Translations under genes and position numbers: made by a program
Notes under the pieces: model-generated
Seen by the model: only the letters and a program-made list of their open reading frames with translations
What the model was told of the DNA's origin: nothing
Database searches by the model: none
Part shown: one piece after another, positions 1-64,000 of the stretch
Layout: every line of letters starts with the position of its first letter
Position numbering within the stretch: position 1 is the stretch's first letter
Origin: a virus
Reading direction: 5' to 3' (one strand)
Length of the DNA: 64,000 nucleotides
IMG/VR virus record: IMGVR_UViG_3300028394_003336

Positions 1-2
1 TT

Positions 3-1010
3 GAAAAAAAATATAAAGACAACCTTCCATTAAAACTTCCATTTGACCCACAAAAAAGACTTAAAATTTTAATTTCTTGTTTATTTTTTAGAACATTTAC
101 AGGTTCTGAATTATACGTTTATGAATTAGCAAAAAATTTATTAAGTCAAAATTGTGATGTTACTGTGATGTCTCAAATAGGAGGACCATTAACAGATATG
201 GCAAAAAAGATTGGGATTAAGTGTATTACGTTTGAACAAGCACCAGGATTCAAACTTGGTGATGGTGTGTGGACTTTTGATGCTGGTAATGGACCACAAG
301 TTTCAACGCCAAATATGATGTATAGGGTTTCAGATGTTAATTTTGATTTAATCCATATGCAACATAAACCTGTTGCGGAAAGAATGATTCAATTTTATCC
401 TGAAATTGACAAAATATATTCAATTCATTCTGAGGTTATAGAATTAGAAGACCCAATTAAACACGAATCAATTAAAAAATATATTGCAATTAGACCCGAG
501 ATTAAGGAATACATAATTAATAATTTTGAAATTCCTGAAAAAGATATTGAAGTTATTTATAATCCTGTGGATAATGAAAAATTCAAATCAAGACCTTCAA
601 AGGTTCAAAATGCTGTTTTATTTGTCGGTACCATAGATTATTTGAGAAGAGAAACAATTATGGATTTAATTGATTACACAAAAGATAATAATAAAGAACT
701 TTGGTTAATGGGTGAGGATAAACAAAATTATCTCATATCAATTTTAACACAGCCACACGTTAAACATTTTAAACCAGGTTGGAACGTTGAAAAACTAATT
801 AATGAATGTGATGAAACTGCAGGAATACAATTAGGAAGAACAACAATTGAAAGTTGGTTATGTGGAAAACCGAGCTGGATTTATAAGGTAAATTCATATG
901 GAAATATTGAGTCCAAAGAAAAATTTGACCCACCTACTGATTTAGAAAAATACTATGCAAACAATGTTGTCAAACAAATCAAAGAACAATATTTAAAGAT
1001 TCTCTCATGA
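3..1010 (+). CDS. Glycosyltransferase, GT-B/GT4-like (5'-partial)
   Basis: Frame is open from the window edge (EKKYKDNLP...TGSELYVYELAK); contains VIYNPVD and LFVG motifs typical of GT4. Confidence 0.75.
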   Translation, partial: EKKYKDNLPLKLPFDPQKRLKILISCLFFRTFTGSELYVYELAKNLLSQNCDVTVMSQIGGPLTDMAKKIGIKCITFEQAPGFKLGDGVWTFDAGNGPQVSTPNMMYRVSDVNFDLIHMQHKPVAERMIQFYPEIDKIYSIHSEVIELEDPIKHESIKKYIAIRPEIKEYIINNFEIPEKDIEVIYNPVDNEKFKSRPSKVQNAVLFVGTIDYLRRETIMDLIDYTKDNNKELWLMGEDKQNYLISILTQPHVKHFKPGWNVEKLINECDETAGIQLGRTTIESWLCGKPSWIYKVNSYGNIESKEKFDPPTDLEKYYANNVVKQIKEQYLKILS

Positions 1011-1717
1011 TTATTTTAACAACAACATATAATTGTGCTCCGTATGTTGAAAGGAGTCTACTGAGTATTATGTCTCAGAGATTCAAAGATTTTACTTGTT
1101 ACATACTTGATGATGTGTCTACTGACAACACAAAAGAAATTGTAAAAAAAACAATAGAGGGTGATTCAAGATTTATACTTGTTGAAAATCACACTAAGTT
1201 TTACCAACCAGGAAATTACGACCAAGTAATAAATTGGAGAGCAATTTCTGGTGATGAAATTTGTGTTGAGGTTGATGGTGATGATTGGTTACCAAACTCA
1301 AATGTTTTTGACTTAATCAATGAAACATATAAAGACCCTGAAGTTTGGATGACAAGTGGTTCATTCAAATATCACGATGGAAGACCAGGGTTTGCTAATC
1401 CCCCTACTCACTTTACTAACGTTAGAAAACAAGCCTTCACTCTTTCTCATCTTAGAACTTGGAAATCTTGGTTATGGAAAAAAATCAAAGAAGAAGATTT
1501 AAGAGATGAAAATGGTAATTACTGGAGCGTTGCTGGTGACTTATCATTCATGTTTCCAATGTTTGAAATGTCAGGACAAGAACACTATAGATTTTTACCA
1601 AACATAAATTACATTTACAACGAATCTAACCCAATTAATGACCATAAAGTTAACATGTCTAATGTTACTCAAACGGTAAATAAAATAAGAAATAAAACAC
1701 CATATACAAAATTATGA
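1007..1717 (+). CDS. Glycosyltransferase family 2
   Basis: TTYN, ILDDVSTD and VDGDDW GT-A motifs. Confidence 0.9.
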   Translation: MIILTTTYNCAPYVERSLLSIMSQRFKDFTCYILDDVSTDNTKEIVKKTIEGDSRFILVENHTKFYQPGNYDQVINWRAISGDEICVEVDGDDWLPNSNVFDLINETYKDPEVWMTSGSFKYHDGRPGFANPPTHFTNVRKQAFTLSHLRTWKSWLWKKIKEEDLRDENGNYWSVAGDLSFMFPMFEMSGQEHYRFLPNINYIYNESNPINDHKVNMSNVTQTVNKIRNKTPYTKL

Positions 1718-2361
1718 GTTTTCATTCAATCGTTGAATCAATAATATTTTATAGAAATTCAAAAAACAAAATAAATAATATCTTGCACATTGGTGCATGT
1801 TTAGGAGAAGAATTATCTTTTTATAAAGAATTAAATCCAGAAAAAATTTATTGGTTTGAACCAAACCCAAAATTATTAGAACAGTTAAAATATAATGTAA
1901 CTAATCAATCATTTGAAAGTTTAGTATTTCCATACGCGGTTAGTAATAAAAAAGGTACTGCGGAATTTAACATTATTGAAAATACTAAAAAAACAAATCC
2001 TGGATGTTCATCATTACAAAATTTAAAAGTTCATGCAGAATTATATCAAGACATTACCAAGGTTGATACCTGTATTGTTAATACAATTAACATTGATGAA
2101 TTTTTACAAGAAAATAATTTAGAAACAAATTTTGATTTAGTAAGTTTAGATACTCAAGGTCACGACTATGAAATTTTAAGTTCAAGCGAACTTATTTTTA
2201 ATAGTAAAATAATTGTGATTGAAACGGCTAAAGTAGAACTCTATGAAGGCCAAAAAATAGATGTTGAAATTGAAGAATTTTTAAATTCTAAAGGGTATAG
2301 TAAATACTACTACCATGAATTCCATTCTACATGGGGAGATACATTATATGTTAAAAATTAA
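1714..2361 (+). CDS. FkbM-family SAM methyltransferase
   Basis: HIGACLG, FEPNP and LDTQGHD motifs. Confidence 0.85.
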   Translation: MSFHSIVESIIFYRNSKNKINNILHIGACLGEELSFYKELNPEKIYWFEPNPKLLEQLKYNVTNQSFESLVFPYAVSNKKGTAEFNIIENTKKTNPGCSSLQNLKVHAELYQDITKVDTCIVNTINIDEFLQENNLETNFDLVSLDTQGHDYEILSSSELIFNSKIIVIETAKVELYEGQKIDVEIEEFLNSKGYSKYYYHEFHSTWGDTLYVKN

Positions 2362-2366
2362 TACTA

Positions 2367-3140
2367 ATGGAAAACGTATCTTGTATATTAACAATACATA
2401 ATAAAGATTTTTTAATTGAGCGGGTATGTAAGTCTTTGTTAAATAATTTATCTAACAAAACTAATCAACTTATTATTGTTTTTGATGGATGTACTGATAA
2501 TTCTATCCCAATAGTTAAAAACACATTAAAAAATATAACAAAATTAAAAATTGATTATGTTTACACTGATAACGTTTTTGAGACTAAAGCAAACAATGCG
2601 GGGTTAAAAATCGTTGATAACGATTACGCATTATTAATTCAAGATGATATGGTTGTTAATGAAAAAGATTTTGACATTAGAATGTTAAAACCATATCAAA
2701 CATTTAATGATGTTTTTGCGGTAACCTCATTTATTGCACACAACAATATATATAATGAACAAATTAAAGAAATTAATTATATTGATATGGCAAATAAAAA
2801 AGATTCGTCTAGGGATATTTTTTATGCCCGAGAATATGGAAATAGAGGACCTTTAATGTACAACTATCAAGATGTGGTAAAACTTAATTATTTGGACGAA
2901 TGGTTCTCTCCACAAAATTATGATGATATGGATATCTCAATTAGGGCATTTAAAGAATTAAAAAAAGTATCAGGATTATATTGGATAGATTATACATCAG
3001 ACCCAAGATGGGGTTCTACTCGTCAAAAAAATCATGATTTACATCATAATTTAGTTAAGGTAAATTCTCAAAAAATTTTAGAAAGGCATAAAGATTTACT
3101 TTATGGTGATAAATTTATTGAAAATAGAGAATTAAAATGA
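2367..3140 (+). CDS. Glycosyltransferase family 2
   Basis: VFDGCTD, ANNAGL and IQDD motifs. Confidence 0.85.
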   Translation: MENVSCILTIHNKDFLIERVCKSLLNNLSNKTNQLIIVFDGCTDNSIPIVKNTLKNITKLKIDYVYTDNVFETKANNAGLKIVDNDYALLIQDDMVVNEKDFDIRMLKPYQTFNDVFAVTSFIAHNNIYNEQIKEINYIDMANKKDSSRDIFYAREYGNRGPLMYNYQDVVKLNYLDEWFSPQNYDDMDISIRAFKELKKVSGLYWIDYTSDPRWGSTRQKNHDLHHNLVKVNSQKILERHKDLLYGDKFIENRELK

Positions 3141-3733
3141 AAATAAAACCGTCAAACGATACCGAATGGAGACAACAAAATGGTGATTATACATACAGAA
3201 TTAATTATCCATTAACGAACAATTCAATTGTTGTTGATTTGGGGGCAAGACATGGACATTGGTCAGAATTAATTAGAAAGAAATATTCACCAAAAATATA
3301 TTGTTTTGAAGTTGTTAGTGAATTTTGTAATCAATTAAAAAATTTAAATTATAAAACATTTTGTATTGCGGTTTCTGATAAAAAAGAAAAAGTTAAATTA
3401 GGAATTGTCCAATCAGAAGCATCATTATTTTTTAAAGAATCTACATTTGAAAGTGAATCAATTCCCGCAAATGAAATATTTGAAATTATTAATGAAGAAC
3501 ACATTGATTTAATGAAAATAAATGTTGAAGGTGCTGAGTATTCAATTTTAAAAAATTTAATTGAGACTAATTCAATAATTAAAATAAAAAATATACAAGT
3601 ACAATTTCATTTATTTAATGACGAAGAAAATTCTGATTATGATTTAATATCTAAAGAATTATCTAAAACACATAAACTAACTTGGAGATTTCCATTTGTG
3701 TGGGAAAATTGGGAATTAAAATATGAAATTTAA
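3137..3733 (+). CDS. FkbM-family SAM methyltransferase
   Basis: VDLGARHG and KINVEGAE motifs. Confidence 0.85.
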   Translation: MKIKPSNDTEWRQQNGDYTYRINYPLTNNSIVVDLGARHGHWSELIRKKYSPKIYCFEVVSEFCNQLKNLNYKTFCIAVSDKKEKVKLGIVQSEASLFFKESTFESESIPANEIFEIINEEHIDLMKINVEGAEYSILKNLIETNSIIKIKNIQVQFHLFNDEENSDYDLISKELSKTHKLTWRFPFVWENWELKYEI

Positions 3734-4418
3734 TATATCTTTTTTTACAGACGAAAATTTTAGATTCAGAGAAAATCTATTATTAGAACGATATCAAAAT
3801 ATGAAATTTGATAACGTATTTGTGCACACATCAGAAGAAATAAGAAATACTGATTTTTACAAAGAATTTAAACATATTTTAGACCAACCAAAGGGCGCAG
3901 GATATTGTTTATGGAAACCATACATTATATTAGAAGATTTAAATAAAATGGATGATGGCGATGTTTTAGTATATTTGGATGCCGCGGATGATTTAGTGGG
4001 TGATGGTTTACATCATATTAAAATTGCCATGGATAAAAGAGATTATTACATCAGTAATTGGCGTGGAGCAAGAAATAAGCAAAGAGAAAAAACAAAAAAA
4101 GATTGTTTTGTTCTTATGGATTGTGACAATGAGTTTTTTCATAACTTCCCTCAAGTAGAAGCTGGATTTGTAATTTTTAAAAAAAATCAAGATAATGTGA
4201 ATTTTATCAATCAATGGTTAAATTATTGTAAAAACGAAAATATATTGACTGATAAACCAAATGAACATGGGAATAATCTACCTGAATTCAAAAATCATTT
4301 ATACGACCAAAGTGTTTTAACCAATTTAGTTTTAAAAAATAATATAAAACTTTCATATGTTTTAAAAGATAGTGTTGCATATAATGTAGTCCCACCTTCA
4401 AACACCCATAACTTGTAA
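3723..4418 (+). CDS. Putative glycosyltransferase (GT-A-like)
   Basis: WKPYII, VYLDA and HLYDQS motifs; sits in the glycan cluster. Confidence 0.6.
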   Translation: MKFNISFFTDENFRFRENLLLERYQNMKFDNVFVHTSEEIRNTDFYKEFKHILDQPKGAGYCLWKPYIILEDLNKMDDGDVLVYLDAADDLVGDGLHHIKIAMDKRDYYISNWRGARNKQREKTKKDCFVLMDCDNEFFHNFPQVEAGFVIFKKNQDNVNFINQWLNYCKNENILTDKPNEHGNNLPEFKNHLYDQSVLTNLVLKNNIKLSYVLKDSVAYNVVPPSNTHNL

Positions 4419-4452
4419 TTTACATTTAAACACTATTATTTATTCTTAGTAA

Positions 4453-5280
4453 ATGGGAAATTCAATAACCGCAAATTTAATGGGTGGTCTTGGTAATCAA
4501 TTATTTGAAGCCGCTCACGCATTAGCACAAGGTTGGAAGCACAATAGAGAAACTGTATTCCTTCCACATTCATGGACACCAGGTCAAGGTAGAGGTGCCG
4601 AAAATTACATTAACAATGTATTCAGAAATCTAAAGTTTGTTGAAAGAGTTGAAGACACAACTACAGTAAACGAAGGACATTTTGAATATTCAGAAGTTAA
4701 TCCAGTAGAAGGAGATACCGCATTTCACGGATACTTTCAATCAACAAAAAATTGGTTTGGATTTGACGAAAAAATTAGAGAAATCTTCCAGCCACCCGCA
4801 GAACTTGTAGAAGAGTTCATGGGAAAATACCCTCAACTATCTCAACCAAACACATTATCACTTCACGTTAGAAGAAGTGAGTATCTTCAGTTCCCTGAAA
4901 TACACCCTACAATCAGCATAGAATACATTCAAGAGGCTTTAAAAGTTATTGGTGAATATTCTACCGTTTTTGTATTCAGTGACGACCACGACTTTGTAAG
5001 AGAGAATTTAAACTTCCCTTCAGTTATTTTTGTTAACGAACCTGAAGATTACAGAGAATTATGGTTAATGGGGTTATGTCAAAATCATATCATATCAAAC
5101 TCCACATTTTCATGGTGGGGAGTTTTCTTAAATAAAAAACTAAACAAAAAAATCGTTGCACCATCTCGTTGGTTTGGTCCACGAGGTCCTGAGGCAAAAG
5201 ATATCTACGAATCATATTGGAACATAATTCCTTGTGATTGGATTGAGGGCGGTAAATTAATGCCGATTAAAAATGATTAA
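4453..5280 (+). CDS. Alpha-1,2-fucosyltransferase-like, GT11
   Basis: GGLGNQLF, GYFQS, LHVRR and NSTFSWWG motifs. Confidence 0.9.
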   Translation: MGNSITANLMGGLGNQLFEAAHALAQGWKHNRETVFLPHSWTPGQGRGAENYINNVFRNLKFVERVEDTTTVNEGHFEYSEVNPVEGDTAFHGYFQSTKNWFGFDEKIREIFQPPAELVEEFMGKYPQLSQPNTLSLHVRRSEYLQFPEIHPTISIEYIQEALKVIGEYSTVFVFSDDHDFVRENLNFPSVIFVNEPEDYRELWLMGLCQNHIISNSTFSWWGVFLNKKLNKKIVAPSRWFGPRGPEAKDIYESYWNIIPCDWIEGGKLMPIKND

Positions 5281-5899
5281 TACAAATCCTAATAACAAAA
5301 CATGTGACATAGCACACATCAAAAGTATTATAACAATTAACAATTATGATTTAATTGGTGATGTTATTGAATTTGGAACCTTTACAGGTGGAAGTACAAA
5401 AACTTTATCCTTAACATTTCCTAATAAAACAATATTCACAATTGACCATTTTCAGGGGTTAGAACAAACCAATAAGAACGTACCAAGTGATAGTGATTGG
5501 ATTGAAAGAGCATTTGCATTAGACAATCCATTATATGTTGATAACCACAACATACCCAAATCTATTGATGAAGTTAGAGAAAGATTCATGGGTCATGATA
5601 ACATCAAAATGATTATATCCGATGTTCACGACTTAACAGAACCATCTGATTATGGTATTGGTAAAATTTCTGTTTGTAATTTAGATGTTGATATCTATGA
5701 ACCAGCAGTATCTGCATTAGAGTTTTTAACCAAGTGCGAATGGTCTGAAGTATTCATCAGATTTGATGATTGGCACGGTGGTGAACCAGAATATGACCAA
5801 CATGAAAGATTGGCATTTGTAGAATGGATTGAAAAGTATAACTATAAATTTAACATTACTCATGGTGGATACATCGGTGGTGTTTATGTAAAACGATAA
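5273..5899 (+). CDS. TylF/MycF-like O-methyltransferase
   Basis: GDVIEFGT, DHFQGL, LDVDIYE and FDDW motifs. Confidence 0.8.
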   Translation: MINTNPNNKTCDIAHIKSIITINNYDLIGDVIEFGTFTGGSTKTLSLTFPNKTIFTIDHFQGLEQTNKNVPSDSDWIERAFALDNPLYVDNHNIPKSIDEVRERFMGHDNIKMIISDVHDLTEPSDYGIGKISVCNLDVDIYEPAVSALEFLTKCEWSEVFIRFDDWHGGEPEYDQHERLAFVEWIEKYNYKFNITHGGYIGGVYVKR

Positions 5900-5901
5900 A
5901 A

Positions 5902-6735
5902 ATGGAAAAAAAACAAATTAGAAAAGTATCAGATTGGTGGGGTGAATACGATTGTTCATCAAACCGCAACATGCCAAAACACATTCAATGGCTATCAAGA
6001 GACACTGAAACACCACACGAAGTGAGTGTTTATGTTGATAACTACATCAAAGATTGGGGATTCAATGACCCAAAAAGAGATAAGATTGGATGGTTATTAG
6101 AATCGCCTCAAATGAATGAAGGTACCATCAAATATCTCGTTGACAACATTGACATGACAAGGGAACATTTCAAGTGGATTTTCACTTGTATGGATAGTCT
6201 TATTGAATTAGGTGCTCCATTTGTATACAACATTTCAAATGCAGCCCCTTGGATTTGGGAAAAAAACAGAGCAATTCACCCTAAAACTAAATTGGTATCA
6301 ATGATTGCATCTAATAAAGGATGGTTACGTGGGCACCAAAATAGATTACAATGGGTTGAAAAATTAAAAGATAAAGTTGACTTATTTGGTTCAGGAAGAC
6401 CTAATCAATTGAATGATAAAGAAGATGGTTTAAAAGATTACATGTTCTCAGTTGCAATTGAGAATGATAATTCGGATACTTACTTCACAGAAAAATTAAC
6501 CGATTGTTTTGCGATGGGTACAGTTCCAGTTTATTATGGTTCAAGAAAAGTTGTTGAAAAATATTTTGACCCAACAGGAGTTATCTTCTTAGAAGATGAT
6601 GCTGATTTATCAACATTAACATTAGAAAAATATCAATCATTAATGCCAGCAATTGAAAGGAATTTCATAGCTGCGAATAACCTACCTGTATCGGAAGACT
6701 ACATGTGGGAAAATTATTTAAAAAACTTATTTTAA
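5902..6735 (+). CDS. GT10 fucosyltransferase-like protein
   Basis: YMFSVAIEN...YFTEKLTDCF...VPVYYG motif. Confidence 0.8.
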   Translation: MEKKQIRKVSDWWGEYDCSSNRNMPKHIQWLSRDTETPHEVSVYVDNYIKDWGFNDPKRDKIGWLLESPQMNEGTIKYLVDNIDMTREHFKWIFTCMDSLIELGAPFVYNISNAAPWIWEKNRAIHPKTKLVSMIASNKGWLRGHQNRLQWVEKLKDKVDLFGSGRPNQLNDKEDGLKDYMFSVAIENDNSDTYFTEKLTDCFAMGTVPVYYGSRKVVEKYFDPTGVIFLEDDADLSTLTLEKYQSLMPAIERNFIAANNLPVSEDYMWENYLKNLF

Positions 6736-6736
6736 T

Positions 6737-7552
6737 ATGAAATATCTAGTACTTGGCTCATCAGGGCAAATTGGTGCAGAACTTTGTAAATTCTTAAAGA
6801 AAGAAGGTCATGAAGTTTTGACGTTTGATATAGAAGAAAATTCTATGCAAGATTTAAGAATAAAAGGAATTGTTGATTCACATATTAATGAATCAGATTT
6901 TGTGATGTTTTTAGCGTTTGACGTAGGAGGTTCAAGATACTTGAAGAAGTATCAACACACTTATGAGTTTATAGACAACAATGCTAGACTTATGGTTCAC
7001 ACATTTAACGCATTAAAATCATATAGGAAACCATTCATTTTTGCGTCATCTCAAATGTCCAACATGTCGTACTCTCCATATGGAATCGCAAAAGCTTTAG
7101 GTGAATCTTATACAAGGGCTTTGGGAGGCATTACAGTTAAGTTTTGGAACGTTTATGGTCCTGAACATAATTTAGAAAAATCTCACGTAATTACTGACTT
7201 TATCTTAAAGGCACACAATTACGGACATATCACCATGATGACAGACGGAACTGAAGAAAGACAATTCTTGCACGCTGAAGATTGTTCAAACGCTTTAATG
7301 ATTCTTTCTCAAAAATACAATGAAATAGATAGAGACAAAGAATTACACATTACAAATTTTAAGTGGGAGTCTATTCTTGAGGTTGGATTAATTATTAGTG
7401 AAGAAATTCCTTGTAGAATTACTCCAGGAAAAGATACTGATACAGTTCAACTTAATAAAAGAAATGAACCCGACCCGTATATTTTGAATTTTTGGGAACC
7501 AAAGATTTCATTAAAAGAGGGTATAAAAAGAATAATTAAAGAAATGATATGA
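6737..7552 (+). CDS. NAD-dependent nucleotide-sugar epimerase/dehydratase
   Basis: GSSGQIG Rossmann motif, YGIAK, NVYGP. Confidence 0.85.
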   Translation: MKYLVLGSSGQIGAELCKFLKKEGHEVLTFDIEENSMQDLRIKGIVDSHINESDFVMFLAFDVGGSRYLKKYQHTYEFIDNNARLMVHTFNALKSYRKPFIFASSQMSNMSYSPYGIAKALGESYTRALGGITVKFWNVYGPEHNLEKSHVITDFILKAHNYGHITMMTDGTEERQFLHAEDCSNALMILSQKYNEIDRDKELHITNFKWESILEVGLIISEEIPCRITPGKDTDTVQLNKRNEPDPYILNFWEPKISLKEGIKRIIKEMI

Positions 7553-8643
7553 AAAAAATAGTAATATTAGGAGGAGGTGGATTCATCGGAGGACACCTTG
7601 CAAAAAGATTAAAAGAAGAAGGTAATCACGTTAGAATTTGTGATATTAAAAAACACGAATATTTCTTTCAAGACGAAATATGTAACGAATTCATTTTAGG
7701 GGATTTAACAGACCCTAAGGTCGTTGATTTGGTGATTGAAGAAGGAGTTGATGAAGTATATCAATTAGCGGCAGACATGGGTGGAGCTCTTTATATCTTC
7801 ACTGGTGAGAATGATGCAAATTTAATGCATAATTCAGCAACAATTAACTTAAACGTTTCAAGAGAATGTGTTAAGAAAAAAGTTGGTAAAGTATTTTATT
7901 CTTCATCAGCGTGTATGTATCCTGAACACAATCAATTAGACCCATTAAATCCAAACTGTGAAGAAAGTTCTGCATATCCTGCAAATCCAGATTCAGAATA
8001 CGGATGGGAAAAATTATTCTCTGAAAGAGTATTCTTGGCATACCATAGAAATTATAAGTTAAATGTGAGAATTGCGAGATTCCATAACATCTTCGGTCCA
8101 CAAGGTACGTGGAGAGGTGGTAGAGAAAAATCACCAGCAGCAATGTGTAGAAAAGTCGCAGAGTCTAAAGACGGAGATATTATTGAAGTGTGGGGTAACG
8201 GTATGCAAACACGTTCATTCTTATATGTTGAAGAATGTGTTGAAGCTGTTTTAAGATTAATGGATAGTGATTTTACTGGACCTGTTAATATTGGTAGTGA
8301 AGAAATGGTTACAATTAATCAACTTGCTGGAATGGCAATTGCAATTTCTGAAAAGAATTTAGAAATTAAAAATATTGACGGAGAAGAATTTGTTCAAAAA
8401 TATGGTTTCAAATGCCCTTTAGGCGTTAAGGGTAGAAATTCAGATAATAACCTTTATAGAGAAAAAATTGGATGGGAAGTTAGTCAGCCCCTTTCAATCG
8501 GATTAAAAAAGACTTATAATTGGATTAAGTCACAAGTTGACCATGTAGAAATTAACACTCCTTGGATTTATGAAAGTCCTGATGGGGGTAATTCAATCTA
8601 CAGAAGAGAACCAGGTAGTTTAGATAAACAAAAAATTAAATAA
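7549..8643 (+). CDS. GDP-mannose 3,5-epimerase-like extended SDR
   Basis: GGGGFIG, LAADMGG, YSSSACMYP, YGWEK and REKSPAAMCRK motifs. Confidence 0.85.
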   Translation: MKKIVILGGGGFIGGHLAKRLKEEGNHVRICDIKKHEYFFQDEICNEFILGDLTDPKVVDLVIEEGVDEVYQLAADMGGALYIFTGENDANLMHNSATINLNVSRECVKKKVGKVFYSSSACMYPEHNQLDPLNPNCEESSAYPANPDSEYGWEKLFSERVFLAYHRNYKLNVRIARFHNIFGPQGTWRGGREKSPAAMCRKVAESKDGDIIEVWGNGMQTRSFLYVEECVEAVLRLMDSDFTGPVNIGSEEMVTINQLAGMAIAISEKNLEIKNIDGEEFVQKYGFKCPLGVKGRNSDNNLYREKIGWEVSQPLSIGLKKTYNWIKSQVDHVEINTPWIYESPDGGNSIYRREPGSLDKQKIK

Positions 8644-8644
8644 A

Positions 8645-9025
8645 ATGGTAACAGTTCCTGTTAGTGTTGGAGAAATGATTGATAAGTTATCAATACTCCA
8701 AGTAAAAAAGAATAATGTAAAAGATGAAAACAAATTAGTATTCATCAAAAAAGAATTTGAATTACTTTATAATTTTTCTTCGGAATATCTAAGTAACTTA
8801 GAGACAGAATCAATTTATCACAGATTGGTTGAAGTTAATTCTAATCTTTGGGATGTTGAGGATAAATTGAGAATCATGGAAAAAGAACAAAAATTTGATG
8901 ATGAATTTATATCTTTGGCTAGAAAAGTATATTTTACAAATGATGAAAGATTTACATTAAAAAATGAAATTAATCTAATAACGGATTCAGAAATCCGAGA
9001 GATTAAAGATTACGTAAAGTATTAA
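8645..9025 (+). CDS. Conserved protein, DUF6165-like
   Basis: VSVGEMIDKLSIL...LWDVED...ARKVY...ND.R pattern. Confidence 0.65.
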   Translation: MVTVPVSVGEMIDKLSILQVKKNNVKDENKLVFIKKEFELLYNFSSEYLSNLETESIYHRLVEVNSNLWDVEDKLRIMEKEQKFDDEFISLARKVYFTNDERFTLKNEINLITDSEIREIKDYVKY

Positions 9026-9042
9026 ATAACAAAAAAATATTA

Positions 9043-9777
9043 ATGGGTAAAACAACCAGAAGACAACCAACTCAAACACCTACTTTAGAAGTAGGAATTG
9101 CAAAAACAAAAAAACAATTGATTTGTTCAATTGTAAAAAAGAAAACTAAAGAAAAATTTTTATCTGAAAGTCAGAAAATATATTACGAAACATTATCTTC
9201 AAACCAAATAACAATTTGTTCAGGGCCTGCAGGTGTTGGTAAAAGTTACATTGCAATGAAATGTGCTGTAGACTTATTGGTAGACCCTGAAACACCTTAT
9301 GAGAAAATTATAATTGTAAGACCAGCTGTTGAAGCGGAAGAAAAACTTGGAAGTTTACCTGGTGGTGTTGAAGAAAAATTAGACCCTTACATATTTCCAT
9401 CATATTATCTTTTAAATAAGATAATTGGTAAAGAATCAAGGGAGAGGTTAAAAGATGTTGAGGCTATTGAAGTTTTTGCCTTGGCGTATATGAGAGGAAT
9501 GAATATAGATAATTCAATTCTTATTTTTGAAGAGGCTCAAAACTCAACTCCAAGTCAAATGAAACTTTTATTAACAAGAATTGGGTTCAATTCAAAATTT
9601 TTCATATCAGGTGATTTGGAACAATTTGATAGACATAAAGATAAAACACAGACAGGATTATGGGATGCATTAAAAAAATTCCAAAATATGAAGGACATTG
9701 GTGTCTTTGAATTTAATCCCGAAGATATTGTTAGAAATCCATTGATTTCGGACATATTAAAAAGATATGAAGAATGA
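9043..9777 (+). CDS. phoH: PhoH-family ATPase
   Basis: GPAGVGKS, RPAVE, LGSLPG, YMRG, EEAQN and GDLEQ motifs. Confidence 0.95.
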   Translation: MGKTTRRQPTQTPTLEVGIAKTKKQLICSIVKKKTKEKFLSESQKIYYETLSSNQITICSGPAGVGKSYIAMKCAVDLLVDPETPYEKIIIVRPAVEAEEKLGSLPGGVEEKLDPYIFPSYYLLNKIIGKESRERLKDVEAIEVFALAYMRGMNIDNSILIFEEAQNSTPSQMKLLLTRIGFNSKFFISGDLEQFDRHKDKTQTGLWDALKKFQNMKDIGVFEFNPEDIVRNPLISDILKRYEE

Positions 9778-10385
9778 AAATAGGAATAGAAATAAATGGG
9801 GTTTTAAGAGACACTTTAAAAAAAGTTCAGCAAGAGTATGAGAAATGGTACCTTAATGAAAATTTAAAGGAACTTAAATTAATTCAAGACGACCCTAGCA
9901 TTGAAAGAAAAGTAATATCAGACGTTACTTCTTTAGAATTAACTAAACACTTATCATTTAAAGATGAAGATGAGGTTTATAATTTTTTATACAAAGAGCA
10001 CACGATGGAAATTTTTGGTCACGCTGGTTCTGTTGAATACAACGGAATGAGTGAGCTAAATGATTTTTATTTTGATATGAGAGATTCTCATGATATTATC
10101 ATTGTTTCTGATGAAATTGGAAAATCAAAACCAGCATCTCTATTCTTTTTGGCTAAGTTTGGTTGCTTAGTTGAAAACATTAAATTTTATAGTGAAGTTA
10201 CAATTAATTCGTTATGGGATTCAATAGACATTTTACTTACAGCGAATCCTAATCTATTATTAAATCACCCAACAAATAAACGAGTAATAAAATTTAATAC
10301 TGATTATAACTCCAACATTAAAGTTGAGAATGAAATATCAAGTATGAAAGAACTCAAAACAAAAATAGAACAAATATATGCTTAA
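9774..10385 (+). CDS. HAD/5'(3')-nucleotidase-like protein, degenerate catalytic motif
   Basis: N-terminal IGIEINGVLRD resembles DxDGVL but both Asp residues are replaced. Confidence 0.45.
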   Translation: MKIGIEINGVLRDTLKKVQQEYEKWYLNENLKELKLIQDDPSIERKVISDVTSLELTKHLSFKDEDEVYNFLYKEHTMEIFGHAGSVEYNGMSELNDFYFDMRDSHDIIIVSDEIGKSKPASLFFLAKFGCLVENIKFYSEVTINSLWDSIDILLTANPNLLLNHPTNKRVIKFNTDYNSNIKVENEISSMKELKTKIEQIYA

Positions 10386-10659
10386 TGTTTTAGGAGAAAA
10401 TTATTATGTAGATTTAGATGCCATTGAAGAGTATCTTGATATGACTGATGAACTATCTGTAGAACCAACTAGTGGTACAACAGAAATGAGAATTAATATC
10501 ATAAAATTAGAAATGGTTAAAATGATGTTAGAAACTGTATTATCTGAACACGACGATGTTGATGAAAGTTTAGGTATAAAATCATCTACAAAAACAAGTA
10601 TCCCTTTCAAAATCGCATTTAACAGTTTATTAAATAAAAACCTTATCAATCATTATTAA
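10378..10659 (+). CDS. Hypothetical protein
   Basis: Tightly packed ORF in the operon. Confidence 0.75.
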   Translation: MLNVLGENYYVDLDAIEEYLDMTDELSVEPTSGTTEMRINIIKLEMVKMMLETVLSEHDDVDESLGIKSSTKTSIPFKIAFNSLLNKNLINHY

Positions 10660-10660
10660 T

Positions 10661-11713
10661 ATGGAAAATACATTAAAAGAAAAAGTACTTAAATCCATTG
10701 AGGTATTAAAAGACAAACAAGCAAGAATTTATTTCCTAACACAAGACACAAAAGGAAATGCAAAAGCTTCGGTTAGATTTATATATCAAGTGGCAAAAAC
10801 ACTAAAAGATGCAGGATTCAATCCAATCATCTTACATGAAAAAAACGACTATGCAGGTGTTGCAAAATGGCTTGGTGAAGAATATATGAATATTCCTCAT
10901 AGAGTTATTGAAGGTCAAAATTTAGAAATATCTCCAGAAGATTTTTTAATTGTTCCTGAAATTTTTGGTTTCATGATGGAACAAGTTAAACAATTACCTT
11001 GTGCTAAAGTTGTTTTGGCTCAATCTTACGCCTACATTGTTGAAACTTTACAACCAGGTCAAAACTGGGCTCAATATGGTTTCTTTAAATGTTTAACAAC
11101 AACAAACAATCAAAAGGAATATATTGAAAGAGTAATGAGACAATCAACTTTTGATATTATCAAACCTTATGTTTCAGAAAATTTCTACCCTAAATCACAA
11201 CCTCCGATGCCAATTGTTGCTGTTCACACTAAAGAACAAAGTGATGCAATTAATATTATCAAAACATTTTATTTAAAATTCCCTCAATATAGATGGTTCA
11301 CATTTAGAGATTTAAGAGGACTTACAGAAGTTGAGTTTGCTAACTCGTTAAGAGATTGTTTTGTAAGTGTATGGATTGACGATGAAAGTGGATTTGGTAC
11401 ATTCCCATTGGAGTCTATGAAATCTAATGTACCTGTAATTGGAAAGGTTCCAAATTTACCTACAGAATGGATGACTGAGGATAATGGTATATGGATTACG
11501 GACAAAACTTTATTTGCAGACGTAATTGCTGATTTTATTCAAAATTGGTTAGAGGATAATATTAAACCTGAAATGTATGAAGAAATGAAAAAAACTGCAG
11601 ACAAATACTCAGATAAACAAGAATTTGAAACTTCTGTGACAACTTTATTTAAAAAGTTTTTAATTAACAGAGCGGATTCATTTGAAGAACAAATCATTAA
11701 AACAGAAGAATAA
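10661..11713 (+). CDS. GT-B fold glycosyltransferase-like protein
   Basis: ESGFGTFPLESM...VPVIG resembles the GT4 E-x7-E motif. Confidence 0.7.
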   Translation: MENTLKEKVLKSIEVLKDKQARIYFLTQDTKGNAKASVRFIYQVAKTLKDAGFNPIILHEKNDYAGVAKWLGEEYMNIPHRVIEGQNLEISPEDFLIVPEIFGFMMEQVKQLPCAKVVLAQSYAYIVETLQPGQNWAQYGFFKCLTTTNNQKEYIERVMRQSTFDIIKPYVSENFYPKSQPPMPIVAVHTKEQSDAINIIKTFYLKFPQYRWFTFRDLRGLTEVEFANSLRDCFVSVWIDDESGFGTFPLESMKSNVPVIGKVPNLPTEWMTEDNGIWITDKTLFADVIADFIQNWLEDNIKPEMYEEMKKTADKYSDKQEFETSVTTLFKKFLINRADSFEEQIIKTEE

Positions 11714-11714
11714 T

Positions 11715-12521
11715 ATGGAAAATAAAATATCATTATCAGTTATACTGCCAATCAAATCAGCAAAAGCAAAAGACTTTGATGAACTTTTTGGAAAAGCAAT
11801 TAATTCTTTAAAAGAACAAAAAGTTGATTTTGAAGAACTAGTAATTGTTCACACTCAAGAAGAATCGTTAATACAAGTTTTAGAGGACTACGACTTTGGA
11901 AATATAAATGTTACTAAAGTATTGTGGGATAAAGAACCTAACTACGCATCACAAATAAACTATGGTGTTGAACAAGCAAAAGGTACTTGGGTTTCATTGT
12001 TAGAATTTGATGACGAATATTCATCAATTTGGTTTAAAAATGTAAAACAATATTCAGAATCATATCCTGATGTTCAAATGTTTTTACCTGTAGTTGTTGA
12101 AGTTGATGATAAAGGAATGTTTGCTGGTTTCACTAATGAAGCAACTTTTGCAGCAAACTTCACACAAGAAATGGGGTTCTTAACTAACGAAACTTTACAA
12201 GATTATCAAAATTTCCAAACTGCTGGTTCTGTGATTAAAAAATCTGTATTTGAAGACTTTGGTGGATTTAAACCATCAATAAAATTAACATTTGTTTACG
12301 AATTCTTATTAAGACTATCTTACAATTCTGTATCAATTATGACAATACCTAAGTTAGGGTATAAACATATTAACATGAGAGAAGGTTCAATATTTTGGAC
12401 ATATAAGAATGGAGAAAACAAAATGCTTGATGATGAAGTTAAGTTTTGGATTCAAACTGCAAAGAAAGAATATTTTTTTACTGACGATAGAGTCATAAAA
12501 TATCAATCAGAAAATGCATAA
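11715..12521 (+). CDS. Glycosyltransferase family 2-like protein
   Basis: SVILP, INYGVEQAKG and EFDD motifs; ATG at 11715 preferred over the overlapping TTG. Confidence 0.75.
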   Translation: MENKISLSVILPIKSAKAKDFDELFGKAINSLKEQKVDFEELVIVHTQEESLIQVLEDYDFGNINVTKVLWDKEPNYASQINYGVEQAKGTWVSLLEFDDEYSSIWFKNVKQYSESYPDVQMFLPVVVEVDDKGMFAGFTNEATFAANFTQEMGFLTNETLQDYQNFQTAGSVIKKSVFEDFGGFKPSIKLTFVYEFLLRLSYNSVSIMTIPKLGYKHINMREGSIFWTYKNGENKMLDDEVKFWIQTAKKEYFFTDDRVIKYQSENA

Positions 12522-13268
12522 ATGCAAGAAACTCTATCTGCACAAACAGAAGATGTTTCATCCAAAAAAAGAGGTAGAAAGGCAGTCAAAGAAAATTATT
12601 TTGACGTAAGAGAAGAAACCGCAGTTAGAAAATTTTTAATTGCTGAAACTTCATACGAAAAAAACAAAATATATAATGAATTCTTAAGAGCTCCTCTTGA
12701 TAAGATGATTTCATCAATTATAAGACGTTACAAATTGTATCGTAAAGATATGGATTTTATTGAAATTCATACTGACACACATTCTTTTTTGATGACTAAG
12801 GTTGATAAATTCAAACCAGACAAAAACAAAAAAGCGTATTCATATTTTGGAACGATTTGTAAAAATTATTTAATGGGTCAAATCATTAAAGACCAAAAAG
12901 AAACAAATCGTAAAATTTCATATGAGGATATTTCTTCAAGTATTGAAGAAAGACCTGACATGATTTATCGTATAGATGACGATATTGTAGAAACTGATGT
13001 CATAATTACTCAATACCTTAAAGAACTTAAAGATTTTATTGAAACAGAATCATTGAATGATAATGAAAAAAAGTTAGGTTATGCATTAATTGATTTATTT
13101 GACAATTACGAAACTATATTTTCAGGTGCAGATAATAACAAATTTAATAAAAATGTCATACTACTTTCATTAAGAGAAATGACTAATCTTAGTACAAAAG
13201 AGATAAGAAGTTCAATAAAAAGATTCAAAAAACTTTATTTAGTTATTCAACATAAAATGAAAAACTAA
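12522..13268 (+). CDS. Sigma-70-family late transcription factor (T4 gp55-like)
   Basis: ENYF...KVDKFKPDK..KAYSYFGTICKNYL resembles sigma region 2 of gp55; lies before the structural genes. Confidence 0.7.
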   Translation: MQETLSAQTEDVSSKKRGRKAVKENYFDVREETAVRKFLIAETSYEKNKIYNEFLRAPLDKMISSIIRRYKLYRKDMDFIEIHTDTHSFLMTKVDKFKPDKNKKAYSYFGTICKNYLMGQIIKDQKETNRKISYEDISSSIEERPDMIYRIDDDIVETDVIITQYLKELKDFIETESLNDNEKKLGYALIDLFDNYETIFSGADNNKFNKNVILLSLREMTNLSTKEIRSSIKRFKKLYLVIQHKMKN

Positions 13269-13275
13269 TTAAAAC

Positions 13276-13283
13276 TATTTATA
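13276..13283 (+). promoter_or_regulatory. Putative phage late promoter TATTTATA (representative copy)
   Basis: Same motif precedes about 20 genes on both strands; see findings. Confidence 0.6.
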
Positions 13284-13286
13284 GGT

Positions 13287-13652
13287 ATGCCAAGACCACA
13301 AAGAAAAGAAATTAATTTTACTAAAGATTCTATTTTATCTCTCATGCAAGAAATTTATAATGAACTTGTAGAGCAAAGACAAACTGCAATAAGAATTCAA
13401 AATAAAATGTTGTCTATGTTAAAAGACCCAGAGGACATGACAACTATTGGACCTGTAATTGAAAAACAACAAAAAATTGTTAACGAATGTGTTGAAAAGA
13501 AAATTAGTCTTTCAAAACTTCAATCAGGAATTTGGGAAAAATCAAACAATAATACTGAATCATTTTCTCTTGCCGATTTAGATGATGACTTAATTCAAAA
13601 TCTTATAGAAAAAGATGTTTCTAATGACGAGCAAACTTATAAAATGAGATAA
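13287..13652 (+). CDS. Hypothetical helical protein (possible terminase small subunit-like)
   Basis: Follows a late motif; helical character; the family guess is weak. Confidence 0.5.
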   Translation: MPRPQRKEINFTKDSILSLMQEIYNELVEQRQTAIRIQNKMLSMLKDPEDMTTIGPVIEKQQKIVNECVEKKISLSKLQSGIWEKSNNNTESFSLADLDDDLIQNLIEKDVSNDEQTYKMR

Positions 13653-13655
13653 GAT

Positions 13656-15776
13656 ATGCAAGCAGCACCAGATTTAAATTCCTTAGGACTAGATATATCT
13701 TCAAAGATTACTGCAGTAAAAACCGCTGTAGATACTTTAAAGCAAGAAAAAACTTTAAAAAAATCTGTCGCAAATTCAACATCTTCAGCCGCGTCACAAA
13801 TAACTTCTCAGTTAGATAAAATTAAAGATTTACAAAAAAGATACCAAAGAGAACCTCCAACCTCTATGGATAAGTTGTTAGATTTTTTGTCTCAAACAAG
13901 AGGAAATGGTGACAATACTATAAAGTATTTAAGAAAAAAAATTTTAGAGGCGGCAGTAAAGATTGAACCTGAAATGGTTAATATTCTTAAGGAACAGTCT
14001 ATGAAAGCTTTAGGTTGTTCACAAGAACAAAGTTATAAAGGTGTTAACCCACAAAGTCTACAATTACAACCATTACCTTTAATACCACAAGGACCAAACG
14101 ATGGTTCAATATATATCCCCGTTCAATCTGTTGATTTTTTTTCTAATTTAAAACAATCTCCAACAACAAATTTTGGTAAAGTATATTATGAAAAACCAGA
14201 ACCATCTGCAGATACAATTTTCAAGCCTTTTGGTGGAGACGTTAATTTTCCAATGAATAAACAGTTATATCAATTAACGAATGAAAATGGAAGGTCTTTA
14301 TCTCAAATTTTGGGTACAAACTATAAAGGTAAATCAGGTCAAAATTTGTTTGATGTCCAATATACAAAAACAAATGGATATGGAGTAACTGGTGATTATT
14401 TTAGAGTTATATTAATTGATAGGTTAAATAATAACAGTGCAAGTTTAAATAATAAGGTTGGTGAGTTTATTAGTGATTATTATAGTACAATAAATCTTAT
14501 AGACCCTGTTGATATTGGTGCCCAAATAGTAAATATAATTTCAGGGGCAATGAATATTAATGCAAAAATTGGTATTGGAGAACTTCAAAATCAATCAAAG
14601 TTTTCATTAGTTCTTCAAAGAATATTAGGATTATGTTTTGATGACCGTACTGAAATTGATGTTAGCGGTATTGCCAAAGTAGCAGAACTTGATGGAGTTG
14701 ACGATACTTTTTTTGAATTAAATGAAATTGATTTAAGAAATATTGACCAAAATATTTCTAATATTCAAAACGGGGTTATGGAATTTGAAGACTGTAATAA
14801 TGTAAAAGTTCCCGTTGATTCAGAATCCCTTGTTGACCAACTTATTCTTTTTAGAGATAAATTAAGTGGTAAAACAAACGAAGAAAAAGTTAAGACTATA
14901 GAAACTATAGTAGATTCAATTTCTCAAAATCCTGAATGGAAACCAAAACTCCCTTCAAGTTTTAATGCGAATATATCAATTGATAAAAATATTATAAAGA
15001 AAATTTCTTTAGCGGTTGCTGCTGGTGTATTAACCCCAAAAAATTTATTACCAGTATTTTCATTATTATACGTAATACAATCAGGTGCAACATACACATA
15101 TAATCAAGCGGTAACAAGCGCAAACACATTAATTAGTTCAGGAAACTCAATATTTAATTCAGGAAATACAATATTATCACAAACAAATAATATTATTACT
15201 GACGGTAAAGATTTCTTACAAAAATGGAGAACATTTTCAATTGAAATGATTACTAAAATTAATGTTATCTTTTTAGAAACGTTATTTCAAATATTAAAAA
15301 AAGATTTAATACTTTTAATTGGAGAAATTGTTAAAGATATTGAAACAAACAAAGCCATTAGAAAATATCAAAAAATTTTAGCGCTAATAGCTGTAGCATA
15401 TGGAGTAACTCAGTTACTTAAAAATGATTACAGAAAATGCAAACCTTTACTACAAGATATTTTAGCAATATTAACTTTAGTTGAAAGCGCTGGTAAAACA
15501 CTGGGTATTTTGAAAAAAGATATTCCGTTATCACTACTTGCCTTTTCAGATTTTTTACCAGGGTATTCTCCTGAGAGAGCCTTTATTAATGTGATTGAAG
15601 GTCTTCAAAAGATTGGGGTTCCTACAGGGACTTTACCTGATGGGTCTCCTAATTTAATGTTGTTATATAATAAAATTACCCAAGACGGCATTGGTAAAGA
15701 AAAAAAGAATGAAAAAATTGAAGCCTTTGGTGTTGGTGTAACGGGTATGGTTAAAGTTTATGGAGTTCCAGTATGA
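13656..15776 (+). CDS. Putative virion structural protein
   Basis: 706-aa ORF upstream of the baseplate spike-like gene. Confidence 0.55.
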   Translation: MQAAPDLNSLGLDISSKITAVKTAVDTLKQEKTLKKSVANSTSSAASQITSQLDKIKDLQKRYQREPPTSMDKLLDFLSQTRGNGDNTIKYLRKKILEAAVKIEPEMVNILKEQSMKALGCSQEQSYKGVNPQSLQLQPLPLIPQGPNDGSIYIPVQSVDFFSNLKQSPTTNFGKVYYEKPEPSADTIFKPFGGDVNFPMNKQLYQLTNENGRSLSQILGTNYKGKSGQNLFDVQYTKTNGYGVTGDYFRVILIDRLNNNSASLNNKVGEFISDYYSTINLIDPVDIGAQIVNIISGAMNINAKIGIGELQNQSKFSLVLQRILGLCFDDRTEIDVSGIAKVAELDGVDDTFFELNEIDLRNIDQNISNIQNGVMEFEDCNNVKVPVDSESLVDQLILFRDKLSGKTNEEKVKTIETIVDSISQNPEWKPKLPSSFNANISIDKNIIKKISLAVAAGVLTPKNLLPVFSLLYVIQSGATYTYNQAVTSANTLISSGNSIFNSGNTILSQTNNIITDGKDFLQKWRTFSIEMITKINVIFLETLFQILKKDLILLIGEIVKDIETNKAIRKYQKILALIAVAYGVTQLLKNDYRKCKPLLQDILAILTLVESAGKTLGILKKDIPLSLLAFSDFLPGYSPERAFINVIEGLQKIGVPTGTLPDGSPNLMLLYNKITQDGIGKEKKNEKIEAFGVGVTGMVKVYGVPV

Positions 15777-15979
15777 TAAAAGAAGATTTTGAAAATATTA
15801 TTAACGAACAGTCCAATTTAAAAAATTTGCCAAGCGCGACGTTATCAAATTTTATGGACTTATTATCAACTGATTTTGAAATCACAAAAGATAATATTAT
15901 AAAGCAAACAATTTATTTAGATAAATTAGAAGAATTATATAACAACATTTTAAAAATATATCAAGAAAGAAATGGCTAA
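15773..15979 (+). CDS. Hypothetical protein
   Basis: ATGA overlap with the upstream gene. Confidence 0.7.
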   Translation: MIKEDFENIINEQSNLKNLPSATLSNFMDLLSTDFEITKDNIIKQTIYLDKLEELYNNILKIYQERNG

Positions 15980-17513
15980 GGTAGACGATAACTCAATATT
16001 ATTTCAGGCACAAGTTTTAAATATTCAAGACCCAATGATGCTTGGTAGAATACGTGCAATTAGGTTAATTGACAATCTTGATGATATATTAAGAAGTGTT
16101 ACGGACCCACCATGGAATGCCGAAAAAGATATATGGACAGCCAGAGACCCGTTAGTATTCACACCATTATTACCATATTTTATATATCAAGTACCAAAAA
16201 CTGATGAATTAATTCAAGTAATGTATTTGAATAAAGACTTTAGATTTCAGAATCAATTCTATATACAAGCCGCGGCGTTTTCATCTCCAACTGCAACTAA
16301 CAAAGAATATTATTATGGTGGTAACAAATGGAGTGGTAATGGTGTTCAAATTGTGAATCCAAACCCTTTAAAAAACCAAGATGGGACTTATAAAGATAAA
16401 TCAATACATGAGGGTGTATTCCCACAACCTGGTGATAATGCCATTTTAGGTAGAGGTAGTGCAGACTTAGTTGTTAAACAAGATGACGTTTTATTAAGAG
16501 CAGGTAAATTTAAAGAAGAAAATTTACAACCAAACATTTTACCTGTTGCAAATCCAAAGAGAGCCTTTTTACAATTATCAAGATTTCAAACAACAAAAGA
16601 AGTATTACCACCGAAAACATATTTTGAGTTTAATGAAGAGGTTGTATTGGTAAAATATTTGATTGAATGGGTTATAGTTAATCCTGAAAATACTAAAGAT
16701 AACTTTACAGGAGATGTATACCTATACCAATTAAAAGCCGACCCATCAACTAATTCTAAAAATTTAACTATTGGTAGTACTGTTGCTTCAAATCTTAAAA
16801 CGATTGTTTTTAAACAAGAAATTAAGGGTAATACTTTAGACATTATTAACCAAATTAATGATTTCATTAAAGCGTGTAACAAAACTAATTTTTATAACGG
16901 ATATCAACTTTTCCCTGATAACCAAGACAATACAAAGTTCCCTATATTTTATAGACCAACAAATGAAACTTATGCTAAAATAAATCCAAGTACTCCTTCA
17001 GGACAAACAAGTACAACAATTATCAATAACCTTTCAAAGATTTACAAAGGAATAAAAATAAGTCCAGGAATTAAAGGTGGATATGGTTTAATTTATACAA
17101 AAAATAATGTTGGGATTGTTGGAGCATATGTTAAAAAAACCGCCGCTCAATCAAGATTTATCACACAACAAGCAACATACGGTACATTAGGTGCTGACAA
17201 AGTATTCTTATTATCTCACAATTCTGCAATACCTGGAAAAGGTGGCCCAATAAATTTTGATAATACATTATACGGAATAACACCTGAACAATATGGGGAT
17301 GAGATTGTACCAAAGACATCAAGTATGGTAAGGGGAGAAGAGTTAATGGAATTGATTAATTTAATTGTTCAATTCTTAATTACACATACTCACGCTTATC
17401 CAGGATTAGCTCCAGTCCCTGTAACTGAGAGTGGTGTTAAAGTAGAATCACTTACTTCAGAACTACAAAATGCCGTTAATAAGATTCTTAACGGAAATAT
17501 CAGACTTAATTGA
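15972..17513 (+). CDS. Baseplate hub/central spike protein (gp5/gpV-like)
   Basis: N-terminal DPMMLGRIRA OB-fold motif; C-terminal THTH (HxH) spike-tip motif. Confidence 0.7.
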   Translation: MAKVDDNSILFQAQVLNIQDPMMLGRIRAIRLIDNLDDILRSVTDPPWNAEKDIWTARDPLVFTPLLPYFIYQVPKTDELIQVMYLNKDFRFQNQFYIQAAAFSSPTATNKEYYYGGNKWSGNGVQIVNPNPLKNQDGTYKDKSIHEGVFPQPGDNAILGRGSADLVVKQDDVLLRAGKFKEENLQPNILPVANPKRAFLQLSRFQTTKEVLPPKTYFEFNEEVVLVKYLIEWVIVNPENTKDNFTGDVYLYQLKADPSTNSKNLTIGSTVASNLKTIVFKQEIKGNTLDIINQINDFIKACNKTNFYNGYQLFPDNQDNTKFPIFYRPTNETYAKINPSTPSGQTSTTIINNLSKIYKGIKISPGIKGGYGLIYTKNNVGIVGAYVKKTAAQSRFITQQATYGTLGADKVFLLSHNSAIPGKGGPINFDNTLYGITPEQYGDEIVPKTSSMVRGEELMELINLIVQFLITHTHAYPGLAPVPVTESGVKVESLTSELQNAVNKILNGNIRLN

Positions 17514-17532
17514 TATTTATTGAAAAAGATAG

Positions 17533-19041
17533 ATGTCAATTTTAAGGTCGTATATAGATAAAAATAATACCATTACATCAAATTCATATGTAAACACGGC
17601 AAGAAACCCTGTTGTTGAGTTGAATTTTGGTGCTTCGGACTACGTAGTTCCAAACTACGGATACACAAGGTATATCTTTGATTTAGATTTAGTGTTACTT
17701 AGACAAGACATTGCAACAGGAGTTATCTCAACAGGATGTACTTCAGCAATGACACACACATTAAAGATGACAAACACATCTTCATTTGATAATGAGTTAC
17801 TTAATTCATTTATGTCAAATGAAAGAAGAAGAGCAACTTCATTTGATTTAATTCTTTTCAGAATCCCTCAAACTTCAGGTAATACAGGTAATCCACAATA
17901 TTGGGATGAAGGTGTTGGATATGATTATAATGACTTTAATATTGCAAAAAATAGTGCGATAGGTGGGTCATCCCCACTTACTTACGTAGATAGCAGAGCC
18001 TTTTCAACAAGACCTTCAAACTGGTACCAAACCACAACATTAGATACATGGTCACAACCTGGTATCTATAATAACAAAAATGAAGGTGCAGTTAACTTCT
18101 CAGGACTTACAATCGTAGCAAGACAACACTTTCAATTAGGAAATGAAGACCTTAACATGGATATGACTGATGAAATTAATGGAATACTTCAAGGAACAAT
18201 AACTGGTGTTACAGGGTGGGGTTTGGCCTACTTACCTCAAATTGAAAACATTACAGGTTTGACTGACAGTTATAGTGTTGCGTTTTTCTCAAAAGACACT
18301 CAAACATTCTACCAACCATTCTTATTAACAAACTATGATGATTATATTAAAGATGATAGAAATCAATTTTTAAAGAACCAAGAAAATAGACTGTATCTTT
18401 ATGTTTATCAAAATGGTGATTTAGTTAATTTGGATGCCGACCCAATTGTTAGAATTGAAGATAGACTTGGTGTTGCTGTTGATGGAATGGCAACTCTGAG
18501 TACTTGTTTAAGAACAAAAGGTATCTATGAAGTAATTGTTCCGAATGGATTTACAGGTTCTCCAACTCCTTGTCAATATTTTGATATTTGGTCAGGATTG
18601 ACAATTAATGGACAATGTATCCCAAATGTTAAAAACCAATTCATACTTCAACCATATAGTGCTGGAATACAAATCGGACCAATATCAAAAGAACCTCAAA
18701 TCTATGGATTTGATTTCTATGGTATATTACAAAACGAACAAATTTTAAATTCAGACATTAGAAAAGTTGGGGTTACAATTAAGAAAGCCTATACAGGTCA
18801 ACAAGTTCTTTTAAACGTTTCTGCATCATATAGAGTATATGTTATGGAAGGAACAACTGAAGTATTAGTTCAGGACTGGACACCAGTTAATAGAACACCT
18901 AATGAATATTATTTCATTTTTGATATGAGAGATAAAATACCAAATCAATATTATGTTGATATTCAAGTGAGCACTTCAGGAGAGAAAGATACTTATAAAA
19001 GACAATTAACGTTTAATATCGTAAACACAAAACAATCATGA
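17533..19041 (+). CDS. Putative virion structural protein
   Basis: S/T/G/N-rich beta-type composition; TATTTAT at 17514-17520. Confidence 0.55.
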   Translation: MSILRSYIDKNNTITSNSYVNTARNPVVELNFGASDYVVPNYGYTRYIFDLDLVLLRQDIATGVISTGCTSAMTHTLKMTNTSSFDNELLNSFMSNERRRATSFDLILFRIPQTSGNTGNPQYWDEGVGYDYNDFNIAKNSAIGGSSPLTYVDSRAFSTRPSNWYQTTTLDTWSQPGIYNNKNEGAVNFSGLTIVARQHFQLGNEDLNMDMTDEINGILQGTITGVTGWGLAYLPQIENITGLTDSYSVAFFSKDTQTFYQPFLLTNYDDYIKDDRNQFLKNQENRLYLYVYQNGDLVNLDADPIVRIEDRLGVAVDGMATLSTCLRTKGIYEVIVPNGFTGSPTPCQYFDIWSGLTINGQCIPNVKNQFILQPYSAGIQIGPISKEPQIYGFDFYGILQNEQILNSDIRKVGVTIKKAYTGQQVLLNVSASYRVYVMEGTTEVLVQDWTPVNRTPNEYYFIFDMRDKIPNQYYVDIQVSTSGEKDTYKRQLTFNIVNTKQS

Positions 19042-19439
19042 GTAAAATAGTAAAATTTACTGAATCAGATTTAAATAGATTGGTAAAAAAGGTAATCTCC
19101 GAACAGGAGGTTGAAGAAGGAATCTTTGATGGTGTTAAAGATTTATATAGAGGGGTTAAAGGAGTTAAAAGAGGATACGGCATGGATTATTTTCAAAACA
19201 TGAGTAAACTAGAAAACCTTGTTAGAAAATTAAAAAATTTAGATGTTCCAAACGAAAAAGTTATGTTGGAATTGAAACAACTAAGAACAAAAGTTTCTTC
19301 ATTAAACATGCCACAACAAAGAAAAGATGCAATTGTTAACCTGATTGATAATTCACTTTATCATTTTAGAAAATATTCTGATATTAATGACCAAATTTTG
19401 AATCAAATAAAAACATTAAATTTAGACAGCTGGAAATAA
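19038..19439 (+). CDS. Putative internal head protein
   Basis: N-terminal KFTESDLNRLVKKVISEQ motif shared with the next gene. Confidence 0.55.
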   Translation: MSKIVKFTESDLNRLVKKVISEQEVEEGIFDGVKDLYRGVKGVKRGYGMDYFQNMSKLENLVRKLKNLDVPNEKVMLELKQLRTKVSSLNMPQQRKDAIVNLIDNSLYHFRKYSDINDQILNQIKTLNLDSWK

Positions 19440-19440
19440 T

Positions 19441-19920
19441 ATGAAAAAATTAGTAAAATTAACAGAAAGAGATTTGAACATCCTCGTAAGAAAAGTTCTA
19501 AAAGAACAAGAAGAAGTAAACTACATGTTCTTTAGTAATCTGAAGCAAATTAAAAGACAATGTGAAATGATGCTTGAGATGAATCCAAGTGAAATAGATA
19601 GTATAATTCAAAATGGTCATGATTGGGCTGATGACCACATAACTGAAGCCAAAACAAACATTGACCAAGTATTTGATTTTTTCAAAAATCAAATGGATGA
19701 ACAATCTGAATATGTTGATTATGAGGATATGGAAGAAAATTCATTATCCGAAGGTAGAAAAAAAACAGGTACTCCACTTTGTTCAAGAGGTAAAGCAGCT
19801 GCTAAATCAAAATTTAAGGTTTACCCAAGTGCATATGCAAACGGATATGCCGTTCAAGTTTGTAAGGGAAAGATTAAAGGGCTTGATGGTAAAAAACATT
19901 GTTCAGGTGCCTATTGTTAA
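19441..19920 (+). CDS. Putative internal head protein with basic Cys-containing C-terminal domain
   Basis: KLTERDLNILVRKVLKEQ; C-terminal KFKVYPSAYANGY. Confidence 0.55.
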   Translation: MKKLVKLTERDLNILVRKVLKEQEEVNYMFFSNLKQIKRQCEMMLEMNPSEIDSIIQNGHDWADDHITEAKTNIDQVFDFFKNQMDEQSEYVDYEDMEENSLSEGRKKTGTPLCSRGKAAAKSKFKVYPSAYANGYAVQVCKGKIKGLDGKKHCSGAYC

Positions 19921-19936
19921 TTTCTAAAATTATCCT

Positions 19937-19944
19937 TATCTTTG
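19937..19944 (+). promoter_or_regulatory. Bacteroidota-type -7 promoter element TATCTTTG (representative copy)
   Basis: Matches TAnnTTTG; 4 nt before the ATG at 19949. Confidence 0.6.
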
Positions 19945-19948
19945 GAAA

Positions 19949-20359
19949 ATGGAAAACAAAGTTGTGGGACACATCCCGCGTTTATTATTCAAAATATATT
20001 TGAGTCTTAAAGAAAGATTTGACCCTACCCCTCCAATACCTGAAGAGGAAAGAATTACCGTAGAAATTTGTAAAAAATTAATTAATGACCCTGATTCAGA
20101 ATTAACCTACGCACCAATTTCCGCAAAAAGATTTATTAAGAATGAAAGTAAAAGTATGTTTGTTGTTATTGAACATCACACAATTAACTTAATAAATCAC
20201 GTATATAGTTATTCGGTTTATCTTTCAAAAAACTCAGACTACAATGAAATTATTGGAGGTTTTGATAAAATCTTAGAAGTTAAGAGACAGTCTTTAGAAG
20301 ATGAAATTACAAGTAATATTCAACATTCTTTACAGACTATTTTGAAGAAACTTGATTAG
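19949..20359 (+). CDS. Hypothetical protein
   Basis: ORF with upstream TAnnTTTG. Confidence 0.75.
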   Translation: MENKVVGHIPRLLFKIYLSLKERFDPTPPIPEEERITVEICKKLINDPDSELTYAPISAKRFIKNESKSMFVVIEHHTINLINHVYSYSVYLSKNSDYNEIIGGFDKILEVKRQSLEDEITSNIQHSLQTILKKLD

Positions 20360-21035
20360 TATTTTCTCTAATCACCCTTCTTATAATTGTGGACAATTCT
20401 TCATTTTTTGGTTCATAATGAGTCATCTTAGGCTTATTACCTGTACCTGATTTTGAATGTGTTTTTTCTGCCTTTCTTTTTTGTTGACATGCAGATTTTT
20501 TTTGTGATACAGACATTTTAGATGCAACTCCTGCGGCTCTACATTTTGGATAACCCTTATCACTTGCTTCAGGTCTTCCACAAGGTGGATGTTTACCATT
20601 AACTTTTCTACAAATATTAACCCATGGTCCTGCTGGTTGTTTACTACCTTTTGGTTTCTTTTTTGTACCAAACCAAACCGCTAAATCTTCTTTAAGTGGA
20701 CCTGTCGCTTGTTGTATTAATTTTTCAGGTAATTCTAAATCACCAATATTGCTTCCTTCGTCATCATTTTGACCAGTATAAAATTGTTTTAAATATCTAT
20801 CAATTTCTGCAACCCTATCTGTTCTCGCCTCAATTTTTTTTCTTTCTTCAGGTGATTCTTTAAAATCATCATCAGCTTCTTCATAAGCTAACTCAGCATT
20901 CTTATAATGATATACAGGTTCAGTATAAGGACCAAGTTCGTTATTTTTCCAAAGTTGAGGCGCTAATACAATAGGAACTTTAAATTTTCCTGAACTTGAT
21001 GCACCAGTGGCTTCATTTATTGGCGTTTTTTTCAT
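20337..21035 (-). CDS. Basic phage protein with PCGR...YPKC motif (DUF5872-like)
   Basis: WF...WVNIC...PCGR...YPKCR; late motif at 21044-21050. Confidence 0.6.
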   Translation of the reverse strand: MKKTPINEATGASSSGKFKVPIVLAPQLWKNNELGPYTEPVYHYKNAELAYEEADDDFKESPEERKKIEARTDRVAEIDRYLKQFYTGQNDDEGSNIGDLELPEKLIQQATGPLKEDLAVWFGTKKKPKGSKQPAGPWVNICRKVNGKHPPCGRPEASDKGYPKCRAAGVASKMSVSQKKSACQQKRKAEKTHSKSGTGNKPKMTHYEPKNEELSTIIRRVIRENTNQVSSK

Positions 21036-21064
21036 ATATTACAATAAATATCATTAAACTTATT

Positions 21065-21292
21065 ATGGAGAACGAAAAAATACCTATTACTCTTTTACTT
21101 GGGAGTATTGCGGTTTACAAACCTGAAGATGTAGATTCATTAATTGATAATATGAATTTTGAACAATCATTTTTTTATGTTATGCAAGCAATTCAATATG
21201 GTCATAATTCAAATCTTTTTTCACTACAGGAAAGCGAATTAATATCAAAGTCATTAAGAATCTTAAATAAAGGAGTTAAATCTAAAGAATAA
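21065..21292 (+). CDS. Hypothetical protein
   Basis: ATG at 21065 (MENEKIP) avoids overlap with the divergent gene. Confidence 0.65.
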   Translation: MENEKIPITLLLGSIAVYKPEDVDSLIDNMNFEQSFFYVMQAIQYGHNSNLFSLQESELISKSLRILNKGVKSKE

Positions 21293-21293
21293 A

Positions 21294-21319
21294 AAAAAGG
21301 ACCTCACGGGGTCCTTTTT
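21294..21319. terminator. Bidirectional intrinsic terminator
   Basis: AAAAAGGACCT-CACG-GGGTCCTTTTT between convergent genes. Confidence 0.8.
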
Positions 21320-21322
21320 CAT

Positions 21323-22147
21323 TTATATTTTATTTCCACAAGATGGACAAAACTTATAGTTTGATTTCATCTTGGTTCCACACTCAGTACAATATTGTCT
21401 AATTTCTTCAACATTAATATTTTTAGTACTTATTGGTTGAATCTTAAATTTAATTGTATGAGATGTATGATAATTAAATTGTTCGTATGAATTGGTGAAA
21501 GTTTGATTTGATTGCTCACCCTTTTCAACTCTACCCGTTTCAATTGATTTACTTTTCTTCTTTGGTGATTTACCACTCAACAACGTACTTGATGTGTCAA
21601 ATTTACTTCTAAAAGTATCTGAAGTAACAGAGCTTGTATAAGTCGCATTTGATAAATTTTGTGTTGTAAGTGTTGATGTACCACAAGTAAGACCTCCTGT
21701 TGTACTAATTGTTGTTCCATAATACGAAGGAATAGTTGTATTTGGACCAGCATAAATGGTTCTATTACTATTCAAGTATAAAAAATTATTACTAATTTCT
21801 TGTTCGCTATAGAACTCAACTAATACATCCCCATTTAAATCAATTGCAGACCTATTTTCAGACGTGTCTTTTACTTTGTAGGTACTGAACTCAAACTTGT
21901 TATTAGAGTCAAGGAAACGTTCTAAAAACACTCTCTGACCTGACTTCAATACAATACCACTTGTGGATATGTAAGAACCATTTAATTTGATTTTACAGAG
22001 AACTGTTTTGTTTGTTGGATTATGAATTTCAAATTCAAAATTGTCTTTATCATTTAAGAAGACAATATGGCCGTTATAGACCTTTAGACGTGACTTTTTC
22101 TTTGTGATGTGCGCAGTCGGTTTGCCCACTTGTGTTGCGTAATTCAT
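21323..22147 (-). CDS. Protein with C-terminal zinc ribbon
   Basis: CTECG...FCPSCG; S/T-rich linker. Confidence 0.75.
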   Translation of the reverse strand: MNYATQVGKPTAHITKKKSRLKVYNGHIVFLNDKDNFEFEIHNPTNKTVLCKIKLNGSYISTSGIVLKSGQRVFLERFLDSNNKFEFSTYKVKDTSENRSAIDLNGDVLVEFYSEQEISNNFLYLNSNRTIYAGPNTTIPSYYGTTISTTGGLTCGTSTLTTQNLSNATYTSSVTSDTFRSKFDTSSTLLSGKSPKKKSKSIETGRVEKGEQSNQTFTNSYEQFNYHTSHTIKFKIQPISTKNINVEEIRQYCTECGTKMKSNYKFCPSCGNKI

Positions 22148-22178
22148 TTTTTTTAATTTTATATTAGCTTATGACTAC

Positions 22179-22238
22179 GTTACCAATACCTTTGTATCCG
22201 TGAATACTCAACAGCCATTACGACTGGGGACTGATAAC
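22179..22238 (-). promoter_or_regulatory. Candidate structured 5'-UTR element (three-way junction)
   Basis: GUUAUCAGU/AUUGGUAAC basal stem enclosing CAGUC/GGCUG and GUAUU/GAUAC hairpins. Confidence 0.45.
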
Positions 22239-22307
22239 TTAAAATCTAATAATAAATATAGTAAAATTTTTTTTGATGAAAACAAAAAATGTCTTATCTT
22301 TGTATCT

Positions 22308-22520
22308 ATGAGAAAATTAATTCTTTTTATTGTATTGTTAGTGGGATTTACTTCTTGTTCTTCTACAAGACATGGTATTGTAAAAATGCCAAAACAATCT
22401 TATGTAAAATGGTATTCCAAAAATTCTTTGAAAAAATATTCTAAAGAATTTTATGGGAAAGATTGGACAAAAAGGGATACTGTTTTTGTACCTATATTAG
22501 ATACTACAAAATTTAATTAA
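22308..22520 (+). CDS. Small lipoprotein
   Basis: MRKLILFIVLLVGFTS-C lipobox; TATCTTTG directly upstream. Confidence 0.7.
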   Translation: MRKLILFIVLLVGFTSCSSTRHGIVKMPKQSYVKWYSKNSLKKYSKEFYGKDWTKRDTVFVPILDTTKFN

Positions 22521-24077
22521 TTATTGAATAATAAGTTTTAAAATACTTCCTTTTGTTCCTTGTATTGTAACACCTTTTTCATTTTCAATATCGGAAGTTA
22601 AGTAAAAATAATTTTGTTCTCCATCAACAGGAGTTGCCTGAGAGTAGTTTTTTATAAATTTTTCCTTTCTTTTTGAATACTGAAATTGTATAAGGGGATA
22701 TCTTACTATAAACTCAAGATTGCCTGGTACGGAAAATTGTCCTACTTTATTTTGTATTGTATCGTTAATGTATTTTATAGTAGTTGGATATTTTTGTTTA
22801 TTTTTTAGATTAACTACATAAAATTCGCCTTCTTCTCTTTGTCCCAAAACTTGTAGATTGTAAGTTCTTGTGAAAACATTTGTGTTAAGAGCATTTTTAA
22901 CAAAATTAAAACCTTGTGTTTGAGCAACTTCAATATATTGTTTTTGTAAAGCAACTTGTTCAGCGGCAACTTTAGCATCCTCATCTTGTTTCTTTTTCAC
23001 CTTTGCTGCTTCTTCAGCCGCAATTTCATCTTGTATCGCCTTCATTTCTTCGTTGGTGGCTTGTACTGACATTTTTATTGGGATACCACATCCATCTAAA
23101 ACCATTAAAGACCATGGTCCTTTATCACCTTTTTTGGAACCTGTCGCAACACAAGGAGATGGGAAATTGGTATTTGGGAATAGTTGTTTATTGTTTTTGT
23201 CTTTTATGTAAATTTCAGGTATTGATGAATGGCAATTTTGGGCTAAGCAAGAATACCATAACACTAACTGTTTTTTCTTTTCAAATTCAGGATTATTAAC
23301 TATTTGATTAACCATTTCAGGAGTAACCTCAACAACCGAATTCCTATTACAATCTCTTCCTTGACACCCTCCATTATTTAAGTTGGCAGTTCCCACTCTT
23401 GTCTTATTCAAATAAACCGCAAAAACCGCTTCATCACAAAAATGGTCTCCTCTACATGGTATTTGTGGGCTTGATTCATTTATGTAAACAAATTGTATTT
23501 TTAAACCAACTAAACATTCCGTAGTTACTTCTCCAGATGCCACTACAGAAAAACGAATAAATTGTTCCGCCTGATATTTTGGGTCATTTGGGTCCAATCC
23601 TTTTGGTGTTTTTCCTATTTCGGTTTTAAACTGTGGGATTTTTGGCATGGAAGGTAACTCTCCTTTTTGAACTAACCCGTTAAAAAAATCTGTTAATATT
23701 CTTGTAATTGTTTGTCCTCTTAAATTTGCAAGTTCTCCTGTACCTAAACTTTTCTTATTTTCTTTATCGTAATTTGTTGGTTTGGATTCCCCTGTGGTTA
23801 GTTGAATTTCCATAGGGATTCCTTTGTACTGTTTTAAATAATCCGCGATTTGAGTTAAAACATTTGTTATCTGCGTTTTTTGACTAGGACTTAACGCATT
23901 TTCGGAATGATACCCACTAGCAAAAGTTTGACTTGGTAAATCAAATGTTTTTGGTTCAATAGTTTGAGTTTTTTTAATTTGCTCGTTAACCAAGTATAAA
24001 TTTTTTGTTGCACTTTCATGCATCATTAATATTCTTTTAACTTCTTCTGTGTCAATATTCCAATTCTGTTTAATCAT
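22521..24077 (-). CDS. Hypothetical late protein (possible OmpA-like N-terminal region)
   Basis: FASG...LANLRGQTI loosely resembles OmpA_C; late motif at 24082-24088. Confidence 0.5.
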   Translation of the reverse strand: MIKQNWNIDTEEVKRILMMHESATKNLYLVNEQIKKTQTIEPKTFDLPSQTFASGYHSENALSPSQKTQITNVLTQIADYLKQYKGIPMEIQLTTGESKPTNYDKENKKSLGTGELANLRGQTITRILTDFFNGLVQKGELPSMPKIPQFKTEIGKTPKGLDPNDPKYQAEQFIRFSVVASGEVTTECLVGLKIQFVYINESSPQIPCRGDHFCDEAVFAVYLNKTRVGTANLNNGGCQGRDCNRNSVVEVTPEMVNQIVNNPEFEKKKQLVLWYSCLAQNCHSSIPEIYIKDKNNKQLFPNTNFPSPCVATGSKKGDKGPWSLMVLDGCGIPIKMSVQATNEEMKAIQDEIAAEEAAKVKKKQDEDAKVAAEQVALQKQYIEVAQTQGFNFVKNALNTNVFTRTYNLQVLGQREEGEFYVVNLKNKQKYPTTIKYINDTIQNKVGQFSVPGNLEFIVRYPLIQFQYSKRKEKFIKNYSQATPVDGEQNYFYLTSDIENEKGVTIQGTKGSILKLIIQ

Positions 24078-24098
24078 AATGATAAATATACTGGAAAT

Positions 24099-24128
24099 AA
24101 AAAAAGGGTCCCTTGTGAGGACCCTTTT
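24099..24128 (-). terminator. Intrinsic terminator after the major capsid gene
   Basis: AAAAGGGTCC/GGACCCTTTT stem with U-tract on the minus strand. Confidence 0.8.
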
Positions 24129-24149
24129 GTATAATTGGTTTGGACCAGA

Positions 24150-25961
24150 TTATCTTAACTCTTTTAAGTCAAATGTTCTAACTCCATCAACTGTGATTCT
24201 ACCATAGAATCTGTTGTTCACCATTTTCTTAGCGTATCTAGTCATGATACCTTTGATTGGTGTGAAGTTAAATGGATTGTACATTGTTGGAGTAAGTTGT
24301 AAAGGTACATATGGTGCGTAAATGTAACCAGTGTCTAATAAAGACGTACCTTTATGTCCAATCAACACTTGGTTTGGTGGGAAGTAAGGGTCTCTATAAA
24401 CTTGGTATCTACCAGCTAAAGTACCTACTCTCTCAATACCCATGTTGTATTGGTCTTGCTCTGGAGCCGCATTTGATACGTGGAAATATTCCAAATCATC
24501 AAAAATTGCACTGATTTCAGAAGAAACCACAATCCAGTTAGCACCACCTCTTAAAGTAGACTTGTGAATTTGTGCAGATAATTGGTTGATTGCTGTAATC
24601 AATGTTTGGTTCCAGTCTTTTTGTGTGTAAGGTTGAGCGTTACCGCCTAATCTCTTCCAACCGTTGTAATCCCATCTTAAGTTCCAAGCCGCACCTTTTC
24701 TAAGGTCTCTCAAGATTTCTCTATCAATTTCAGCCGCAACTTGTTCAGATAATAAAGCTGTTAATTCAGCTTCAGCATCAATGTTGTGGAATGCTGCAAC
24801 GTCTTGTGCCATTTCTGGAGACCATTGAGCTCTTAATTTTCTTTCAGTTACAGAAACTGTTACTGACATAAGGTCAAACGAAACTTCACCGATTCTATCT
24901 TCAAATTCTAAGTTCTTATAGATTCTATAAGTTGCTGAGAACGCGTTGTTAGACGCTGTAGAAGAAGAGAATGTAGAACCTGTGTAACCGTCCATAGAAC
25001 CGCCACAAGTAATACATACTGGTACTTGTAAATCAACTTCCAAATAAATGAATCCGTTTACATCACAAATGTTGTCATATTGACCACCATCTGTTAATGA
25101 ATTAGGGAAAACTAAGTTTTGGTTATTGTTACCGTATTGAACAATACCTTTACCATATCTTTGAGTTACAACTCTGAATAAGTAAGGACCTCCACCTGCT
25201 GTTGTTGTATTTGTAGAAACACCATTGATTGTTAAATCAGCTAAGAAAGCTTCAGTATCAATTGGGTTACCATCTGGACCAATTAATTTTCCAGCAGCTA
25301 CAGATGCAAAACCTGACATGATAACTAATACTTTTCTGTAATCAGTTAAAGCGTATGCTGCTGCGTCTAAGTTTAACGTTGTGTTATTCCATTGTGCTGT
25401 AACACAAGAAGTAACTGCAGATGTGATAGAACTAAATTGTCCTTTAGAATAATCATATAAACCTGGAGGGTCTAATGCAGGTTCGTTACCTTCGTAGAAT
25501 CTATCATAAAGGTCTCTTCCTGTATTATAATCATATCCAGCGTTTGGTGATGCAGGACCACTTGGTGCTCCGTAAGGAGGATAATGTATTCCTGTGTTGT
25601 CATCTTGACCACCACCTGTTTCGTAGGATTGAATGTTAGGTACAAAGTAGAATAATTTACCGATTGGTAAGTTCATTGCTTGTACTGAAACGATATCGTT
25701 TGCTAATAATTTAGAGAAAACTCTTCTAACGATAGGGAAAACAACTGTTTCAAATGCACCTGTATCAGATGTAGATGATGCTTCATTAATTAAAAATGAT
25801 GCTTGGTTTTCGTAAAGTTGAGCTACGTTTTCTCTCATGTGACCTTTAAGACCTTCTAAAAAGCCTAATTTGTCCCATTTGTTGATTGTATCTTCTTTGA
25901 TAACTTTAAGGTGCTTAAGACCGATGTTACCAACAAGACCTGATTCTAATAATGCTCCCAT
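24150..25961 (-). CDS. gp23: Major capsid protein (T4 gp23-like)
   Basis: VSVQAMNLP, RKLRAQWSPEMAQD, AELTALLSEQVAAEIDREI, YAPYVPL and GIMTRYA motifs. Confidence 0.97.
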   Translation of the reverse strand: MGALLESGLVGNIGLKHLKVIKEDTINKWDKLGFLEGLKGHMRENVAQLYENQASFLINEASSTSDTGAFETVVFPIVRRVFSKLLANDIVSVQAMNLPIGKLFYFVPNIQSYETGGGQDDNTGIHYPPYGAPSGPASPNAGYDYNTGRDLYDRFYEGNEPALDPPGLYDYSKGQFSSITSAVTSCVTAQWNNTTLNLDAAAYALTDYRKVLVIMSGFASVAAGKLIGPDGNPIDTEAFLADLTINGVSTNTTTAGGGPYLFRVVTQRYGKGIVQYGNNNQNLVFPNSLTDGGQYDNICDVNGFIYLEVDLQVPVCITCGGSMDGYTGSTFSSSTASNNAFSATYRIYKNLEFEDRIGEVSFDLMSVTVSVTERKLRAQWSPEMAQDVAAFHNIDAEAELTALLSEQVAAEIDREILRDLRKGAAWNLRWDYNGWKRLGGNAQPYTQKDWNQTLITAINQLSAQIHKSTLRGGANWIVVSSEISAIFDDLEYFHVSNAAPEQDQYNMGIERVGTLAGRYQVYRDPYFPPNQVLIGHKGTSLLDTGYIYAPYVPLQLTPTMYNPFNFTPIKGIMTRYAKKMVNNRFYGRITVDGVRTFDLKELR

Positions 25962-25983
25962 TTTAGTATTTGTTTTGTTTTAT

Positions 25984-27663
25984 TTATTTTATTTTTGTCA
26001 TCAAATCCTTCATTCTTAAGAATTGAGGATTTTCGTACGTTTTTGATTCAATTAAAGTTGTCGCTGAACCTGAAGACATTGTGTTATTGATTGTCTTTTC
26101 AACTGATTCATTAACTGATTTAGTTTCTGTTTTTCCTAACTCATCTTTTAAAGACCTGTAAAGATTTTTAGATTCTTTAAGAGTTTCAACATCGTCAAAT
26201 CTTCTTAAGATATTGATTTTCTCTTTTTTAGTTGTTGAATGTTCTGTAAACAATCTTGTAGCATATGCCAAGTTTGAGTTGAATATAGCAACTTCAGTAA
26301 GTTTTTCTCTGAAAACATTTAATGCTTTTCTATATTCTTCATTCTTTTCTCTTAACATTTTTACTTCAGACTCAAGAGATTCTACTTTAACACCACTATT
26401 ACTGTAAACATAGTTTCTATTATTAGTGATACCTTTTCTTAAACCTCTACCTTCTTTTGAACCATTACCATAAGTTCTTGCAGCTTCTTTAGTTTCTGCC
26501 TTCTTAACAACTTTTGATTTTTCTTCCATATTTGCTCCCTTCTTGTATTCAAACTTAGCCTTTCCAGTTCCCATTGTTTTAGGACCTTCTTTTTTATCGT
26601 CTTTAAAACCACCTTTACCAGATGATTTGTAAGAGAATTTAGGACCATGACCAAGACCAACACCTTTAGGTTTTTTTACTGCTAATTTTTTGCCCTCTCC
26701 AACATATTTTGGGTTGTAAGATTCCTCCAAATCATCATCAGACTCATCCATTTCATCAGACTCGTCAAGTTCTTCTTCATCTTCGTCGTCAGCTTCATAC
26801 ATGTCATGAGTATGATTTTTGTCATGTTTCATATCAAGTTCTAAATCTCTGATATGAGCAGCATCATCTTTCTCAGCATCTCTGTAGTGGTCAAAATCTG
26901 AATCGTCTTCGTCAAATTCAATTTCATAGACAACTTCGTCCATGTCGTCTTCTTCGTCCATTTCATAGTCTTTGTAGTGTCCGTCAACGTCACCCATTTT
27001 GTGACCACCGCGTCTTTTGAACTCGTGCTTTTTACTACCATACTCTTCTTCCATGTCTTCAGTTTCTTCCATTTCACCACCACCAAAGATTGCATTAATT
27101 ACGTCTTCAGTTGATGCGTCTTGACTATCCTCAGAATCATCAAAATTTAAGTCCATGTTTTCTTTAATTTTCATTTTTTTTATTTTTGATTTTTCCTTTG
27201 ATTCGCCAAGCTTTACGAGATATTCTACGTCAGCGTCATTGTCTTTTAAGTGAACGTTTTCACCATCTTTTTTAACGATGATTCCATCTTCTTCACCCAT
27301 AGCCTTGAACACCTTAAGAATTTCTTCGTCAGAAGCGTCTGTTAAATCTATTGGAGTTTCTTCGGAATCCATGTCCATATCCATGTCCATGTCATCCACA
27401 TTATCTGCGTCTAAATCAACGTCATCTTCAACATCAATGTCTGTATCCATCTCTGTGTCTACATCATCTTCTGTGTCATCTACGTCAATTTCAGCATCTA
27501 AGTCAACCTCATCTTGTTCAGAAAGAGATTCTTTTACTAATTGATTGATTTCTTCCTTCATAGTAGAAGCAAGTATTCCTTTTGCATTCTCGGCGATAGC
27601 TTCTTCAACATTTTTCATTTGAATAAGTGCCTCCTCAACTGGATTTTTTTTAGTTTCTTGCAT
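25984..27663 (-). CDS. Prohead core/scaffold protein (gp22-like position), highly acidic
   Basis: Directly upstream of the capsid gene; D/E-rich with a C-terminal coiled coil. Confidence 0.75.
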   Translation of the reverse strand: MQETKKNPVEEALIQMKNVEEAIAENAKGILASTMKEEINQLVKESLSEQDEVDLDAEIDVDDTEDDVDTEMDTDIDVEDDVDLDADNVDDMDMDMDMDSEETPIDLTDASDEEILKVFKAMGEEDGIIVKKDGENVHLKDNDADVEYLVKLGESKEKSKIKKMKIKENMDLNFDDSEDSQDASTEDVINAIFGGGEMEETEDMEEEYGSKKHEFKRRGGHKMGDVDGHYKDYEMDEEDDMDEVVYEIEFDEDDSDFDHYRDAEKDDAAHIRDLELDMKHDKNHTHDMYEADDEDEEELDESDEMDESDDDLEESYNPKYVGEGKKLAVKKPKGVGLGHGPKFSYKSSGKGGFKDDKKEGPKTMGTGKAKFEYKKGANMEEKSKVVKKAETKEAARTYGNGSKEGRGLRKGITNNRNYVYSNSGVKVESLESEVKMLREKNEEYRKALNVFREKLTEVAIFNSNLAYATRLFTEHSTTKKEKINILRRFDDVETLKESKNLYRSLKDELGKTETKSVNESVEKTINNTMSSGSATTLIESKTYENPQFLRMKDLMTKIK

Positions 27664-27720
27664 GAAAATATTTAATTATTTAACTAATAAATAGTGTCAA
27701 AACATAAAAAAGTTGATTTT

Positions 27721-28044
27721 TTATATTTGAACAAACGGTCTATTTTGATATTGTAAGTTTTGTAAGCTTTTTCCTGTTTGAGAATTCACCCAAGAAATAA
27801 CATTATTATAAGTGTCATAGATTATATATGATGAACTCATACTTGTAACATTATCCTTTAAACCCACATTATAAGATTCACTTGAAGATGTGTTATTACC
27901 AATAAAAATTTGGTTTTGAATATTAATAGAACTGATAGCATCACCAGTTCCTTCAAGGTATGCAGCGCAACTACTCCAAGTATTTCCGCTGATTAATTTA
28001 TTTGAATTCACACCTGATATTTGTAATGAGCAACTGAATAACAT
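27721..28044 (-). CDS. Hypothetical late protein
   Basis: Late motif at 28059-28066. Confidence 0.6.
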   Translation of the reverse strand: MLFSCSLQISGVNSNKLISGNTWSSCAAYLEGTGDAISSINIQNQIFIGNNTSSSESYNVGLKDNVTSMSSSYIIYDTYNNVISWVNSQTGKSLQNLQYQNRPFVQI

Positions 28045-28077
28045 ATTATTTAATTTACTATAAATATGTTCTAAAAT

Positions 28078-28102
28078 AAAAAAAGTGGTACAAGACCACT
28101 TT
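28078..28102 (-). terminator. Intrinsic terminator
   Basis: AAAGTGGT/ACCACTTT stem with U-tract. Confidence 0.6.
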
Positions 28103-28310
28103 ATTCAATTACTTCGTCAATTTTACTTTCCGAAACTGAGGTTATTCTCCAATCGTGAGTAAAACCTTCATATCTTTTTGTGACTTTTGCTTCCACATCT
28201 GTCACTGAAAAACCCTTAACAAGTTTTTCTTCTCTAATTTTTTTGATTTTACCAGAATTCTCATCAGGTAAGTCATACTGAATTTTTGCTACAAAAAATT
28301 TTTCGTCCAT
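28101..28310 (-). CDS. DUF4494-like protein
   Basis: FVAKIQY...GKIKKIREEKLV...SVTDVEAKV pattern of a Bacteroidota family. Confidence 0.65.
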   Translation of the reverse strand: MDEKFFVAKIQYDLPDENSGKIKKIREEKLVKGFSVTDVEAKVTKRYEGFTHDWRITSVSESKIDEVIE

Positions 28311-28314
28311 AATA

Positions 28315-29037
28315 TTATTTTCCCAAAAAATCGTTCAATTTTTTCATTAAGTCAAGAGACTTATCCATTGAATCTGGTTGAGATTGTTGTTTGTGCTTTA
28401 TTTCTTCTTCTAAATTTTCCTCATACTTGTTTCTATCATCAGGATTAGAAAATAAATAAGCACCTGGTGTTGATGGTGAGGATACTAAATCAAAACAAAT
28501 TAACTCAAAATCGTCTTGAACTTCATTTCTTTCTCCAACCTTTTTTAAAGAACCAACTCCTCTTGAAGAAACTCCCATTGTTACACCTTGTCTCATTAAG
28601 TTAGCGGCTTGGTCACCTTTAGTTGACACAATACCTCTTTCATGAAATCCTGGAGATGTTAACAATTTAAGTTTACCCATCAAAATATTTTTATCCCACC
28701 AAATATCAGTAATGATGTGAGATACTCTATCTAAGTCAATTAGAGATGATTCAGGGTGATTTAATTCTGAAGTAGATAAACCTTTATCAATTGCTTTTTT
28801 ATAATTTTCGGCTTCTCTTTTTAAAATCCTTTCAGGATAAAATCTACCGTTTCTATTTGGAGTATCGTATTTCTGAAGAACCGCATAAAATTCAAATGGA
28901 TTTTTATAATCCAAGTTTGCAGCTTCTTTTAAAATATCTGAATTAAGTCTATCTTTTGGAGATACGTGACCCGCATCCATTTCAATTAGTATACCATGAC
29001 CAACTTCGCTAGCCTCTAAAATTCTCAAATTTTTCAT
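28315..29037 (-). CDS. gp21: Prohead protease (T4 gp21-like)
   Basis: NRNGRFYP, ELNHP, GVSSRGVGS and FDLVSSPS motifs. Confidence 0.93.
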   Translation of the reverse strand: MKNLRILEASEVGHGILIEMDAGHVSPKDRLNSDILKEAANLDYKNPFEFYAVLQKYDTPNRNGRFYPERILKREAENYKKAIDKGLSTSELNHPESSLIDLDRVSHIITDIWWDKNILMGKLKLLTSPGFHERGIVSTKGDQAANLMRQGVTMGVSSRGVGSLKKVGERNEVQDDFELICFDLVSSPSTPGAYLFSNPDDRNKYEENLEEEIKHKQQSQPDSMDKSLDLMKKLNDFLGK

Positions 29038-29073
29038 CTAATCTTTTATGATAAATATACGGTATTGATAAGT

Positions 29074-29514
29074 TTATTCTTTTTCGTCTTTTTTAGAAAT
29101 TGAAAATTCAAAATGTTTGTTTTCTATAATGTTGTTTTTAAAAATGTTTCGTACGATTTGTTTTACTGAATCTTTAATTTCCTTTGATTTGAAATCTATT
29201 TCAGATATTGTAAAAAGATTTACCTCTAAATTAAAAAAGGATTTTTTTCCGTGAGATATTCCACTTGTTCTTAAATCTAAATCAACAATACTATTTTCTT
29301 GGAAAATTTTTTGATTGATTGAATTAAATACGGAATGTTTAATTTCTCTGTTTAAATTACCTACAATACGATTCCAATTTTCAGTCTCATATTTTGGTGT
29401 AATCCAAGATTGGATGTTAATATAGACGGATTTTAGGTTTTTGGAATCAACTGTTCCATAGACTGATTTAATAGGATTGTATAAATTCAACTTTACACTT
29501 TTGCCTTTTTTCAT
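29074..29514 (-). CDS. Hypothetical protein
   Basis: ORF in the head cluster. Confidence 0.7.
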   Translation of the reverse strand: MKKGKSVKLNLYNPIKSVYGTVDSKNLKSVYINIQSWITPKYETENWNRIVGNLNREIKHSVFNSINQKIFQENSIVDLDLRTSGISHGKKSFFNLEVNLFTISEIDFKSKEIKDSVKQIVRNIFKNNIIENKHFEFSISKKDEKE

Positions 29515-29611
29515 TAATTTTCATTGTTATTATGTTTATTTTCATTAAAAAAATAACACATATAAATGTTAATGTCAAAAATTTTTTAAGTTTTCAAGAT
29601 ATTTGTAAGAT

Positions 29612-29797
29612 ATGCTAATAATAGAAATCAAAAACGGAGAGAATATTGAAAGAGCTCTCAAAACACTTAAGTCAAAAGTGATTAAAACAAAACAGAATCA
29701 AAAACTTTCAGGTAGAAAACAATACATTAAACCTTCTGTTGTAAACAGAAATAAAGTTTTAAAGGCAATTTATATTCAGAAAAAAAGAATATCTTAA
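29612..29797 (+). CDS. rpsU: Ribosomal protein bS21
   Basis: IEIKNGENIERALKTLKSKV...RKQYIKPSV signature; 61 aa, basic. Confidence 0.88.
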   Translation: MLIIEIKNGENIERALKTLKSKVIKTKQNQKLSGRKQYIKPSVVNRNKVLKAIYIQKKRIS

Positions 29798-30492
29798 ATT
29801 GACCCTTCTAAGTTTTTAAGTTTTAAGAAATTAACCTGGTCAAACTTTTCAGTCTTAAGTCTATCAATTGTTTCAGAAATTTTTGTTTTTAACTCAAACT
29901 CTTCTTCGTTATCTAAAATAGATTTTAATTTAGTAATAGTACTTTCTTTTAAAGTTTCAAATTTTGTCTCAAGAGATTTAGAATCTTCAGAAATTAATTT
30001 AAAAAATTCTTTTTTAGTGTTTTCATCTAAAGTTTCAATATAAGTTCTTAAAGTTTGATTTGCAATATTAACCATTGATTTGATTGGTATATTGATTGAT
30101 TCTTTAATTGTTTTTGAATTAGATGTTAAAATAGAAATTATATTTCTTTTTGATTGTATCCTCTCATGAAGATTTAATTTGTTAGTATAAACTAACGTAT
30201 CAATATCAGAATATTTGTTTTCGGCTGATTCCTCCAAAGCCTTTGGAAGTTTAATAGATGGTAAAATTTTACCTAAAAGATTTACACCTTCTTCTAAAAA
30301 TTCTTTAGCGTCGGATTCAGATAATCCCTGAGGAGTACTTAATTGGTCATACAAAGAATAAGCCTTTGAAATTGGCTTATCATTCAAAACATTGTGTTTG
30401 AATTCTCTCAAAGATTTCTTGAATTCTTTTTCGTTCTGATACGACTCAAGAAGATTTTTTTCAATTATGGATTTTATTTTACCGAAGGTCAT
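29794..30492 (-). CDS. Hypothetical head-morphogenesis protein
   Basis: Between portal and protease; late motif at 30507-30513. Confidence 0.65.
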   Translation of the reverse strand: MTFGKIKSIIEKNLLESYQNEKEFKKSLREFKHNVLNDKPISKAYSLYDQLSTPQGLSESDAKEFLEEGVNLLGKILPSIKLPKALEESAENKYSDIDTLVYTNKLNLHERIQSKRNIISILTSNSKTIKESINIPIKSMVNIANQTLRTYIETLDENTKKEFFKLISEDSKSLETKFETLKESTITKLKSILDNEEEFELKTKISETIDRLKTEKFDQVNFLKLKNLEGSI

Positions 30493-30513
30493 CTTAACAT
30501 TTTTTAATAAATA

Positions 30514-32367
30514 TTAGGAATTTAGTAACTTATCCAATTCTTTTGAAATTTCTCCTAAAGATTCTTGTCCATGACCTAAATCTATGAATGTTGCTCCGTC
30601 AATTAAGTTGTTTTCAATCAACATATTTAAGCTATTTAATTTTGACTCAGGTATTGGTGGTTCTCCTTCAGTTGGTGGTGGAGGAGCTTCTCCCCCTAAT
30701 TCCTCTCCTCCTGGCGGTGGCGGAGGTGTTCCTAAATCTCCACCTGGAGGTGGTCCTAATTCCTCGGCACCACCTGGAGTTGTTGAAGCTCCCGCTGATG
30801 GTGTTGAGCCCGAAGGACTTCCGTAAAGTTTGTCAATATTATCAAAAATACCTGTCTTAGTAATAACAGTTGCTGTTGCTTTAAGTTCTTCTCCAACAGC
30901 TCTTTCAATTCTTTGTTGTTGTAGGTCAAGTCTAATTTCTTCGTCTGACCAACCAAAGATATGTTTCTTAGCCCAAGTAGAAGATGTTGCTTGAATACCA
31001 TTTCCTGGGTCGGCAACCAAGTCTTTATATAATAATATTTTTTCTTTCCAAATATCTACTTTAAGTAAATCTGCTTGTGTAGATGGGTTAGTTAATCCTA
31101 ATGTAAAGTTTTGTAATTCGTCCTCAAACCCTAATAAGAATAAATGCACAATTGCAATCTTATTAAGCTCTTGAATCATACTTTTTTGAATTCTATTAAT
31201 TGTACGAGCAAATCTAATATCTTGTAATGCTAGGTTTTTTCCGTCACCAACAACTTCTTCAAATCCTAAAAATGCTTTAGGAACACGAAGAGCAGTTAAT
31301 AATTTCTTTTGAATATATTCAATATCCGCAATTTCTGATAAATTTGTTGCTCCTGGCAATGTATCAATTGGGCTTGGTGCCGCTGGGTCTCTAACAGGTA
31401 CAAAATAATCTTGGTCAACCGCCATTTGGTTGAATCTCATATCCACATTACCTGTCTTACTATCAACAATTTGTTCTCTTTTGAATTTGTTAGCAACACG
31501 TTGTACATATGCTTCAACATCATCATCATTCATATTTCCAACAAATACTTTAAAGATTCTTCTTTCAGGAGCTCTTGAAGTTCTATAGATTAACATAGCA
31601 TCTTCACACAATAAAAGTTGTTTCCAAGTTCTTCTTGCTTTTTCTAACATAGAAGTACCATAAGGAAGTTTTCTATCATCACCCAATAATCTAAAGTGAG
31701 CCATTTCCCATGATTGGAATTCCATATTTTTGTTCTTCCAAGTGAAATGTAATGCCTTTTTGTCCTTATCTAATTCTTTTGTAATATCAACAGAAATTTT
31801 TTGACTAACACCAACTTCATGTCTTTCAATTTCAATTGTTGGTAATTGTTGAACACCAACAACTCCTTTCTCAGGGTCTAATTTCAAATACACAAAGTTA
31901 TCACCATACTTACAAGTGTTTCTTGTCCACATTGGTAAGTTAGTGTTAATATCCAATGAGTTGTTAAATAAATCGGCTAATACACCCTTAATTCTTTTTG
32001 ATTCAGAATAAATTTGTAATATAAATCCATCTTCATTTGTTGTTGTAGATTCTTCAGCATAAATGTCCAAAGCGGCAGAAATCTCAGGAGTATACTCCAT
32101 TGATTCATAATCATACTGAGAAGATAATCTTGTTGGCTCATAATAAATTGCTTGAGAATATAAATTATTCTCAACCTTAGCCCATTGATTTGCTAAATAA
32201 AAAGTTTGTTGTGCTTGAAGTTTTTCGGTTTCGTATTCCTGTTTGTTTGTTGTACGCAACAATTCCTGTTTATCAAACTTAAATGTTGGATAATCTTGTC
32301 CTAAAAGTGAATTAGGTCCAAATGTTTGCGACAATCGTTGCCAAACCGTCATGTTCTGTTCTGCCAT
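30514..32367 (-). CDS. gp20: Portal protein (T4 gp20-like)
   Basis: PYGTSMLE, EDAMLIYRTSRAPERRIF, IDTLPG and ALRVPK motifs; Pro/Gly-rich tail. Confidence 0.95.
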   Translation of the reverse strand: MAEQNMTVWQRLSQTFGPNSLLGQDYPTFKFDKQELLRTTNKQEYETEKLQAQQTFYLANQWAKVENNLYSQAIYYEPTRLSSQYDYESMEYTPEISAALDIYAEESTTTNEDGFILQIYSESKRIKGVLADLFNNSLDINTNLPMWTRNTCKYGDNFVYLKLDPEKGVVGVQQLPTIEIERHEVGVSQKISVDITKELDKDKKALHFTWKNKNMEFQSWEMAHFRLLGDDRKLPYGTSMLEKARRTWKQLLLCEDAMLIYRTSRAPERRIFKVFVGNMNDDDVEAYVQRVANKFKREQIVDSKTGNVDMRFNQMAVDQDYFVPVRDPAAPSPIDTLPGATNLSEIADIEYIQKKLLTALRVPKAFLGFEEVVGDGKNLALQDIRFARTINRIQKSMIQELNKIAIVHLFLLGFEDELQNFTLGLTNPSTQADLLKVDIWKEKILLYKDLVADPGNGIQATSSTWAKKHIFGWSDEEIRLDLQQQRIERAVGEELKATATVITKTGIFDNIDKLYGSPSGSTPSAGASTTPGGAEELGPPPGGDLGTPPPPPGGEELGGEAPPPPTEGEPPIPESKLNSLNMLIENNLIDGATFIDLGHGQESLGEISKELDKLLNS

Positions 32368-32404
32368 ATTACAATTTTACTTATTACCTTGATAATATAA
32401 ATAG

Positions 32405-34165
32405 TTATTTGGAACCAAATAACCATCCATATTTTTGATAATCGGCTTTAGTGGCTGATTGGTTACTATAAGGGTTTTGTCTTCCCATTTGAGGAATCAT
32501 TGGATTAAAGTAATCTGAAGTGTTTTTATTCTCGTTAACGACAGATGTCCAAGAATTTAACATTGCCTTTGTATGATTAACAACTTTTTGTAAGGATTGA
32601 AATGATTTTTCTGCAACATATATTGCCATAGAAATACCCATAATACAGTCATCATGATGACCTTTTTGATGGTCTGGTCTACCATTCACATAAATAAATG
32701 TGTTCATTTCGTTATATAATCTATGAGAATATATTTTGAAATCGTGTCTACACGCTTCTTCCAATGATGCAATAATTTGAACTCTTTTATTGTTGAAATT
32801 AATACCAGGTATTTTTTCATTCATTTTTGGGTCCCATTTCCACTTATTATTTGGGTCAACATTATCAACGTACATCCCTCCTTGATAACCCATTTCTTGC
32901 ATTTTTCTTGCTGTAGCGACCCCCATTCCACCTGTTAAATCCACAACACAATATGCGGTATACATACTTCCCCACTTATAAGCAATCTCAGCAGTAATGT
33001 CTGGTGGAACTTTTCCAACATATTCAAGTACTTGTTCTCTTGTATCAAAATCAATTATTTGAATGCTACTAAAATCTTCCGAGTCACCTCTTGATACGTC
33101 CACACCCATAACATATTTATGACCATTTTCTGGTTCTTTAAAAATCCAAAGTGAGCCACCCATCATTTTAGCTAAAGGTTCTCTTAATTGATTTTTGGAA
33201 ATGTTCTGCATTAATTCAGAGTCAAAAACGTTATCACCTGAACCCAAGAAATTGCATTCTAATTCCTGAGCCACTTTTCTCCTATCAAACTTTAACTTTT
33301 TAACCATTCCTTCAAACCAAGACGAACATGGTTTATACCCCTGACTTATATAATCAGTTGTTATTTCATGGTCTCGTTCATATGGATTATCAATTGATAA
33401 CTCCACAACAACATCTTTGGCATAATCTTCTCTATTTAACAAAAAATGAACTAAATCATTTGTTTTAACCATATACAAATCTTTTGTATATCTTGGGTCA
33501 CGATACCAGTACATTTCAGAAATTTTGAAGTCATTCATATTTCTTAATGCTTGGTCATAAATTTCATAATAAATTGCGTCGTATCCGTTTGGAGTAGAAA
33601 CAACGATAACCTTACCACCCGTAGATAGTGAGGCCATACACGCTGACCAAAAATCTCCGTCAGCCTCAATGAACGCCGCCTCATCAAAAATAAGAATAGT
33701 TGGGGTATAACCTCTCAACGCATCCTTTGATGTTGCAACCGCTTTAACTTCACAGTCATTAGTAAGTTTAAAATGTCTTTGTGCGTTTTTATCAGGTGAA
33801 AATCCAACACCTACCCAAGATGGCCATTGTTCTGTAAAATTTCTAATTTTGTTAGCCATCTCAACGGATGTATCTAACTTATTGGCAATGATTAGAATTT
33901 TTTCAGGTTTCTGTTTTTTGGCAAATACCAATTTTTTGGATGCCCATGCAGCGGTTACTGTTGTTACACCAGCCTGACGATACTTTAATGCAATGTTTTC
34001 ATTGTGGGCATCGTAATCTTCAATAAGACTAACTTGGTCAGGAAAAAGGTCTAAGGGAACATACTTTGATACTGTGTTATCGTATGTCTGTAAATAAGTA
34101 CGAAGTGCGTAAGGAGTATTCCTCATACACTTCGTAACTTCTATAATTAATTGTTCTTTAGTCAC
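32405..34165 (-). CDS. gp17: Terminase large subunit (T4 gp17-like)
   Basis: KYRQAGVTT, LIFDEAAF, VSTPNG, GVDVSRG and HDDCIM motifs; GTG start. Confidence 0.95.
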   Translation of the reverse strand: MTKEQLIIEVTKCMRNTPYALRTYLQTYDNTVSKYVPLDLFPDQVSLIEDYDAHNENIALKYRQAGVTTVTAAWASKKLVFAKKQKPEKILIIANKLDTSVEMANKIRNFTEQWPSWVGVGFSPDKNAQRHFKLTNDCEVKAVATSKDALRGYTPTILIFDEAAFIEADGDFWSACMASLSTGGKVIVVSTPNGYDAIYYEIYDQALRNMNDFKISEMYWYRDPRYTKDLYMVKTNDLVHFLLNREDYAKDVVVELSIDNPYERDHEITTDYISQGYKPCSSWFEGMVKKLKFDRRKVAQELECNFLGSGDNVFDSELMQNISKNQLREPLAKMMGGSLWIFKEPENGHKYVMGVDVSRGDSEDFSSIQIIDFDTREQVLEYVGKVPPDITAEIAYKWGSMYTAYCVVDLTGGMGVATARKMQEMGYQGGMYVDNVDPNNKWKWDPKMNEKIPGINFNNKRVQIIASLEEACRHDFKIYSHRLYNEMNTFIYVNGRPDHQKGHHDDCIMGISMAIYVAEKSFQSLQKVVNHTKAMLNSWTSVVNENKNTSDYFNPMIPQMGRQNPYSNQSATKADYQKYGWLFGSK

Positions 34166-34171
34166 AAATTA

Positions 34172-35482
34172 TTATTTGGGTCTTGATATACCCAAACTAC
34201 CGAAGAAATCGTCAAGTCCGTCATCTTCATCAAAATCATCATCATCAGATTCAATCCCTTTTTCTTCTTTATAATCTTCAAACTCACTCTTCATTTCTTG
34301 GGCTTCTCTCATAACTTCTCTGAATCTATCAGTTGCTTTTTTAACTTTAGATTCATCTTCTGAAATTGCATTTCCGATAATTTCTAAAAATTCTTGTGCT
34401 GGTATTTGGTATAACAAAATTTGAAACCAGTTTATTAGACCCTTGTTTGATTCATCAAACATTTCATCAGGCATTGCGTGTCTAAACTTTTCTACAATCT
34501 CGGGTCCTATTCTTAATTGCATTGGTTCGTTAGATAATACATCTACCGCTCCTCTAACTTTATCACGAATATCAGGATTTTTAGAATGACCATGTCTACC
34601 TTTAGCCTCTTCTAAACCTTTAATAATTTCATGACATAAGATAGGGAATATCATTCCTACTGCAATAATTTTTGTGTCAGGTTGTTCTTCACCACCACCA
34701 CCTTCTTCACCATCTTCTTCATCTGCATCATCTAATGACACTTTACCTGCAACACCTTGACCTGTTTGACTCATCATTTCAATCATTTGTTCCATAGTAA
34801 AATACATGAAATCATTGATTGCCATAATTCCCAAATAATCTCCATATAGAGATGGGTCAATAGCATCTAATCTTGCTCTAATGTCAGGCTTTTGAAAAAG
34901 GTAATGTCCTCTTTTTGCAGCGCCTTGAATAATTGCATTTATTATATTTCTTTTATGTTTTTCTAATTCTAATTCTTCCTCATCTGTTAAATCCTCAATA
35001 TCAAATGATGGAATTTCTAATTCATCTTTCTCCTCATCATCATCTTCGTCATCCTTTGGTTCTTCAGGTGAAAATCTAAAATCTGAAACATCAGGTTGTT
35101 GTCCTAAATGTGGTTCAATTTGATACCACCCTTCAGGTACTTCTTGCTCTTCTAAACTGGCATCAACTGCTAATTGTTCAAGTTCATCTTTATGAGCAGA
35201 TTCAATTGACATAATGTTTCTAAGCTTACCCATCATCTCATTATAAATCATTCCTTGAACTTGCTGAGAACCAATATTTCTATTACCTACAACTTCTTTT
35301 AATTTATCCGCAACTTTTTGGAATCTTTGACTAACTAATCTTTGTACATCAGCAACCCCCTTTCTCATTGCAGGATTTTGTGCATATAAACTATCAGGAC
35401 TAGCCAATTTTCTTTCCAAACTTGGGTCCATTCTTTCAGGTCTATTACCGTAATCTAATTGTTCTTTTAATTTTTTTGCCAT
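34172..35482 (-). CDS. Conserved acidic hypothetical protein
   Basis: Long ORF; start MAKKLKEQ at 35482 avoids overlap. Confidence 0.7.
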   Translation of the reverse strand: MAKKLKEQLDYGNRPERMDPSLERKLASPDSLYAQNPAMRKGVADVQRLVSQRFQKVADKLKEVVGNRNIGSQQVQGMIYNEMMGKLRNIMSIESAHKDELEQLAVDASLEEQEVPEGWYQIEPHLGQQPDVSDFRFSPEEPKDDEDDDEEKDELEIPSFDIEDLTDEEELELEKHKRNIINAIIQGAAKRGHYLFQKPDIRARLDAIDPSLYGDYLGIMAINDFMYFTMEQMIEMMSQTGQGVAGKVSLDDADEEDGEEGGGGEEQPDTKIIAVGMIFPILCHEIIKGLEEAKGRHGHSKNPDIRDKVRGAVDVLSNEPMQLRIGPEIVEKFRHAMPDEMFDESNKGLINWFQILLYQIPAQEFLEIIGNAISEDESKVKKATDRFREVMREAQEMKSEFEDYKEEKGIESDDDDFDEDDGLDDFFGSLGISRPK

Positions 35483-35486
35483 TTTC

Positions 35487-36221
35487 TTATTTTTGTAAAA
35501 GTTGCATAATAACATCTATAACCTCATCTTTCGCCTTTTCAGCAGATATTTTTTGAGCCTTTGGGGATTCTTTTTCTCCTGGGTTTGGATTCTTACCAGG
35601 ATGTGATGGTCTTGGTCTAGTTGCTGGTTTTCCTGGTTTTGTGGTTGGAGATGTCTTTGGTTTTGATGGTGCAGTTGCAGGACCTGCTTCTGACAAATAC
35701 TTAACTAAATCACCTTTAGTAATTCTTGGTGGGATATTTCTTTCAACTATTCTCATAATTTCGTTTTCTAAAAACAAAGATACGGGATTTTTTCCTTCTC
35801 CCAATTGTTTTTTAATTTCTCTTACACATCTTTCCCACTTTCTTGATTTTTTTGGTCCTACTTGAGAATGACAAATAGACGATGCGGTTGATTTTCCTTC
35901 AAACATACCCATACCGTCATCTTCATTTCCAAATCCATCATCTGATGATGGGCCAACTTGTTTTGGGTCCTGAGTTTCAGTTTCTTTGTTCGGGTCTACG
36001 GTTACTTCTTCCTCTTCGTCAAGTTCTTTTTCATAAACTTGGAATGGCTTTTTCTCACTTTTTAATTTGCTAATCATAGCAGTATCCGTTTTAGAAACAT
36101 TAACTTGTTCAACAAATAATTTTTTGTATAAAACGTCAATCTGTGATTCATCTAATTTTGAAACAGTATTAGCAGATAAACCTTTATCTATTAATCTCAA
36201 AGCTTTTTTATTAATTTTCAT
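35487..36221 (-). CDS. Hypothetical protein with Pro/Lys-rich tail
   Basis: Operonic ORF. Confidence 0.7.
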   Translation of the reverse strand: MKINKKALRLIDKGLSANTVSKLDESQIDVLYKKLFVEQVNVSKTDTAMISKLKSEKKPFQVYEKELDEEEEVTVDPNKETETQDPKQVGPSSDDGFGNEDDGMGMFEGKSTASSICHSQVGPKKSRKWERCVREIKKQLGEGKNPVSLFLENEIMRIVERNIPPRITKGDLVKYLSEAGPATAPSKPKTSPTTKPGKPATRPRPSHPGKNPNPGEKESPKAQKISAEKAKDEVIDVIMQLLQK

Positions 36222-36606
36222 ATACTACTTTCTTTTCAAATTCTAAAATCAAATCTCTTTCGTAGAGTTTGTCTTTTATTTCTTGTTCTGTTGTACCAAA
36301 TCTAAATACTAATCTTTTTTGACTTTCTTCTTCATCAGTTTCCCAGGCTAATGCAACGACATCATCAATTGCATCTATCATACAAAAAAAATCGGAGTTC
36401 TGAATCAATTCCAACTTTACATCAGTATTTCTCAGAACTCCTACTTTTTTAATATATTTTAATTCAGGTGGTCCAGGATAACCATTACATGGTTTACTTT
36501 CCCAAGATTCTCCCCAAACATCTTCAGTATCAGAGAATATAAACTCGTAAAGATTGTCTCCCTTATAATTAGGCCCTAAACCATTTACGTAGATTAATTT
36601 ACTCAT
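36211..36606 (-). CDS. Hypothetical protein
   Basis: Operonic ORF. Confidence 0.75.
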   Translation of the reverse strand: MSKLIYVNGLGPNYKGDNLYEFIFSDTEDVWGESWESKPCNGYPGPPELKYIKKVGVLRNTDVKLELIQNSDFFCMIDAIDDVVALAWETDEEESQKRLVFRFGTTEQEIKDKLYERDLILEFEKKVVYEN

Positions 36607-37829
36607 ACTAAAAATCCTTCAGGTGAAATTTTTACTTGTCTTCCTTTATTCTCAAACACCAAGTTTTTTTTGTTTGTTATTCCAACAACTTTAGCACTTC
36701 TATTTTCTTCTAAAAATTTCTTTGACGCCAATTCTTGTTCAATTGTTTCAGTAAATTTTACAACTTCTTTCATTTGTCTTTTAACTTGAGAAATTTTTTG
36801 AATTTGTTTTTGTGCATTTCTTTCTCTGTTTTCCAATATTTCTTTTTTTGTTACTTCAAAATATTTTGAAATTACTTTGTCAACTTTTGATTCACCGAAA
36901 ATATGGTCCATAATTGCACCATATGATGGAGTTTCTCTCATTTCACCTTCGGCAGGTACTTCAGCACTCATTTCAACATCCCCTTCAGGACCTTCAAAAT
37001 CAGCAGTCATTTCCTCTTCACCACCAAAGTCAGAACCTTCTTCTCTTTCTTCAGCTTCTTCAAATTTACCCATAATGTCTTCTTTATCTTCTTCAGATAA
37101 ATTTTTTAAATCTAAAGATGATAAAACCATATTGATAACATATTTGATATTTTCAGAAGTCATTCCTTCTTCGTTATCTAATGTTCTAATTTTTTGAGTC
37201 AATTTACCTGTAAGTTTTTGAATTGATTTGAAAGTTACTTTTTCTTCCATATCTTGGCCTTCTTCAGAATCCATCCCCATATCTTCATCTCCTGGTTCCA
37301 TTCCTAAGTCATCACCCATAGGTAATTCTTCTCCACCTTCTGGAGGTAAATCATCTCCCATTGGAGAAGGAGGTAGTTCTGGTGAAGGAACTGGAGGAGG
37401 TTCCATTGGAACTTCAGCAGCTGGTGCAGGTAGTTCTTCAGGTGCTGGTTTAGGTGTTTTTAAAACGAATTTTTTTTGTTCGCCGTATAAAGAAACACCT
37501 TCCTCATTTTCGTTTAAACGATTCAATTCACCCGCGAGTAAATTCATTCTTTTAAATGCTTGAGAATATGAAGAATAGTATTTTCTATTTTTCATTGGTT
37601 CAATGTAATCAGTATCAGATTCTGAAATAGTTTTTTTAATGATATATCCTTGTCTTTCTTTAACAATTTGATAGTCATGTCCATCCGCTAAATTTACTGA
37701 ATATTCTTTTTTGGCAGTTTCATTTATTTTTTCAGGAATAACTTCGTTGAATCTTGCGATTTCCATTATTCTTTTCATTTTTTCTTGACCAGTCAGTTTT
37801 TCGCTTCCTATTGGTTTTAAGTCTCCCAT
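36603..37829 (-). CDS. Hypothetical acidic/Pro-rich protein (possible head core component)
   Basis: Operonic ORF with low-complexity E/P/D segments. Confidence 0.7.
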   Translation of the reverse strand: MGDLKPIGSEKLTGQEKMKRIMEIARFNEVIPEKINETAKKEYSVNLADGHDYQIVKERQGYIIKKTISESDTDYIEPMKNRKYYSSYSQAFKRMNLLAGELNRLNENEEGVSLYGEQKKFVLKTPKPAPEELPAPAAEVPMEPPPVPSPELPPSPMGDDLPPEGGEELPMGDDLGMEPGDEDMGMDSEEGQDMEEKVTFKSIQKLTGKLTQKIRTLDNEEGMTSENIKYVINMVLSSLDLKNLSEEDKEDIMGKFEEAEEREEGSDFGGEEEMTADFEGPEGDVEMSAEVPAEGEMRETPSYGAIMDHIFGESKVDKVISKYFEVTKKEILENRERNAQKQIQKISQVKRQMKEVVKFTETIEQELASKKFLEENRSAKVVGITNKKNLVFENKGRQVKISPEGFLV

Positions 37830-37848
37830 ATCTAAAAATTTATATTTT

Positions 37849-38688
37849 TTAATTATTTAATCCGTATTGTCCTCCAAGGGCAATTGCGTTTAGTTGTGTT
37901 ACTTGTGTTGTAGTACCATCATTATTATCAGTTACATATTGAGCGTAAGGAACAACTGTACCTGGAGGTAATGTTCCACCACTAAATGAACCTAACATAG
38001 CCGCAGTATATTCATAAAATTCATTTACCGAAATACCACTATAGAATGGTGTTACACTTGGTGTTGGTGTGTTAGTTGGTGTTATTGGTGGTGTTTTTGT
38101 TGGTGTTGGCGTTGTTGTTTTTGTTGGTGTTACATTTGGTGTATCAGTTGGAGATGCGGTAATACTTGGTGTTACATTTGGTGTTCTCGTTTGTGTAGTG
38201 GTTACACTTGGTGTTGGTGTTTTTGTTGGTGTTACATTTGGTGTATCTGTTGGAGATGCCGTAATACTTGGTGTTGGCGTATTAGTTGATGACGGAGTAT
38301 CTGTTGGTGTTGCAGTTTGTGTTGGTGTCACATTTGGAGTATCTGTTGGTGTTGCAGTTTGTGTTGGTGTTACATTTGGAGTATCTGTTGGTGTTGGTGT
38401 TTGAGATTTAGTTGGTGTAGGAGTTGGTGTTTTTGTTACCGTTGGTGTTGGTGTTACAACTGCTAAACAAGTTGCACAATCCGTATAATCTACCGACATA
38501 GTTAATACAGTATCAGTACCTGTGTTAGGTTCTGCATTATCAATGATATCATAACATCCAGGTGTTGTACCACCAGTGAATGTCAAATAGTAATTTCCAT
38601 TAACCGCTGGTAATGATGAACTATTAAAGTCAACTAATATTGCGGGACCACCGCCACAATAACCTATAAGATATGTTACTAAAGCCAT
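37849..38688 (-). CDS. Thr/Pro-repeat (mucin-like) protein
   Basis: About 135 aa of TP repeats; late motif at 38701-38708. Confidence 0.75.
   Translation of the reverse strand: MALVTYLIGYCGGGPAILVDFNSSSLPAVNGNYYLTFTGGTTPGCYDIIDNAEPNTGTDTVLTMSVDYTDCATCLAVVTPTPTVTKTPTPTPTKSQTPTPTDTPNVTPTQTATPTDTPNVTPTQTATPTDTPSSTNTPTPSITASPTDTPNVTPTKTPTPSVTTTQTRTPNVTPSITASPTDTPNVTPTKTTTPTPTKTPPITPTNTPTPSVTPFYSGISVNEFYEYTAAMLGSFSGGTLPPGTVVPYAQYVTDNNDGTTTQVTQLNAIALGGQYGLNN
38050..38460 (-). repeat. Coding tandem repeat (PTDTPNVTPT-type units)
   Basis: Repeated GTTGGTGTTACATTTGG and GTATCTGTTGG units on the plus strand. Confidence 0.85.
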
Positions 38689-38723
38689 CTATTTTTTCTT
38701 TATAAATATACGATTATACCTAA

Positions 38724-39464
38724 TTATTTAAGTGTTTCTTGAATTTGTCTCTCTACAGTCAGCTCTTTATCCAAAGTTTTATTTAATCTGTCAAACAATT
38801 TTTGAATATGACCCGACCTCCTCAAGAATTTGAATACTAAATTTTCGTAAGAAAGTTCCCCGTCTTTCTCAAGACCTGAGTTTCTATATTCTTTTAATTT
38901 GGTTTTTAACAAGTCTAATTTTTTATTATCATCATCTTCAATCGCAGAATCAATCTTATCAGTCCAAGTTTTAATTTTCTGTTTTAAAACTTCTTGGTCT
39001 ACCTGATTTTTCATTTTACTTGGCTCACTAATCCATTCATTATTCATAATTGAGAACACACCTGAACTATAATGTGATTCTTCAGTGTCTTGGGCATAAA
39101 GTTCAACATCGTATCCATAGATTTTGATGTCATGTTTGTCATTAAAGATTTGTTTCTTTAAATTATATAATTCTTTGTAAAGTTCTGAATCATCTTCATA
39201 TTGTTGTAAATTAACATGTACGTGTAAATCAAAATCAGAAAATTCTGACCAATTGAAGTTAGCCAAAGAACCTGTTAATACAACATCTTCCACAAAAACA
39301 TCTTCTCCAAGATAATCAATGAATTCCTCAGCAATCTTTAAAAGAGCCTTTCTAACTTTTGGAATTATTGTTGCCTTGTTAGGATTTGCAGGGTTTTCCC
39401 AAACTTTTGGATTTAAAGTTTCTTTAACGGAAAAACTATCAAGGATTTTTTGAAAATTACTCAT
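38724..39464 (-). CDS. Pol-beta superfamily nucleotidyltransferase
   Basis: LTGSLANFNWSEFSDFDLH (GS...DxD) and VELY motifs. Confidence 0.85.
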   Translation of the reverse strand: MSNFQKILDSFSVKETLNPKVWENPANPNKATIIPKVRKALLKIAEEFIDYLGEDVFVEDVVLTGSLANFNWSEFSDFDLHVHVNLQQYEDDSELYKELYNLKKQIFNDKHDIKIYGYDVELYAQDTEESHYSSGVFSIMNNEWISEPSKMKNQVDQEVLKQKIKTWTDKIDSAIEDDDNKKLDLLKTKLKEYRNSGLEKDGELSYENLVFKFLRRSGHIQKLFDRLNKTLDKELTVERQIQETLK

Positions 39465-39476
39465 CCTTAATAAATA

Positions 39477-39719
39477 CTACAGTTTCTTATACTTATACTT
39501 TTTTGAAATATCGGTTGTAAAATACTTTCCTTGAGATTCGGATTTTCTGAATGCTGTGTAGGCTTGGTGTGGAACTGATTCATATTCGTATCTGTGTCCA
39601 TTATTAAACTCAACAATTAACTTACTTGTTTCAGTATCGTATTCAGTTTTCTTTATGTTTGAAGATTTTATTTCATTGATAATCTTCGTTCCTTTGATTT
39701 CTTCTTTAGTTATTCCCAT
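39477..39719 (-). CDS. KTSC domain protein
   Basis: SSNI...YD...LIVEFNNG..YEY..VP...S.SQGKYF pattern. Confidence 0.9.
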   Translation of the reverse strand: MGITKEEIKGTKIINEIKSSNIKKTEYDTETSKLIVEFNNGHRYEYESVPHQAYTAFRKSESQGKYFTTDISKKYKYKKL

Positions 39720-40008
39720 CTTTTAAAGGTGTTAATTCATCAATTTTATTTAATAACGGTTGGATGTATTCAGTTAACTCACCCTGGTGTATTTCAAAAC
39801 CATAATCCTTAATTTGTTTAAATAAAGCATTTTTCTTGTTAATGAACTTTTCACGTAATGTCATCATCTTAAACGTAGGGTTCATAACCCTCTCCAATTG
39901 TTCTTGACTAAATCCCTCCTCTTGTAAATGAGTTCTTAACTCAAGATAATTATCCAAAAGTTCTCTTAAGGTTAAACTACTCTCCAAAAATTTTTCAAAT
40001 GGTTTCAT
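39706..40008 (-). CDS. Hypothetical protein
   Basis: Start MKPFEK follows the late motif at 40013-40020. Confidence 0.7.
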   Translation of the reverse strand: MKPFEKFLESSLTLRELLDNYLELRTHLQEEGFSQEQLERVMNPTFKMMTLREKFINKKNALFKQIKDYGFEIHQGELTEYIQPLLNKIDELTPLKDGNN

Positions 40009-40021
40009 ATAATATAAATAC

Positions 40022-40049
40022 AAAACCCCCACCAAAATGATGAGGGTTT
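40022..40049 (-). terminator. Intrinsic terminator after hsp20
   Basis: AAACCCUCA...UGGGGGUUUU on the minus strand. Confidence 0.65.
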
Positions 40050-40068
40050 GTAAATCCACGGAATTTAA

Positions 40069-40455
40069 TTATAGAATACTAATTCTTTTCTTCTCTTGTT
40101 TTTTGAAGTTTGGAACAAATACGGTTAAAAGACCGTCTTCTATTGTTGCCTCTACAGACTCAGGATTATAACCATCACCAATAGTAAATTTCTTAGATAT
40201 TGATTTGGTTCTTGATTCTCCTTTCATTTTATATGTTCTTTCTCCTTCAATGTGTAGAACACCGTCTTCCATTTCTACTTTTAGATTTGTTTTATTAAAT
40301 CCTGGCGCTTCAAAGAAAAGATACGCTCCGTCATTTGTGTAATCAACTTCATACTTATCATCTGTATCACTTGTTGTAGTTTTTTTATAATACGGATAAG
40401 TCGGAATTTCTCCAAAGAATTTGTCAAATAAATCATTTGCATTTCTGTAAATCAT
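40069..40455 (-). CDS. Small heat-shock protein, Hsp20 family
   Basis: EAPGF...LHIEGER...VEATIEDGLLTV alpha-crystallin motifs. Confidence 0.9.
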   Translation of the reverse strand: MIYRNANDLFDKFFGEIPTYPYYKKTTTSDTDDKYEVDYTNDGAYLFFEAPGFNKTNLKVEMEDGVLHIEGERTYKMKGESRTKSISKKFTIGDGYNPESVEATIEDGLLTVFVPNFKKQEKKRISIL

Positions 40456-40498
40456 AATTTTTTAGTTTTTTAAAATTTATTATTTATATTTGTAATAA

Positions 40499-40600
40499 TC
40501 AAGTTTGATGCCGCTGAAACTTACCTGTAATTATTTCAGTTCTTTTCTTAACAATATGTCATTATGACATATAAAAAAAATAAATCCTGACAATTTGTCA
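40499..40600. promoter_or_regulatory. Sigma-54-like -24/-12 site for hsp20 plus TGACA/TGTCA palindromes
   Basis: Minus strand GGCATCAAACTTGA (40499-40512); palindromes ATATGTCA-TTA-TGACATAT (40554-40572) and TGACA-ATT-TGTCA (40588-40600). Confidence 0.5.
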
Positions 40601-40653
40601 AATTATTTGGCGGTGTATGAAATTTGACACATCTTTGTAAAAATTATTTAATT

Positions 40654-42666
40654 ATGCACGATATCATGGACGACGACGACAAAATGAGTAAAAAACAAAA
40701 ACAGTCTTCTGACAGCAATACTCCTGTCTTGGACAACTTCAGTAGAGATTTAAATAAACTTGCCGCTGAAGGTAAATTAGACCCTGTCATCGGACGTGAC
40801 AGAGAGATTTTAAGAATCGCTCAAATTCTATCTCGTAGAAAAAAGAATAACCCAATTATTATTGGTGAACCTGGTTGTGGTAAGACTGCAATTGTAGATG
40901 GTTTGGCAATGAAAATTGTAAGCGGGGAATGTCCTCGTAATTTAGTTGATAAAAGAATCGTAAACCTTGATTTGACTTCAGTGGTTGCTGGTACAAAATA
41001 CCGTGGTCAGTTTGAAGAAAGAATGAAGGTGATTATTGAAGAACTTCATGCTAATCCAAACATCATTGTATTCATTGATGAGATTCATACCTTGGTGGGT
41101 TCTGGTAACTCAGCTGGTTCAATGGATGGTTCTAATATCTTTAAACCCGCATTATCTCGCGGTGAACTTCAATGTATTGGTGCTACCACATTGGATGAAT
41201 TCAGAAAAAATATTGAAAAGGATGGAGCTCTTGAGCGTAGATTCCAAAAGGTTATGGTTGAACCATCTTCTGTGGTGGAGACAATTCAAATCCTAAAGAA
41301 CATTCGTGAGAAATATGAAAGCTTCCATAAAGTTGTCTATTCAGACGAGGTTATTGAATCTTGTGTAAAATTAGCTGACCGTTATATTACAGATAGAGAA
41401 TTCCCTGATAAGGCGTTTGATATTATGGATGAGGTTGGAGCTCGTATGCAAACTGAACTAAAGGTACCCGAAGCAATTGAAGAATTGAAGAAGAAAGCTG
41501 CAGAAATTCGTGAACAAAAAGTTGATGTTGTTAAGAAACAAAACTACGAACAAGCTGCTCAGTTAAGAGATAAGGAAAAAAAGTTATTAGACAAACTTGA
41601 AATAGAAAAAAGAAAGTTTGAAGACGAACTTCAAAAAGACAAACAAATCATTTCTCTTGAGGATGTTTATGATGTGGTTTCCAATATGACTAAAATCCCT
41701 GTTAATAAAATGAGTGTTGATGATGCAAAAGCATTAATCAACTTGGATAAAGAATTAATCGGTAAGGTTATTGGTCAAGATGCTGCGGTTGTTAAAATTG
41801 CGAAAGCAATCAAAAGAAACAGATTGGGTATTAAAGACCCGAACCGTCCAATTGGTTCATTTGTATTTCTTGGTTCAACAGGTGTTGGTAAGACTCACTT
41901 GGCCAAACAATTAGCAAAAGAAATGTTTGGCTCTGAAGATTCACTTATCCGTGTGGATATGTCTGAATACCAAGAGAAACATACTGTATCTAAATTGGTG
42001 GGAGCTCCTCCAGGTTATGTTGGATATGAAGAAGGTGGTCAGTTGACTGAAAAGGTTAAGAATAAACCATATTCTGTTATTTTATTTGATGAGGTTGAAA
42101 AGGCTCACAAAGACGTATTCACTGTGTTACTTCAAATCTTAGATGATGGTCACGTAACAGATAGTTTAGGTCGTAAGATTAACTTCAAGAATACCTTAAT
42201 CATCTTAACATCAAACTTAGGTGTTAAAAAATTACAAGACTTCGGTACAGGTATTGGTTTTTCCTCTAACTCTTACAGTAATGATGAGGCTAAGAAACAA
42301 GTATTAATGAAAGAGATGAAAAATTTCTTCTCTCCTGAGTTCTTGAACCGTATTGATGATACAATTGTATTCAATTCTTTAACTCCTGAAGACATCAAGA
42401 AAATAACTGATATTGAATTGAAGAAATTAGTAACTCGTTTGAAAGATATGAAATACGGAATTTCTTATGATGAGACTTTGGTTGAATACTTAGCTAAAAT
42501 TGGATTTGATGAGTTATACGGAGCTCGACCTTTGAAAAGAGCAATACAAGACAAAGTTGAGGATTTGTTGTCTGAAGAAGTTTTAACAGGTAAGATGATT
42601 GAAGGTAAATCCTACAACATCAAGGTTGAAAATGAGGAGATTAAAATTGTGAAGAAAGGTAAATAA
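40654..42666 (+). CDS. clpC: ClpC-type AAA+ ATPase lacking the N-terminal Clp-repeat domain
   Basis: Two Walker A motifs (GEPGCGKT, GSTGVGKT), UVR-like middle domain, GIGF ClpP-docking loop. Confidence 0.92.
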   Translation: MHDIMDDDDKMSKKQKQSSDSNTPVLDNFSRDLNKLAAEGKLDPVIGRDREILRIAQILSRRKKNNPIIIGEPGCGKTAIVDGLAMKIVSGECPRNLVDKRIVNLDLTSVVAGTKYRGQFEERMKVIIEELHANPNIIVFIDEIHTLVGSGNSAGSMDGSNIFKPALSRGELQCIGATTLDEFRKNIEKDGALERRFQKVMVEPSSVVETIQILKNIREKYESFHKVVYSDEVIESCVKLADRYITDREFPDKAFDIMDEVGARMQTELKVPEAIEELKKKAAEIREQKVDVVKKQNYEQAAQLRDKEKKLLDKLEIEKRKFEDELQKDKQIISLEDVYDVVSNMTKIPVNKMSVDDAKALINLDKELIGKVIGQDAAVVKIAKAIKRNRLGIKDPNRPIGSFVFLGSTGVGKTHLAKQLAKEMFGSEDSLIRVDMSEYQEKHTVSKLVGAPPGYVGYEEGGQLTEKVKNKPYSVILFDEVEKAHKDVFTVLLQILDDGHVTDSLGRKINFKNTLIILTSNLGVKKLQDFGTGIGFSSNSYSNDEAKKQVLMKEMKNFFSPEFLNRIDDTIVFNSLTPEDIKKITDIELKKLVTRLKDMKYGISYDETLVEYLAKIGFDELYGARPLKRAIQDKVEDLLSEEVLTGKMIEGKSYNIKVENEEIKIVKKGK

Positions 42667-42668
42667 AT

Positions 42669-42695
42669 AAAAGGGGGAGAAATCCCCCTTTTTTT
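42669..42695 (+). terminator. Intrinsic terminator
   Basis: AAAAGGGGGA-GAAA-TCCCCCTTTTTTT. Confidence 0.9.
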
Positions 42696-42707
42696 GTATT
42701 TATAAAA

Positions 42708-43349
42708 GTGAGAGACTTAATAAGAAAAATTTTAACTGAAGAACAAACTCAATCTAATCTAGACAGAGTCATAGACTCTTTAGGTAACGGAATTGATTCT
42801 GAGTTACTTAATAGAATAAAACATTACATTAAGTCATACATTCAAGATAGGGGGTACACCGTAAAATTTTTAAATTCCTGTTCAACAGGGTTTTCAGGTG
42901 TTAGAACTAAAAAACAAGTGATAATTTGTTCACCAATGACTATGAGTTCTATTGGTGATTTCATTTACACAATTTTCCACGAATTAAGGCATGAAGACCA
43001 AATGACAACACTTCAAATGGAAAATCCATTAACCGATATGGATTTAGAAGATTTTGAAGAACTTTCAGAACAATACTGGAACATGGAAATGGATGCTGAC
43101 ACATCAGCAAAAAAAGAAGTGGCGAAAATGATATTAGATTTAGGTATCCCAATTAAAGAAGCGAAACAAAATTTCAGATTAGCTCAACATATTGAAAATT
43201 ACCAATATTCAAGTAATTTAGTAAAAGCCTACATCCAACGTTTAGTAATGGATATTATCCGCATGAAAAAGGATGGTGTTGAATTTACTGACATCCAAGA
43301 CCATCCTTTTGTTAAAAGACATTTAGATAAACTAGAAGAGTTTATTTAA
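42708..43349 (+). CDS. Putative HExxH zinc metalloprotease, late protein
   Basis: IFHELRHEDQ...EMDAD; late motif at 42697-42704. Confidence 0.6.
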   Translation: MRDLIRKILTEEQTQSNLDRVIDSLGNGIDSELLNRIKHYIKSYIQDRGYTVKFLNSCSTGFSGVRTKKQVIICSPMTMSSIGDFIYTIFHELRHEDQMTTLQMENPLTDMDLEDFEELSEQYWNMEMDADTSAKKEVAKMILDLGIPIKEAKQNFRLAQHIENYQYSSNLVKAYIQRLVMDIIRMKKDGVEFTDIQDHPFVKRHLDKLEEFI

Positions 43350-44188
43350 AAAATAAATCTACTCTGTTGGTTATAAATTTTAGCCTCTTTATAGTGTAAT
43401 TTATACCCTAATTTTTCAATCATTTTTTTACCCATACTGATTCCGTTGAAAACATCTTCAACAACGACATATTCATTTTTTGTATGATAGTTGTAATATC
43501 CGATTGAGAAATTAATACAAGAAAAATCAAACTTACCTCTTAATGAATAAACGTCAGTATACGGATGAACCATATATTGCATACGTTCATTGTCCATACC
43601 TTCTGTTAAGATTTCATCAACAGTACTGAAGAATTCAGAATCTCTATCAAATAATATTTGACCAAAACATTTTTCAGTAATCATCCAGTTTTCAGGGGCG
43701 TCAAATTGAATTGCATAACCGACATTTTGGAAAAATTCTTCGTTAGCTTTTTTGGACCCGTGACAACCAGTTTCTTCCGATACGAAAAATGCCGCTTTCA
43801 AATATGGTAATTCTTTCAATAAAGTTAAACATCCAAAAACACCACATTTGTCATCACCACCAATACCTGTCGCGTGACCGAAGTCATTATATGCTTTATA
43901 GGATAACTTTGTTTCTCCTTGAGCATTTGGAAGGTATTCTTCCGCAATATTGATTGTATCAATTTCGTGAACAGTATCTGTATGTGAAATCACACACGGG
44001 AAATAAAAGTCAGGAGCAATTAATGGTGATTCCTGCTTGGTGGCATAAACGTTCTTGAATTCATCAACATAGAATTCAATATTGTTTTCAGTCAACCAAT
44101 TTTTTAGGAATTCAACCATAAGGTCTTCCTGATACGTTTTAGTTGGAACACTTAGAACGTCTTTAAGTAATTGTAGATTTTGTGTCAT
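43346..44188 (-). CDS. M20/M28-family zinc peptidase-like protein
   Basis: SHTDTVH, GGDDKCG, EETG and YYNYHT motifs; TATCTTTG upstream. Confidence 0.85.
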   Translation of the reverse strand: MTQNLQLLKDVLSVPTKTYQEDLMVEFLKNWLTENNIEFYVDEFKNVYATKQESPLIAPDFYFPCVISHTDTVHEIDTINIAEEYLPNAQGETKLSYKAYNDFGHATGIGGDDKCGVFGCLTLLKELPYLKAAFFVSEETGCHGSKKANEEFFQNVGYAIQFDAPENWMITEKCFGQILFDRDSEFFSTVDEILTEGMDNERMQYMVHPYTDVYSLRGKFDFSCINFSIGYYNYHTKNEYVVVEDVFNGISMGKKMIEKLGYKLHYKEAKIYNQQSRFIF

Positions 44189-44209
44189 AAACACAAAGAT
44201 AAGAAAAAA

Positions 44210-45250
44210 TTAGATTTCTTCCAAATTAAATAATGTGGGCTGATAAAGTAGATAATAGAAATTCTCCTCAGTCAATTTCAATGTTCTTTGTTTTAACTCT
44301 TTTGAAAGTTTAACAATAACCTTATTTGGGTTCATTTCAAAATTTTCAATATAAAATCTAACATCTTTCTTTTTAGGTAAAGTGTGCCATTTACCAACTT
44401 CAAATTTCTTGCCAACCCTATCTACCATATCAAGATATTCTTGCATACTGAAATCACCGTTTCCACCATCTTCAATCTTTTCAATTATATCATCTAATTT
44501 ACGTCCAACATAATTGTTGAATGAATCACTATCAAATTTTTCAGAATCTTGATATTCATAACTATTCTCTTGCCATCCACCTATTGAAGATTTACTTGAA
44601 CTGAAAATTTTAGGTAGTAATTCCGCAATTGGTACATGTACCATATTTTCCTTAATATACCACATTACAAGATTTGCAATAGTTGTTGTAAATTCGTCAT
44701 CAGCAACATAGGTAAATCCAAAATCATTAAAATAGTCATTTAACTCTTTTTCAATTCTTTCTTGAGCAACTTGGGTCATTTCCCTATTTTTTTCGGTATG
44801 ATAATCGTCAAGAATATCTTGGGTTTCATTTTTAAATGAGGATAATAATTTTTTTGATAAATCTGACCTGAACTCATCATTTTCCAAATCAAACTTTTTT
44901 GGGAAAATGTATCTTGATATTTGTTTTAACTTTTCAATATTGTCCTCATTTAATTCATAAAAAATGATGTACCCATTTTCAAAGTCCTCTTTAACACTAG
45001 ACGAATCAATAAAGTCATAATCTGAATAATACGAATTAATCATTTTCATAAACCAAACATCATCTTCGTGTAAACCTACTCTGTCCCAAAATTTCTTATC
45101 GTTAAACCCTAGTTTAACAACACTTTGTCCACGGTTAGACCTATCTTCTCTAACATGATAGATGTCTGAGTCAGAATCTTCTAATTCCCCTTTTTGAATT
45201 TTACCTCTAACGTAATCCTTCAAAGCCATAAAAGTATCGTATGATGCCAT
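44210..45250 (-). CDS. Hypothetical acidic protein
   Basis: 346-aa ORF; late motif at 45257-45264. Confidence 0.75.
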   Translation of the reverse strand: MASYDTFMALKDYVRGKIQKGELEDSDSDIYHVREDRSNRGQSVVKLGFNDKKFWDRVGLHEDDVWFMKMINSYYSDYDFIDSSSVKEDFENGYIIFYELNEDNIEKLKQISRYIFPKKFDLENDEFRSDLSKKLLSSFKNETQDILDDYHTEKNREMTQVAQERIEKELNDYFNDFGFTYVADDEFTTTIANLVMWYIKENMVHVPIAELLPKIFSSSKSSIGGWQENSYEYQDSEKFDSDSFNNYVGRKLDDIIEKIEDGGNGDFSMQEYLDMVDRVGKKFEVGKWHTLPKKKDVRFYIENFEMNPNKVIVKLSKELKQRTLKLTEENFYYLLYQPTLFNLEEI

Positions 45251-45288
45251 ATTGTTTATAAATACTTAAAATATTCTATATTTTTCAC

Positions 45289-46050
45289 ATGAAAACAATT
45301 GAAGAGGCAATCCAGTCTGTCAAAGACTTTGACTGGAAAAATTCAACTCAAGAAGAGATTGAAAATATTTTGCCTACGTTTGGAATGAATGACGAGCAGT
45401 TGTTTGAAATGCCGAAAGAATTTGAACCTAATATGGGTTGGGGAATCAAGTTTTGGCAATACCCAAATCAATTAAGTAAGTTAATTACATACCTCAGGGA
45501 CAAAGAAATTAATTCTTATTTTGAGATTGGTGTAAGGTGGGGTGGGACTTTTATAATAATGAATGAAGTTCTAAGAACAAACAATCCATATATTGAATCA
45601 TTTGCAAATGATTTTATTGACGCCTCAGAAATATTAGATACATATCAAAATAAATTTACAGGAAACAGATTCACTTATTTACAAAATGATTCTAACGACG
45701 TGTATTTGTTTTATAATATAGGACCAAAAATACATAAACCAGAACCTCACATTGATTGTGTTTTTATTGATGGATGTCACCTATATTGGTGCATTAAAGA
45801 AGATTATCAACGAGCACTAAATTTAGGTGCCAAGTATATTATATTTCACGATATTATCAGTCAATCTTCCGTACCATCAAAAATGGCATGGGATGACATC
45901 AAAAAGAAACACAGAAAAACTTACGAATTTACCGACCAATATGATTCAGTTAAAGGGACTTATTTAGGTATTGGTGTTGTAGAAGTCACAAAAGATGACG
46001 ATATATTTCCTTTCTATGAGGAATACTACCCACATTTGTTTGGAAAATAA
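45289..46050 (+). CDS. Class I SAM methyltransferase (Methyltransf_24-like)
   Basis: FEIGVRWGG, VFIDGCH and IIFHDI motifs. Confidence 0.85.
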   Translation: MKTIEEAIQSVKDFDWKNSTQEEIENILPTFGMNDEQLFEMPKEFEPNMGWGIKFWQYPNQLSKLITYLRDKEINSYFEIGVRWGGTFIIMNEVLRTNNPYIESFANDFIDASEILDTYQNKFTGNRFTYLQNDSNDVYLFYNIGPKIHKPEPHIDCVFIDGCHLYWCIKEDYQRALNLGAKYIIFHDIISQSSVPSKMAWDDIKKKHRKTYEFTDQYDSVKGTYLGIGVVEVTKDDDIFPFYEEYYPHLFGK

Positions 46051-46089
46051 CATATTTATACTTACCTTTGTTTCAGTTCTTTAAAATAT

Positions 46090-46487
46090 GGGCCCGCCTT
46101 GGATTTGATTTCAGGTGTCAGGGGTAGGTGGCATGTAGTCAGAATTCATCTATGACTTAAATCCATGGTGAAAAAATTCAAATGGCAATACTTTTGCTAA
46201 AATGGCTGCTTTAGGTTTAACTAGAGAAGCTGTTACTGTTGGTGCTTAATTAGTACAGAACAGTCTCGGGTCGGTTAGGACATATAACCTAGGAACAGAA
46301 GTCCACTATAGGGGTCACAGGTCAGAGCTCCTTTAAAATAATTCTGAGACCAAGTTGTTTGCAGGTAGGTTTCTCACATACATCAGACCTGATATTTCGT
46401 AACATTGAGAAACAATGTTGTACTAAACATGTAGTCACTTATTGTTGAGCAGGAAACACAGCGGTTCGACTCCGCTCGGGTCCACCA
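46090..46487 (+). ncRNA. ssrA: tmRNA
   Basis: GGGCCCG/CGGGTCC acceptor with G3.U, T-arm GCGGTTCGACTCCGC, encoded ACCA 3' end, internal tag ORF 46184-46249. Confidence 0.93.
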
Positions 46488-46489
46488 CT

Positions 46490-46518
46490 TGGTAATCTGA
46501 AAAGATTACCATTTTTTT
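46490..46518 (+). terminator. Intrinsic terminator after tmRNA
   Basis: TGGTAATCT-GAAA-AGATTACCA-TTTTTTT. Confidence 0.8.
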
Positions 46519-46524
46519 TAAATT

Positions 46525-46914
46525 ATGAGTAAAATATGCGATATATGTAGTAACAAATGTTGGGGTAGTCCAGGCTATCACGGTAGTTGTTGCTCAATTG
46601 AAGACCGTGATTTCATTATTGGTCCACATGCTGATTCCGAAGAATTCTTAACTAAATTGAATGAAAAATTTGGTCGTGAATTTGAATTTGATGAAATTTT
46701 TTATAGTTACGAAAAAGGTAAAACTATTTTTCCAAATAAGTCAACTTGGCAAAATCCTAACTCATATCCTGCTTTAAAAATTAACTTTTCAAGTATGAAA
46801 AAACCGTGTATTTTTTATAATACACAAATCAAAGCATGTTCAATTTACGAAATTAGACCAAAGACTTGTCAAGACTATATGTGTGACTATTTGAAGGAAA
46901 ATATATCATTATAA
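46525..46914 (+). CDS. YkgJ-family cysteine-cluster (CxxCxxCC) protein
   Basis: CDICSNKC...SCC...PCIFY...CSIYEIRPKTCQDY. Confidence 0.85.
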   Translation: MSKICDICSNKCWGSPGYHGSCCSIEDRDFIIGPHADSEEFLTKLNEKFGREFEFDEIFYSYEKGKTIFPNKSTWQNPNSYPALKINFSSMKKPCIFYNTQIKACSIYEIRPKTCQDYMCDYLKENISL

Positions 46915-46918
46915 TATT

Positions 46919-46947
46919 AAACCCTCATCTTCGGATGGGGTTTTTTT
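46919..46947 (+). terminator. Intrinsic terminator
   Basis: CATC-TTCG-GATG stem extended by ACCC/GGGT, then T-tract. Confidence 0.8.
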
Positions 46948-46975
46948 GTCACAAATTTTTACTATATTTGTGACA

Positions 46976-47326
46976 ATGAACAAATTATTTATCGGGTTAT
47001 TTATTTTTTTTATATATACAATATCCCAAATTTTCACTTTTTATCAATTACAAGGACACTTGTGGAATAAATGGATTAAAGAGAATCCATTTATGATGAC
47101 ACTGATTGGTATTCCAATTAGTTATTACGTTATTTTAGCTAGCAGACAAATGGTTAATTTATGGGATGGTCAAACTTGGCCAAATAGAATCATTGGATTT
47201 TGTCTTGGAGTTATTGTTTTTAGCATTATGTCTTGGTTTATGTTAAAAGAACCTGTTACCCTTAAAACATCGGTTTGTCTTTTATTAAGTTTTGTTATTC
47301 TTGGAATCCAATTGTTTTGGAAATAA
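46976..47326 (+). CDS. Small 4-TM membrane protein (DMT/SMR-like)
   Basis: Four hydrophobic segments and LKEPVT motif; TATATTTG upstream. Confidence 0.65.
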   Translation: MNKLFIGLFIFFIYTISQIFTFYQLQGHLWNKWIKENPFMMTLIGIPISYYVILASRQMVNLWDGQTWPNRIIGFCLGVIVFSIMSWFMLKEPVTLKTSVCLLLSFVILGIQLFWK

Positions 47327-47335
47327 AAGGTATTT

Positions 47336-48835
47336 ATGAATATGAAATTCATGGGTATCTTATTAACAGAAGGCAGAAAAGAAGATTTAAAGAAAAAATA
47401 TGCCAACAAGTTTGAGGGTGGTACTGGGTTAGACTTTATTTTGAATATTTCCGATTTGGTAGACTTTAATCACAAATACACAGATTGGGTACTTAAAAAT
47501 GTAGACCCTGAATCGGAAAATTTTGATGATGATGTTGAATATATTGTAGAATTGGTCAAAGATTTTGATAAATATTCAAGTCAATTTCCTAAAAAAGATA
47601 TAAATCAATACGTATCCTTAAATGAACTTGAAAGTGTAGTCAATTTTGTAAGAACCAAAAACAAGGATAAAGAATTAGAAGGACAAGCAAAAAAGATTTA
47701 CGAAAAAGGTGACTTTGTAGTTATTCAACCAAAAACTGAGCAAGCATCTTGTAAATACGGTTCAAATACAAAATGGTGTGTATCATCAAAAGACTCAGGA
47801 CATTTTAATAGATACACCGCAGGTCGTCAAGGATTATATTTCATAATTAATAAAGCCAAGTCCACAAACAAAAAGTACTCAAAAGTTGCAATTCATTTTG
47901 ATGATGGTGGAGAACCAAGATATTGGGACTCCCAAGATTCACCAATGGGTCAAAGGGAGATTGAAATATTTGAATATGCGTTTGATGAAATGATTGACGC
48001 AATAAAGGCAGATTATAGAATATTTGCGGGGTCAATGACTGATAAGTTTTTAACAGAAGCATTTAATTCTGTAGGTGAAACTTCTGCAGATAAAAAAAAC
48101 TACTTAAATTCAACTTATACTTTATCAACACTTGTTAGAGGATTTCAAAATTTATCTAATTCAGATTTTGGTCATACGGAAGGTATTTTAACCATATCTT
48201 TAGACTCAGATAATGAGAATAAATTAATTGATGGATATAGAATTTTTGTCACATATAAATCTAAAGATGAAAAAAATTTCATCGCTAGTATAGGATTTAT
48301 GGGTGATGATGATATAAGAGGAGATGACATTCAGGACCTTGGTCTTGAGGAGTGGGGAATTGATTCAACATACTATCTTGGTAAAACTCCTGCAGAAACC
48401 GCTGAAGGTGTTAGAAGACACATTGCACATAGAGTATTGGACCACATCGTAACTAATCCAAAACTTACACAAAAAGTCGTTGGGACATCAAAAGTTTGGA
48501 ATGCATCTTACGGTGGATATAAGTTTAGTAAAAACAAAGGATTAATTAAAAAATTAGTTGATTATTTAGACAAAGGTGAAATCGGTACTAAGTTAGATTT
48601 CTTGGAAAATATAGGTAAACTTGATTCTAAAGTTGTTGACGGTAAAAAATTGTATTCCCATTCAGGAAGTGATAAATTCTACCCTTCGGTTAATTGGAGA
48701 GGTCAGTTTGCAACATTCTTTTCGGCAGCCAAAAATGCAGGAATTTTAAATTATAGAAAAGTAGGTAAGGACTTCTTATTAGTTAAAGGTCCTAATTTTG
48801 AAGCATTCAAATCAGGTGAGCTCAAAGCTCTTTAG
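47336..48835 (+). CDS. Hypothetical late protein with ASCKYG...KWC motif
   Basis: KKDINQY and ASCKYGSNTKWC motifs, which I recall from large-phage proteins. Confidence 0.65.
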   Translation: MNMKFMGILLTEGRKEDLKKKYANKFEGGTGLDFILNISDLVDFNHKYTDWVLKNVDPESENFDDDVEYIVELVKDFDKYSSQFPKKDINQYVSLNELESVVNFVRTKNKDKELEGQAKKIYEKGDFVVIQPKTEQASCKYGSNTKWCVSSKDSGHFNRYTAGRQGLYFIINKAKSTNKKYSKVAIHFDDGGEPRYWDSQDSPMGQREIEIFEYAFDEMIDAIKADYRIFAGSMTDKFLTEAFNSVGETSADKKNYLNSTYTLSTLVRGFQNLSNSDFGHTEGILTISLDSDNENKLIDGYRIFVTYKSKDEKNFIASIGFMGDDDIRGDDIQDLGLEEWGIDSTYYLGKTPAETAEGVRRHIAHRVLDHIVTNPKLTQKVVGTSKVWNASYGGYKFSKNKGLIKKLVDYLDKGEIGTKLDFLENIGKLDSKVVDGKKLYSHSGSDKFYPSVNWRGQFATFFSAAKNAGILNYRKVGKDFLLVKGPNFEAFKSGELKAL

Positions 48836-49046
48836 ATAATTTGCGAAAGTAGATATACAATCCAAAGAAAAGCCCCGCAATACAATACAAAACGAAGTTC
48901 GCTTTCCATAAACTTCCTGTCAGTAATATTAGGGAATACTGAACGGCATCGAACCCAAAAGGATTGAAAAACAATGCCAGCATTAAAAATATTTGAGAGA
49001 GATTGTCTTGAAACGTTCTTCTCCACGTTTTTCTGTTTGTCACCAT
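48822..49046 (-). CDS. Small membrane protein
   Basis: Two hydrophobic helices, FFNPFGFD. Confidence 0.6.
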   Translation of the reverse strand: MVTNRKTWRRTFQDNLSQIFLMLALFFNPFGFDAVQYSLILLTGSLWKANFVLYCIAGLFFGLYIYFRKLSKEL

Positions 49047-49114
49047 CTGTCATATTTTAACGTTTAAAATTTATGTCGTTTGACCTATCTTAATTAACAT
49101 AAATACTTATTTAA

Positions 49115-49732
49115 ATGAAAATGCAAACTTATACAATATCAGAAAAACATAAAACATTTGTGTGGTTACCTCCCAAATGTGCAACTAATTTAATATCATG
49201 GGTATTAGGTTATTTTGAATTTTCGTCCGTTGTAATGGATACAGAAACTAATCAAATTCATAAGATAATACCAAATCAAACAACTCATTTTGGACATAAT
49301 ACAATTTTTCCCCCGAATCATGATGAATTATTATTTATCTGTGCAATAAGAAATCCTTATTATAGAGCACTATCACTGTATCAGTATCAAAGTGATGCAA
49401 AAAACCTAAGTGTTGATAATTTTGAAAAATTTATAGATGAAAGAATCGTAAAAAACACTATCTTACCTATATTCAAATTTTCATCTTTTTTTAAAGATAG
49501 AATGCCCAATTATTTAATCAGAACTGAAAATCTATATGACGACATAATAAAAATACCATTTATCAGAGATTCTGATTTAACCAGTTCTGGTGTTTTAAAA
49601 AACTTTTGCGATAAAAAAATAAACAAAAGTTATAACCAACTTAACCCTGATGAGTATCTAACACCACATATTAAAGAAATCATTTATAATATTTCTTCGG
49701 ACCATTTTGATTTATTTGGATATGAAAGATAA
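49115..49732 (+). CDS. Sulfotransferase family 2-like protein
   Basis: PPKCATN (5'-PSB-like), IRNPYYRALSLY and DHFDLFGY motifs. Confidence 0.7.
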   Translation: MKMQTYTISEKHKTFVWLPPKCATNLISWVLGYFEFSSVVMDTETNQIHKIIPNQTTHFGHNTIFPPNHDELLFICAIRNPYYRALSLYQYQSDAKNLSVDNFEKFIDERIVKNTILPIFKFSSFFKDRMPNYLIRTENLYDDIIKIPFIRDSDLTSSGVLKNFCDKKINKSYNQLNPDEYLTPHIKEIIYNISSDHFDLFGYER

Positions 49733-49752
49733 TTTATTTATCTTTGTAGACT

Positions 49753-50367
49753 ATGAAAGTCATATTTTTAGATAATGATGGAGTAATCTGTTTATCAAAT
49801 AATTGGGGGGGTCGTACAAAAAAATGGGCGAAATATCGCTCCGCAAATCCTGAGTCAAGTAATTTACTCAGCGAAGCGCCAGTTGATGTAAGATTTGATG
49901 ATTTTGATAAGAAATCTATTAAAATTTTAAATGAAATTTTAGAAGAAACAGGAGCAGAGATTGTAGTATCTTCTGATTGGAGATTTCATGCAACTTTAGA
50001 AGAATTAGGTGGGTATTATTTATCCCAAGGAATCTCAAAAAAACCAATCGGATTTACCAAAAAGTTAGGTCAATTTCAAGAACCTAAAAACTTCCCATGG
50101 TCTCGTCAGTGGAATTTAGAACAGTCAAGGTCCTTAGAGATACTTCAATACCTTAAAGACCATCCAGAGGTCACAGAATGGGTTGCAGTAGATGATTTGA
50201 ATATGGGAATACCACAGACTCACGAGAGTTGGGGTGAAATGGAAATGGATTGGGGTTTGACCAATTTTGTACTCACACCAAAAAGTAGTGAAGGGATTAA
50301 ACAAACAGGATTAAAAGATAAAATCATAAAACTATTAAATGATGACAATACTACATCAGGTATTTAA
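49753..50367 (+). CDS. HAD-family phosphatase (Swiss Army knife RNA-repair type)
   Basis: IFLDNDGV, IVVSSDWR and WVAVDD motifs. Confidence 0.8.
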   Translation: MKVIFLDNDGVICLSNNWGGRTKKWAKYRSANPESSNLLSEAPVDVRFDDFDKKSIKILNEILEETGAEIVVSSDWRFHATLEELGGYYLSQGISKKPIGFTKKLGQFQEPKNFPWSRQWNLEQSRSLEILQYLKDHPEVTEWVAVDDLNMGIPQTHESWGEMEMDWGLTNFVLTPKSSEGIKQTGLKDKIIKLLNDDNTTSGI

Positions 50368-50470
50368 TTTAATAATAGGGCTTGTTTCTATTGTAATAAT
50401 AATTTTAGCAATTGCAGGGGGCGCATTTTGGTTGGGAGATAAAATGAATAAAGATGATAGATATAAATAA
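50339..50470 (+). CDS. Small single-TM protein, 43 aa (not in ORF track)
   Basis: MMTILHQVFNLIIGLVSIVIIILAIAGGAFWLGDKMNKDDRYK fills the gap between two genes. Confidence 0.5.
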   Translation: MMTILHQVFNLIIGLVSIVIIILAIAGGAFWLGDKMNKDDRYK

Positions 50471-50639
50471 GATAGTTGAAGGAAGGTATGTAGGAGTTGC
50501 TCCTGAGGGGTTTGTCCTACTTCATGAAAAGACAATTCAAGATTTACAAGATTTTGAAATTTGGAAAGAGTGGAAAAATAAAATTCTTGAATTAGATTTA
50601 AAAAACAGAATTGAGATGGAAGAGTGTAAAAAGTCTTAA
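50454..50639 (+). CDS. Hypothetical protein
   Basis: Operonic short ORF. Confidence 0.6.
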   Translation: MIDINKIVEGRYVGVAPEGFVLLHEKTIQDLQDFEIWKEWKNKILELDLKNRIEMEECKKS

Positions 50640-50650
50640 GTTTCAAAACA

Positions 50651-50725
50651 GGGTCAAGTTGGTGTAGCCATCTGCAGTGGTAAACGGAAGCTAGCTCCTA
50701 GGTAATACCCACCAACCTCTGACCT
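50651..50725 (+). ncRNA. Unassigned structured RNA candidate
   Basis: GC-rich island; GGGTCA/TGACCT and GTTGGTG/CACCAAC stems enclosing small hairpins. Confidence 0.5.
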
Positions 50726-50741
50726 ATAATTTAAAAGCATT

Positions 50742-51131
50742 ATGAGTAAAGTAACAAAAAACCCCACATTATTTGTGGATATAGACGGTACAATTGTGAA
50801 GTATCGTAAATTTAATGAATTAGCCACAGCAGTATTAACACCCATTCAAGATGTAATTGATTACGTAAATAACCATTACAATTCAGGGTCGGTGATAATT
50901 ATAACTACAGCACGTCCTTCAAGTTATGAGTTGATGACCAAACAAGAGCTTGAAACTCTTGGTGTAAAATATCATCAAATTGTTATGGACTGTGGAAGAG
51001 GTACAAGAGTCGTTTTAAACGATATGGACCCTGAAAACCCAATCCAACGGGCTGTTGGAATAAACTTCATTAGAGACGGTGGATTTGAACCAATAGGTGG
51101 AATCCCAGATATTAAATCGTATGAGTTATAA
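50742..51131 (+). CDS. HAD phosphatase (PseT/PNKP phosphatase-like)
   Basis: LFVDIDGT and ITTARP motifs. Confidence 0.75.
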   Translation: MSKVTKNPTLFVDIDGTIVKYRKFNELATAVLTPIQDVIDYVNNHYNSGSVIIITTARPSSYELMTKQELETLGVKYHQIVMDCGRGTRVVLNDMDPENPIQRAVGINFIRDGGFEPIGGIPDIKSYEL

Positions 51132-51483
51132 AGTATCACCAAAAAGACATTTAGCTAAAACAATTAGTTATAGAATTATCAGTACATTAATCGGATTTTT
51201 TGCCATGTGGTGGGCAACAGGAGATATTAGATTTGGAACCGCTTTTGGTTTTATTGAATTAATTTTCAAACCATTTTTATATTACGCCCACGAAAGGGTA
51301 TGGTACAAATGGTTCAAATTTGGATTAGTTGAGGAAAAGAAACCCAAACCAAAAAAAGTTCAATTAAATGAAGTGGAGACTAAAGTCTTAGAAGAAGTTC
51401 AACCTGAACCATTAAGTAAAGAACCAACAAATATAGTTCAACCTACAGGAAAAAAAGTATTAAGTTATTCATCTAATAGATAA
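51121..51483 (+). CDS. DUF2061-like membrane protein
   Basis: RHLAKTISYRI...LYYAHERVW. Confidence 0.8.
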   Translation: MSYKVSPKRHLAKTISYRIISTLIGFFAMWWATGDIRFGTAFGFIELIFKPFLYYAHERVWYKWFKFGLVEEKKPKPKKVQLNEVETKVLEEVQPEPLSKEPTNIVQPTGKKVLSYSSNR

Positions 51484-51505
51484 ACCGAGTTCGCTCGGTT
51501 TTTTT
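51482..51505 (+). terminator. Intrinsic terminator
   Basis: AAACCGAG-TTCG-CTCGGTTTTTTT. Confidence 0.9.
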
Positions 51506-51533
51506 ATTTCAAATTGTTGTATTTATATAACAT

Positions 51534-53492
51534 ATGAGGAGCACAGACATTAAAAAAATACTTGAATCATTTGATAAAATTCTTAATGAGAATAAATCAT
51601 TTGTTAATGAAGCCGCCATTAATTCACCATTAGACCAAACATCTGCTGGTTCAGGATTTGGACAAAGGTGGGGTAAATTGCATAATGGTGTTGATTTGGC
51701 AGCAAATGCTGCGGAAGTTAAAGCGCCTGCTGATGGTGTTGTTGTAACAGTTGCCGCTGACGAATACCCATGTGGTGGTACAATTGTTATTGACCATGCC
51801 GATGGATATAGAACAGGATTTTGTCATTTACAAAAAATAAATGTTACTTCTGGTCAACAAGTTAAACAAGGGGATGTTATTGCAATTAGTGGTGGAGGTG
51901 CAGGTGACCCAGGACGTGGTAGAAGCGACGGAAGACATTTACATTTTACTCTTAAAAAAGATGGTCAATATGTTGACCCAATGGATTATATAAATAAATC
52001 GGGTGTTAATTTAACAGGACCAGTTCCAACATCAAGTTCAACATCAGTTCCAACATCAAGTTCAACGTCAGGTACAACCGCACCAAAAGGAAACTTAGAT
52101 TTTAAAACAAACGATACCACATTCATTAATAATATAGCCAACCCGATTATATCTCAACTTAAATCAAGTGTTGGCATCAAAGAGGAATCAAATAATGTTA
52201 AAAGAATACTTAAGTCATTTGATAAAATTCTTAATGAAAACAAGTCATTTGTTAACGAAGCATCCGCAACAAGTAATGAATTACTTGGTGGAACTCAAGT
52301 AAAAATACCTGCCAGTGGAGCACATGCTGGTCAATCAGGTTGGCAAAGTGGAAACGCTTGGGATATAGCGGCAGCACCAAATACTCCTGTTTATGCAATT
52401 GCCTCAGGTAAGGTAATTACTTTGAAAGATAACGGTACAGATGTTATTGAAACTGAAGGTAAGAGATTATATGGGTACGGATTTACTGTAGATAGTGAAA
52501 ATAACCTTCCTGACGTTTATTATACTCATTTGACAACCGTAAGTGTAAAACAAGGAGATAATATTCAATGTGGACAATTTCTTGGGTATGTAATGAAATC
52601 ACCTAAATCCGTAAATTATGACCATGTACACATTGGAGTTGAAACTGGTCACGAAATTACTGAGTTTTTAAATGCTGATGGTAGTTTAAAATGTGGTGGT
52701 GGAACAATTACTGGTTCGGGTTCCACTTCAATGTCAGGAACAACTACATCAACACCAAAAGCAAATTTAGACTTTAAAACAAACGATGCAACATTTGTAA
52801 ACAATATTGCAGGCCCATTAGTATCCCAACTTCAAGCAGGGGCGGGTATTAAAGAACAAACGACTAAAGGTAAAGAAAGATTTTATTTACAATTCTGTAA
52901 TATTTCACAATTAGCGGTTAAAAACGGACAACAAATAAGTGATGGAACCCTTTTAGGTAAAACCGATACTGATGTTGAAGTTAGTAAATTTGACACCAAT
53001 AGAACCAAAATTAGATTAAAAAAAGGAGATATTAATTTGGGTAAAGATATCAAAGAGTATTTAGGTATTTTAACGATACCAAAGGACTCAAACACAAAAA
53101 TAAAAAGCCCTGTTTCAGGAATCGTAACAACCAAATACAATAGCTCTTGTAAAAATCAAATAACTATTGAATATTATGTTGGTAATGACAAAGTAAAAGA
53201 TAATAAAGGAACAAGAACAAAAGACCCTACATTTTCAGACCCATTAATGGGAGCAATTCTAACCGCACCACTGACCATATTCAAAGACAAATATGATAAA
53301 GATACAGGTGAATTAAAACAAAAAAGGTGGGGATATACTGGTGAAAAAGTTGACCCTTGGGTTAAAGATGCAATTGTTGCACCATTCAAAAAAATCGGAG
53401 ACTTATTTAGAAAAGAAAACAAAGAAGAGGAAGAAAGAAAAAAGAAGAAAGTTTATGAAAATATAGAAAAAATTAAAAAGTTATTAAAATAA
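51534..53492 (+). CDS. Multi-module M23 peptidase (peptidoglycan hydrolase-like) late protein
   Basis: HNGVD...HLHF in module 1; WDI...YYTH...HVH in module 2; late motif at 51520-51527. Confidence 0.85.
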   Translation: MRSTDIKKILESFDKILNENKSFVNEAAINSPLDQTSAGSGFGQRWGKLHNGVDLAANAAEVKAPADGVVVTVAADEYPCGGTIVIDHADGYRTGFCHLQKINVTSGQQVKQGDVIAISGGGAGDPGRGRSDGRHLHFTLKKDGQYVDPMDYINKSGVNLTGPVPTSSSTSVPTSSSTSGTTAPKGNLDFKTNDTTFINNIANPIISQLKSSVGIKEESNNVKRILKSFDKILNENKSFVNEASATSNELLGGTQVKIPASGAHAGQSGWQSGNAWDIAAAPNTPVYAIASGKVITLKDNGTDVIETEGKRLYGYGFTVDSENNLPDVYYTHLTTVSVKQGDNIQCGQFLGYVMKSPKSVNYDHVHIGVETGHEITEFLNADGSLKCGGGTITGSGSTSMSGTTTSTPKANLDFKTNDATFVNNIAGPLVSQLQAGAGIKEQTTKGKERFYLQFCNISQLAVKNGQQISDGTLLGKTDTDVEVSKFDTNRTKIRLKKGDINLGKDIKEYLGILTIPKDSNTKIKSPVSGIVTTKYNSSCKNQITIEYYVGNDKVKDNKGTRTKDPTFSDPLMGAILTAPLTIFKDKYDKDTGELKQKRWGYTGEKVDPWVKDAIVAPFKKIGDLFRKENKEEEERKKKKVYENIEKIKKLLK

Positions 53493-53524
53493 AAAAACCC
53501 ACCAATTGGTGGGTTAATTTTTTT
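53491..53524. terminator. Terminator between convergent units
   Basis: AACCCACC-AATT-GGTGGGTT flanked by A and T tracts. Confidence 0.75.
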
Positions 53525-53537
53525 ACAGAAAGTTATA

Positions 53538-53717
53538 TTATTTAACTTCTTCTGCCTTAGGAGTTTCAGCTTTTGCTGGGTCTACAGAAATAACTGTAGA
53601 ATCTACTTTAGTTGAATCAGCTACAACAGCAGTTGAATCAGTTTTTACTTCAGTTGATGTTCCTGTTCCGCAAGATGCCAATGCAATGATTGACAAGATA
53701 GCTAGGATTTTTTTCAT
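53538..53717 (-). CDS. Small lipoprotein, 59 aa, with three D-S-T motifs (not in ORF track)
   Basis: MKKILAILSIIALAS-CGTGTSTEVKTDSTAVVADSTKVDSTVISVDPAKAETPKAEEVK; late motif at 53759-53766. Confidence 0.8.
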   Translation of the reverse strand: MKKILAILSIIALASCGTGTSTEVKTDSTAVVADSTKVDSTVISVDPAKAETPKAEEVK

Positions 53718-53812
53718 GTTCTTTTTTTTTTAGGTTAATGTTTAATAACTTATAAGACTATAAATATATAAAAACTTATCTAATTAGTCAATTTATAGGT
53801 TAAATTATTTTG

Positions 53813-53900
53813 CGGAGAGTGCTGGATTTGAACCAGCGGTACCCTTTAGGAGTACGACAGTTTAGCAAACTATTGGATTAAACCTCTCTCCCAACTCTCC
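53813..53900 (-). tRNA. tRNA-Ser(GCT)
   Basis: GGAGAGT/ACTCTCC acceptor, loop TT-GCT-AA, long variable arm. Confidence 0.9.
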
Positions 53901-53904
53901 ATTG

Positions 53905-53978
53905 TTGGAGTAGGTGGACTCGAACCACCGACATTCACCGTATCAGGATGACGCTCTAACCAACTGAGCTATACTCCA
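53905..53978 (-). tRNA. tRNA-Ile(GAT)
   Basis: Loop CT-GAT-AC; GGTTCGAGTCC T-arm. Confidence 0.92.
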
Positions 53979-53986
53979 ATAAAATA

Positions 53987-54103
53987 AGGTAGAAGCACCC
54001 AAAAGGGGTTTGGCCTCGGGTTACATCACGTATAGGAGCCCTGTGCTCCAACCCCGATATTGTGCGACGGCCGCATCAGTTTCTACTGAATCCTTCTCTA
54101 CCT
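53987..54103 (-). ncRNA. Unassigned structured RNA A in the tRNA array
   Basis: AGGTAG/CTACCT closing stem; GGCC/GGCC, TCGGG/CCCGA and GGAGC/GCTCC helices. Confidence 0.6.
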
Positions 54104-54108
54104 CATTG

Positions 54109-54180
54109 TGTGACTAGAGAGAATCGAACTCTCACATGAAGCGCCACAAGCTTCCGCCCTACCATTAGGCTATAGCCACC
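54109..54180 (-). tRNA. tRNA-His(GTG)
   Basis: GAAGC-TT-GTG-GC-GCTTC; encoded G-1. Confidence 0.9.
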
Positions 54181-54185
54181 ATGTG

Positions 54186-54257
54186 TTGCGGTGAGAAGAA
54201 TTGAACTTCTGACGACTTGGATATGAATCAAGTGTTCTACCACTGAACTACACCGCA
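54186..54257 (-). tRNA. tRNA-Met(CAT)
   Basis: TGCGGTG/CACCGCA acceptor, loop TT-CAT-AT; initiator versus elongator unresolved. Confidence 0.8.
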
Positions 54258-54263
54258 ATTTTG

Positions 54264-54335
54264 AGGTCCCATAGGGATTCGAACCCCAACTCTTTTCGTC
54301 CGTAGCGAAATGTTTTTCCATTAAACTATGGAACC
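54264..54335 (-). tRNA. tRNA-Arg(ACG)
   Basis: TTTCG-CT-ACG-GA-CGAAA. Confidence 0.9.
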
Positions 54336-54339
54336 GAAG

Positions 54340-54410
54340 TTATCCCCTAAGGATTCGAACCTTAAATAATTGGACCAAAACCAATTGTGTTACCGTTACA
54401 CCAGAGGATA
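54340..54410 (-). tRNA. tRNA-Gln(TTG)
   Basis: ATTGG-TT-TTG-GT-CCAAT; U1-A72 pair. Confidence 0.9.
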
Positions 54411-54416
54411 AAATTG

Positions 54417-54490
54417 TGGACCCTCACGGGCTCGAACCGTGGACCTAATGATTATGAGTCATTTGCTCTAACCGACTGAGCTAAGGGTCC
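54417..54490 (-). tRNA. tRNA-Ile2(CAT, lysidine type)
   Basis: GGACCCTTAGCTCAG...GA-CT-CAT-AA-TC body resembles bacterial Ile2 tRNAs. Confidence 0.8.
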
Positions 54491-54492
54491 CA

Positions 54493-54597
54493 AAAACCTA
54501 CCATATGAATGTTTTATCCCCTTACGGGCCACGGCCATTAAGTGCGTCACTTTCATTCATCGGCCATCACACGGTTTCACCGCCTGAGGTAAGTTTT
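54493..54597 (-). ncRNA. Unassigned structured RNA B in the tRNA array
   Basis: AAAACTTACC/GGTAGGTTTT closing stem; CGGT-GAA-ACCG, ATGAATG/CATTCAT and CCC-GTAA-GGG helices. Confidence 0.55.
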
Positions 54598-54598
54598 G

Positions 54599-54680
54599 TG
54601 GGAGTAGCTGGACTCGAACCAACGAACTCAAAAGAGGGGACATTTACAGTGTCCTGCCATTGCCACTAGGCAATACTCCC
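54599..54680 (-). tRNA. tRNA-Tyr(GTA)
   Basis: GGACA-CT-GTA-AA-TGTCC; variable arm. Confidence 0.9.
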
Positions 54681-54686
54681 AAAAAA

Positions 54687-54825
54687 CAGGAAAGGAGAAG
54701 ATGGTCGAGTGGACAACTCCTTTTATGATTGGCATTACTAACGTTGGTTTCAACTCCGATACAGTCGGCCAATGCTTTTTGAGCTCCACCAACAGGCTAA
54801 CCTGTATCATTCCCCAATCAACCTC
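54687..54825 (-). ncRNA. Unassigned structured RNA C (possible double pseudoknot)
   Basis: TGATTGG/CCAATCA, ACAGG/CCTGT, CCGA/TCGG, GTTG/CAAC and AAAGGAG/CTCCTTT helices. Confidence 0.6.
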
Positions 54826-54827
54826 TG

Positions 54828-54900
54828 CACGCATGTCAGGACTCGAACCTGAAACTCCTAGTTTTGGAGACTAGTGCTCTACCAATTGAGCTACACACGC
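54828..54900 (-). tRNA. tRNA-Trp(CCA)
   Basis: CTAGT-CT-CCA-AA-ACTAG; G73. Confidence 0.9.
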
Positions 54901-54901
54901 A

Positions 54902-55021
54902 TTATTTTTTTATAATTCCAGCCTTAACAAGAAACTTACGAGCAGATTTCTTATTCTTACAGGCTTTCTTCGTCACCTTTTTAATTGCCTTGACCATTTG
55001 GTCTATTTGTTTTTTTCTCAT
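54902..55021 (-). CDS. Small basic peptide, 39 aa (not in ORF track)
   Basis: MRKKQIDQMVKAIKKVTKKACKNKKSARKFLVKAGIIKK exactly fills the Cys-Trp tRNA spacer. Confidence 0.55.
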   Translation of the reverse strand: MRKKQIDQMVKAIKKVTKKACKNKKSARKFLVKAGIIKK

Positions 55022-55022
55022 G

Positions 55023-55094
55023 AGGTCAGTACAGGATTCGAACCTGTGTAAATAGTTTTGCAGACTATCGCCTAAGCCACTCGGCCAACTGACC
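55023..55094 (-). tRNA. tRNA-Cys(GCA)
   Basis: ATAGT-CT-GCA-AA-ACTAT; U73. Confidence 0.92.
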
Positions 55095-55099
55095 TTATT

Positions 55100-55432
55100 T
55101 TAATGGGTTCCATTTGTTAATGAAATCCCATGTCTTATTCCTGTGATAAAATCTTCAATCTCACCCTCAGTCATATTTTTATATTTACTCCCAACCATAT
55201 TCCCAATTTCATTACCACAATCACTTAAATCACCTTCATAATCCATTGAGCGACTATATTCTAATAAACTGAATGCAATCCAAGACAAGTCATCACTATT
55301 AAATGTTCTTTCCATATTTTTAATGGATTCTACCAGTTGTTTTCCAAACCATTCTTTCCATTCCTCAAAGGTAAACTTTGAATCAGGATTATCTAAAAGA
55401 AAGTTTTTATATTGTGTTTCTAATGTTGCCAT
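55100..55432 (-). CDS. Hypothetical protein
   Basis: ORF inside the tRNA operon. Confidence 0.7.
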   Translation of the reverse strand: MATLETQYKNFLLDNPDSKFTFEEWKEWFGKQLVESIKNMERTFNSDDLSWIAFSLLEYSRSMDYEGDLSDCGNEIGNMVGSKYKNMTEGEIEDFITGIRHGISLTNGTH

Positions 55433-55457
55433 AATTTTAATTATTTATTATATTTTT

Positions 55458-55691
55458 CTAATGAACCATGTCAAAACTGATGTTATTGTTTGACATTAGT
55501 TCACGGAGTTCTTCCCTTATTTCTTGATAAGCATCATACTTATCTTTTGGTAAATCATCAGACGCGTATTTTGTCTTAGACCTCAAAGACTGGTCCAATT
55601 CCCATAGTACACTCCAAAATTTGAGACCACTATTTGCCAAATCAAAATCTTGTTGGTCATCAGGTAAGTTAAATTCAAGTATTGCTTTCAT
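55458..55691 (-). CDS. Hypothetical phage protein
   Basis: MKAILEFNLPDD start. Confidence 0.7.
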   Translation of the reverse strand: MKAILEFNLPDDQQDFDLANSGLKFWSVLWELDQSLRSKTKYASDDLPKDKYDAYQEIREELRELMSNNNISFDMVH

Positions 55692-55706
55692 AATATACAT
55701 TTTTTG

Positions 55707-55779
55707 TGACCCCGCCGAGACTCGAACTCGGGACTCCTAAATTAAAAGTTTAGTGCTCTACCAACTGAGCTACAAGGTC
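55707..55779 (-). tRNA. tRNA-Lys(TTT)
   Basis: CTAAA-CT-TTT-AA-TTTAG. Confidence 0.92.
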
Positions 55780-55784
55780 TGTTG

Positions 55785-55857
55785 TGGTAACGGTCAGAAT
55801 CGAACTGACGACACCTTGCTCTTCAGGCAAGTGCTCTACCAACTGAGCTACGTCACC
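55785..55857 (-). tRNA. tRNA-Phe(GAA)
   Basis: CTTGC-CT-GAA-GA-GCAAG. Confidence 0.92.
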
Positions 55858-55858
55858 A

Positions 55859-56074
55859 TTAATTCACTTCAATATCTTCCAAAGGTACATCTTCTCCTTG
55901 AGTATGCCTATAAACTGTGTTAAAAAACTCTCCTAACAATCTATAATCCTCAGGAATCATATGACAAAAATCAAATGCAGGAATTGCATCATGAATCTTA
56001 CCTTGAACCACTTTATCTCTTTTTTCATCTGGTTTGTACTCAAACACAATATGACCTCTAAAAATATATTTCAT
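55859..56074 (-). CDS. Hypothetical protein
   Basis: 71-aa ORF between the Val and Phe tRNAs. Confidence 0.65.
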   Translation of the reverse strand: MKYIFRGHIVFEYKPDEKRDKVVQGKIHDAIPAFDFCHMIPEDYRLLGEFFNTVYRHTQGEDVPLEDIEVN

Positions 56075-56075
56075 A

Positions 56076-56136
56076 ACTTCCGATTTTGTCTTGTTTTTAC
56101 TTCCGACTTTGGACGGGTTTTACTTCCGACTTTGTC
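56076..56136. repeat. Three direct repeats ACTTCCGA(T/C)TTTG with 23-nt period
   Basis: Copies start at 56076, 56099 and 56122. Confidence 0.85.
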
Positions 56137-56144
56137 ATTTTTTG

Positions 56145-56217
56145 TAGTCCCTGTAGGAATCGAACCTACGACACCTTGGATGTAAACCAAGTGCTCTTCC
56201 AACTGAGCTAAAGGACT
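56145..56217 (-). tRNA. tRNA-Val(TAC)
   Basis: CTTGG-TT-TAC-AT-CCAAG. Confidence 0.92.
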
Positions 56218-56223
56218 ATAAAT

Positions 56224-56310
56224 GATGACACCATTGACTCTCTCAATGCGTTTACGGCAGGGATTAGTAACCTTATCCTTTCGGAATTCGTCCTCTCTTA
56301 TGCCATCATC
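56224..56310 (-). ncRNA. Unassigned structured RNA D (tRNA-sized)
   Basis: GATGATG/TGTCATC closing stem; TCC-GAAA-GGA and CATTGA/TCAATG hairpins. Confidence 0.45.
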
Positions 56311-56313
56311 TTG

Positions 56314-56385
56314 TACTCGGTACGGGAATCGAACCCGTCTTTTCAGGATGAAAACCTGATGACCTAACCGATAGTCGAACCGAGC
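56314..56385 (-). tRNA. tRNA-Glu(TTC)
   Basis: TCAGG-TT-TTC-AT-CCTGA. Confidence 0.92.
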
Positions 56386-56408
56386 ATTTAGCAAATTTAC
56401 AACCAATA

Positions 56409-56419
56409 TTTCAAAGAAC
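56409..56419 (-). promoter_or_regulatory. boxA-like antitermination motif GTTCTTTGAAA
   Basis: Resembles rrn boxA; a near-identical GTTCTTTAAAA precedes the tmRNA (46076-46086). Confidence 0.5.
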
Positions 56420-56420
56420 C

Positions 56421-56462
56421 AAAAATAAAAAAACCCCGAACTTCATTTCTGTCGTTCAGGGT
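56421..56462 (-). terminator. Attenuator terminator 1
   Basis: ACCCUGAAC/GUUCGGGGU 9-bp stem followed by a U-tract. Confidence 0.85.
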
Positions 56463-56499
56463 CTGTATATATAACTCTCTTCAGGAATTACCAAATCAT

Positions 56500-56574
56500 T
56501 TACACGTCTGAACTACAAGGCATAATCTCATACCAACAAATTTCTTGTTGTTTACTAAAGACTATATGACGCAT
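56500..56574 (-). CDS. Leader peptide 1, MRHIVFSKQQEICWYEIMPCSSDV (in-frame upstream ATG at 56586 adds MNTT)
   Basis: Follows TATTTATA (56592-56599); codons match the 14 downstream tRNAs; 3' part is complementary to the terminator 5' arm. Confidence 0.88.
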   Translation of the reverse strand: MRHIVFSKQQEICWYEIMPCSSDV

Positions 56575-56626
56575 TGTAGTGTTCATGTTATTATAAATAT
56601 ATACCTTTTTATTAAAGTATCAAGTG

Positions 56627-56707
56627 TACCCCAAGTCGGACTCGAACCGACACGACTTACGTCACAAGTTCCTAAGACTTGAGTGTCTACCATTTCACCA
56701 TCGGGGC
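56627..56707 (-). tRNA. tRNA-Leu(TAG)
   Basis: CAAGT-CT-TAG-GA-ACTTG; variable arm. Confidence 0.9.
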
Positions 56708-56710
56708 ATA

Positions 56711-56801
56711 ATCACATCAGACAGGCATTCTACTTCCAGCGCCGAGAAATTGTATCTTATTTAACCCATCTCACCGCTGTATGGGTACCTGAAGATATGA
56801 C
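56711..56801 (-). ncRNA. Unassigned structured RNA E (pseudoknot or switch)
   Basis: GTCATATC/GATGTGAT, CAGGTA/TGCCTG and ACCCAT/ATGGGT helices; loop CAGCG is complementary to downstream CGCTG. Confidence 0.6.
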
Positions 56802-56805
56802 CTTG

Positions 56806-56879
56806 TGATTCGGAAAGGATTCGAACCTTTGACCCCAAACTTAGAAGGTTTGTGCTCTATCCAGCTGAGCTACCGAACC
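56806..56879 (-). tRNA. tRNA-Arg(TCT)
   Basis: CAAAC-CT-TCT-AA-GTTTG; TATCTTTG promoter just upstream (56889-56896). Confidence 0.92.
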
Positions 56880-56907
56880 AATATATTACAAAGATAATAA
56901 AAAAAAG

Positions 56908-57651
56908 TTACTCTGCAAAACTTTCTTCGTAGATGGTATCGTGAGCGTTTTCCTCTACATTATAGGTGTGATTTAATTCAATCGTCATTTCATGGAAGTT
57001 AAATATAAATTCGCCATCTGAACCTTCATTAATTTCCCACCCACCAAAGTTATTTTCAAGTTGTCTATAACACCAATCCTCTATTGAAGTAGGTACTCCA
57101 TCACCGTTTTCTTCAAAACTACTTTCAATATATCCTGAGTCACCTGAACCATTATATTTTACAGTTAATATGCCGTCATTTGGAACCTCAAGGTCATCAA
57201 GAACTCCATCTTTTTCCCATTCCTCAAAAATATCTTTTCCTTCTTCACTATCCCATTCAACACTATTACCATCACCTCTTTGATAAAATGTCCACCAATG
57301 ATTTACTGATATTTCTGATTTTTCACAATCAATATCAAAATCAATTCTTTCGTAATTTAAATCTTCTTCATCAGGTACTTGGAATATTCCATTTTCTTGA
57401 ATATAATCTCCTATTTTTTTCAATATTGGTACTAAACCATCAGGTACTTCGGCACTATAATTGTTTGAAAAATGACTACCCTCATGTTCCCAATCTATGT
57501 CATTAAAATCAAAATCGGCGCTATTGTCAATATCCATCTCAATACTTCCGTCTTGCATTCCAAGTGATGCGAGGTATCTACAAACTCTTCTAAGGTATTG
57601 TTTATCCTCAGGGGTTAATATATTAAATGAATTCACTTTTTTTCTTTTCAT
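56908..57651 (-). CDS. DUF6878-like acidic protein
   Basis: YNGSGDSGYIE...GWEINEGSDG motif. Confidence 0.6.
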   Translation of the reverse strand: MKRKKVNSFNILTPEDKQYLRRVCRYLASLGMQDGSIEMDIDNSADFDFNDIDWEHEGSHFSNNYSAEVPDGLVPILKKIGDYIQENGIFQVPDEEDLNYERIDFDIDCEKSEISVNHWWTFYQRGDGNSVEWDSEEGKDIFEEWEKDGVLDDLEVPNDGILTVKYNGSGDSGYIESSFEENGDGVPTSIEDWCYRQLENNFGGWEINEGSDGEFIFNFHEMTIELNHTYNVEENAHDTIYEESFAE

Positions 57652-57662
57652 AATAATAAATA

Positions 57663-58010
57663 TTAGTCTTCAAGTTTAAGTGTTCTGGTCATCCATTGAG
57701 GTCTTTGGTTGGTTGATATGTTATTAACCCATTCTTTAGCTGACGGAATATAGTTGTTACAATCTTCTTTAACATGTTGTTCTCCAACATATCTGGTGTA
57801 AACTATTTTACCATCACTATTAAGGAATTCAGTACCAAAACGTTTTTCCATCTCAAAAATACCTTCACTATGATGTCTAAACATTCTGTGTAAAGAATCT
57901 CCAAACCATCCTTTGGTCTCATCTAACCATTCATGTAAATGGATGTAATCTTCTGGTTTTCCACCAAATTTTTTGGCGGATGATTTTGCATGTACATTAG
58001 GGTGTGCCAT
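57663..58010 (-). CDS. DUF6915-like protein
   Basis: MAHPNVHAKSSAKKFGG...HEWLDETK...HRMFRHHSEG...GEQHVKEDC. Confidence 0.7.
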   Translation of the reverse strand: MAHPNVHAKSSAKKFGGKPEDYIHLHEWLDETKGWFGDSLHRMFRHHSEGIFEMEKRFGTEFLNSDGKIVYTRYVGEQHVKEDCNNYIPSAKEWVNNISTNQRPQWMTRTLKLED

Positions 58011-58596
58011 TTTTCCAAGAGTTTTTGTCGTATCCAAATAATTGAAAATCTTTTTCTAAAAAGTTATAAACGTAGTTTGACAATGAATTATTATAATATT
58101 CTTGCCAAGGGTTCCTTTTTCCAAATTCAGTTAAATACCCGTTATTTACAATGTTATCTTGAATTATAATTTCTAATTCTTCAGACATATTTTCTTTTAT
58201 AAACCATAAATTTCTAATATCCTCTTCAAGAAATTCTTGTCTTATTAAATAATCAGGAAATCTATTACAAGAAGAATATATTTTTGATAAATTAATCTGA
58301 TAATTTAAAGTTTGAATTGGGAACTCAACCTCTTCTCGCAATTTTTTGATTACCCAATTCCTAAAATCATTTGGTTCTCTTTTTTGATGATGACAATATA
58401 TGTGATAGATTGAAACTAATCTAGAATACGGATTTCTAATATTAGACACACAATAATATTGTTCATGTAATTTGTCTTCTAAAAACCTGTGTGATAAATC
58501 TGTAAAGTCTAAATGTCGCATTATAATGTCGCATGAACGAGTTGCCGCCCTCATAGGTGTAAACCAAAAAACTTTTAAATTATCTGAATATGGCAT
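57997..58596 (-). CDS. Sulfotransferase family 2-like protein
   Basis: PMRAATRS, IRNPYSRLVSIY and KDFQLFGY motifs; paralog of 49115-49732. Confidence 0.7.
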   Translation of the reverse strand: MPYSDNLKVFWFTPMRAATRSCDIIMRHLDFTDLSHRFLEDKLHEQYYCVSNIRNPYSRLVSIYHIYCHHQKREPNDFRNWVIKKLREEVEFPIQTLNYQINLSKIYSSCNRFPDYLIRQEFLEEDIRNLWFIKENMSEELEIIIQDNIVNNGYLTEFGKRNPWQEYYNNSLSNYVYNFLEKDFQLFGYDKNSWKNGTP

Positions 58597-58829
58597 TAAA
58601 ATATTTTTGTTTGTCTCCTTCTAACAATTTCCGCTTCTTTGTACCATCTAATCCAAGTTAAAGATACATCAATTGGTGCCAATAACCAAGCCATCACCAT
58701 AACCATAATGGTGTCTAATTCAGGTGAACCACCTGTGGGGTCATCACTATACCTGTTATTAAGGTTTTTAAACAACTGATAAAAACAATATACTACACAT
58801 ACAAGGTAGTATCCAATAAAAATACTCAT
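58596..58829 (-). CDS. Small membrane protein
   Basis: Start MSIFIGYY; the upstream extension would overlap tRNA-Thr. Confidence 0.65.
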   Translation of the reverse strand: MSIFIGYYLVCVVYCFYQLFKNLNNRYSDDPTGGSPELDTIMVMVMAWLLAPIDVSLTWIRWYKEAEIVRRRQTKIF

Positions 58830-58843
58830 AAATATAAATTTTG

Positions 58844-58916
58844 AGCCTCCTGTCGGAATCGAACCAACGACATTATCATTACAAATGATACGCTCTACCA
58901 GCTGAGCTAAGGAGGC
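58844..58916 (-). tRNA. tRNA-Thr(TGT)
   Basis: TATCA-TT-TGT-AA-TGATA. Confidence 0.92.
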
Positions 58917-58968
58917 AATTTGTGGGTATATGTTCATCACATATTCATGGGTTCCCACACACCCCTTG

Positions 58969-59042
58969 AGCGGATTATCGGGCTCGAACCGACCCTATTT
59001 CACATTGGAAGTGTGATGCCATACCAACTAGGCGAAATCCGC
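58969..59042 (-). tRNA. tRNA-Gly(TCC)
   Basis: TCACA-CT-TCC-AA-TGTGA; GCG start, U73. Confidence 0.92.
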
Positions 59043-59048
59043 TTATTG

Positions 59049-59120
59049 AGCAGTAGAGAGGAATCGGACCTCCGTCTCCACCTTGGCAAGGTGAAGTAAT
59101 AACCATTATACGACTACTGC
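59049..59120 (-). tRNA. tRNA-Gly(GCC)
   Basis: TCACC-TT-GCC-AA-GGTGG; variant T-loop TCCGATT. Confidence 0.85.
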
Positions 59121-59175
59121 GAGAGTGTAGTGGAAGATATCATTCCTGTGGTTACTACACGTTTTACCCACTTTG

Positions 59176-59249
59176 CGGACCGTACGGGACTCGAACCCGT
59201 GAACTCTACCGTGACAGGGTAGCATGATAACCAACTTCACCAACAATCC
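59176..59249 (-). tRNA. tRNA-Asp(GTC)
   Basis: CTACC-CT-GTC-AC-GGTAG; G73. Confidence 0.92.
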
Positions 59250-59255
59250 TTTTTG

Positions 59256-59327
59256 CGTCTCCTCCTGGGTTCAAACCAGGGACTTATTCGTTAACAGCGA
59301 ATCGCTCTATCGCTGAGCTAAGGAGAC
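59256..59327 (-). tRNA. tRNA-Asn(GTT)
   Basis: ATTCG-CT-GTT-AA-CGAAT; G73; variant T-loop TTTGAAC. Confidence 0.85.
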
Positions 59328-59440
59328 TCTTACAAATAACCACAAATTCCAACCTACTATCACTGGAGACAAAAATACAAATATTATTCCTAAAAACAAA
59401 GTCGTAATACTCCAAAATGGATGTTTTTCTTTTTTCATAG

Positions 59441-59513
59441 TAGAGTAGACAGGGTTCGAACCTGCACGCACTTGCTCCCAAAGCAAGGGACCTACCTATT
59501 GGTCAACTACTCT
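59441..59513 (-). tRNA. tRNA-Pro(TGG)
   Basis: CTTGC-TT-TGG-GA-GCAAG; AGAGTAG/CTACTCT acceptor. Confidence 0.88.
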
Positions 59514-59525
59514 ATATCCAATAAT

Positions 59526-59559
59526 AAAAAAACCCTGAACTTTCAAGATTCAGGGTTTT
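59526..59559 (-). terminator. Attenuator terminator 2
   Basis: AAAACCCUGAAU/GUUCAGGGUUUU stem and U7 tract, about 12 nt before tRNA-Pro. Confidence 0.88.
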
Positions 59560-59581
59560 AATATTTGGCTTCATTTTTTAA

Positions 59582-59677
59582 TTATCCAACATCAGTATCT
59601 GAATCTAAGCATAGAGTGCCCGTATCACCATTAGGTGTTGTCGGCGTGTTCCCTGTATTTAAATTCAAATGTCTCAT
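59582..59677 (-). CDS. Leader peptide 2, MRHLNLNTGNTPTTPNGDTGTLCLDSDTDVG
   Basis: Follows TATTTATA (59691-59698); N/T/G/P/D core matches the downstream tRNAs; AGAUUCAG pairs with the terminator 5' arm. Confidence 0.88.
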   Translation of the reverse strand: MRHLNLNTGNTPTTPNGDTGTLCLDSDTDVG

Positions 59678-59712
59678 AGTGTAATAATATTATAAATATG
59701 TTCCAAAGTCAA

Positions 59713-60450
59713 TTAATTTCCATTACCTCTTAAGTAGTAATCATTTGTTGTGTTTAAATTAGCTCTATTACCTGTGTCAGGATATGTTGTATATAAACGA
59801 TAAACTCCTTTTGGTATTCTATTTCCTTGATAGTTGAAAGTATATGAATACATCACACTGTTCATGTTATATGACCTTCCTTGAACGGTTCCGTTGGTTA
59901 CCAATGTGTTTCCTATCTTCTCATATGTATAAATTGTTTTCTGTCTTTTTGTATCATTAGACATTGCAGAAACAGGAATTAAAATGTTAATCCATCCAAA
60001 ACCCGATACAGTATTTTTTGGTATTTTAACGGTTGTAAAATTATATGCAATTTTAGTATTTCCAAAAGAATCTGTACCTCCACTAACTTGTGGAATTTCA
60101 GCTTCAATTACTGATGGTAATCTTCCATCATACCAATGTGGCATATCAATGTAATAAAGTAAGTTGTGTTGAACTGACGCGCCAGGTCCAACGAAGAAAC
60201 CTAAAAAACGTGTTTTATTTAACGATTGAGTTACCGTATTAAGATAATTTGCAACCATTACATATTTTGTATACGGCTCAACAAAGATGTAAGCTTTATT
60301 ATTTGTTTCAGGTGTTGATGTTGATGCAACCGATGCGGTGGCATTAACTTGAGTTAAGGTTTCTTTTTTATCAATAATAATATCCTGTTTGGTACAAGAG
60401 ATTGCTAATACGGTTACCATCACCGCAAGGAAAAGTTGTTTAAGTTTCAT
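59713..60450 (-). CDS. Putative lipoprotein
   Basis: MKLKQLFLAVMVTVLAIS-C lipobox; TATCTTTG upstream. Confidence 0.75.
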   Translation of the reverse strand: MKLKQLFLAVMVTVLAISCTKQDIIIDKKETLTQVNATASVASTSTPETNNKAYIFVEPYTKYVMVANYLNTVTQSLNKTRFLGFFVGPGASVQHNLLYYIDMPHWYDGRLPSVIEAEIPQVSGGTDSFGNTKIAYNFTTVKIPKNTVSGFGWINILIPVSAMSNDTKRQKTIYTYEKIGNTLVTNGTVQGRSYNMNSVMYSYTFNYQGNRIPKGVYRLYTTYPDTGNRANLNTTNDYYLRGNGN

Positions 60451-60523
60451 AGTATTTGTTTTAATATACCACAAAGATAATAATTAATTTGATTCTACAA
60501 AATTTTTGTTGATATTTATTATT

Positions 60524-60625
60524 ATGATAGACAGAAATAAACAGTGTCTTTTGGGAACAACGACAACGTATGAGAACGTAGATGTAATGAGAATTAAACA
60601 ATCTCGAACCATAAACTATTGCTAA
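60524..60625 (+). CDS. Candidate leader peptide 3, MIDRNKQCLLGTTTTYENVDVMRIKQSRTINYC
   Basis: TATTTAT at 60513-60519, 33-codon ORF, then a strong terminator before the HNH gene. Confidence 0.55.
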   Translation: MIDRNKQCLLGTTTTYENVDVMRIKQSRTINYC

Positions 60626-60639
60626 ATCTGTAGTATATC

Positions 60640-60671
60640 AAAAGGGGACGAGAACATTCGTCCCCTTTTTT
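60640..60671 (+). terminator. Intrinsic terminator upstream of the HNH gene
   Basis: AAAAGGGGACGA-GAACAT-TCGTCCCCTTTTTT. Confidence 0.85.
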
Positions 60672-60713
60672 GTTTCTATTAAAAAATAAACTATATTTGT
60701 AAAAATTACTATA

Positions 60714-61202
60714 ATGAGTAACGTGTTGGTTTTGAATTACGATTATACCCCACTAAATGTGACGAGTATTAGGCGGGGATTTGTACTTGTGGACAAGGGT
60801 AAAGCTGAGATTATAAAATCAGATGAGAATCCTATTTTTACAGGGTATAAGACATTTGTACGCCCGTTAATCATCAGATTATTGAATTATATCAAACACA
60901 AAACAAGAACAATTAGAGCTAGCAGACCAAGAATTTATAAACGTGACCATTATCAATGTGTGTATTGTGGGTCTAACAAAGACTTAACATTAGACCACGT
61001 TATACCCAAATCAAGAGGTGGTGGAAACGAATGGACCAATCTTGTCACATCTTGTTTTAAATGTAATTTAAGGAAGGGAAATAAAACCCCTGAAGAGGCG
61101 AAATTAACAATGACGCAAAAACCTTTTGTTCCAACTTTGGTAGGAGAAAATCAAAAATTACAAAGTGTTTGGAATGATTATCAAAAATCCTTTTTTTCGT
61201 AA
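60714..61202 (+). CDS. HNH endonuclease (McrA-like)
   Basis: RDHYQCVYCG...TLDHVIPKSRGG...WTNLVTSCFKCN. Confidence 0.92.
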   Translation: MSNVLVLNYDYTPLNVTSIRRGFVLVDKGKAEIIKSDENPIFTGYKTFVRPLIIRLLNYIKHKTRTIRASRPRIYKRDHYQCVYCGSNKDLTLDHVIPKSRGGGNEWTNLVTSCFKCNLRKGNKTPEEAKLTMTQKPFVPTLVGENQKLQSVWNDYQKSFFS

Positions 61203-61226
61203 AAAAAATTATTAAATTTAAATAAC

Positions 61227-61499
61227 ATGAAAATAGAAACTACATTAAAAGCTGGGTTGGTATCATCAATTTTAACATTATTATGGTCAATTGTAATGTG
61301 GAATAATAGTATTATGACTGTAAAAGTTCAAAGTAATAAAATTGATAGTTTAACAAAATTATCAGATAGTCTTTACGACAAATCATTTGAAAATTTTATT
61401 GAAGCTGGTAGATACGAAGCTGCTTTGGAGATTTACAAAGAAAAAAATCCAAAGGCTGTTAATGAGATAGAAGAAATAAAAAGTACACAAACTGAATAA
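61227..61499 (+). CDS. Hypothetical membrane-anchored protein
   Basis: N-terminal hydrophobic helix. Confidence 0.65.
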   Translation: MKIETTLKAGLVSSILTLLWSIVMWNNSIMTVKVQSNKIDSLTKLSDSLYDKSFENFIEAGRYEAALEIYKEKNPKAVNEIEEIKSTQTE

Positions 61500-61500
61500 A

Positions 61501-61785
61501 ATGCAAGAAAATCATTTAAAACCAAACGAAGAAGGGTACCAAGACGGCCCTCAAGACTTAATAAACGCATCTCTAATATTCGCAAGAGCATTGGGACTAA
61601 TCCTTAAAGAAAACGAAGGAATTGTTGTTGATGTTGTTGGAGAAATTAAATTAGGAGAAGAAGTTAAAAAAGTTATTGTTTTCAAATTTGAAAACCAAGT
61701 TCACATCTACAAATGTGATGATGACATTCCTGAAGGAAACGCTGTTAATATGGATACAAGCGCAACGAAGGAAGAACAAGAATAA
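61501..61785 (+). CDS. Hypothetical protein
   Basis: Operonic ORF. Confidence 0.7.
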   Translation: MQENHLKPNEEGYQDGPQDLINASLIFARALGLILKENEGIVVDVVGEIKLGEEVKKVIVFKFENQVHIYKCDDDIPEGNAVNMDTSATKEEQE

Positions 61786-61806
61786 TTTTTTAAAAATATC
61801 AAAATA

Positions 61807-63480
61807 ATGAGGACATTAGGATTTTCTGTTGGCCATGATAAGGGCGCAGTTATAATTGAAAACGGAAAAGTTGCCGTGGGTATTACCCAAGAAAGACTTT
61901 CAAGAATAAAACACGACGGTGCATATCAAGGAGGAACAATACCTTATGATTCAATTAATTATTGTTTAGATTATTTGGGAATAACTTATAAAGAGATTGA
62001 TTTATTTGTTTATAGTACAACCGAAATGGTTGATGATATAGACGAACAAATGAGAAAACATTTCAAAGTTGATTTAACAAATAAAACGAAATTTTTACCT
62101 CACCATTTAGCTCACGCATATTCGTCTTTCTTTAGCTCAGGTTTTGACGAAGCTGTGGTTGTTGTTGCCGACGCGTCTGGTAGTATTTTGAGTCATCTCA
62201 ATAAACTACCACTTTGGTATAAAGATGTCTATGAAGAAAAAATAGAAACTCGTCAAGATTGGAGTGAAGGAATTTCAATATATCACATTAAGAAAAATGA
62301 ATATACTGAAGTTTACAAAAAATGGATTAAATTTCCAGTTCCTTTGGAAACTGAAGATGGTGTTTCCGTTGGTACCGTATATTCTGAAGGTTCATTACAA
62401 TTAATTTTTGAACCAAACCATAATACGTGGCCAGCAGGTAAACTTATGGGTCTTGCGTCTTATGCCGACCAAGATATTGTAAACGAAGCACCTTATTTTA
62501 TACTTGAAAAAGACGGAGATATTTTTATCCCTAACAAAAGAATTTATCCAAGAGTTAATTACAATTCAGATTTTTTCTCAAGAGCTTGTGTTGCAGGAAT
62601 TTATCAAAGAGAACAAGAGAGAGTTTCTTTAATGCTTGCAGAAAAGGCAAAAACACTAACTGATTCTAAAAATATATGTGTTGCTGGTGGTTCATTCTTG
62701 AACTGTAATTCAAATGAAAAAATATTAAATTCAGGATTATTTGAAGACTGCTTTTTCCTTCCTCCCGCAGATGATAGCGGTATCCCATTGGGATGTGCGT
62801 GGTACGCTTATCAACAACTTATTGATATTGATATTGTTGAACCTTTAAACCCATATATTGGAAAACCATATTCCGACAAAGAAATAAATTCAACATTAAA
62901 TGAATTTCCTCATTTAGTTTTTGAAAAATATGATGACTTTGAAAAATTAATTGAAGATGTTTCTTATTGGTTAACACAAAACAGAGTAATTGGTTGGTTC
63001 CAAGGAGGTTCTGAAATTGGTCCAAGAGCATTAGGTAATCGTTCAATACTTGCATCACCAATTAAGTCTTGGATGACGGGACATATCAATTCAGATATTA
63101 AGAAAAGAGAATGGTATAGACCATTTGCTCCAGCTGTTTTGTTTGAACATCAATCAGAAATTTTTGAATCAGACGTTTACTCACCATACATGTTGGTAAC
63201 TACAACAGTAAAAGAAGAATGGAGAAATAAAATCCCCGCAGTAACTCACATAGATTATTCCGCGAGACACCAATCAGTAACTGAAAAAAATAATTTCAGG
63301 TTTTATTCGTTAATTAAAAAATTCCATAAAAAGACGGGAGTACCAGTATTACTCAACACAAGTTTTAATGGTCCAAGAGAACCAATGGTAGAAACACCCA
63401 GAGATGCCATAAAAAGTTTTATTGAGAATGGATTAGATTTCTTAGTATTAAATAACGTTTTAATTACAAAGACAACATGA
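61807..63480 (+). CDS. Carbamoyltransferase, CmcH/NodU family
   Basis: HD...ERLSRIKH, HHLAHA, GKLMGLA, GPRALGNRS, RPFAP and LNTSFN motifs. Confidence 0.93.
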   Translation: MRTLGFSVGHDKGAVIIENGKVAVGITQERLSRIKHDGAYQGGTIPYDSINYCLDYLGITYKEIDLFVYSTTEMVDDIDEQMRKHFKVDLTNKTKFLPHHLAHAYSSFFSSGFDEAVVVVADASGSILSHLNKLPLWYKDVYEEKIETRQDWSEGISIYHIKKNEYTEVYKKWIKFPVPLETEDGVSVGTVYSEGSLQLIFEPNHNTWPAGKLMGLASYADQDIVNEAPYFILEKDGDIFIPNKRIYPRVNYNSDFFSRACVAGIYQREQERVSLMLAEKAKTLTDSKNICVAGGSFLNCNSNEKILNSGLFEDCFFLPPADDSGIPLGCAWYAYQQLIDIDIVEPLNPYIGKPYSDKEINSTLNEFPHLVFEKYDDFEKLIEDVSYWLTQNRVIGWFQGGSEIGPRALGNRSILASPIKSWMTGHINSDIKKREWYRPFAPAVLFEHQSEIFESDVYSPYMLVTTTVKEEWRNKIPAVTHIDYSARHQSVTEKNNFRFYSLIKKFHKKTGVPVLLNTSFNGPREPMVETPRDAIKSFIENGLDFLVLNNVLITKTT

Positions 63481-64000
63481 GTTCAATTTATGGTTTTTTT
63501 GGTGGGTCTCATAGTCCAGCAACATCACTTGTAATTGATGGTGAAATTGTTTGTTGTATTGAAGAAGAAAGAATCACCCGTATTAAAGCTGGAGATAACT
63601 TTGATGCAGTTGCAGAACAATCATCAAAAGTTGTGGAAGACTATTGTGATTTAAAGATATTAGACTCTGACCATAGGGTATTTGTTGAACCCCTAACCGA
63701 TAGATTTGCGAACCAAATTACAAACAACAATTACGAAAGAGTAAGTCATCACGACGCTCATTGTTATGGTTCCTATTTTACAAGTGGAATGGACGGAAAA
63801 GTTTTAACTATTTCCTATGATGGTGGTGGAGATATGTCGGTTATGAAAGTCTATATGTGTGAAGATGGTAAAATGAACTTATTATACAGTTACGATATGT
63901 GTAACACAGGAAGTTTGGCACATCTTTGGGCTTTCAGTACAAATGGTATAATGGGATATACCTCAGCTTTTGAAGGTGTGTGGAAAATGTGTAAAGATGA
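63477..64000 (+). CDS. Second CmcH/NodU carbamoyltransferase (3'-partial)
   Basis: MSSIYGFFGGSHSP...IEEERITRIK...HHDAH...YDGGGD; ATGA overlap; runs off the window. Confidence 0.85.
   Translation, partial: MSSIYGFFGGSHSPATSLVIDGEIVCCIEEERITRIKAGDNFDAVAEQSSKVVEDYCDLKILDSDHRVFVEPLTDRFANQITNNNYERVSHHDAHCYGSYFTSGMDGKVLTISYDGGGDMSVMKVYMCEDGKMNLLYSYDMCNTGSLAHLWAFSTNGIMGYTSAFEGVWKMCKD

Follow-up and report, generated by a model that had tools for sequence, protein, structure and literature searches.

A candidate codon-checklist attenuator in front of a phage tRNA operon

The trpL, hisL, pheL and leuL attenuators combine a short leader ORF with alternative 1:2, 2:3 and 3:4 helices and a U-tract terminator, with control codons at positions where a stalled ribosome leaves segment 2 unpaired, and some leaders of this kind, such as thrL and ilvGMEDA, are multivalent. 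For the pheM/pheST attenuator of E. coli, which controls Phe-tRNA synthetase, attenuation feeds back on the translation component that supplies charged tRNA. In T-box riboswitches, tRNA status also sets the choice between terminator and antiterminator, but the tRNA is bound directly and no translation is involved. The scheme for pheL has been laid out previously (PMC3082878). In Anabaena PCC 7120, the L-array is a normally quiet, spare tRNA set that is induced by impaired translation (PMC8421152), and phage tRNAs, including those of T5 and SP15, counter tRNA-cleaving defences such as PARIS, retron-Eco7, and PrrC (PMC10264068, PMC11555353, PMC12409363).

Here, we analyzed a 64,000-nucleotide stretch of DNA (hereafter "the window") from a large, T4-like freshwater phage, the host of which is probably of the Bacteroidota type. 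The original prediction placed a leader ORF and an intrinsic terminator before a run of 14 tRNA genes; all of these are present at the positions it named, and ARAGORN and Rfam recovered the tRNAs with the same identities and order. Judged by capsid protein (~41% identity), its closest relatives in culture are Flavobacterium phage immuto, which has three Rfam tRNA matches and no comparable leader on inspection by eye, and Microcystis phage Mel-JY01, which has one Rfam tRNA match. Sequence searches of cultured phages returned only tRNA or short chance matches, none carrying the leader-terminator sequence. The first unit is organized as follows.

56592..56599, minus strand: TATTTATA motif, candidate phage (late-type) promoter for leader 1
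56500..56586, minus strand: leader ORF 1, 28 codons, sensing window at about codons 5-21; start ATG kept in all full-length homologues
56575..56584, minus strand: RNA segment 1 (anti-antiterminator, codons 1-4), which mimics segment 3 and pairs with segment 2 (MFE fold; duplex -5.4 kcal/mol)
56530..56574, minus strand: checklist codons 5-19, read from the sequence as Met, Arg-CGT, His, Ile-ATA, Val, Phe, Ser-AGT, Lys, Gln, Gln, Glu, Ile-ATT, Cys, Trp, Tyr
56508..56517, minus strand: RNA segment 2 (antiterminator 5' strand, codons 24-27), with compensatory pairs across 51 clusters
56421..56463, minus strand: intrinsic terminator 1 (segment 3 at 56459-56450; segment 4 and U-tract at 56441-56421)
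56409..56419, minus strand: boxA-like element 3' of terminator 1, of a kind found in 75/128 related units; we take its putative role from the boxA of rRNA operons
56392..56399, minus strand: TAnnTTTG (Bacteroidota -7 element), possible internal promoter, from which transcription would start 1-2 nt before tRNA-Glu
53812..56385, minus strand: the 14 tRNA genes, from Glu-TTC to Ser-GCT, that the unit would control; small ORFs and structured spacers lie among them (ARAGORN, Rfam)

This anatomy is that of a leader-peptide attenuator, i.e., an ORF before a terminator, a 2:3 helix competing with a 3:4 helix, a 1:2 helix, and positioned control codons. Unlike trpL-type systems, however, it is phage-borne and precedes tRNA genes and small ORFs of unknown function rather than biosynthetic enzymes. 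Its control codons call for 13 amino acids and 14 tRNAs, mostly through single codons, instead of tandem runs of one to three amino acids, and these codons are read by the operon's own products and recoded when the operon changes. The pheM/pheST attenuator, by contrast, has one input and a protein target. Rfam yielded no T-box match at this unit (Stem I with specifier loop, T-box bulge), which unlike a T-box has a conserved open reading frame, and no leader family (Trp, His, Phe, Thr, or Leu) across 56386-56599 at E≤1 or the gathering threshold. The leader ORF itself had no match in a Pfam search. The tRNA clusters of phages such as T5 and SP15 likewise stand in for host tRNAs that have been depleted, sometimes several at a time; yet their expression is ascribed to a strong promoter, with no sensor or attenuator mentioned in the papers checked for one, and the Anabaena L-array paper mentions no leader or attenuation and describes no codon-matched sensing (PMC8421152). 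The original prediction knew of no such system, and our literature search, in which subscription papers were mostly missing, likewise turned up no description of tRNA genes controlled through a leader peptide.

The leader frame and its stop (TAA at 56502-56500) are as first proposed, but the start is not: the conserved ATG is the in-frame one at 56586, and 56574 was rejected as a conserved start because its ATG is replaced in many relatives (L004, L094, L018, L031, L039, L048). The Met codon at 56574 is thus internal, which makes it a better fit to an elongator tRNA-Met. From this codon onward, the sequence gives the 15 codons originally listed, each of the 14 tRNAs being called once and Gln twice. 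The accompanying claim that no amino acid outside the set appears holds for codons 5-22 only, since the leader also encodes Asn, Thr, and Thr at codons 2-4, Pro23, and Asp27. Under the codon usage of the window, the chance that the 14 codons after ATG 56574 are all in-set and cover all 12 non-Met amino acids is 3.6e-8, and the chance that 20 codons from ATG 56586 cover all 13 amino acids is 8.6e-6.

The window includes a second, paralogous unit.

59582..59677, minus strand: leader ORF 2, 31 codons, rich in Asn, Thr, Gly, Pro, and Asp, with Arg as AGA (read from the sequence)
59529..59559, minus strand: terminator 2, ~16 nt before tRNA-Pro, with no space for an internal promoter
56626..59513, minus strand: tRNA block 2, comprising Pro, Asn, Asp, Gly-GCC, Gly-TCC, and Thr, then Arg-TCT and Leu-TAG

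Among codons 2-21 of this leader, 19 belong to the downstream tRNA set (chance p 5e-7). Arg-TCT, Leu-TAG, and leader 1 may in addition be transcribed from a TATCTTTG element at 56896-56889. As for promoters elsewhere, TATTTAT occurs ≤60 nt upstream of 16 of the 63 window ORFs, at 4-29 nt from the ATG, and about one third of related units (44/128) have a Bacteroidota -7 element at the TATTTATA position, 40 of these 44 being without TATTTAT.

RNA folding is consistent with a trp-like switch. The predicted pairing of the leader 3' end was recovered at 9 of 10 positions (56517-56508 with 56459-56450, -8.2 kcal/mol), and across 51 clusters this 2:3 helix is stronger with its own partner than with a swapped one (-10.2 vs -7.7 kcal/mol, p 3e-5). 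Its core is 94-100% paired at six positions, and the changes are compensatory (CUGAAC/GUUCAG in 21 clusters, CCGAAC/GUUCGG in 13, CUGAAU/AUUCAG in ~2); pairing and co-variation both indicate that antiterminator (2:3) and terminator (3:4) are mutually exclusive. The terminator stem (56463-56432, -16.5 kcal/mol), followed by a U-tract running to 56421, is near-identical at 10 viral and 40 metagenome loci. A simple terminator scan does not list it, probably owing to an internal loop. The Asn-Thr-Thr codons (2-4) are predicted to form the 1:2 helix that completes the 1:2/2:3/3:4 switch; this helix is also partner-specific (own -6.6 vs swapped -5.1 in 51 clusters, p 3e-5; shuffled 5' ends, -4.3), but it is weak in some lineages. 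When folded with a ribosome footprint, as had been suggested, the RNA forms the antiterminator for A-site codons 2-21 and loses it from codon 22-23 onward, and the cut-off for leader 2 likewise falls at codon 21/22. Across units, predicted 2:3 formation drops from 0.84 at position -4 to 0.02 at -2 under the standard footprint, the boundary of which is an assumed value. Equilibrium folding of the full-length RNA gave no switching, the terminator prevailing at every ribosome position, so the switch must be kinetic. Truncated RNA free of a ribosome still has a mean 2:3 probability of 0.67, and an untranslated OFF state is thus only partly supported.

Taken together, we consider it highly probable (roughly 85%) that the first unit is a ribosome-mediated transcription attenuator through which a phage tRNA operon responds to its own product. 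Computation supports this reading at several levels, namely anatomy, codon-tRNA match, codon co-variation, compensatory pairs, and the agreement between codon window and footprint; the original prediction is amended at its start codon, and its dependence of the cluster on read-through alone may be too strict. RNA polymerase would transcribe the leader with a ribosome following, presumably through transcription-translation coupling. With cognate tRNAs plentiful, the ribosome would move beyond codon ~21 and cover segment 2, allowing the 3:4 terminator to form and ending transcription ahead of tRNA-Glu. Were any tRNA for codons 5-21 scarce, the ribosome would linger upstream, blocking segment 1 pairing and leaving segment 2 free; the 2:3 helix could then form before segment 4 is synthesized, a presumably kinetic step, and the polymerase would enter the 14 tRNA genes. 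If the leader were not translated, 1:2 would compete for segment 2 and favour termination. The new phage tRNAs would read the leader's own codons, closing a negative feedback loop on tRNA supply. Such regulated read-through, as suggested by the sequence, would be triggered by tRNA cleavage or decay during infection, for which anticodon-nuclease defence is a plausible cause. With most tRNAs having a single codon, the proposed 14-input OR gate should apply to severe depletion, and milder shortages would instead be summed as dwell time.

Next, we evaluated whether leader codons follow tRNA content in related phages. Homologous units, sought as the original prediction had proposed, were found via the terminator pattern or a neighbouring protein, regardless of codons, and the choice of leaders used only length and distance (ORFs of 20-40 codons whose ends lie 15-65 nt ahead of the terminator stem). 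This yielded 128 distinct leader-terminator units upstream of tRNA clusters, along with a few terminator matches with no qualifying leader ORF. For 64 complete units in 31 clusters, the sensing window covered 0.975 of operon tRNA amino acids (0.59 permuted), with an in-set codon fraction of 0.76 (0.44 permuted; p≤3e-5 for both); permutation with 8 deep clusters gave p~3e-5, and with 4 p~0.03. In-set codons are in excess by +0.27 to +0.53 between positions -20 and -4 relative to the antiterminator core and by ~0 on either side, a confinement that the ribosome footprint predicts. The co-variation extends within families (p 7e-5 for family 1, 3e-4 for family 2) and to the tree, where independent pairs in which a tRNA was lost or moved changed in the same direction in 15.5 cases and the opposite in 0.1, with 30 unchanged (sign test p 3e-5, pooled over amino acids with pairs not fully independent; no single amino acid was significant alone). 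All computational tests proposed beforehand thus came out as predicted. The match is asymmetric: a present tRNA almost always has its codon (116/119 weighted cases in family 1), while the codon often outlasts a tRNA that has been lost (30 weighted cases in family 1; e.g., L004, L009, L011). A strict one-to-one match in all relatives was rejected. Individual loci follow the pattern, including a third, Leu/Arg-rich leader upstream of Leu-TAA/Arg-TCT/Leu-TAG (L030, L037), a unit with neither tRNA-Thr nor Thr in its leader (L068), and Ser/Lys/His/Phe/Trp-rich leaders upstream of Trp/His/Lys/Phe-rich clusters (L267/L264). A terminator-pattern scan of prokaryote genomes gave mostly unrelated sequences and no chromosomal source among the matches listed, but at least one real unit: L412, a phage-like 375-kb contig binned as Bacteroidota, with a Leu/Ser/His/Tyr leader upstream of His, Ser, Ser, Tyr, and three Leu tRNAs.

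The match reaches individual isoacceptors in several cases. Where only CGN-box tRNAs follow, Arg codons are CGN in 5.5/5.5 (genome share 0.13); AGR codons reach 16/16 in the corresponding test, and Ser AGY codons 9.9/10.9 (genome share 0.22). Leu-TAG-only operons have CTN codons in only 4/7, and isoacceptor matching was rejected for Gly, Gly-TCC-only operons having no GGR preference (5/16). The original Ile2-CAT call is borne out by co-variation of the ATA codon with an Ile2-like CAT or Ile-TAT tRNA (both in 14 units, neither in 11, codon alone in 5, tRNA alone in 2, with CAT tRNAs classed as Ile2 or Met by similarity scoring). This specificity bears on the best-surviving alternative, an unlikely one, in which the attenuator mainly reads a slowing of translation in general, or amino-acid charging (under starvation, antibiotics, or ribosome damage), rather than tRNA loss, and the codon match tunes the block to its own codons. 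A stall reports a missing charged tRNA whatever the cause, as established for pheL (PMC3082878), the cyanobacterial array responds to translational impairment (PMC8421152), and leaders favour codons read by wobble, perhaps more slowly (CCA for Pro in 1/27, against a genome value of 0.55; CAC for His in 1/16, against 0.39). However, the isoacceptor-level match (CGT vs AGA, AGT, ATA) points to tRNA species and not amino acids, leaders that are recoded when tRNAs relocate imply that specificity is under selection, and extra tRNA would bring no relief from amino-acid starvation.

Another possibility, which we consider very improbable, is that the tRNAs come mainly from a host-type promoter after the terminator, the leader-terminator being a minor or vestigial input or serving to end an upstream transcript. 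The TAnnTTTG at 56399-56392 is correctly spaced before tRNA-Glu, given the Bacteroidota -7 consensus and its 4-5 nt spacing to the start site (PMC6847099), and such an element lies 3' of the terminator in 81/128 units, including the first. In addition, a third leader is deleted in L018 with terminator and promoter kept, the unit 2 leader is absent in L070, L124, and L128, and codons lag behind tRNA loss. A minor role would nevertheless leave unexplained the continued codon and base-pair co-variation (51 clusters) and the units with no space for a promoter: 47/128, including the second unit of the window, have no internal -7 element, several with only 6-16 nt before the first tRNA, and those units need read-through. 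We retain the attenuator reading for block 1, with the qualification that this block may not depend wholly on read-through; the downstream promoter probably adds a basal or early tRNA level, and the switch may boost output rather than gate it fully. That the ORF encodes a functional small peptide before an ordinary terminator, or matches by chance, is scarcely credible and already largely refuted by the permutation, within-family, and tree tests: family 1 does keep a Gln-Gln...Cys-Trp-Tyr core, but conservation falls on the residues with the most frequently retained tRNAs, paralogues share RNA elements while their unrelated peptides each match their own tRNAs, and the match ends at the footprint boundary with chance probabilities of 1e-5 to 1e-8.

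What tRNAs do for phages has been argued over for >50 years, with codon compensation on one side and the replacement of depleted host tRNAs on the other (PMC10264068). If a sensor switches tRNA genes on when ribosomes read the matching codons slowly, this favours replacement on demand and opens the debate to testing; judging from the locus, extra tRNAs are probably made by the phage when they become scarce for its ribosomes. The inputs of an attenuator would thereby rise in number from between one and three to 13-14, and its targets would include tRNA genes as well as enzymes. Each leader is also a record of the tRNA species under watch in its phage and an aid in telling Ile2 from Met among ambiguous CAT tRNAs, and the leaders provide a natural multiplex reporter of tRNA depletion. 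More broadly, we lean towards the view that a widespread clade of large Bacteroidota-type phages has a modular, evolvable surveillance of the tRNA pool, in which a per-block checklist would detect depletion of any member (e.g., by host anticodon nucleases) and switch on replacement tRNAs, which as its products would shut the switch again; this would constitute an inducible counter-defence and the first attenuation of tRNA genes by feedback.

The leader motif, ORF, terminator, 14 tRNA genes, codon list and pairing at 9 of 10 positions were each recovered in the window as the original prediction had described them, and the leader–terminator–tRNA unit is real. The ORF had been placed at 56574; it does exist but begins at 56586, at an ATG that all relatives share; the ATG at 56574 is often replaced. 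The related claim that no amino acid outside the tRNA set is encoded holds for the 14 codons after the 56574 ATG, but not for codons 2–4 (Asn, Thr, Thr). Under window codon usage, the chance that these 14 codons would all be in-set and cover the 12 non-Met amino acids is 3.6e-8, and for codons 2–21 from the true start, the chance of including all 13 amino acids is 8.6e-6. The RNA of the Asn-Thr-Thr codons (56584-56575) mimics the 5′ arm of the terminator and forms base pairs with the strand of the antiterminator; it is the classical segment 1 of a trp-like arrangement, which explains why the start motif is conserved. The best-supported reading, with a probability of about 0.85, is that these units would act by ribosome-mediated attenuation, sensing how well the operon's own tRNAs are supplied, in a negative feedback loop.

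The tRNA-Pro block of the same region is preceded by a paralogous unit:
59677-59529, minus strand, leader 2 and its terminator, before tRNAs Pro, Asn, Asp, Gly, Gly, Thr, Arg-TCT and Leu-TAG

In leader 2, 19 of codons 2–21 belong to the downstream tRNA set (p = 5e-7), and the Arg codon is AGA, vs CGT in leader 1. At 60513-60671 (+), pointing away from the tRNA region, another short ORF and a strong terminator (60640-60669) precede an HNH gene. Within cluster 1, the second CAT tRNA (54185-54257, −) is atypical, with U1 and an anticodon-stem mismatch and lacking the initiator-type set of three G-C pairs, and was assigned as elongator Met by exclusion only. Between tRNA genes (−), stable structured spacer RNAs were observed at 56218-56312 (z −3.2), 53980-54107 (z −4.3), 56708-56804 (z −3.3) and 54495-54597 (z −2.4), none with an Rfam match; the spacer at 54685-54826 was no more stable than shuffled sequences.

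Related loci were retrieved through the neighboring DUF6878 protein and terminator patterns, and leaders were chosen by length (20–40 codons) and distance to the stem only, so that leader codons were never used. This yielded 128 distinct units; the operon is complete in 73, and 64 of these were analyzed (eight lacked an antiterminator core by a simple rule and one had an unclear boundary). In the sensing window, i.e., codon 2 through four codons before the antiterminator core, 76% of codons were in-set (84% from codon 7), vs 44% after shuffling operons across 31 clusters and 41% expected from the codon usage of the genome. Across the 64 units, sensing windows covered 97.5% of operon amino acids vs 59% permuted (p ≤ 3e-5), a codon match that stands with 8 deep clusters (p ~ 3e-5) and is weak with 4 (p ~ 0.03). 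The in-set excess was +0.27 to +0.53 at positions −20 to −4 from the core and ~0 elsewhere. The Watson-Crick codon was avoided for several tRNAs in these windows (Pro CCA 1/27 vs 0.55 in the genome; His CAC 1/16 vs 0.39; Glu GAA 0.48 vs 0.84; Gly GGA 0.08 vs 0.37), a bias that may make the leader more sensitive or let it respond to tRNA modification as well.

Co-variation of leader codons with cluster content, proposed as a check in the original prediction, was seen between families, within families and on a tree. Agreement between codon and tRNA presence reached 177.5 in family 1 (units of leader 1; permuted 152.9 ± 6.5, p = 7e-5) and 153.3 in family 2 (permuted 140.3 ± 4.1, p = 3e-4). On a marker-protein tree, independent pairs differing in a tRNA showed the codon changing the same way in 15.5 cases, the opposite way in 0.1 and unchanged in 30 (pooled sign test p = 3e-5, although the amino acids are partly interdependent and no one of them reaches significance by itself). 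The relation is asymmetric, in family 1 by weighted counts: with the tRNA present, the codon was present in 116 cases vs absent in 2.5, and with the tRNA lost, it was kept in 30 vs gone in 61. Individual loci illustrate this matching: L068 has neither tRNA-Thr nor a Thr codon, L070 neither tRNA-Glu nor a Glu codon, and relocation of tRNA-Asn and tRNA-Gly to cluster 1 is accompanied by Asn and Gly codons in the leaders (L011, L053, L072). Where Leu-TAA, Arg-TCT and Leu-TAG have split off (L030-L037), a third, Leu/Arg-rich leader is found and leader 2 is without Arg and most Leu codons. Four very different leaders (L267, L213, L157, L412) are each matched to their own cluster. Set beside these patterns, a sensor of general translation or charging seems unlikely.

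The proposed isoacceptor-level match extends to relatives in part. It was found for Arg (CGN 5.5/5.5, genome share 0.13; AGR 16/16), Ser-AGY (9.9/10.9 vs a genome share of 0.22) and Ile-ATA, but not for Gly-TCC, and was unclear for Leu-TAG. Among more distant loci, at L412:4445-7617 (JAVTWD010000016.1, a phage-like contig of 375 kb within a Bacteroidota MAG) a Leu/Ser/His/Tyr leader heads a cluster of tRNAs for His, Ser (two), Tyr and Leu (three). Downstream of the cluster are a homing-endonuclease-like ORF and a 431-aa ORF that, from motifs judged by eye, resembles a shortened leucyl-tRNA synthetase. In L267, L264 and L257, leaders rich in Lys, Ser and His precede clusters with about four Lys tRNAs and repeated tRNAs for His/Phe/Trp or Ser/Arg; PrrC and PARIS are known to target tRNA-Lys.

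A −7 element lies 3′ of terminator 1 (56399-56392), with a spacing that predicts a start 1–2 nt before tRNA-Glu. Such an element follows the terminator in 81/128 units (a boxA-like word in 75/128), and the simplest reading is that a basal host-type promoter would act alongside an attenuated upstream transcript. The 47/128 units without it include window unit 2, and several leave only 6–16 nt to the first tRNA; that the leader is a minor or vestigial input beside an internal promoter is thus quite improbable. Decayed units were also observed: the leader is deleted at L018:10700-10800, with terminator and −7 element kept, and before tRNA-Pro in L070, L124 and L128, with the terminator kept; in all four the terminator adjoins the end of the upstream gene. 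Relatives have a −7 element 3′ of terminator 2 (L001:8125-8176, L002:8287-8337) that is lost in the window, and since a TTG in the L001 terminator loop sits 20 nt upstream of this element, a host promoter may overlap terminator 2 in these relatives.

The predicted RNA switch is conserved as structure. Over 51 clusters, pairing at the six core positions of the antiterminator (2:3) was 94–100%, with double changes (CUGAAC/GUUCAG in 21 clusters, CCGAAC/GUUCGG in 13, CUGAAU/AUUCAG in ~2) and C:G, U:A and A:U pairs at the adjoining position. Duplexes were more stable with their own than with swapped partners, for both 2:3 (−10.2 vs −7.7 kcal/mol) and the anti-antiterminator 1:2 (−6.6 vs −5.1 kcal/mol; p = 3e-5 for each). 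The core occupies codons 25–28 in 109/128 units, with the stop codon at −2 to +15 relative to it. Folding with a ribosome footprint, also suggested originally, was performed on nascent RNA without segment 4, keeping −12 to +15 nt around the P site unpaired (an assumed standard value). In both window leaders, 2:3 forms with the A-site at codons 2–21 and is lost from codon 22–23; its probability is ~1 at most codons, dipping to 0.55–0.6 at two codons of leader 1 and 0.22 at one of leader 2. For 47 clusters, this probability drops from 0.84 at position −4 to only 0.02 at −2, where the codon match independently stops. A peptide function or chance is a negligible contender. In full-length RNA at equilibrium the terminator always wins and folding gives no switching, so any switching would have to be kinetic, the mode by which established attenuators work.

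The window belongs to a large T4-like phage and encodes portal, terminase, major capsid and ClpB-like proteins and a tmRNA. The best capsid matches are an uncultured phage (46% identity) and Microcystis phage Mel-JY01 and Flavobacterium phage immuto (~41%). Because a Shine-Dalgarno-like word precedes only 1/63 window ORFs and TAnnTTTG elements lie upstream of genes and tRNAs, both established Bacteroidota traits (PMC6847099), the host is likely a member of the Bacteroidota; the contig that carries a distant unit (L412) was likewise binned to a Bacteroidota genome. The tmRNA (46090-46487, +) matches Rfam RF00023, was not called by ARAGORN, and has a −7 element and boxA-like word upstream. Its apparent tag frame seems longer than is usual for Bacteroidota.

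The unit would work like the trp, his, phe and multivalent thr and ilv attenuators and displays all sequence-testable features of that class (scheme in PMC3082878), the difference being that its targets are tRNA genes. It matches no named Rfam leader family, no attenuator is mentioned in the searched papers on phage tRNA counter-defence or on an inducible bacterial tRNA array, and no published description of such tRNA-gene control was found in literature searched with incomplete coverage. Leader translation and its coupling to transcription would set read-through by the supply of the operon's tRNAs, and the tRNAs so made would feed back negatively. Since leader codons are mostly single, such a leader would be expected to act as an OR gate when any one tRNA is severely depleted, and to sum the delays when losses are mild.

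Follow-up and report, generated by a model that had tools for sequence, protein, structure and literature searches.

Why phages carry tRNA genes is a long-standing question, and the viral DNA analysed here, a stretch of 64,000 nucleotides from a large uncultured phage (the window; IMG/VR record IMGVR_UViG_3300028394_003336), poses it in a particular form: do the short open reading frame and the terminator that stand ahead of each of its tRNA blocks decide when the block is transcribed, and are the two arrangements copies of each other? An earlier note, made from the sequence alone, had described them as duplicated attenuators with a conserved RNA switch and a re-programmable codon payload. From the results below, each unit is very probably a ribosome-coupled transcription attenuator gating a phage tRNA block, and the most satisfactory overall explanation, itself a probable one, combines such attenuators with a shared ancestral switch and a later G:C to A:U change in the unit-2 lineage.

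In both units, an intrinsic terminator lies ahead of the tRNA genes, and the leader contains codons cognate to the tRNAs downstream (Table 1). The leader ORFs are short, 28 aa in unit 1 and 31 aa in unit 2, and are conserved in 24 and 19 related leaders, respectively; TATTTAT is found at most 45 nt upstream of 17 of the 64 window ORFs and of 16 of the 19 unit-2 orthologs. Near its end each leader can pair with the terminator, with exactly the sequences noted earlier: GTTCAG (56513-56508) with CTGAAC (56459-56454) in unit 1, and ATTCAG (59604-59599) with CTGAAT (59553-59548) in unit 2. As also noted, the helices continue into the terminator loops, by four more pairs after an A-G mismatch in unit 1 and by two more in unit 2. 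This antiterminator is conserved and mutually exclusive with the terminator.

Table 1. Features of the two units in the window (coordinates of the whole stretch; rows that split a tRNA block give the position of the entire block).
Feature	Position	Strand	Remark
TATTTATA motif, 5' of leader 2	59691..59698	-	probable phage promoter element, putative function
Leader ORF 2, 31 aa	59582..59677	-	codons 2-21 rich in N, T, G, P, D, L; Arg = AGA
Antiterminator strand, unit 2, AGATTCAG	59599..59606	-	pairs with 59553-59546
Inner hairpin between unit-2 antiterminator strands	59559..59595	-	leader tail DTDVG predicted to pair with spacer
Intrinsic terminator 2	59526..59559	-	z -3.9
tRNA block 2, first part: Pro, Asn, Asp, Gly(GCC), Gly(TCC), Thr	56626..59513	-	
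tRNA block 2, rest: four ORFs, then Arg(TCT), Leu(TAG)	56626..59513	-	
TATTTATA motif, 5' of leader 1	56592..56599	-	
Leader ORF 1, 28 aa from conserved ATG at 56586	56500..56586	-	M-R-H at 56574 probably internal; Arg = CGT
Antiterminator strand, unit 1	56508..56518	-	pairs with 56459-56449
Intrinsic terminator 1	56427..56462	-	z -4.7
Bacteroidota-type promoter (TTTG, 20 nt, TAAATTTG)	56392..56423	-	between terminator 1 and tRNA-Glu; putative function
boxA-like site, within Bacteroidota-type promoter of unit 1	56419-56409	-	
tRNA block 1, in order: Glu, Val, Phe, Lys, Cys, Trp, Tyr	53812..56385	-	
tRNA block 1, continued: CAT (Ile2-like), Gln, Arg(ACG), CAT (Met), His, Ile, Ser	53812..56385	-	

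Taken singly, the window helices exceed what synonymous-codon shuffling yields by a small margin (p 0.08 and 0.34), and their significance is supplied by homologs. In 53 de-replicated units picked blind to the leader, by terminator and downstream tRNA alone, a helix of at least 6 bp in register is kept in 39, compared with 3.5 expected, while the same terminators without a tRNA downstream have it in 16 of 111 cases. The outcome that the earlier note named as refuting, homologs keeping the terminator but losing its complementarity to the leader, is thus not what is seen, and the claim of a conserved switch is strongly supported by this set together with covariation. Among 17 unit-2 orthologs, 97% of antiterminator cells are paired and four pairs show double changes, giving a covariation score (0.29) that none of 500 shuffles reaches and that slid controls, at 0.04 or less, do not approach; the terminator helix of the same orthologs has no double-sided changes. 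Unit-1 orthologs show double changes at two antiterminator pairs. On a rough tree, built on a short and poorly resolved marker, coincident changes number 10 versus 2.3 expected. Across 74 clusters, the leader:terminator duplex reaches -12.1 kcal/mol with the own leader and -8.3 +/- 0.25 with permuted ones, the own leader beats synonymous recoding in 65 (p 7e-12), and the same comparison finds no effect for the terminator 3' arm. Two leader-anchored patterns proved too loose; the loci counted all passed the tRNA filter, and L252 and L055, two rows set in the wrong register, were omitted from the alignments. The GenBank phages searched gave matches at the tRNA level only, RNAalifold returned the terminator alone as consensus, and in two unit-1 orthologs (L002, L013) the helix is not inside the leader but 3' of its stop.

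The pair exchanged between the units, G56513:C56454 in unit 1 and A59604:U59548 in unit 2, had been described as a double change that preserves the pairing. The change is real and compensatory, but it arose within the unit-2 orthologs, one of which shows the G·U state at this pair, and was not fixed when the units were duplicated.

When the RNA is cut before the 3' terminator arm and the 5' leader is covered, both antiterminator helices are found in the minimum-energy fold, and in a model with an assumed 15-nt ribosome footprint antiterminator formation is allowed as long as the ribosome has not moved past codon ~21. In such a model, a stalled ribosome would leave the antiterminator strand free, and one that has finished would cover it. 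A point against the attenuator reading is that the terminator conformer is favoured by 6–9 kcal/mol on the full-length RNA, so that the switch must be kinetic. The inner hairpin of unit 2, predicted in single-sequence folds of orthologs and absent from the RNAalifold consensus, might possibly act as a pause hairpin coupling ribosome and polymerase.

Whether the two units are paralogs is a question of the switch end alone, since their payloads are unrelated: similarity of the 5' leaders and of the spacers is not above chance (p 0.71 and 0.32), the peptide profiles of the two families are unrelated (hhalign 2%), and no homology is seen between the window copies outside the paired elements. It is conceivable that both are attenuators of independent origin, because a preference of these phages for CCC(U/C)GAA terminators would force a matching leader strand and make the units alike. 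The restriction of the likeness to functional elements and the unrelated peptides are in keeping with this; so is the finding that the shared arm is present in 7 of the 136 other terminators, some five of which are non-attenuators, and that many units sharing a genome have unlike terminators, with a within-genome similarity of 5.7 versus 4.9 of 9 (p 0.014). A further point against the main explanation is that L017, a non-attenuator terminator, scores nearly as high as unit 1 on the covariance model (33 versus 36 bits). Nevertheless, the arm, rightly noted earlier as common to both units, is absent from the window's other terminators and confined to 3 of 72 clusters, the third being on a contig (L226) that also carries a unit-1 ortholog. 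Moreover, when 82 leader clusters are compared by profile, each of the two families has the other as its best match, and a unit-2 covariance model recovers unit 1 (E 5e-5). Convergence poorly explains a chimera, L642, in which a unit-1-type leader is joined to a unit-2 tail and spacer end; through this locus and L153 and L262, cassettes with near-identical 3' ends that differ in payload and tRNA block, homology beyond the paired elements does become visible. Independent origin is unlikely, and the indirect evidence of these comparisons makes it likely that both units share an ancestral 3' switch, of ancient common ancestry, although the claim of a duplicated cassette holds for that end only.

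The claim of a re-programmable payload is strongly supported, by the L153 and L262 cassettes and by the coverage of downstream tRNA types in 68 leader clusters, which is 0.986 compared with a null of 0.70 +/- 0.025. In leader ORF 1, all 13 amino acids of block 1 are encoded ahead of the helix, with CGT as the Arg codon. Leader codons match the local anticodon for Arg (p 0.007) and Leu (p 0.04), and do not for Ser in the same comparison; among orthologs of unit 1, the presence of Val, Gly, Phe and Glu in the leader goes with that of the respective tRNAs, with p 0.005–0.03 if kinship is ignored. Counting against the attenuator reading, leader 2 contains TTG/TTA codons, yet Leu(TAA) is absent from the block of this genome. 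The units might instead sense any slowing or uncoupling of ribosomes, as in host shut-off or under antibiotics, with the codon match a side effect or minor; a list of 13 amino acids with one or two codons each does come close to general sensing, and some leaders retain residues though the cognate tRNA is gone. This is improbable, as small blocks are sharply matched (a Lys-rich leader ahead of three Lys tRNAs, a Ser/Arg-rich one ahead of Ser/Arg), the kind of Arg codon used agrees with the local anticodon, and in close relatives leader residues disappear together with their tRNAs.

In both units, most orthologs have a putative host-type promoter, recognized by a published Bacteroidota consensus (PMC6847099), in the gap that separates the terminator from the first tRNA, as TAnnTTTG usually with a -33 TTTG, and TAnnTTTG is also present ahead of Arg(TCT). 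The tRNA blocks may thus be transcribed without the leader, and the promoter after terminator 1 may bypass that terminator. That leader and terminator are merely a closed small transcript, with the tRNAs made from this promoter and the helix minor or vestigial, is improbable, since the covarying helix and the payload match would be left unexplained, the promoter is absent in window unit 2 and L600 and not enriched over 74 clusters (8 versus 5 expected) while boxA is (18 versus 1), and boxA in unit 1, being upstream of the -7 element, would be included only in read-through RNA.

Attenuation would proceed as follows. RNA polymerase would start near the TATTTATA motif, and a ribosome would translate the short leader. 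If charged tRNA for any of codons ~2–21 is scarce, the ribosome would lag, and (G/A)UUCAG of the leader could pair with CUGAA(C/U) of the loop and 5' arm of the terminator while the 3' arm has yet to be synthesized, so that transcription enters the tRNA block; a ribosome at the last ~8–10 codons would cover the leader strand and let the terminator form. Because a stall on a scarce tRNA would open the block, the leader can be seen as a checklist, its entries being the amino acids that the downstream tRNAs serve. With such a leader and a switch before each block, the phage probably raises tRNA output when ribosomes slow on the listed codons. The 3' module would have been duplicated or swapped before the phage group diverged and the 5' payload rewritten, the G:C to A:U exchange being a later compensatory change in the unit-2 lineage.

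Ribosome-mediated attenuators are known from trpL, hisL, leuL, thrL and ilvL of the amino-acid operons of E. coli and from pheST (pheM). The mechanism of pheL (PMC3082878) and the scope of the class (PMC4833913) have been described. The present units resemble them in the short leader of cognate codons, the exclusive antiterminator and intrinsic terminator, and the predicted read-through upon stalling, but regulate phage tRNAs rather than biosynthetic enzymes or synthetases, list 7–13 amino acids by one to few codons each in place of runs for 1–3, and split the tRNA set of a genome among several cassettes. Neither unit has a match to a leader family of Rfam at E values up to 1. T-box riboswitches likewise control a terminator and antiterminator by reading tRNA charging, but they bind tRNA directly and have no translated leader; no Rfam hit to the T-box sequence or stem I was obtained at the window units. 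The trn operon of Anabaena (PMC10272220) is also an accessory tRNA operon induced by translational stress, but it is repressed by a protein, TrcR, and neither attenuation nor a leader peptide is mentioned in that paper. Phage tRNAs counter host anticodon nucleases, and hosts deplete tRNA pools in infection (PMC10264068), which is a likely reason for sensing tRNA shortage; the same paper leaves the regulation of phage tRNA genes unaddressed and mentions no attenuation or leader. In a literature search with scant reach into subscription journals, an attenuator of tRNA genes was not found described.

We lean slightly towards a broader reading, a modular and duplicable sensor of the tRNA pool, in which the 3' RNA switch is copied or swapped before tRNA blocks and the 5' codon list revised to follow the gain, loss or relocation of tRNAs, so that phages and some bacteria measure many charged tRNAs at once and restock them, for example after host tRNA cleavage. 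Genes switched on by slow reading of their own codons would argue that phage tRNAs answer a shortage, which can be tested with a 170-nt reporter, and would extend ribosome-mediated attenuation to stable-RNA genes and viruses. In evolutionary terms, what is added is that the leader, and not the terminator's own 3' arm, follows every change in the shared strand, and that a single switch end serves different payloads. From the leaders one could also predict the tRNAs that are monitored by a phage, and the module is a possible programmable sensor of tRNA shortage.

Three smaller claims of the earlier note need qualification. M-R-H is present in both leaders, at 56574 and 59677, but is probably the wrong start in unit 1, because an in-frame ATG four codons upstream (56586) is kept in orthologs. 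As a shared start M-R-H was rejected, since unit-1 orthologs begin at that upstream position and the second Met is missing from several of them, and unit-2 orthologs mostly begin M-K-N, M-T-T or M-K-Q. Ser-Asp does occur near both stops, as TCA-GAC one codon ahead of the stop at 56500 and as TCA-GAT four codons ahead of that at 59582, but it is no peptide motif: the core is in another frame in L214, L514, L596, L602 and L539 and 3' of the stop in L226 and L012, and because of these frame shifts it is regarded as a nucleotide constraint, a by-product of the RNA helix. Finally, Ala codons are missing from both leaders, and the window's 22 tRNAs serve 19 amino acids, all but Ala, as described. 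As evidence this coincidence is weak and not significant (p 0.14–0.18), the chance of zero Ala in 59 codons being 0.18 and the table of Ala codon against tRNA-Ala in unit-2 orthologs 5/3/1/5 (p 0.14). A tRNA-Ala is called in G004 and G005 but not in G001, a relative that is complete at 317 kb. In L026, the closest relative, the leader includes an Ala codon while tRNA-Ala is missing from the block, L008 is the reverse, and across clusters Ala codon and tRNA-Ala are associated at p 0.04.

The 22 tRNAs of the window, all encoded on the minus strand, form two blocks with a short ORF and a terminator ahead of each (units 1 and 2), and the sequence features listed in the earlier note were all present on re-inspection. 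Leaders 1 and 2 pair with their own terminators at -11.6 and -10.5 kcal/mol, compared with -6.5 and -7.0 kcal/mol when the terminators are swapped, a difference due to loop extensions. As neither window helix alone stood out significantly from synonymously recoded leaders (p 0.08 and 0.34), homologs were needed. Virus and metagenome contigs were searched with a pattern comprising only a terminator and a downstream tRNA T-loop, the leader being unconstrained. An uninterrupted helix of 6 bp or more in a fixed register was found in 39 of 53 de-replicated leader-blind units (3.5 expected) and one of 7 bp or more in 25 (1.2 expected), mostly 38-49 nt upstream, so that the leader-terminator complementarity proposed in the earlier note is kept in most of these homologs. 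Among matching terminators without a tRNA, the helix was present in 16 of 111 (5.2 expected). A second, looser leader-blind search was the source of most of 74 leader clusters (leader families), whose terminators are diverse; across these, the own leader:terminator duplex averaged -12.1 kcal/mol versus -8.3 +/- 0.25 when permuted and was better than synonymous recoding in 65, while the terminator 3' arm, taken as a control, showed no effect.

Coordinates of features in the window
Feature	Position	Strand	Basis or remark
Exchanged antiterminator pair, unit 1	G56513:C56454	minus	sequence
Exchanged antiterminator pair, unit 2	A59604:U59548	minus	sequence
Leader ORF 1; terminator 1	56586-56500; 56462-56427	minus	
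Leader ORF 2; terminator 2	59677-59582; 59559-59526	minus	
Second CCTGAA, unit-1 spacer	56487-56481	minus	conserved among close orthologs; could compete for leader strand
Leader residue order that appears partly to mirror tRNA gene order	56500-56574, 59582-59677	minus	C-W-Y; P-N-G-D
Stretch with divergent tRNA-Pro	59440-59530		
CAT tRNA	54416-54490	minus	presumably Ile2-like, from C4/C5 in acceptor stem
Structured non-tRNA spacers within tRNA array	56709-56803; 56221-56312	minus	z -3.7; -2.6; no Rfam family
23-nt repeat, three in tandem	56076-56144		between tRNA-Val and 71-aa ORF
DUF6878, DUF6915 and sulfotransferase-family genes	56908-58596		within tRNA block 2
tmRNA	46090-46487	plus	Rfam, 74 bits; no ARAGORN call

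The leader residues match the tRNAs that they precede. Ahead of its helix, leader 1 encodes each of the 13 amino acids served by block 1, leader 2 encodes each of the 7 served by block 2, and the leader Arg codon is CGT ahead of Arg(ACG) and AGA ahead of Arg(TCT). In 68 clusters whose leaders were picked without regard to the tRNAs, the leader contained 98.6% of the amino acids of its block, compared with 70.3 +/- 2.5% under the null; of the leader residues, 55% matched block tRNAs (null 28%). The notion of a re-programmable codon payload was upheld, since the payload moves with the block among related loci: Val, Lys and Arg(ACG) tRNAs are absent from L027 and the same residues from its leader, Val and Phe are missing from leader and block alike in the L514 group, which has Gly in both, and the tail and spacer of L153 are near-identical to those of L262 although payload and block differ, with a compensated helix in each. 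The accompanying arguments fared otherwise: M-R-H as a shared start was not borne out when leader starts were compared across orthologs, Ser-Asp follows from the sequence of the helix as a by-product, and the missing Ala codons are within chance for the window, with a trend across families. A third unit in a relative (L226:1400-1500), with the same terminator arm, has a Leu/Arg-rich leader ahead of Leu, Arg and Leu tRNAs and its antiterminator strand directly after the stop; no unit of this kind is present in the window, from which Leu(TAA) is absent too. An ATA codon is present in leader 1, and one CAT tRNA of the window resembles Ile2. A tRNA-Ile whose anticodon is TAT, an uncommon type in bacteria, occurs in relatives (L612:1585-1659) and in Chitinophagaceae blocks (L280, L301, L309).

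Among 17 unit-2 orthologs the antiterminator is 97% paired, with both-sided changes at four pairs. The exchanged pair is GC in 13, AU in 3 and GU in 1; the adjacent pair is UA in 10, GC in 4 and AU in 1; the next again is AU in 10 and GC in 4; in the core, one pair is AU in 16 and GC in 1. In unit-1 orthologs the exchanged pair is GC in 15 of 15, and another pair is GC in 9, AU in 4 and GU in 2. Since the terminator helix in the unit-2 alignment shows wobble changes only, the leader is the partner tracking the shared strand. Coincident changes numbered 10 versus 2.3 expected on a rough tree; some alignment members had been found by a pattern fixing the helix core, with loop-side columns left free. 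From these distributions, G:C is likely the ancestral state in both units and A:U a likely later change within the window's subclade, with a G·U state in L028. The G:C to A:U double change of the earlier note thus retains pairing as described, but would have arisen inside the unit-2 lineage.

As to the proposed paralogy of the two units, common ancestry of the switch seems to us fairly probable. Unit-1 and unit-2 family profiles rank each other first among 82 clusters, the next in rank being a third unit, Leu-Arg-Leu, from a relative; with a covariance model from unit-2 orthologs, unit 1 is the only other significant window match (E 5e-5). Of 72 clusters, 3 have the terminator arm, which the remaining terminators of the window all lack, and L642 carries a unit-1-type leader ahead of Glu, Val, Phe, Lys, Cys and Trp tRNAs that ends in the unit-2 DTDVG tail and spacer end. 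On the other side, likeness of the window copies outside promoter motif, helix and terminator is no greater than chance, the peptide profiles of the two leader families are unrelated, and the arm also occurs in about 4% of plain terminators, one of which scores 33 bits on the unit-2 model. Because both units co-occur across the phage group, any duplication is old; a later exchange of 3' modules, indistinguishable from it, may have given the same picture.

With an assumed ribosome footprint of 15 nt, folding of the nascent RNA predicted that the antiterminator forms as long as the P site has not passed codon 21, both in the two window units and in most of the orthologs that were folded; the matched codons lie in the stretch up to codon 21. 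On full-length RNA, folding favours the terminator conformer by 6-9 kcal/mol, and the choice would therefore be kinetic, as it is in classical attenuators. A scheme for pheL attenuation has been described (PMC3082878). As an added tRNA would be useful when the tRNA itself is limiting, the switch would likely respond to a tRNA pool that is depleted or overloaded; depletion of tRNA by hosts has been described (PMC10264068). A host-type promoter lies between terminator and first tRNA in most orthologs, and two transcription routes, basal from this promoter and attenuated from TATTTATA, would be the simplest reading. Window unit 2 has no host-type promoter downstream of its terminator, though TATCTTTG stands ahead of Arg(TCT); this lack, and a tRNA-Pro unlike that of close unit-2 orthologs and similar to that of L262, suggest a local replacement. 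In 18 of 74 clusters a boxA-like site lies 3' of the terminator, against 1 expected.

The units would work like a trpL-type attenuator, sharing its short leader ORF, cognate codons, intrinsic terminator, conserved antiterminator and, as modelled, ribosome geometry; they differ in target class, as they precede tRNA genes, and in Rfam membership, no family being found for leader 1 or leader 2. The literature searched yielded no paper in which tRNA genes are controlled by a leader peptide; the nearest regulated tRNA operon found there is controlled by a repressor (PMC10272220). The window comes from an uncultured tailed phage of large size, which carries genes for major capsid, portal and terminase and whose complete relatives measure 317-321 kb; the closest cultured matches, Flavobacterium immuto phages among them, have capsids only ~41% identical. 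Promoters of the TTTG-N20-TAnnTTTG consensus (PMC6847099) near the tRNA genes point to a Bacteroidota host.

The same anatomy was seen in bacterial contigs of Flavihumibacter and Chitinophaga (L280, L301, L309), in Leptospiraceae (L291), Acidobacteriota (L334) and Phycisphaera (L281) MAGs, and in L363; most other bacterial matches are without such a leader. Bacterial examples include a Gly/Ala/Phe-rich leader before Phe, Gly and Ala tRNAs (duplex -19.5), a leader with four Cys before tRNA-Cys (-22.1), and a Leu/Ser/Tyr leader before Tyr, Ser and Leu tRNAs (-21.2).

Follow-up and report, generated by a model that had tools for sequence, protein, structure and literature searches.

A predicted ribosome-stalling transcription attenuator in front of the tRNA genes of a T4-like jumbo phage

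The window analysed here, meaning the whole stretch of 64,000 nucleotides, comes from an AT-rich T4-like phage with PHROGs matches for the major head, portal and terminase proteins. Judged from its sequence, the phage is a T4-like jumbo phage with Bacteroidota-type signals, and a close relative of 317 kb is rated complete. Boxes of the form TAnnTTTG, the consensus of the Bacteroidota −7 box (PMC6847099), precede genes and tRNAs in the window, GGAG is absent upstream of its 64 genes, and an A is present at −3 in 34 of the 64. Together with distant capsid kin, these signals point to a Bacteroidota host. The nearest cultured phages by capsid (~41%) are Flavobacterium phage immuto, which has four tRNAs with neither terminator nor leader ahead of them, and Microcystis phage Mel-JY01, which has one tRNA. 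A blastn search for a similar leader in cultured phages found none.

The window carries 22 tRNA genes on the minus strand between 53812 and 59513. The Pro to Thr genes at the head of this array are preceded by a short leader ORF and an intrinsic terminator, and the features considered here are the following:

59713-60450, minus strand: gene for a 245-aa protein of unassigned family; it lacks its own terminator and has a host-type box TATCTTTG at 60479
59691-59698, minus strand: TATTTATA, putative late-type phage promoter element, with TTGACT at 59712-59707
59582-59677, minus strand: leader ORF of 31 codons with A at −3; putative sensing run at codons 7-21 (59659-59615)
59659-59670, minus strand: segment 1 (codons 3-7), predicted to form a 12-bp hairpin (1:2) with 59608-59597 in ribosome-free RNA
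59586-59606, minus strand: segment 2, of which 59606-59599 can pair with the 5' arm of the terminator
59526-59559, minus strand: intrinsic terminator (segments 3 and 4 with U-tract; hairpin 59559-59529, end of U-tract 59526)
59519-59526, minus strand: degenerate Bacteroidota −7 box TATTATTG, one mismatch
59440-59513, minus strand: tRNA-Pro(TGG)
59255-59327, minus strand: tRNA-Asn(GTT)
59175-59249, minus strand: tRNA-Asp(GTC)
59048-59120, minus strand: tRNA-Gly(GCC)
58968-59042, minus strand: tRNA-Gly(TCC)
58843-58916, minus strand: tRNA-Thr(TGT)
56626-56879, minus strand: tRNA-Arg(TCT) and tRNA-Leu(TAG), with their own host-type box TATCTTTG at 56896-56889
56500-56586, minus strand: sister leader (attenuator 1), in front of a 14-tRNA Glu...Ser block

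On rechecking, the coordinates in the preliminary description of this DNA were all correct (promoter element, ORF, terminator and tRNA order). tRNA-Pro starts at 59513, 12 nt beyond the end of the terminator U-tract. The genes downstream of the terminator are tRNAs and small ORFs (DUF6878, DUF6915, a weak sulfotransferase match and unassigned ones). No minus-strand terminator was called between 59529 and the tRNA-Arg(TCT)/tRNA-Leu(TAG) pair, which is probably the distal end of the Pro...Thr read-through unit.

Several other features of the region were observed. A sulfotransferase-family gene lies within the tRNA region (57997-58596, minus strand; Pfam E 9e-6), and a Nol-like carbamoyltransferase gene lies beside it (61807-63480, plus strand). 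A hydrophobic ORF of 43 codons between tRNA-Pro and tRNA-Asn (59438-59307, minus strand), with zero matches in a Pfam search, overlaps the first 21 nt of tRNA-Asn. The usual tRNA-Pro end pair is C1-G72; the window tRNA-Pro (59440-59513) begins with A, giving A1-U72, and in relatives this position is occupied by tRNA-Pro genes of at least three sequence types. The window has no tRNA-Ala, and tRNA-Leu(TAA) is missing at 56880-56908 (minus strand) and present in loci L001 and L109, whose neighbour protein is 92-97% identical. Between tRNA-Arg(TCT) and tRNA-Leu(TAG), a structured non-coding spacer (56710-56803, minus strand; closing stem z ~-4 against mononucleotide shuffles) without an Rfam match recurs in 34 fetched loci, with best matches 88-99% identical, and is a candidate small RNA. 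GC-rich inter-tRNA spacers on the minus strand, also without Rfam matches, lie at 54685-54825, which recurs in 37 loci, and at 56220-56311, 54495-54596 and 53982-54105, which are found in 2-5 loci and give more stable folds than shuffled sequences (z -2.7 to -3.6).

Codons 7-21 of the leader encode Asn, Thr, Gly, Pro and Asp alone, the set of the downstream tRNAs, confirming the observation that first drew attention to the locus. These five amino acids account for 29.4% of the codons in window genes, giving a probability of 1.2e-7 for a run of at least 15 within 30 codons. A run of 9 is the longest in 58 real window genes and was not surpassed by any of 200,000 shuffled leaders, and among all 15,504 five-amino-acid sets, the downstream-tRNA set alone yields a run of 15. 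A chance origin of the run was rejected on these statistics (~1e-7).

To place the unit among its relatives, viral sequences were searched with a pattern made of the antiterminator seed and the terminator only, without any tRNA information. The pattern found 57 viral stretches, which together with the window reduce to 40 distinct units; tRNA genes follow directly in 39 of these. In bacterial genomes the same pattern gave 26 matches, none of which (0/26) lies directly before a tRNA. Some of the bacterial matches (L087, L089, L092, L097, L103, L104 and L106), which are clostridial, stand upstream of genes with RibD-looking N-termini and are presumably FMN-riboswitch expression platforms. An initial pattern, built from the promoter element and a Met-Arg-His start, returned mostly unrelated matches and was dropped. 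A second sampling started from a 247-aa neighbour protein and took blocks with enough upstream DNA, one rearranged locus being set aside; the attenuator unit is present in 25 of 30 comparable Pro/Asn-Thr blocks (near-duplicates included), and the other 5 have no leader and no terminator, at least 3 of them with a host-type box. In all, 39 distinct homologous leaders of the Pro/Asn family were collected.

An A at −3 is found in 82 of 86 leaders, and of the 49 single-base changes that separate nearest-neighbour leaders, 27 are synonymous, where 29% would be expected (p = 1e-4); this excess suggests that the leader ORF is translated. A Pfam search with the leader peptide gave no match. Six of the 39 leaders have a different reading frame across the antiterminator segment yet keep the segment itself, suggesting that the RNA element matters and not the peptide tail.

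The codon content of the leaders follows the tRNA block behind them. In the 39 Pro/Asn-family cores, 96% of 569 codons specify Thr, Gly, Asn, Asp, Pro, Leu, Ala or Arg, and the blocks of relatives often include Ala(TGC) and run on to Leu(TAA), Arg(TCT) and Leu(TAG). The match of Pro/Asn leaders is 0.88 to their own block versus 0.05 to the Glu/Val block, and that of Glu/Val leaders 0.84 to their own versus 0.05 to the other (backgrounds 0.37 and 0.46), bearing out the earlier proposal that the leader cores mirror separate tRNA clusters. A third family precedes a Pro-Pro-Lys-Cys block (Pro, Ala and Leu with Lys, Cys, Trp and others) and is matched at 0.94. In L139 and L141, Leu(TAA)-Arg(TCT)-Leu(TAG) is preceded by a fourth leader, which has 22 codons, mostly TTA, CTA, CTT and AGA, and the core of the Pro/Asn leader of L141 has no Arg codon. 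Arg is encoded by AGA in 27 of 27 cases in homologous cores, where AGA and TTA are common. The link to tRNA-Arg(TCT) and the Leu tRNAs, initially regarded as weak, is strengthened by this AGA usage and by the separate Leu/Arg leader of some relatives. ACC, CCC and GCC never occur in homologous cores, in line with the U34 anticodons of the block, and the Pro and Thr codons are skewed to CCG and ACG, which are rare in the phage.

The match at the level of single tRNAs is less uniform. Of the suggestion that both Gly isoacceptors are probed, the part on GGA/GGG and tRNA-Gly(TCC) finds some support, these codons being present in 31/31 units with the tRNA versus 1/5 without it, a difference that reflects a single lineage change; the part on GGT/GGC and tRNA-Gly(GCC) finds none, as GGT/GGC are kept in all 16 units without that tRNA. 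Ala codons are also present without tRNA-Ala in 3 units. Raw Fisher tests give co-occurrence for Ala (19/21 vs 3/15), Gly(TCC) (31/31 vs 1/5) and Pro (34/34 vs 0/2), with a Pro-less unit lacking any Pro codon and 4 of 5 Gly(TCC)-less units lacking GGA/GGG. These tests are not counted as proof because the independent contrasts are too few: on the tree of the neighbour protein, Ala gives 2 concordant, 0 discordant and 4 neutral pairs and Gly(TCC) one change, and the covariation of tRNA and codon gain and loss is not significant once the tree is taken into account.

Attenuator 1 shows the same correspondence, with 16 of its 17 core codons scored as read by its own block; the exception, GTC, would need wider wobble by Val-TAC. 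The present unit had been described as an independent second copy of this architecture, but the common TTCAG/CCCTGAA switch and its spacing make the two look homologous. Two unit-1 leaders of one lineage (L045 and L063), before a Glu/Cys block, contain three Asn core codons and are accompanied by an extra tRNA-Asn. After terminator 1 (56419-56380, minus strand), a boxA-like GTTCTTTGA sits in the spacer of a complete Bacteroidota promoter of the form TTTG-N20-TAAATTTG; it lies upstream of the promoter start and could therefore act solely on read-through RNA from leader 1. A boxA was looked for in unit 2 of the window and not found.

Folding models are consistent with a switch between alternative structures. 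The 8-nt complementarity between 59606-59599 and 59553-59546 is real, as the preliminary description held, and is modest when taken alone (p = 0.013), so that its weight comes from conservation rather than from its own probability. The predicted antiterminator is larger than these 8 bp, since an inner helix pairs 59594-59586 (segment 2) with 59568-59559, and a 1:2 hairpin is also predicted. Predicted energies are -13.0 kcal/mol for the antiterminator and -14.6 kcal/mol for the terminator. In the unconstrained minimum-free-energy fold, codons 3-7 pair with 59608-59597 and the terminator also forms; without a ribosome the 1:2 hairpin has a modelled probability of 0.85 in the window leader, and it is predicted to dominate in only 15 of the 39 homologues. 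Six outer antiterminator pairs are kept in 18 of 18 distinct variants, five of them being partly fixed by the search pattern. At outer-helix positions 6-8, 36 of 54 pairs are Watson-Crick against 28.9 after permutation (p = 0.01, kinship ignored), and the inner helix is predicted in all 32 variants (median z -1.4).

The effect of stalling was modelled by masking the ribosome footprint codon by codon on nascent RNA without the 3' arm of the terminator, with three footprints. In the window leader the antiterminator is predicted to form with the A site on codons 2-21 and to be gone from codon 22 to the stop codon; the edge moves to codon 22 if the RNA behind the ribosome is held unpaired, and a dip appears at codons 16-17, where the 1:2 hairpin re-forms, if that RNA may pair. 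The end of the modelled stall window, at codons 21/22, thus coincides with the end of the codon run. Codons 3, 4 and 6 (CAT, TTG and TTA) also lie inside the window of stalling and have no cognate tRNA in the block. Across the family, the antiterminator is predicted during a stall in 39 of 39 leaders, with a median probability of 0 at the stop codon, and 88-90% of residues inside the modelled window versus 37-39% after it are cognate to the block (39 leaders). The antiterminator is also predicted without any ribosome in 24 of the 39 leaders. Once the RNA is full-length, the model always favours the terminator, and the switch would therefore have to be kinetic, as in classical attenuators.

The TATTTATA element is a putative promoter, a reading for which the support is positional. 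Its count in the window is not enriched (16 versus 10.3). Of the 64 window genes, 17 have TATTTAT in the 60 nt ahead of them and 5 have it in the reverse orientation; the same orientation bias disfavours a T4-type TATAAATA on the opposite strand, which was considered and rejected. The element is present upstream of 39 of 39 homologous leaders, with TTGAY in 28 of 39. TTGAY also stands ~16-17 nt upstream of TATATT/TATTTATA before both leaders and before the gene that follows the tRNA array (59712-59691, 56623-56592 and 53791-53759, minus strand), possibly representing a bipartite phage promoter class. A literature search on TATTTATA-type promoters found no paper, most subscription journals being outside its scope. 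In addition, the upstream 245-aa gene has no terminator of its own, and its transcript would also enter the attenuator.

The statement that there is no room for another promoter before tRNA-Pro was too strong. The box TATTATTG is correctly placed there, covering −12 to −5 relative to a start that would lie 1 nt ahead of tRNA-Pro. Its one departure from TAnnTTTG is at T-8, a position nearly invariant in the −7 boxes of F. johnsoniae (PMC6847099), and the box is probably weak or dead. Between the terminator and the first tRNA, a Bacteroidota −7 box is found in 28 of the 39 Pro/Asn-family leaders, as TAnnTT(T/C)G, and in 37 of 37 Glu/Val units; in unit 1 of the window it is accompanied by TTTG 20 nt upstream. 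The box changes state at least 6 times on the tree. In most relatives the tRNAs can thus probably be made without read-through. In six relatives (L126, L129, L141, L143, L147 and L131), only 9-12 nt without a box separate the hairpin from tRNA-Pro, leaving read-through as the sole visible route to this gene. The simplest reading of these sequences is a two-tier supply, basal from a host-type promoter where one is present and conditional from the attenuator, which may often act as a boost on the basal promoter and not as the sole gate. On this reading, a transcription start beyond the terminator would in itself be compatible with the attenuator, contrary to what had been assumed at the outset. 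In the window, where the internal promoter is degenerate, the tRNA block probably depends mostly on read-through.

Taken together, these results favour, at a probability of roughly 85%, a ribosome-stalling transcription attenuator of the classical type whose output is the phage's own tRNA genes. This core idea of the preliminary description passed computational tests of conservation, codon-meaning selection, block specificity and stall window. In the proposed mechanism, RNA polymerase would start at the TATTTATA element or arrive from the upstream gene, and a ribosome would translate the 31-codon leader behind it. With fast reading of the Thr, Asn, Gly, Pro and Asp codons, the ribosome would reach the stop codon and cover segment 2, the terminator would form, and the transcript would end 12 nt before tRNA-Pro. 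Slow reading of any matched codon would stall the ribosome within codons 2-21/22, where it would cover segment 1 and leave segment 2 free to capture the 5' arm of the terminator, so that the tRNA block is transcribed. The newly made tRNAs would then relieve the stall, closing a negative feedback loop. The output of tRNAs and the isoacceptor-specific codons suggest that the relevant signal would be a loss of usable tRNA, by depletion or cleavage during infection, and not amino-acid starvation, although the switch itself cannot tell the two apart. We also lean slightly towards a broader view, that banks of attenuators in jumbo phages of Bacteroidota hosts sense the pool of usable tRNA and switch on only the block that is needed, with sensing partly at the level of isoacceptors (AGA versus CGT, GGR, and TTA/CTA).

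A real attenuator might instead serve as a general gauge of translation speed or coupling, or as a sensor of amino-acid starvation, with a looser codon match than a checklist implies. This is improbable, and it has several observations on its side: the retention of GGY without Gly(GCC) and of Ala codons without tRNA-Ala, the lack of significant covariation after tree correction, the skew of Pro and Thr codons to phage-rare CCG and ACG, and the ribosome-free antiterminator in 24 of 39 leaders, in which a block of translation would also give read-through. A general gauge, however, has no need for nearly disjoint leader codon sets that each match their own block (0.88 versus 0.05), and it leaves unexplained both the use of AGA in the Arg(TCT) unit versus CGT in the Arg(ACG) unit and the TTA/CTA/AGA leader before Leu(TAA)-Arg(TCT)-Leu(TAG). 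As for starvation, extra tRNA would not cure a shortage of amino acids.

It is less probable still that the ORF is a gene for a small functional peptide or an sRNA with a constitutive terminator, the tRNAs being transcribed from a host-type promoter just after it. The internal box in 28 of 39 relatives and its one-mismatch form in the window, the selection on amino-acid meaning, and the five relatives with a tRNA block and no leader, at least three of them with the box, would fit such an arrangement. Several observations are left unaccounted for: the block match seen in four leader families, the conserved complement of the terminator arm, the frame changes in the tail that spare the RNA element, and the six relatives without room for a box. 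Moreover, the peptide has no Pfam match. A T-box-like tRNA-binding or other ligand riboswitch, with an incidental ORF, would likewise place terminator/antiterminator alternatives upstream of translation-related genes, but its probability is close to negligible: no Rfam riboswitch or T-box match was found up to E = 1 in 50000-64000, on which ground T-box identity was rejected, translation is indicated by the open frame, A(-3) and the excess of synonymous changes, and a T-box reads one specifier codon whereas the leader run has 15. The stalling attenuator thus remains our preferred reading.

Classical attenuators combine a leader ORF with control codons, alternative 1:2, 2:3 and 3:4 hairpins and an intrinsic terminator, with read-through on stalling. 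The phage unit shares with this class a leader ORF, control codons, a terminator, a conserved and mutually exclusive antiterminator and, in the model, the stall logic, with a 1:2 hairpin that varies between relatives. It resembles the multivalent leaders thrL (Thr/Ile) and ilvL of ilvGMEDA (Ile/Leu/Val), as well as trpL, hisL and pheL, in its control-codon leader ORF and terminator, and differs from them in that its output is tRNA genes and not enzymes. Unlike classical leaders, the phage leader samples five to eight amino acids, each through one to six codons, without long homopolymer runs; the tRNA set is divided among parallel units, and the attenuator is often added to an internal basal promoter. 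The pheM leader of pheST and the trpS2 leader are similar in their ribosome-stalling feedback on charged-tRNA supply, but they control a charging enzyme for one amino acid, whereas the phage unit would control several tRNAs at once. An attenuator of a biosynthetic or synthetase operon (the trpL, thrL and pheM class) was considered and set aside, as tRNA genes and small ORFs lie downstream. T-box riboswitches share tRNA-dependent antitermination of translation-related genes; they bind uncharged tRNA directly, with one specifier codon and without translation. The his leader has been described as a gauge of translation speed (PMC11805395), known leaders react not only to amino-acid supply but also to how efficiently tRNAs decode, tRNA modification included (10.64898/2026.09.09.750475), and leader-peptide attenuation has been reported in Flavobacterium psychrophilum (PMC9723704). 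A literature search for attenuation of phage tRNA genes or tRNA operons, T-box regulation of tRNA operons included, found no paper, again with most subscription journals outside its scope.

Why phages carry tRNA genes is a decades-old question, with codon compensation and rescue from tRNA loss as the competing answers (PMC10264068). Phage tRNAs rescue infection when host tRNAs are cut (PMC10264068, PMC11555353, PMC11464382), and the array described here could likewise rescue translation after tRNA loss, in the manner of phage tRNAs, those of T5-like phages among them, that serve as counter-defence against tRNA-cleaving systems (retron-Eco7/Ec78, PrrC and PARIS). In one of these studies a strong phage promoter is needed for the rescue, and the paper makes no mention of attenuation (PMC11555353); in contrast, expression of the window block appears to be conditional on decoding speed. 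If the proposed mechanism is true, the tRNAs would be made only when their codons are read slowly, that is, they would be kept for conditional rescue, and attenuation would extend from enzymes to the tRNA genes themselves as a direct feedback loop. The leaders would then be compact multi-codon sensors of decoding speed that list which tRNAs each phage lineage monitors, and banks of such tRNA-pool sensors would provide these phages with an inducible defence against anticodon nucleases or the depletion of host tRNAs.
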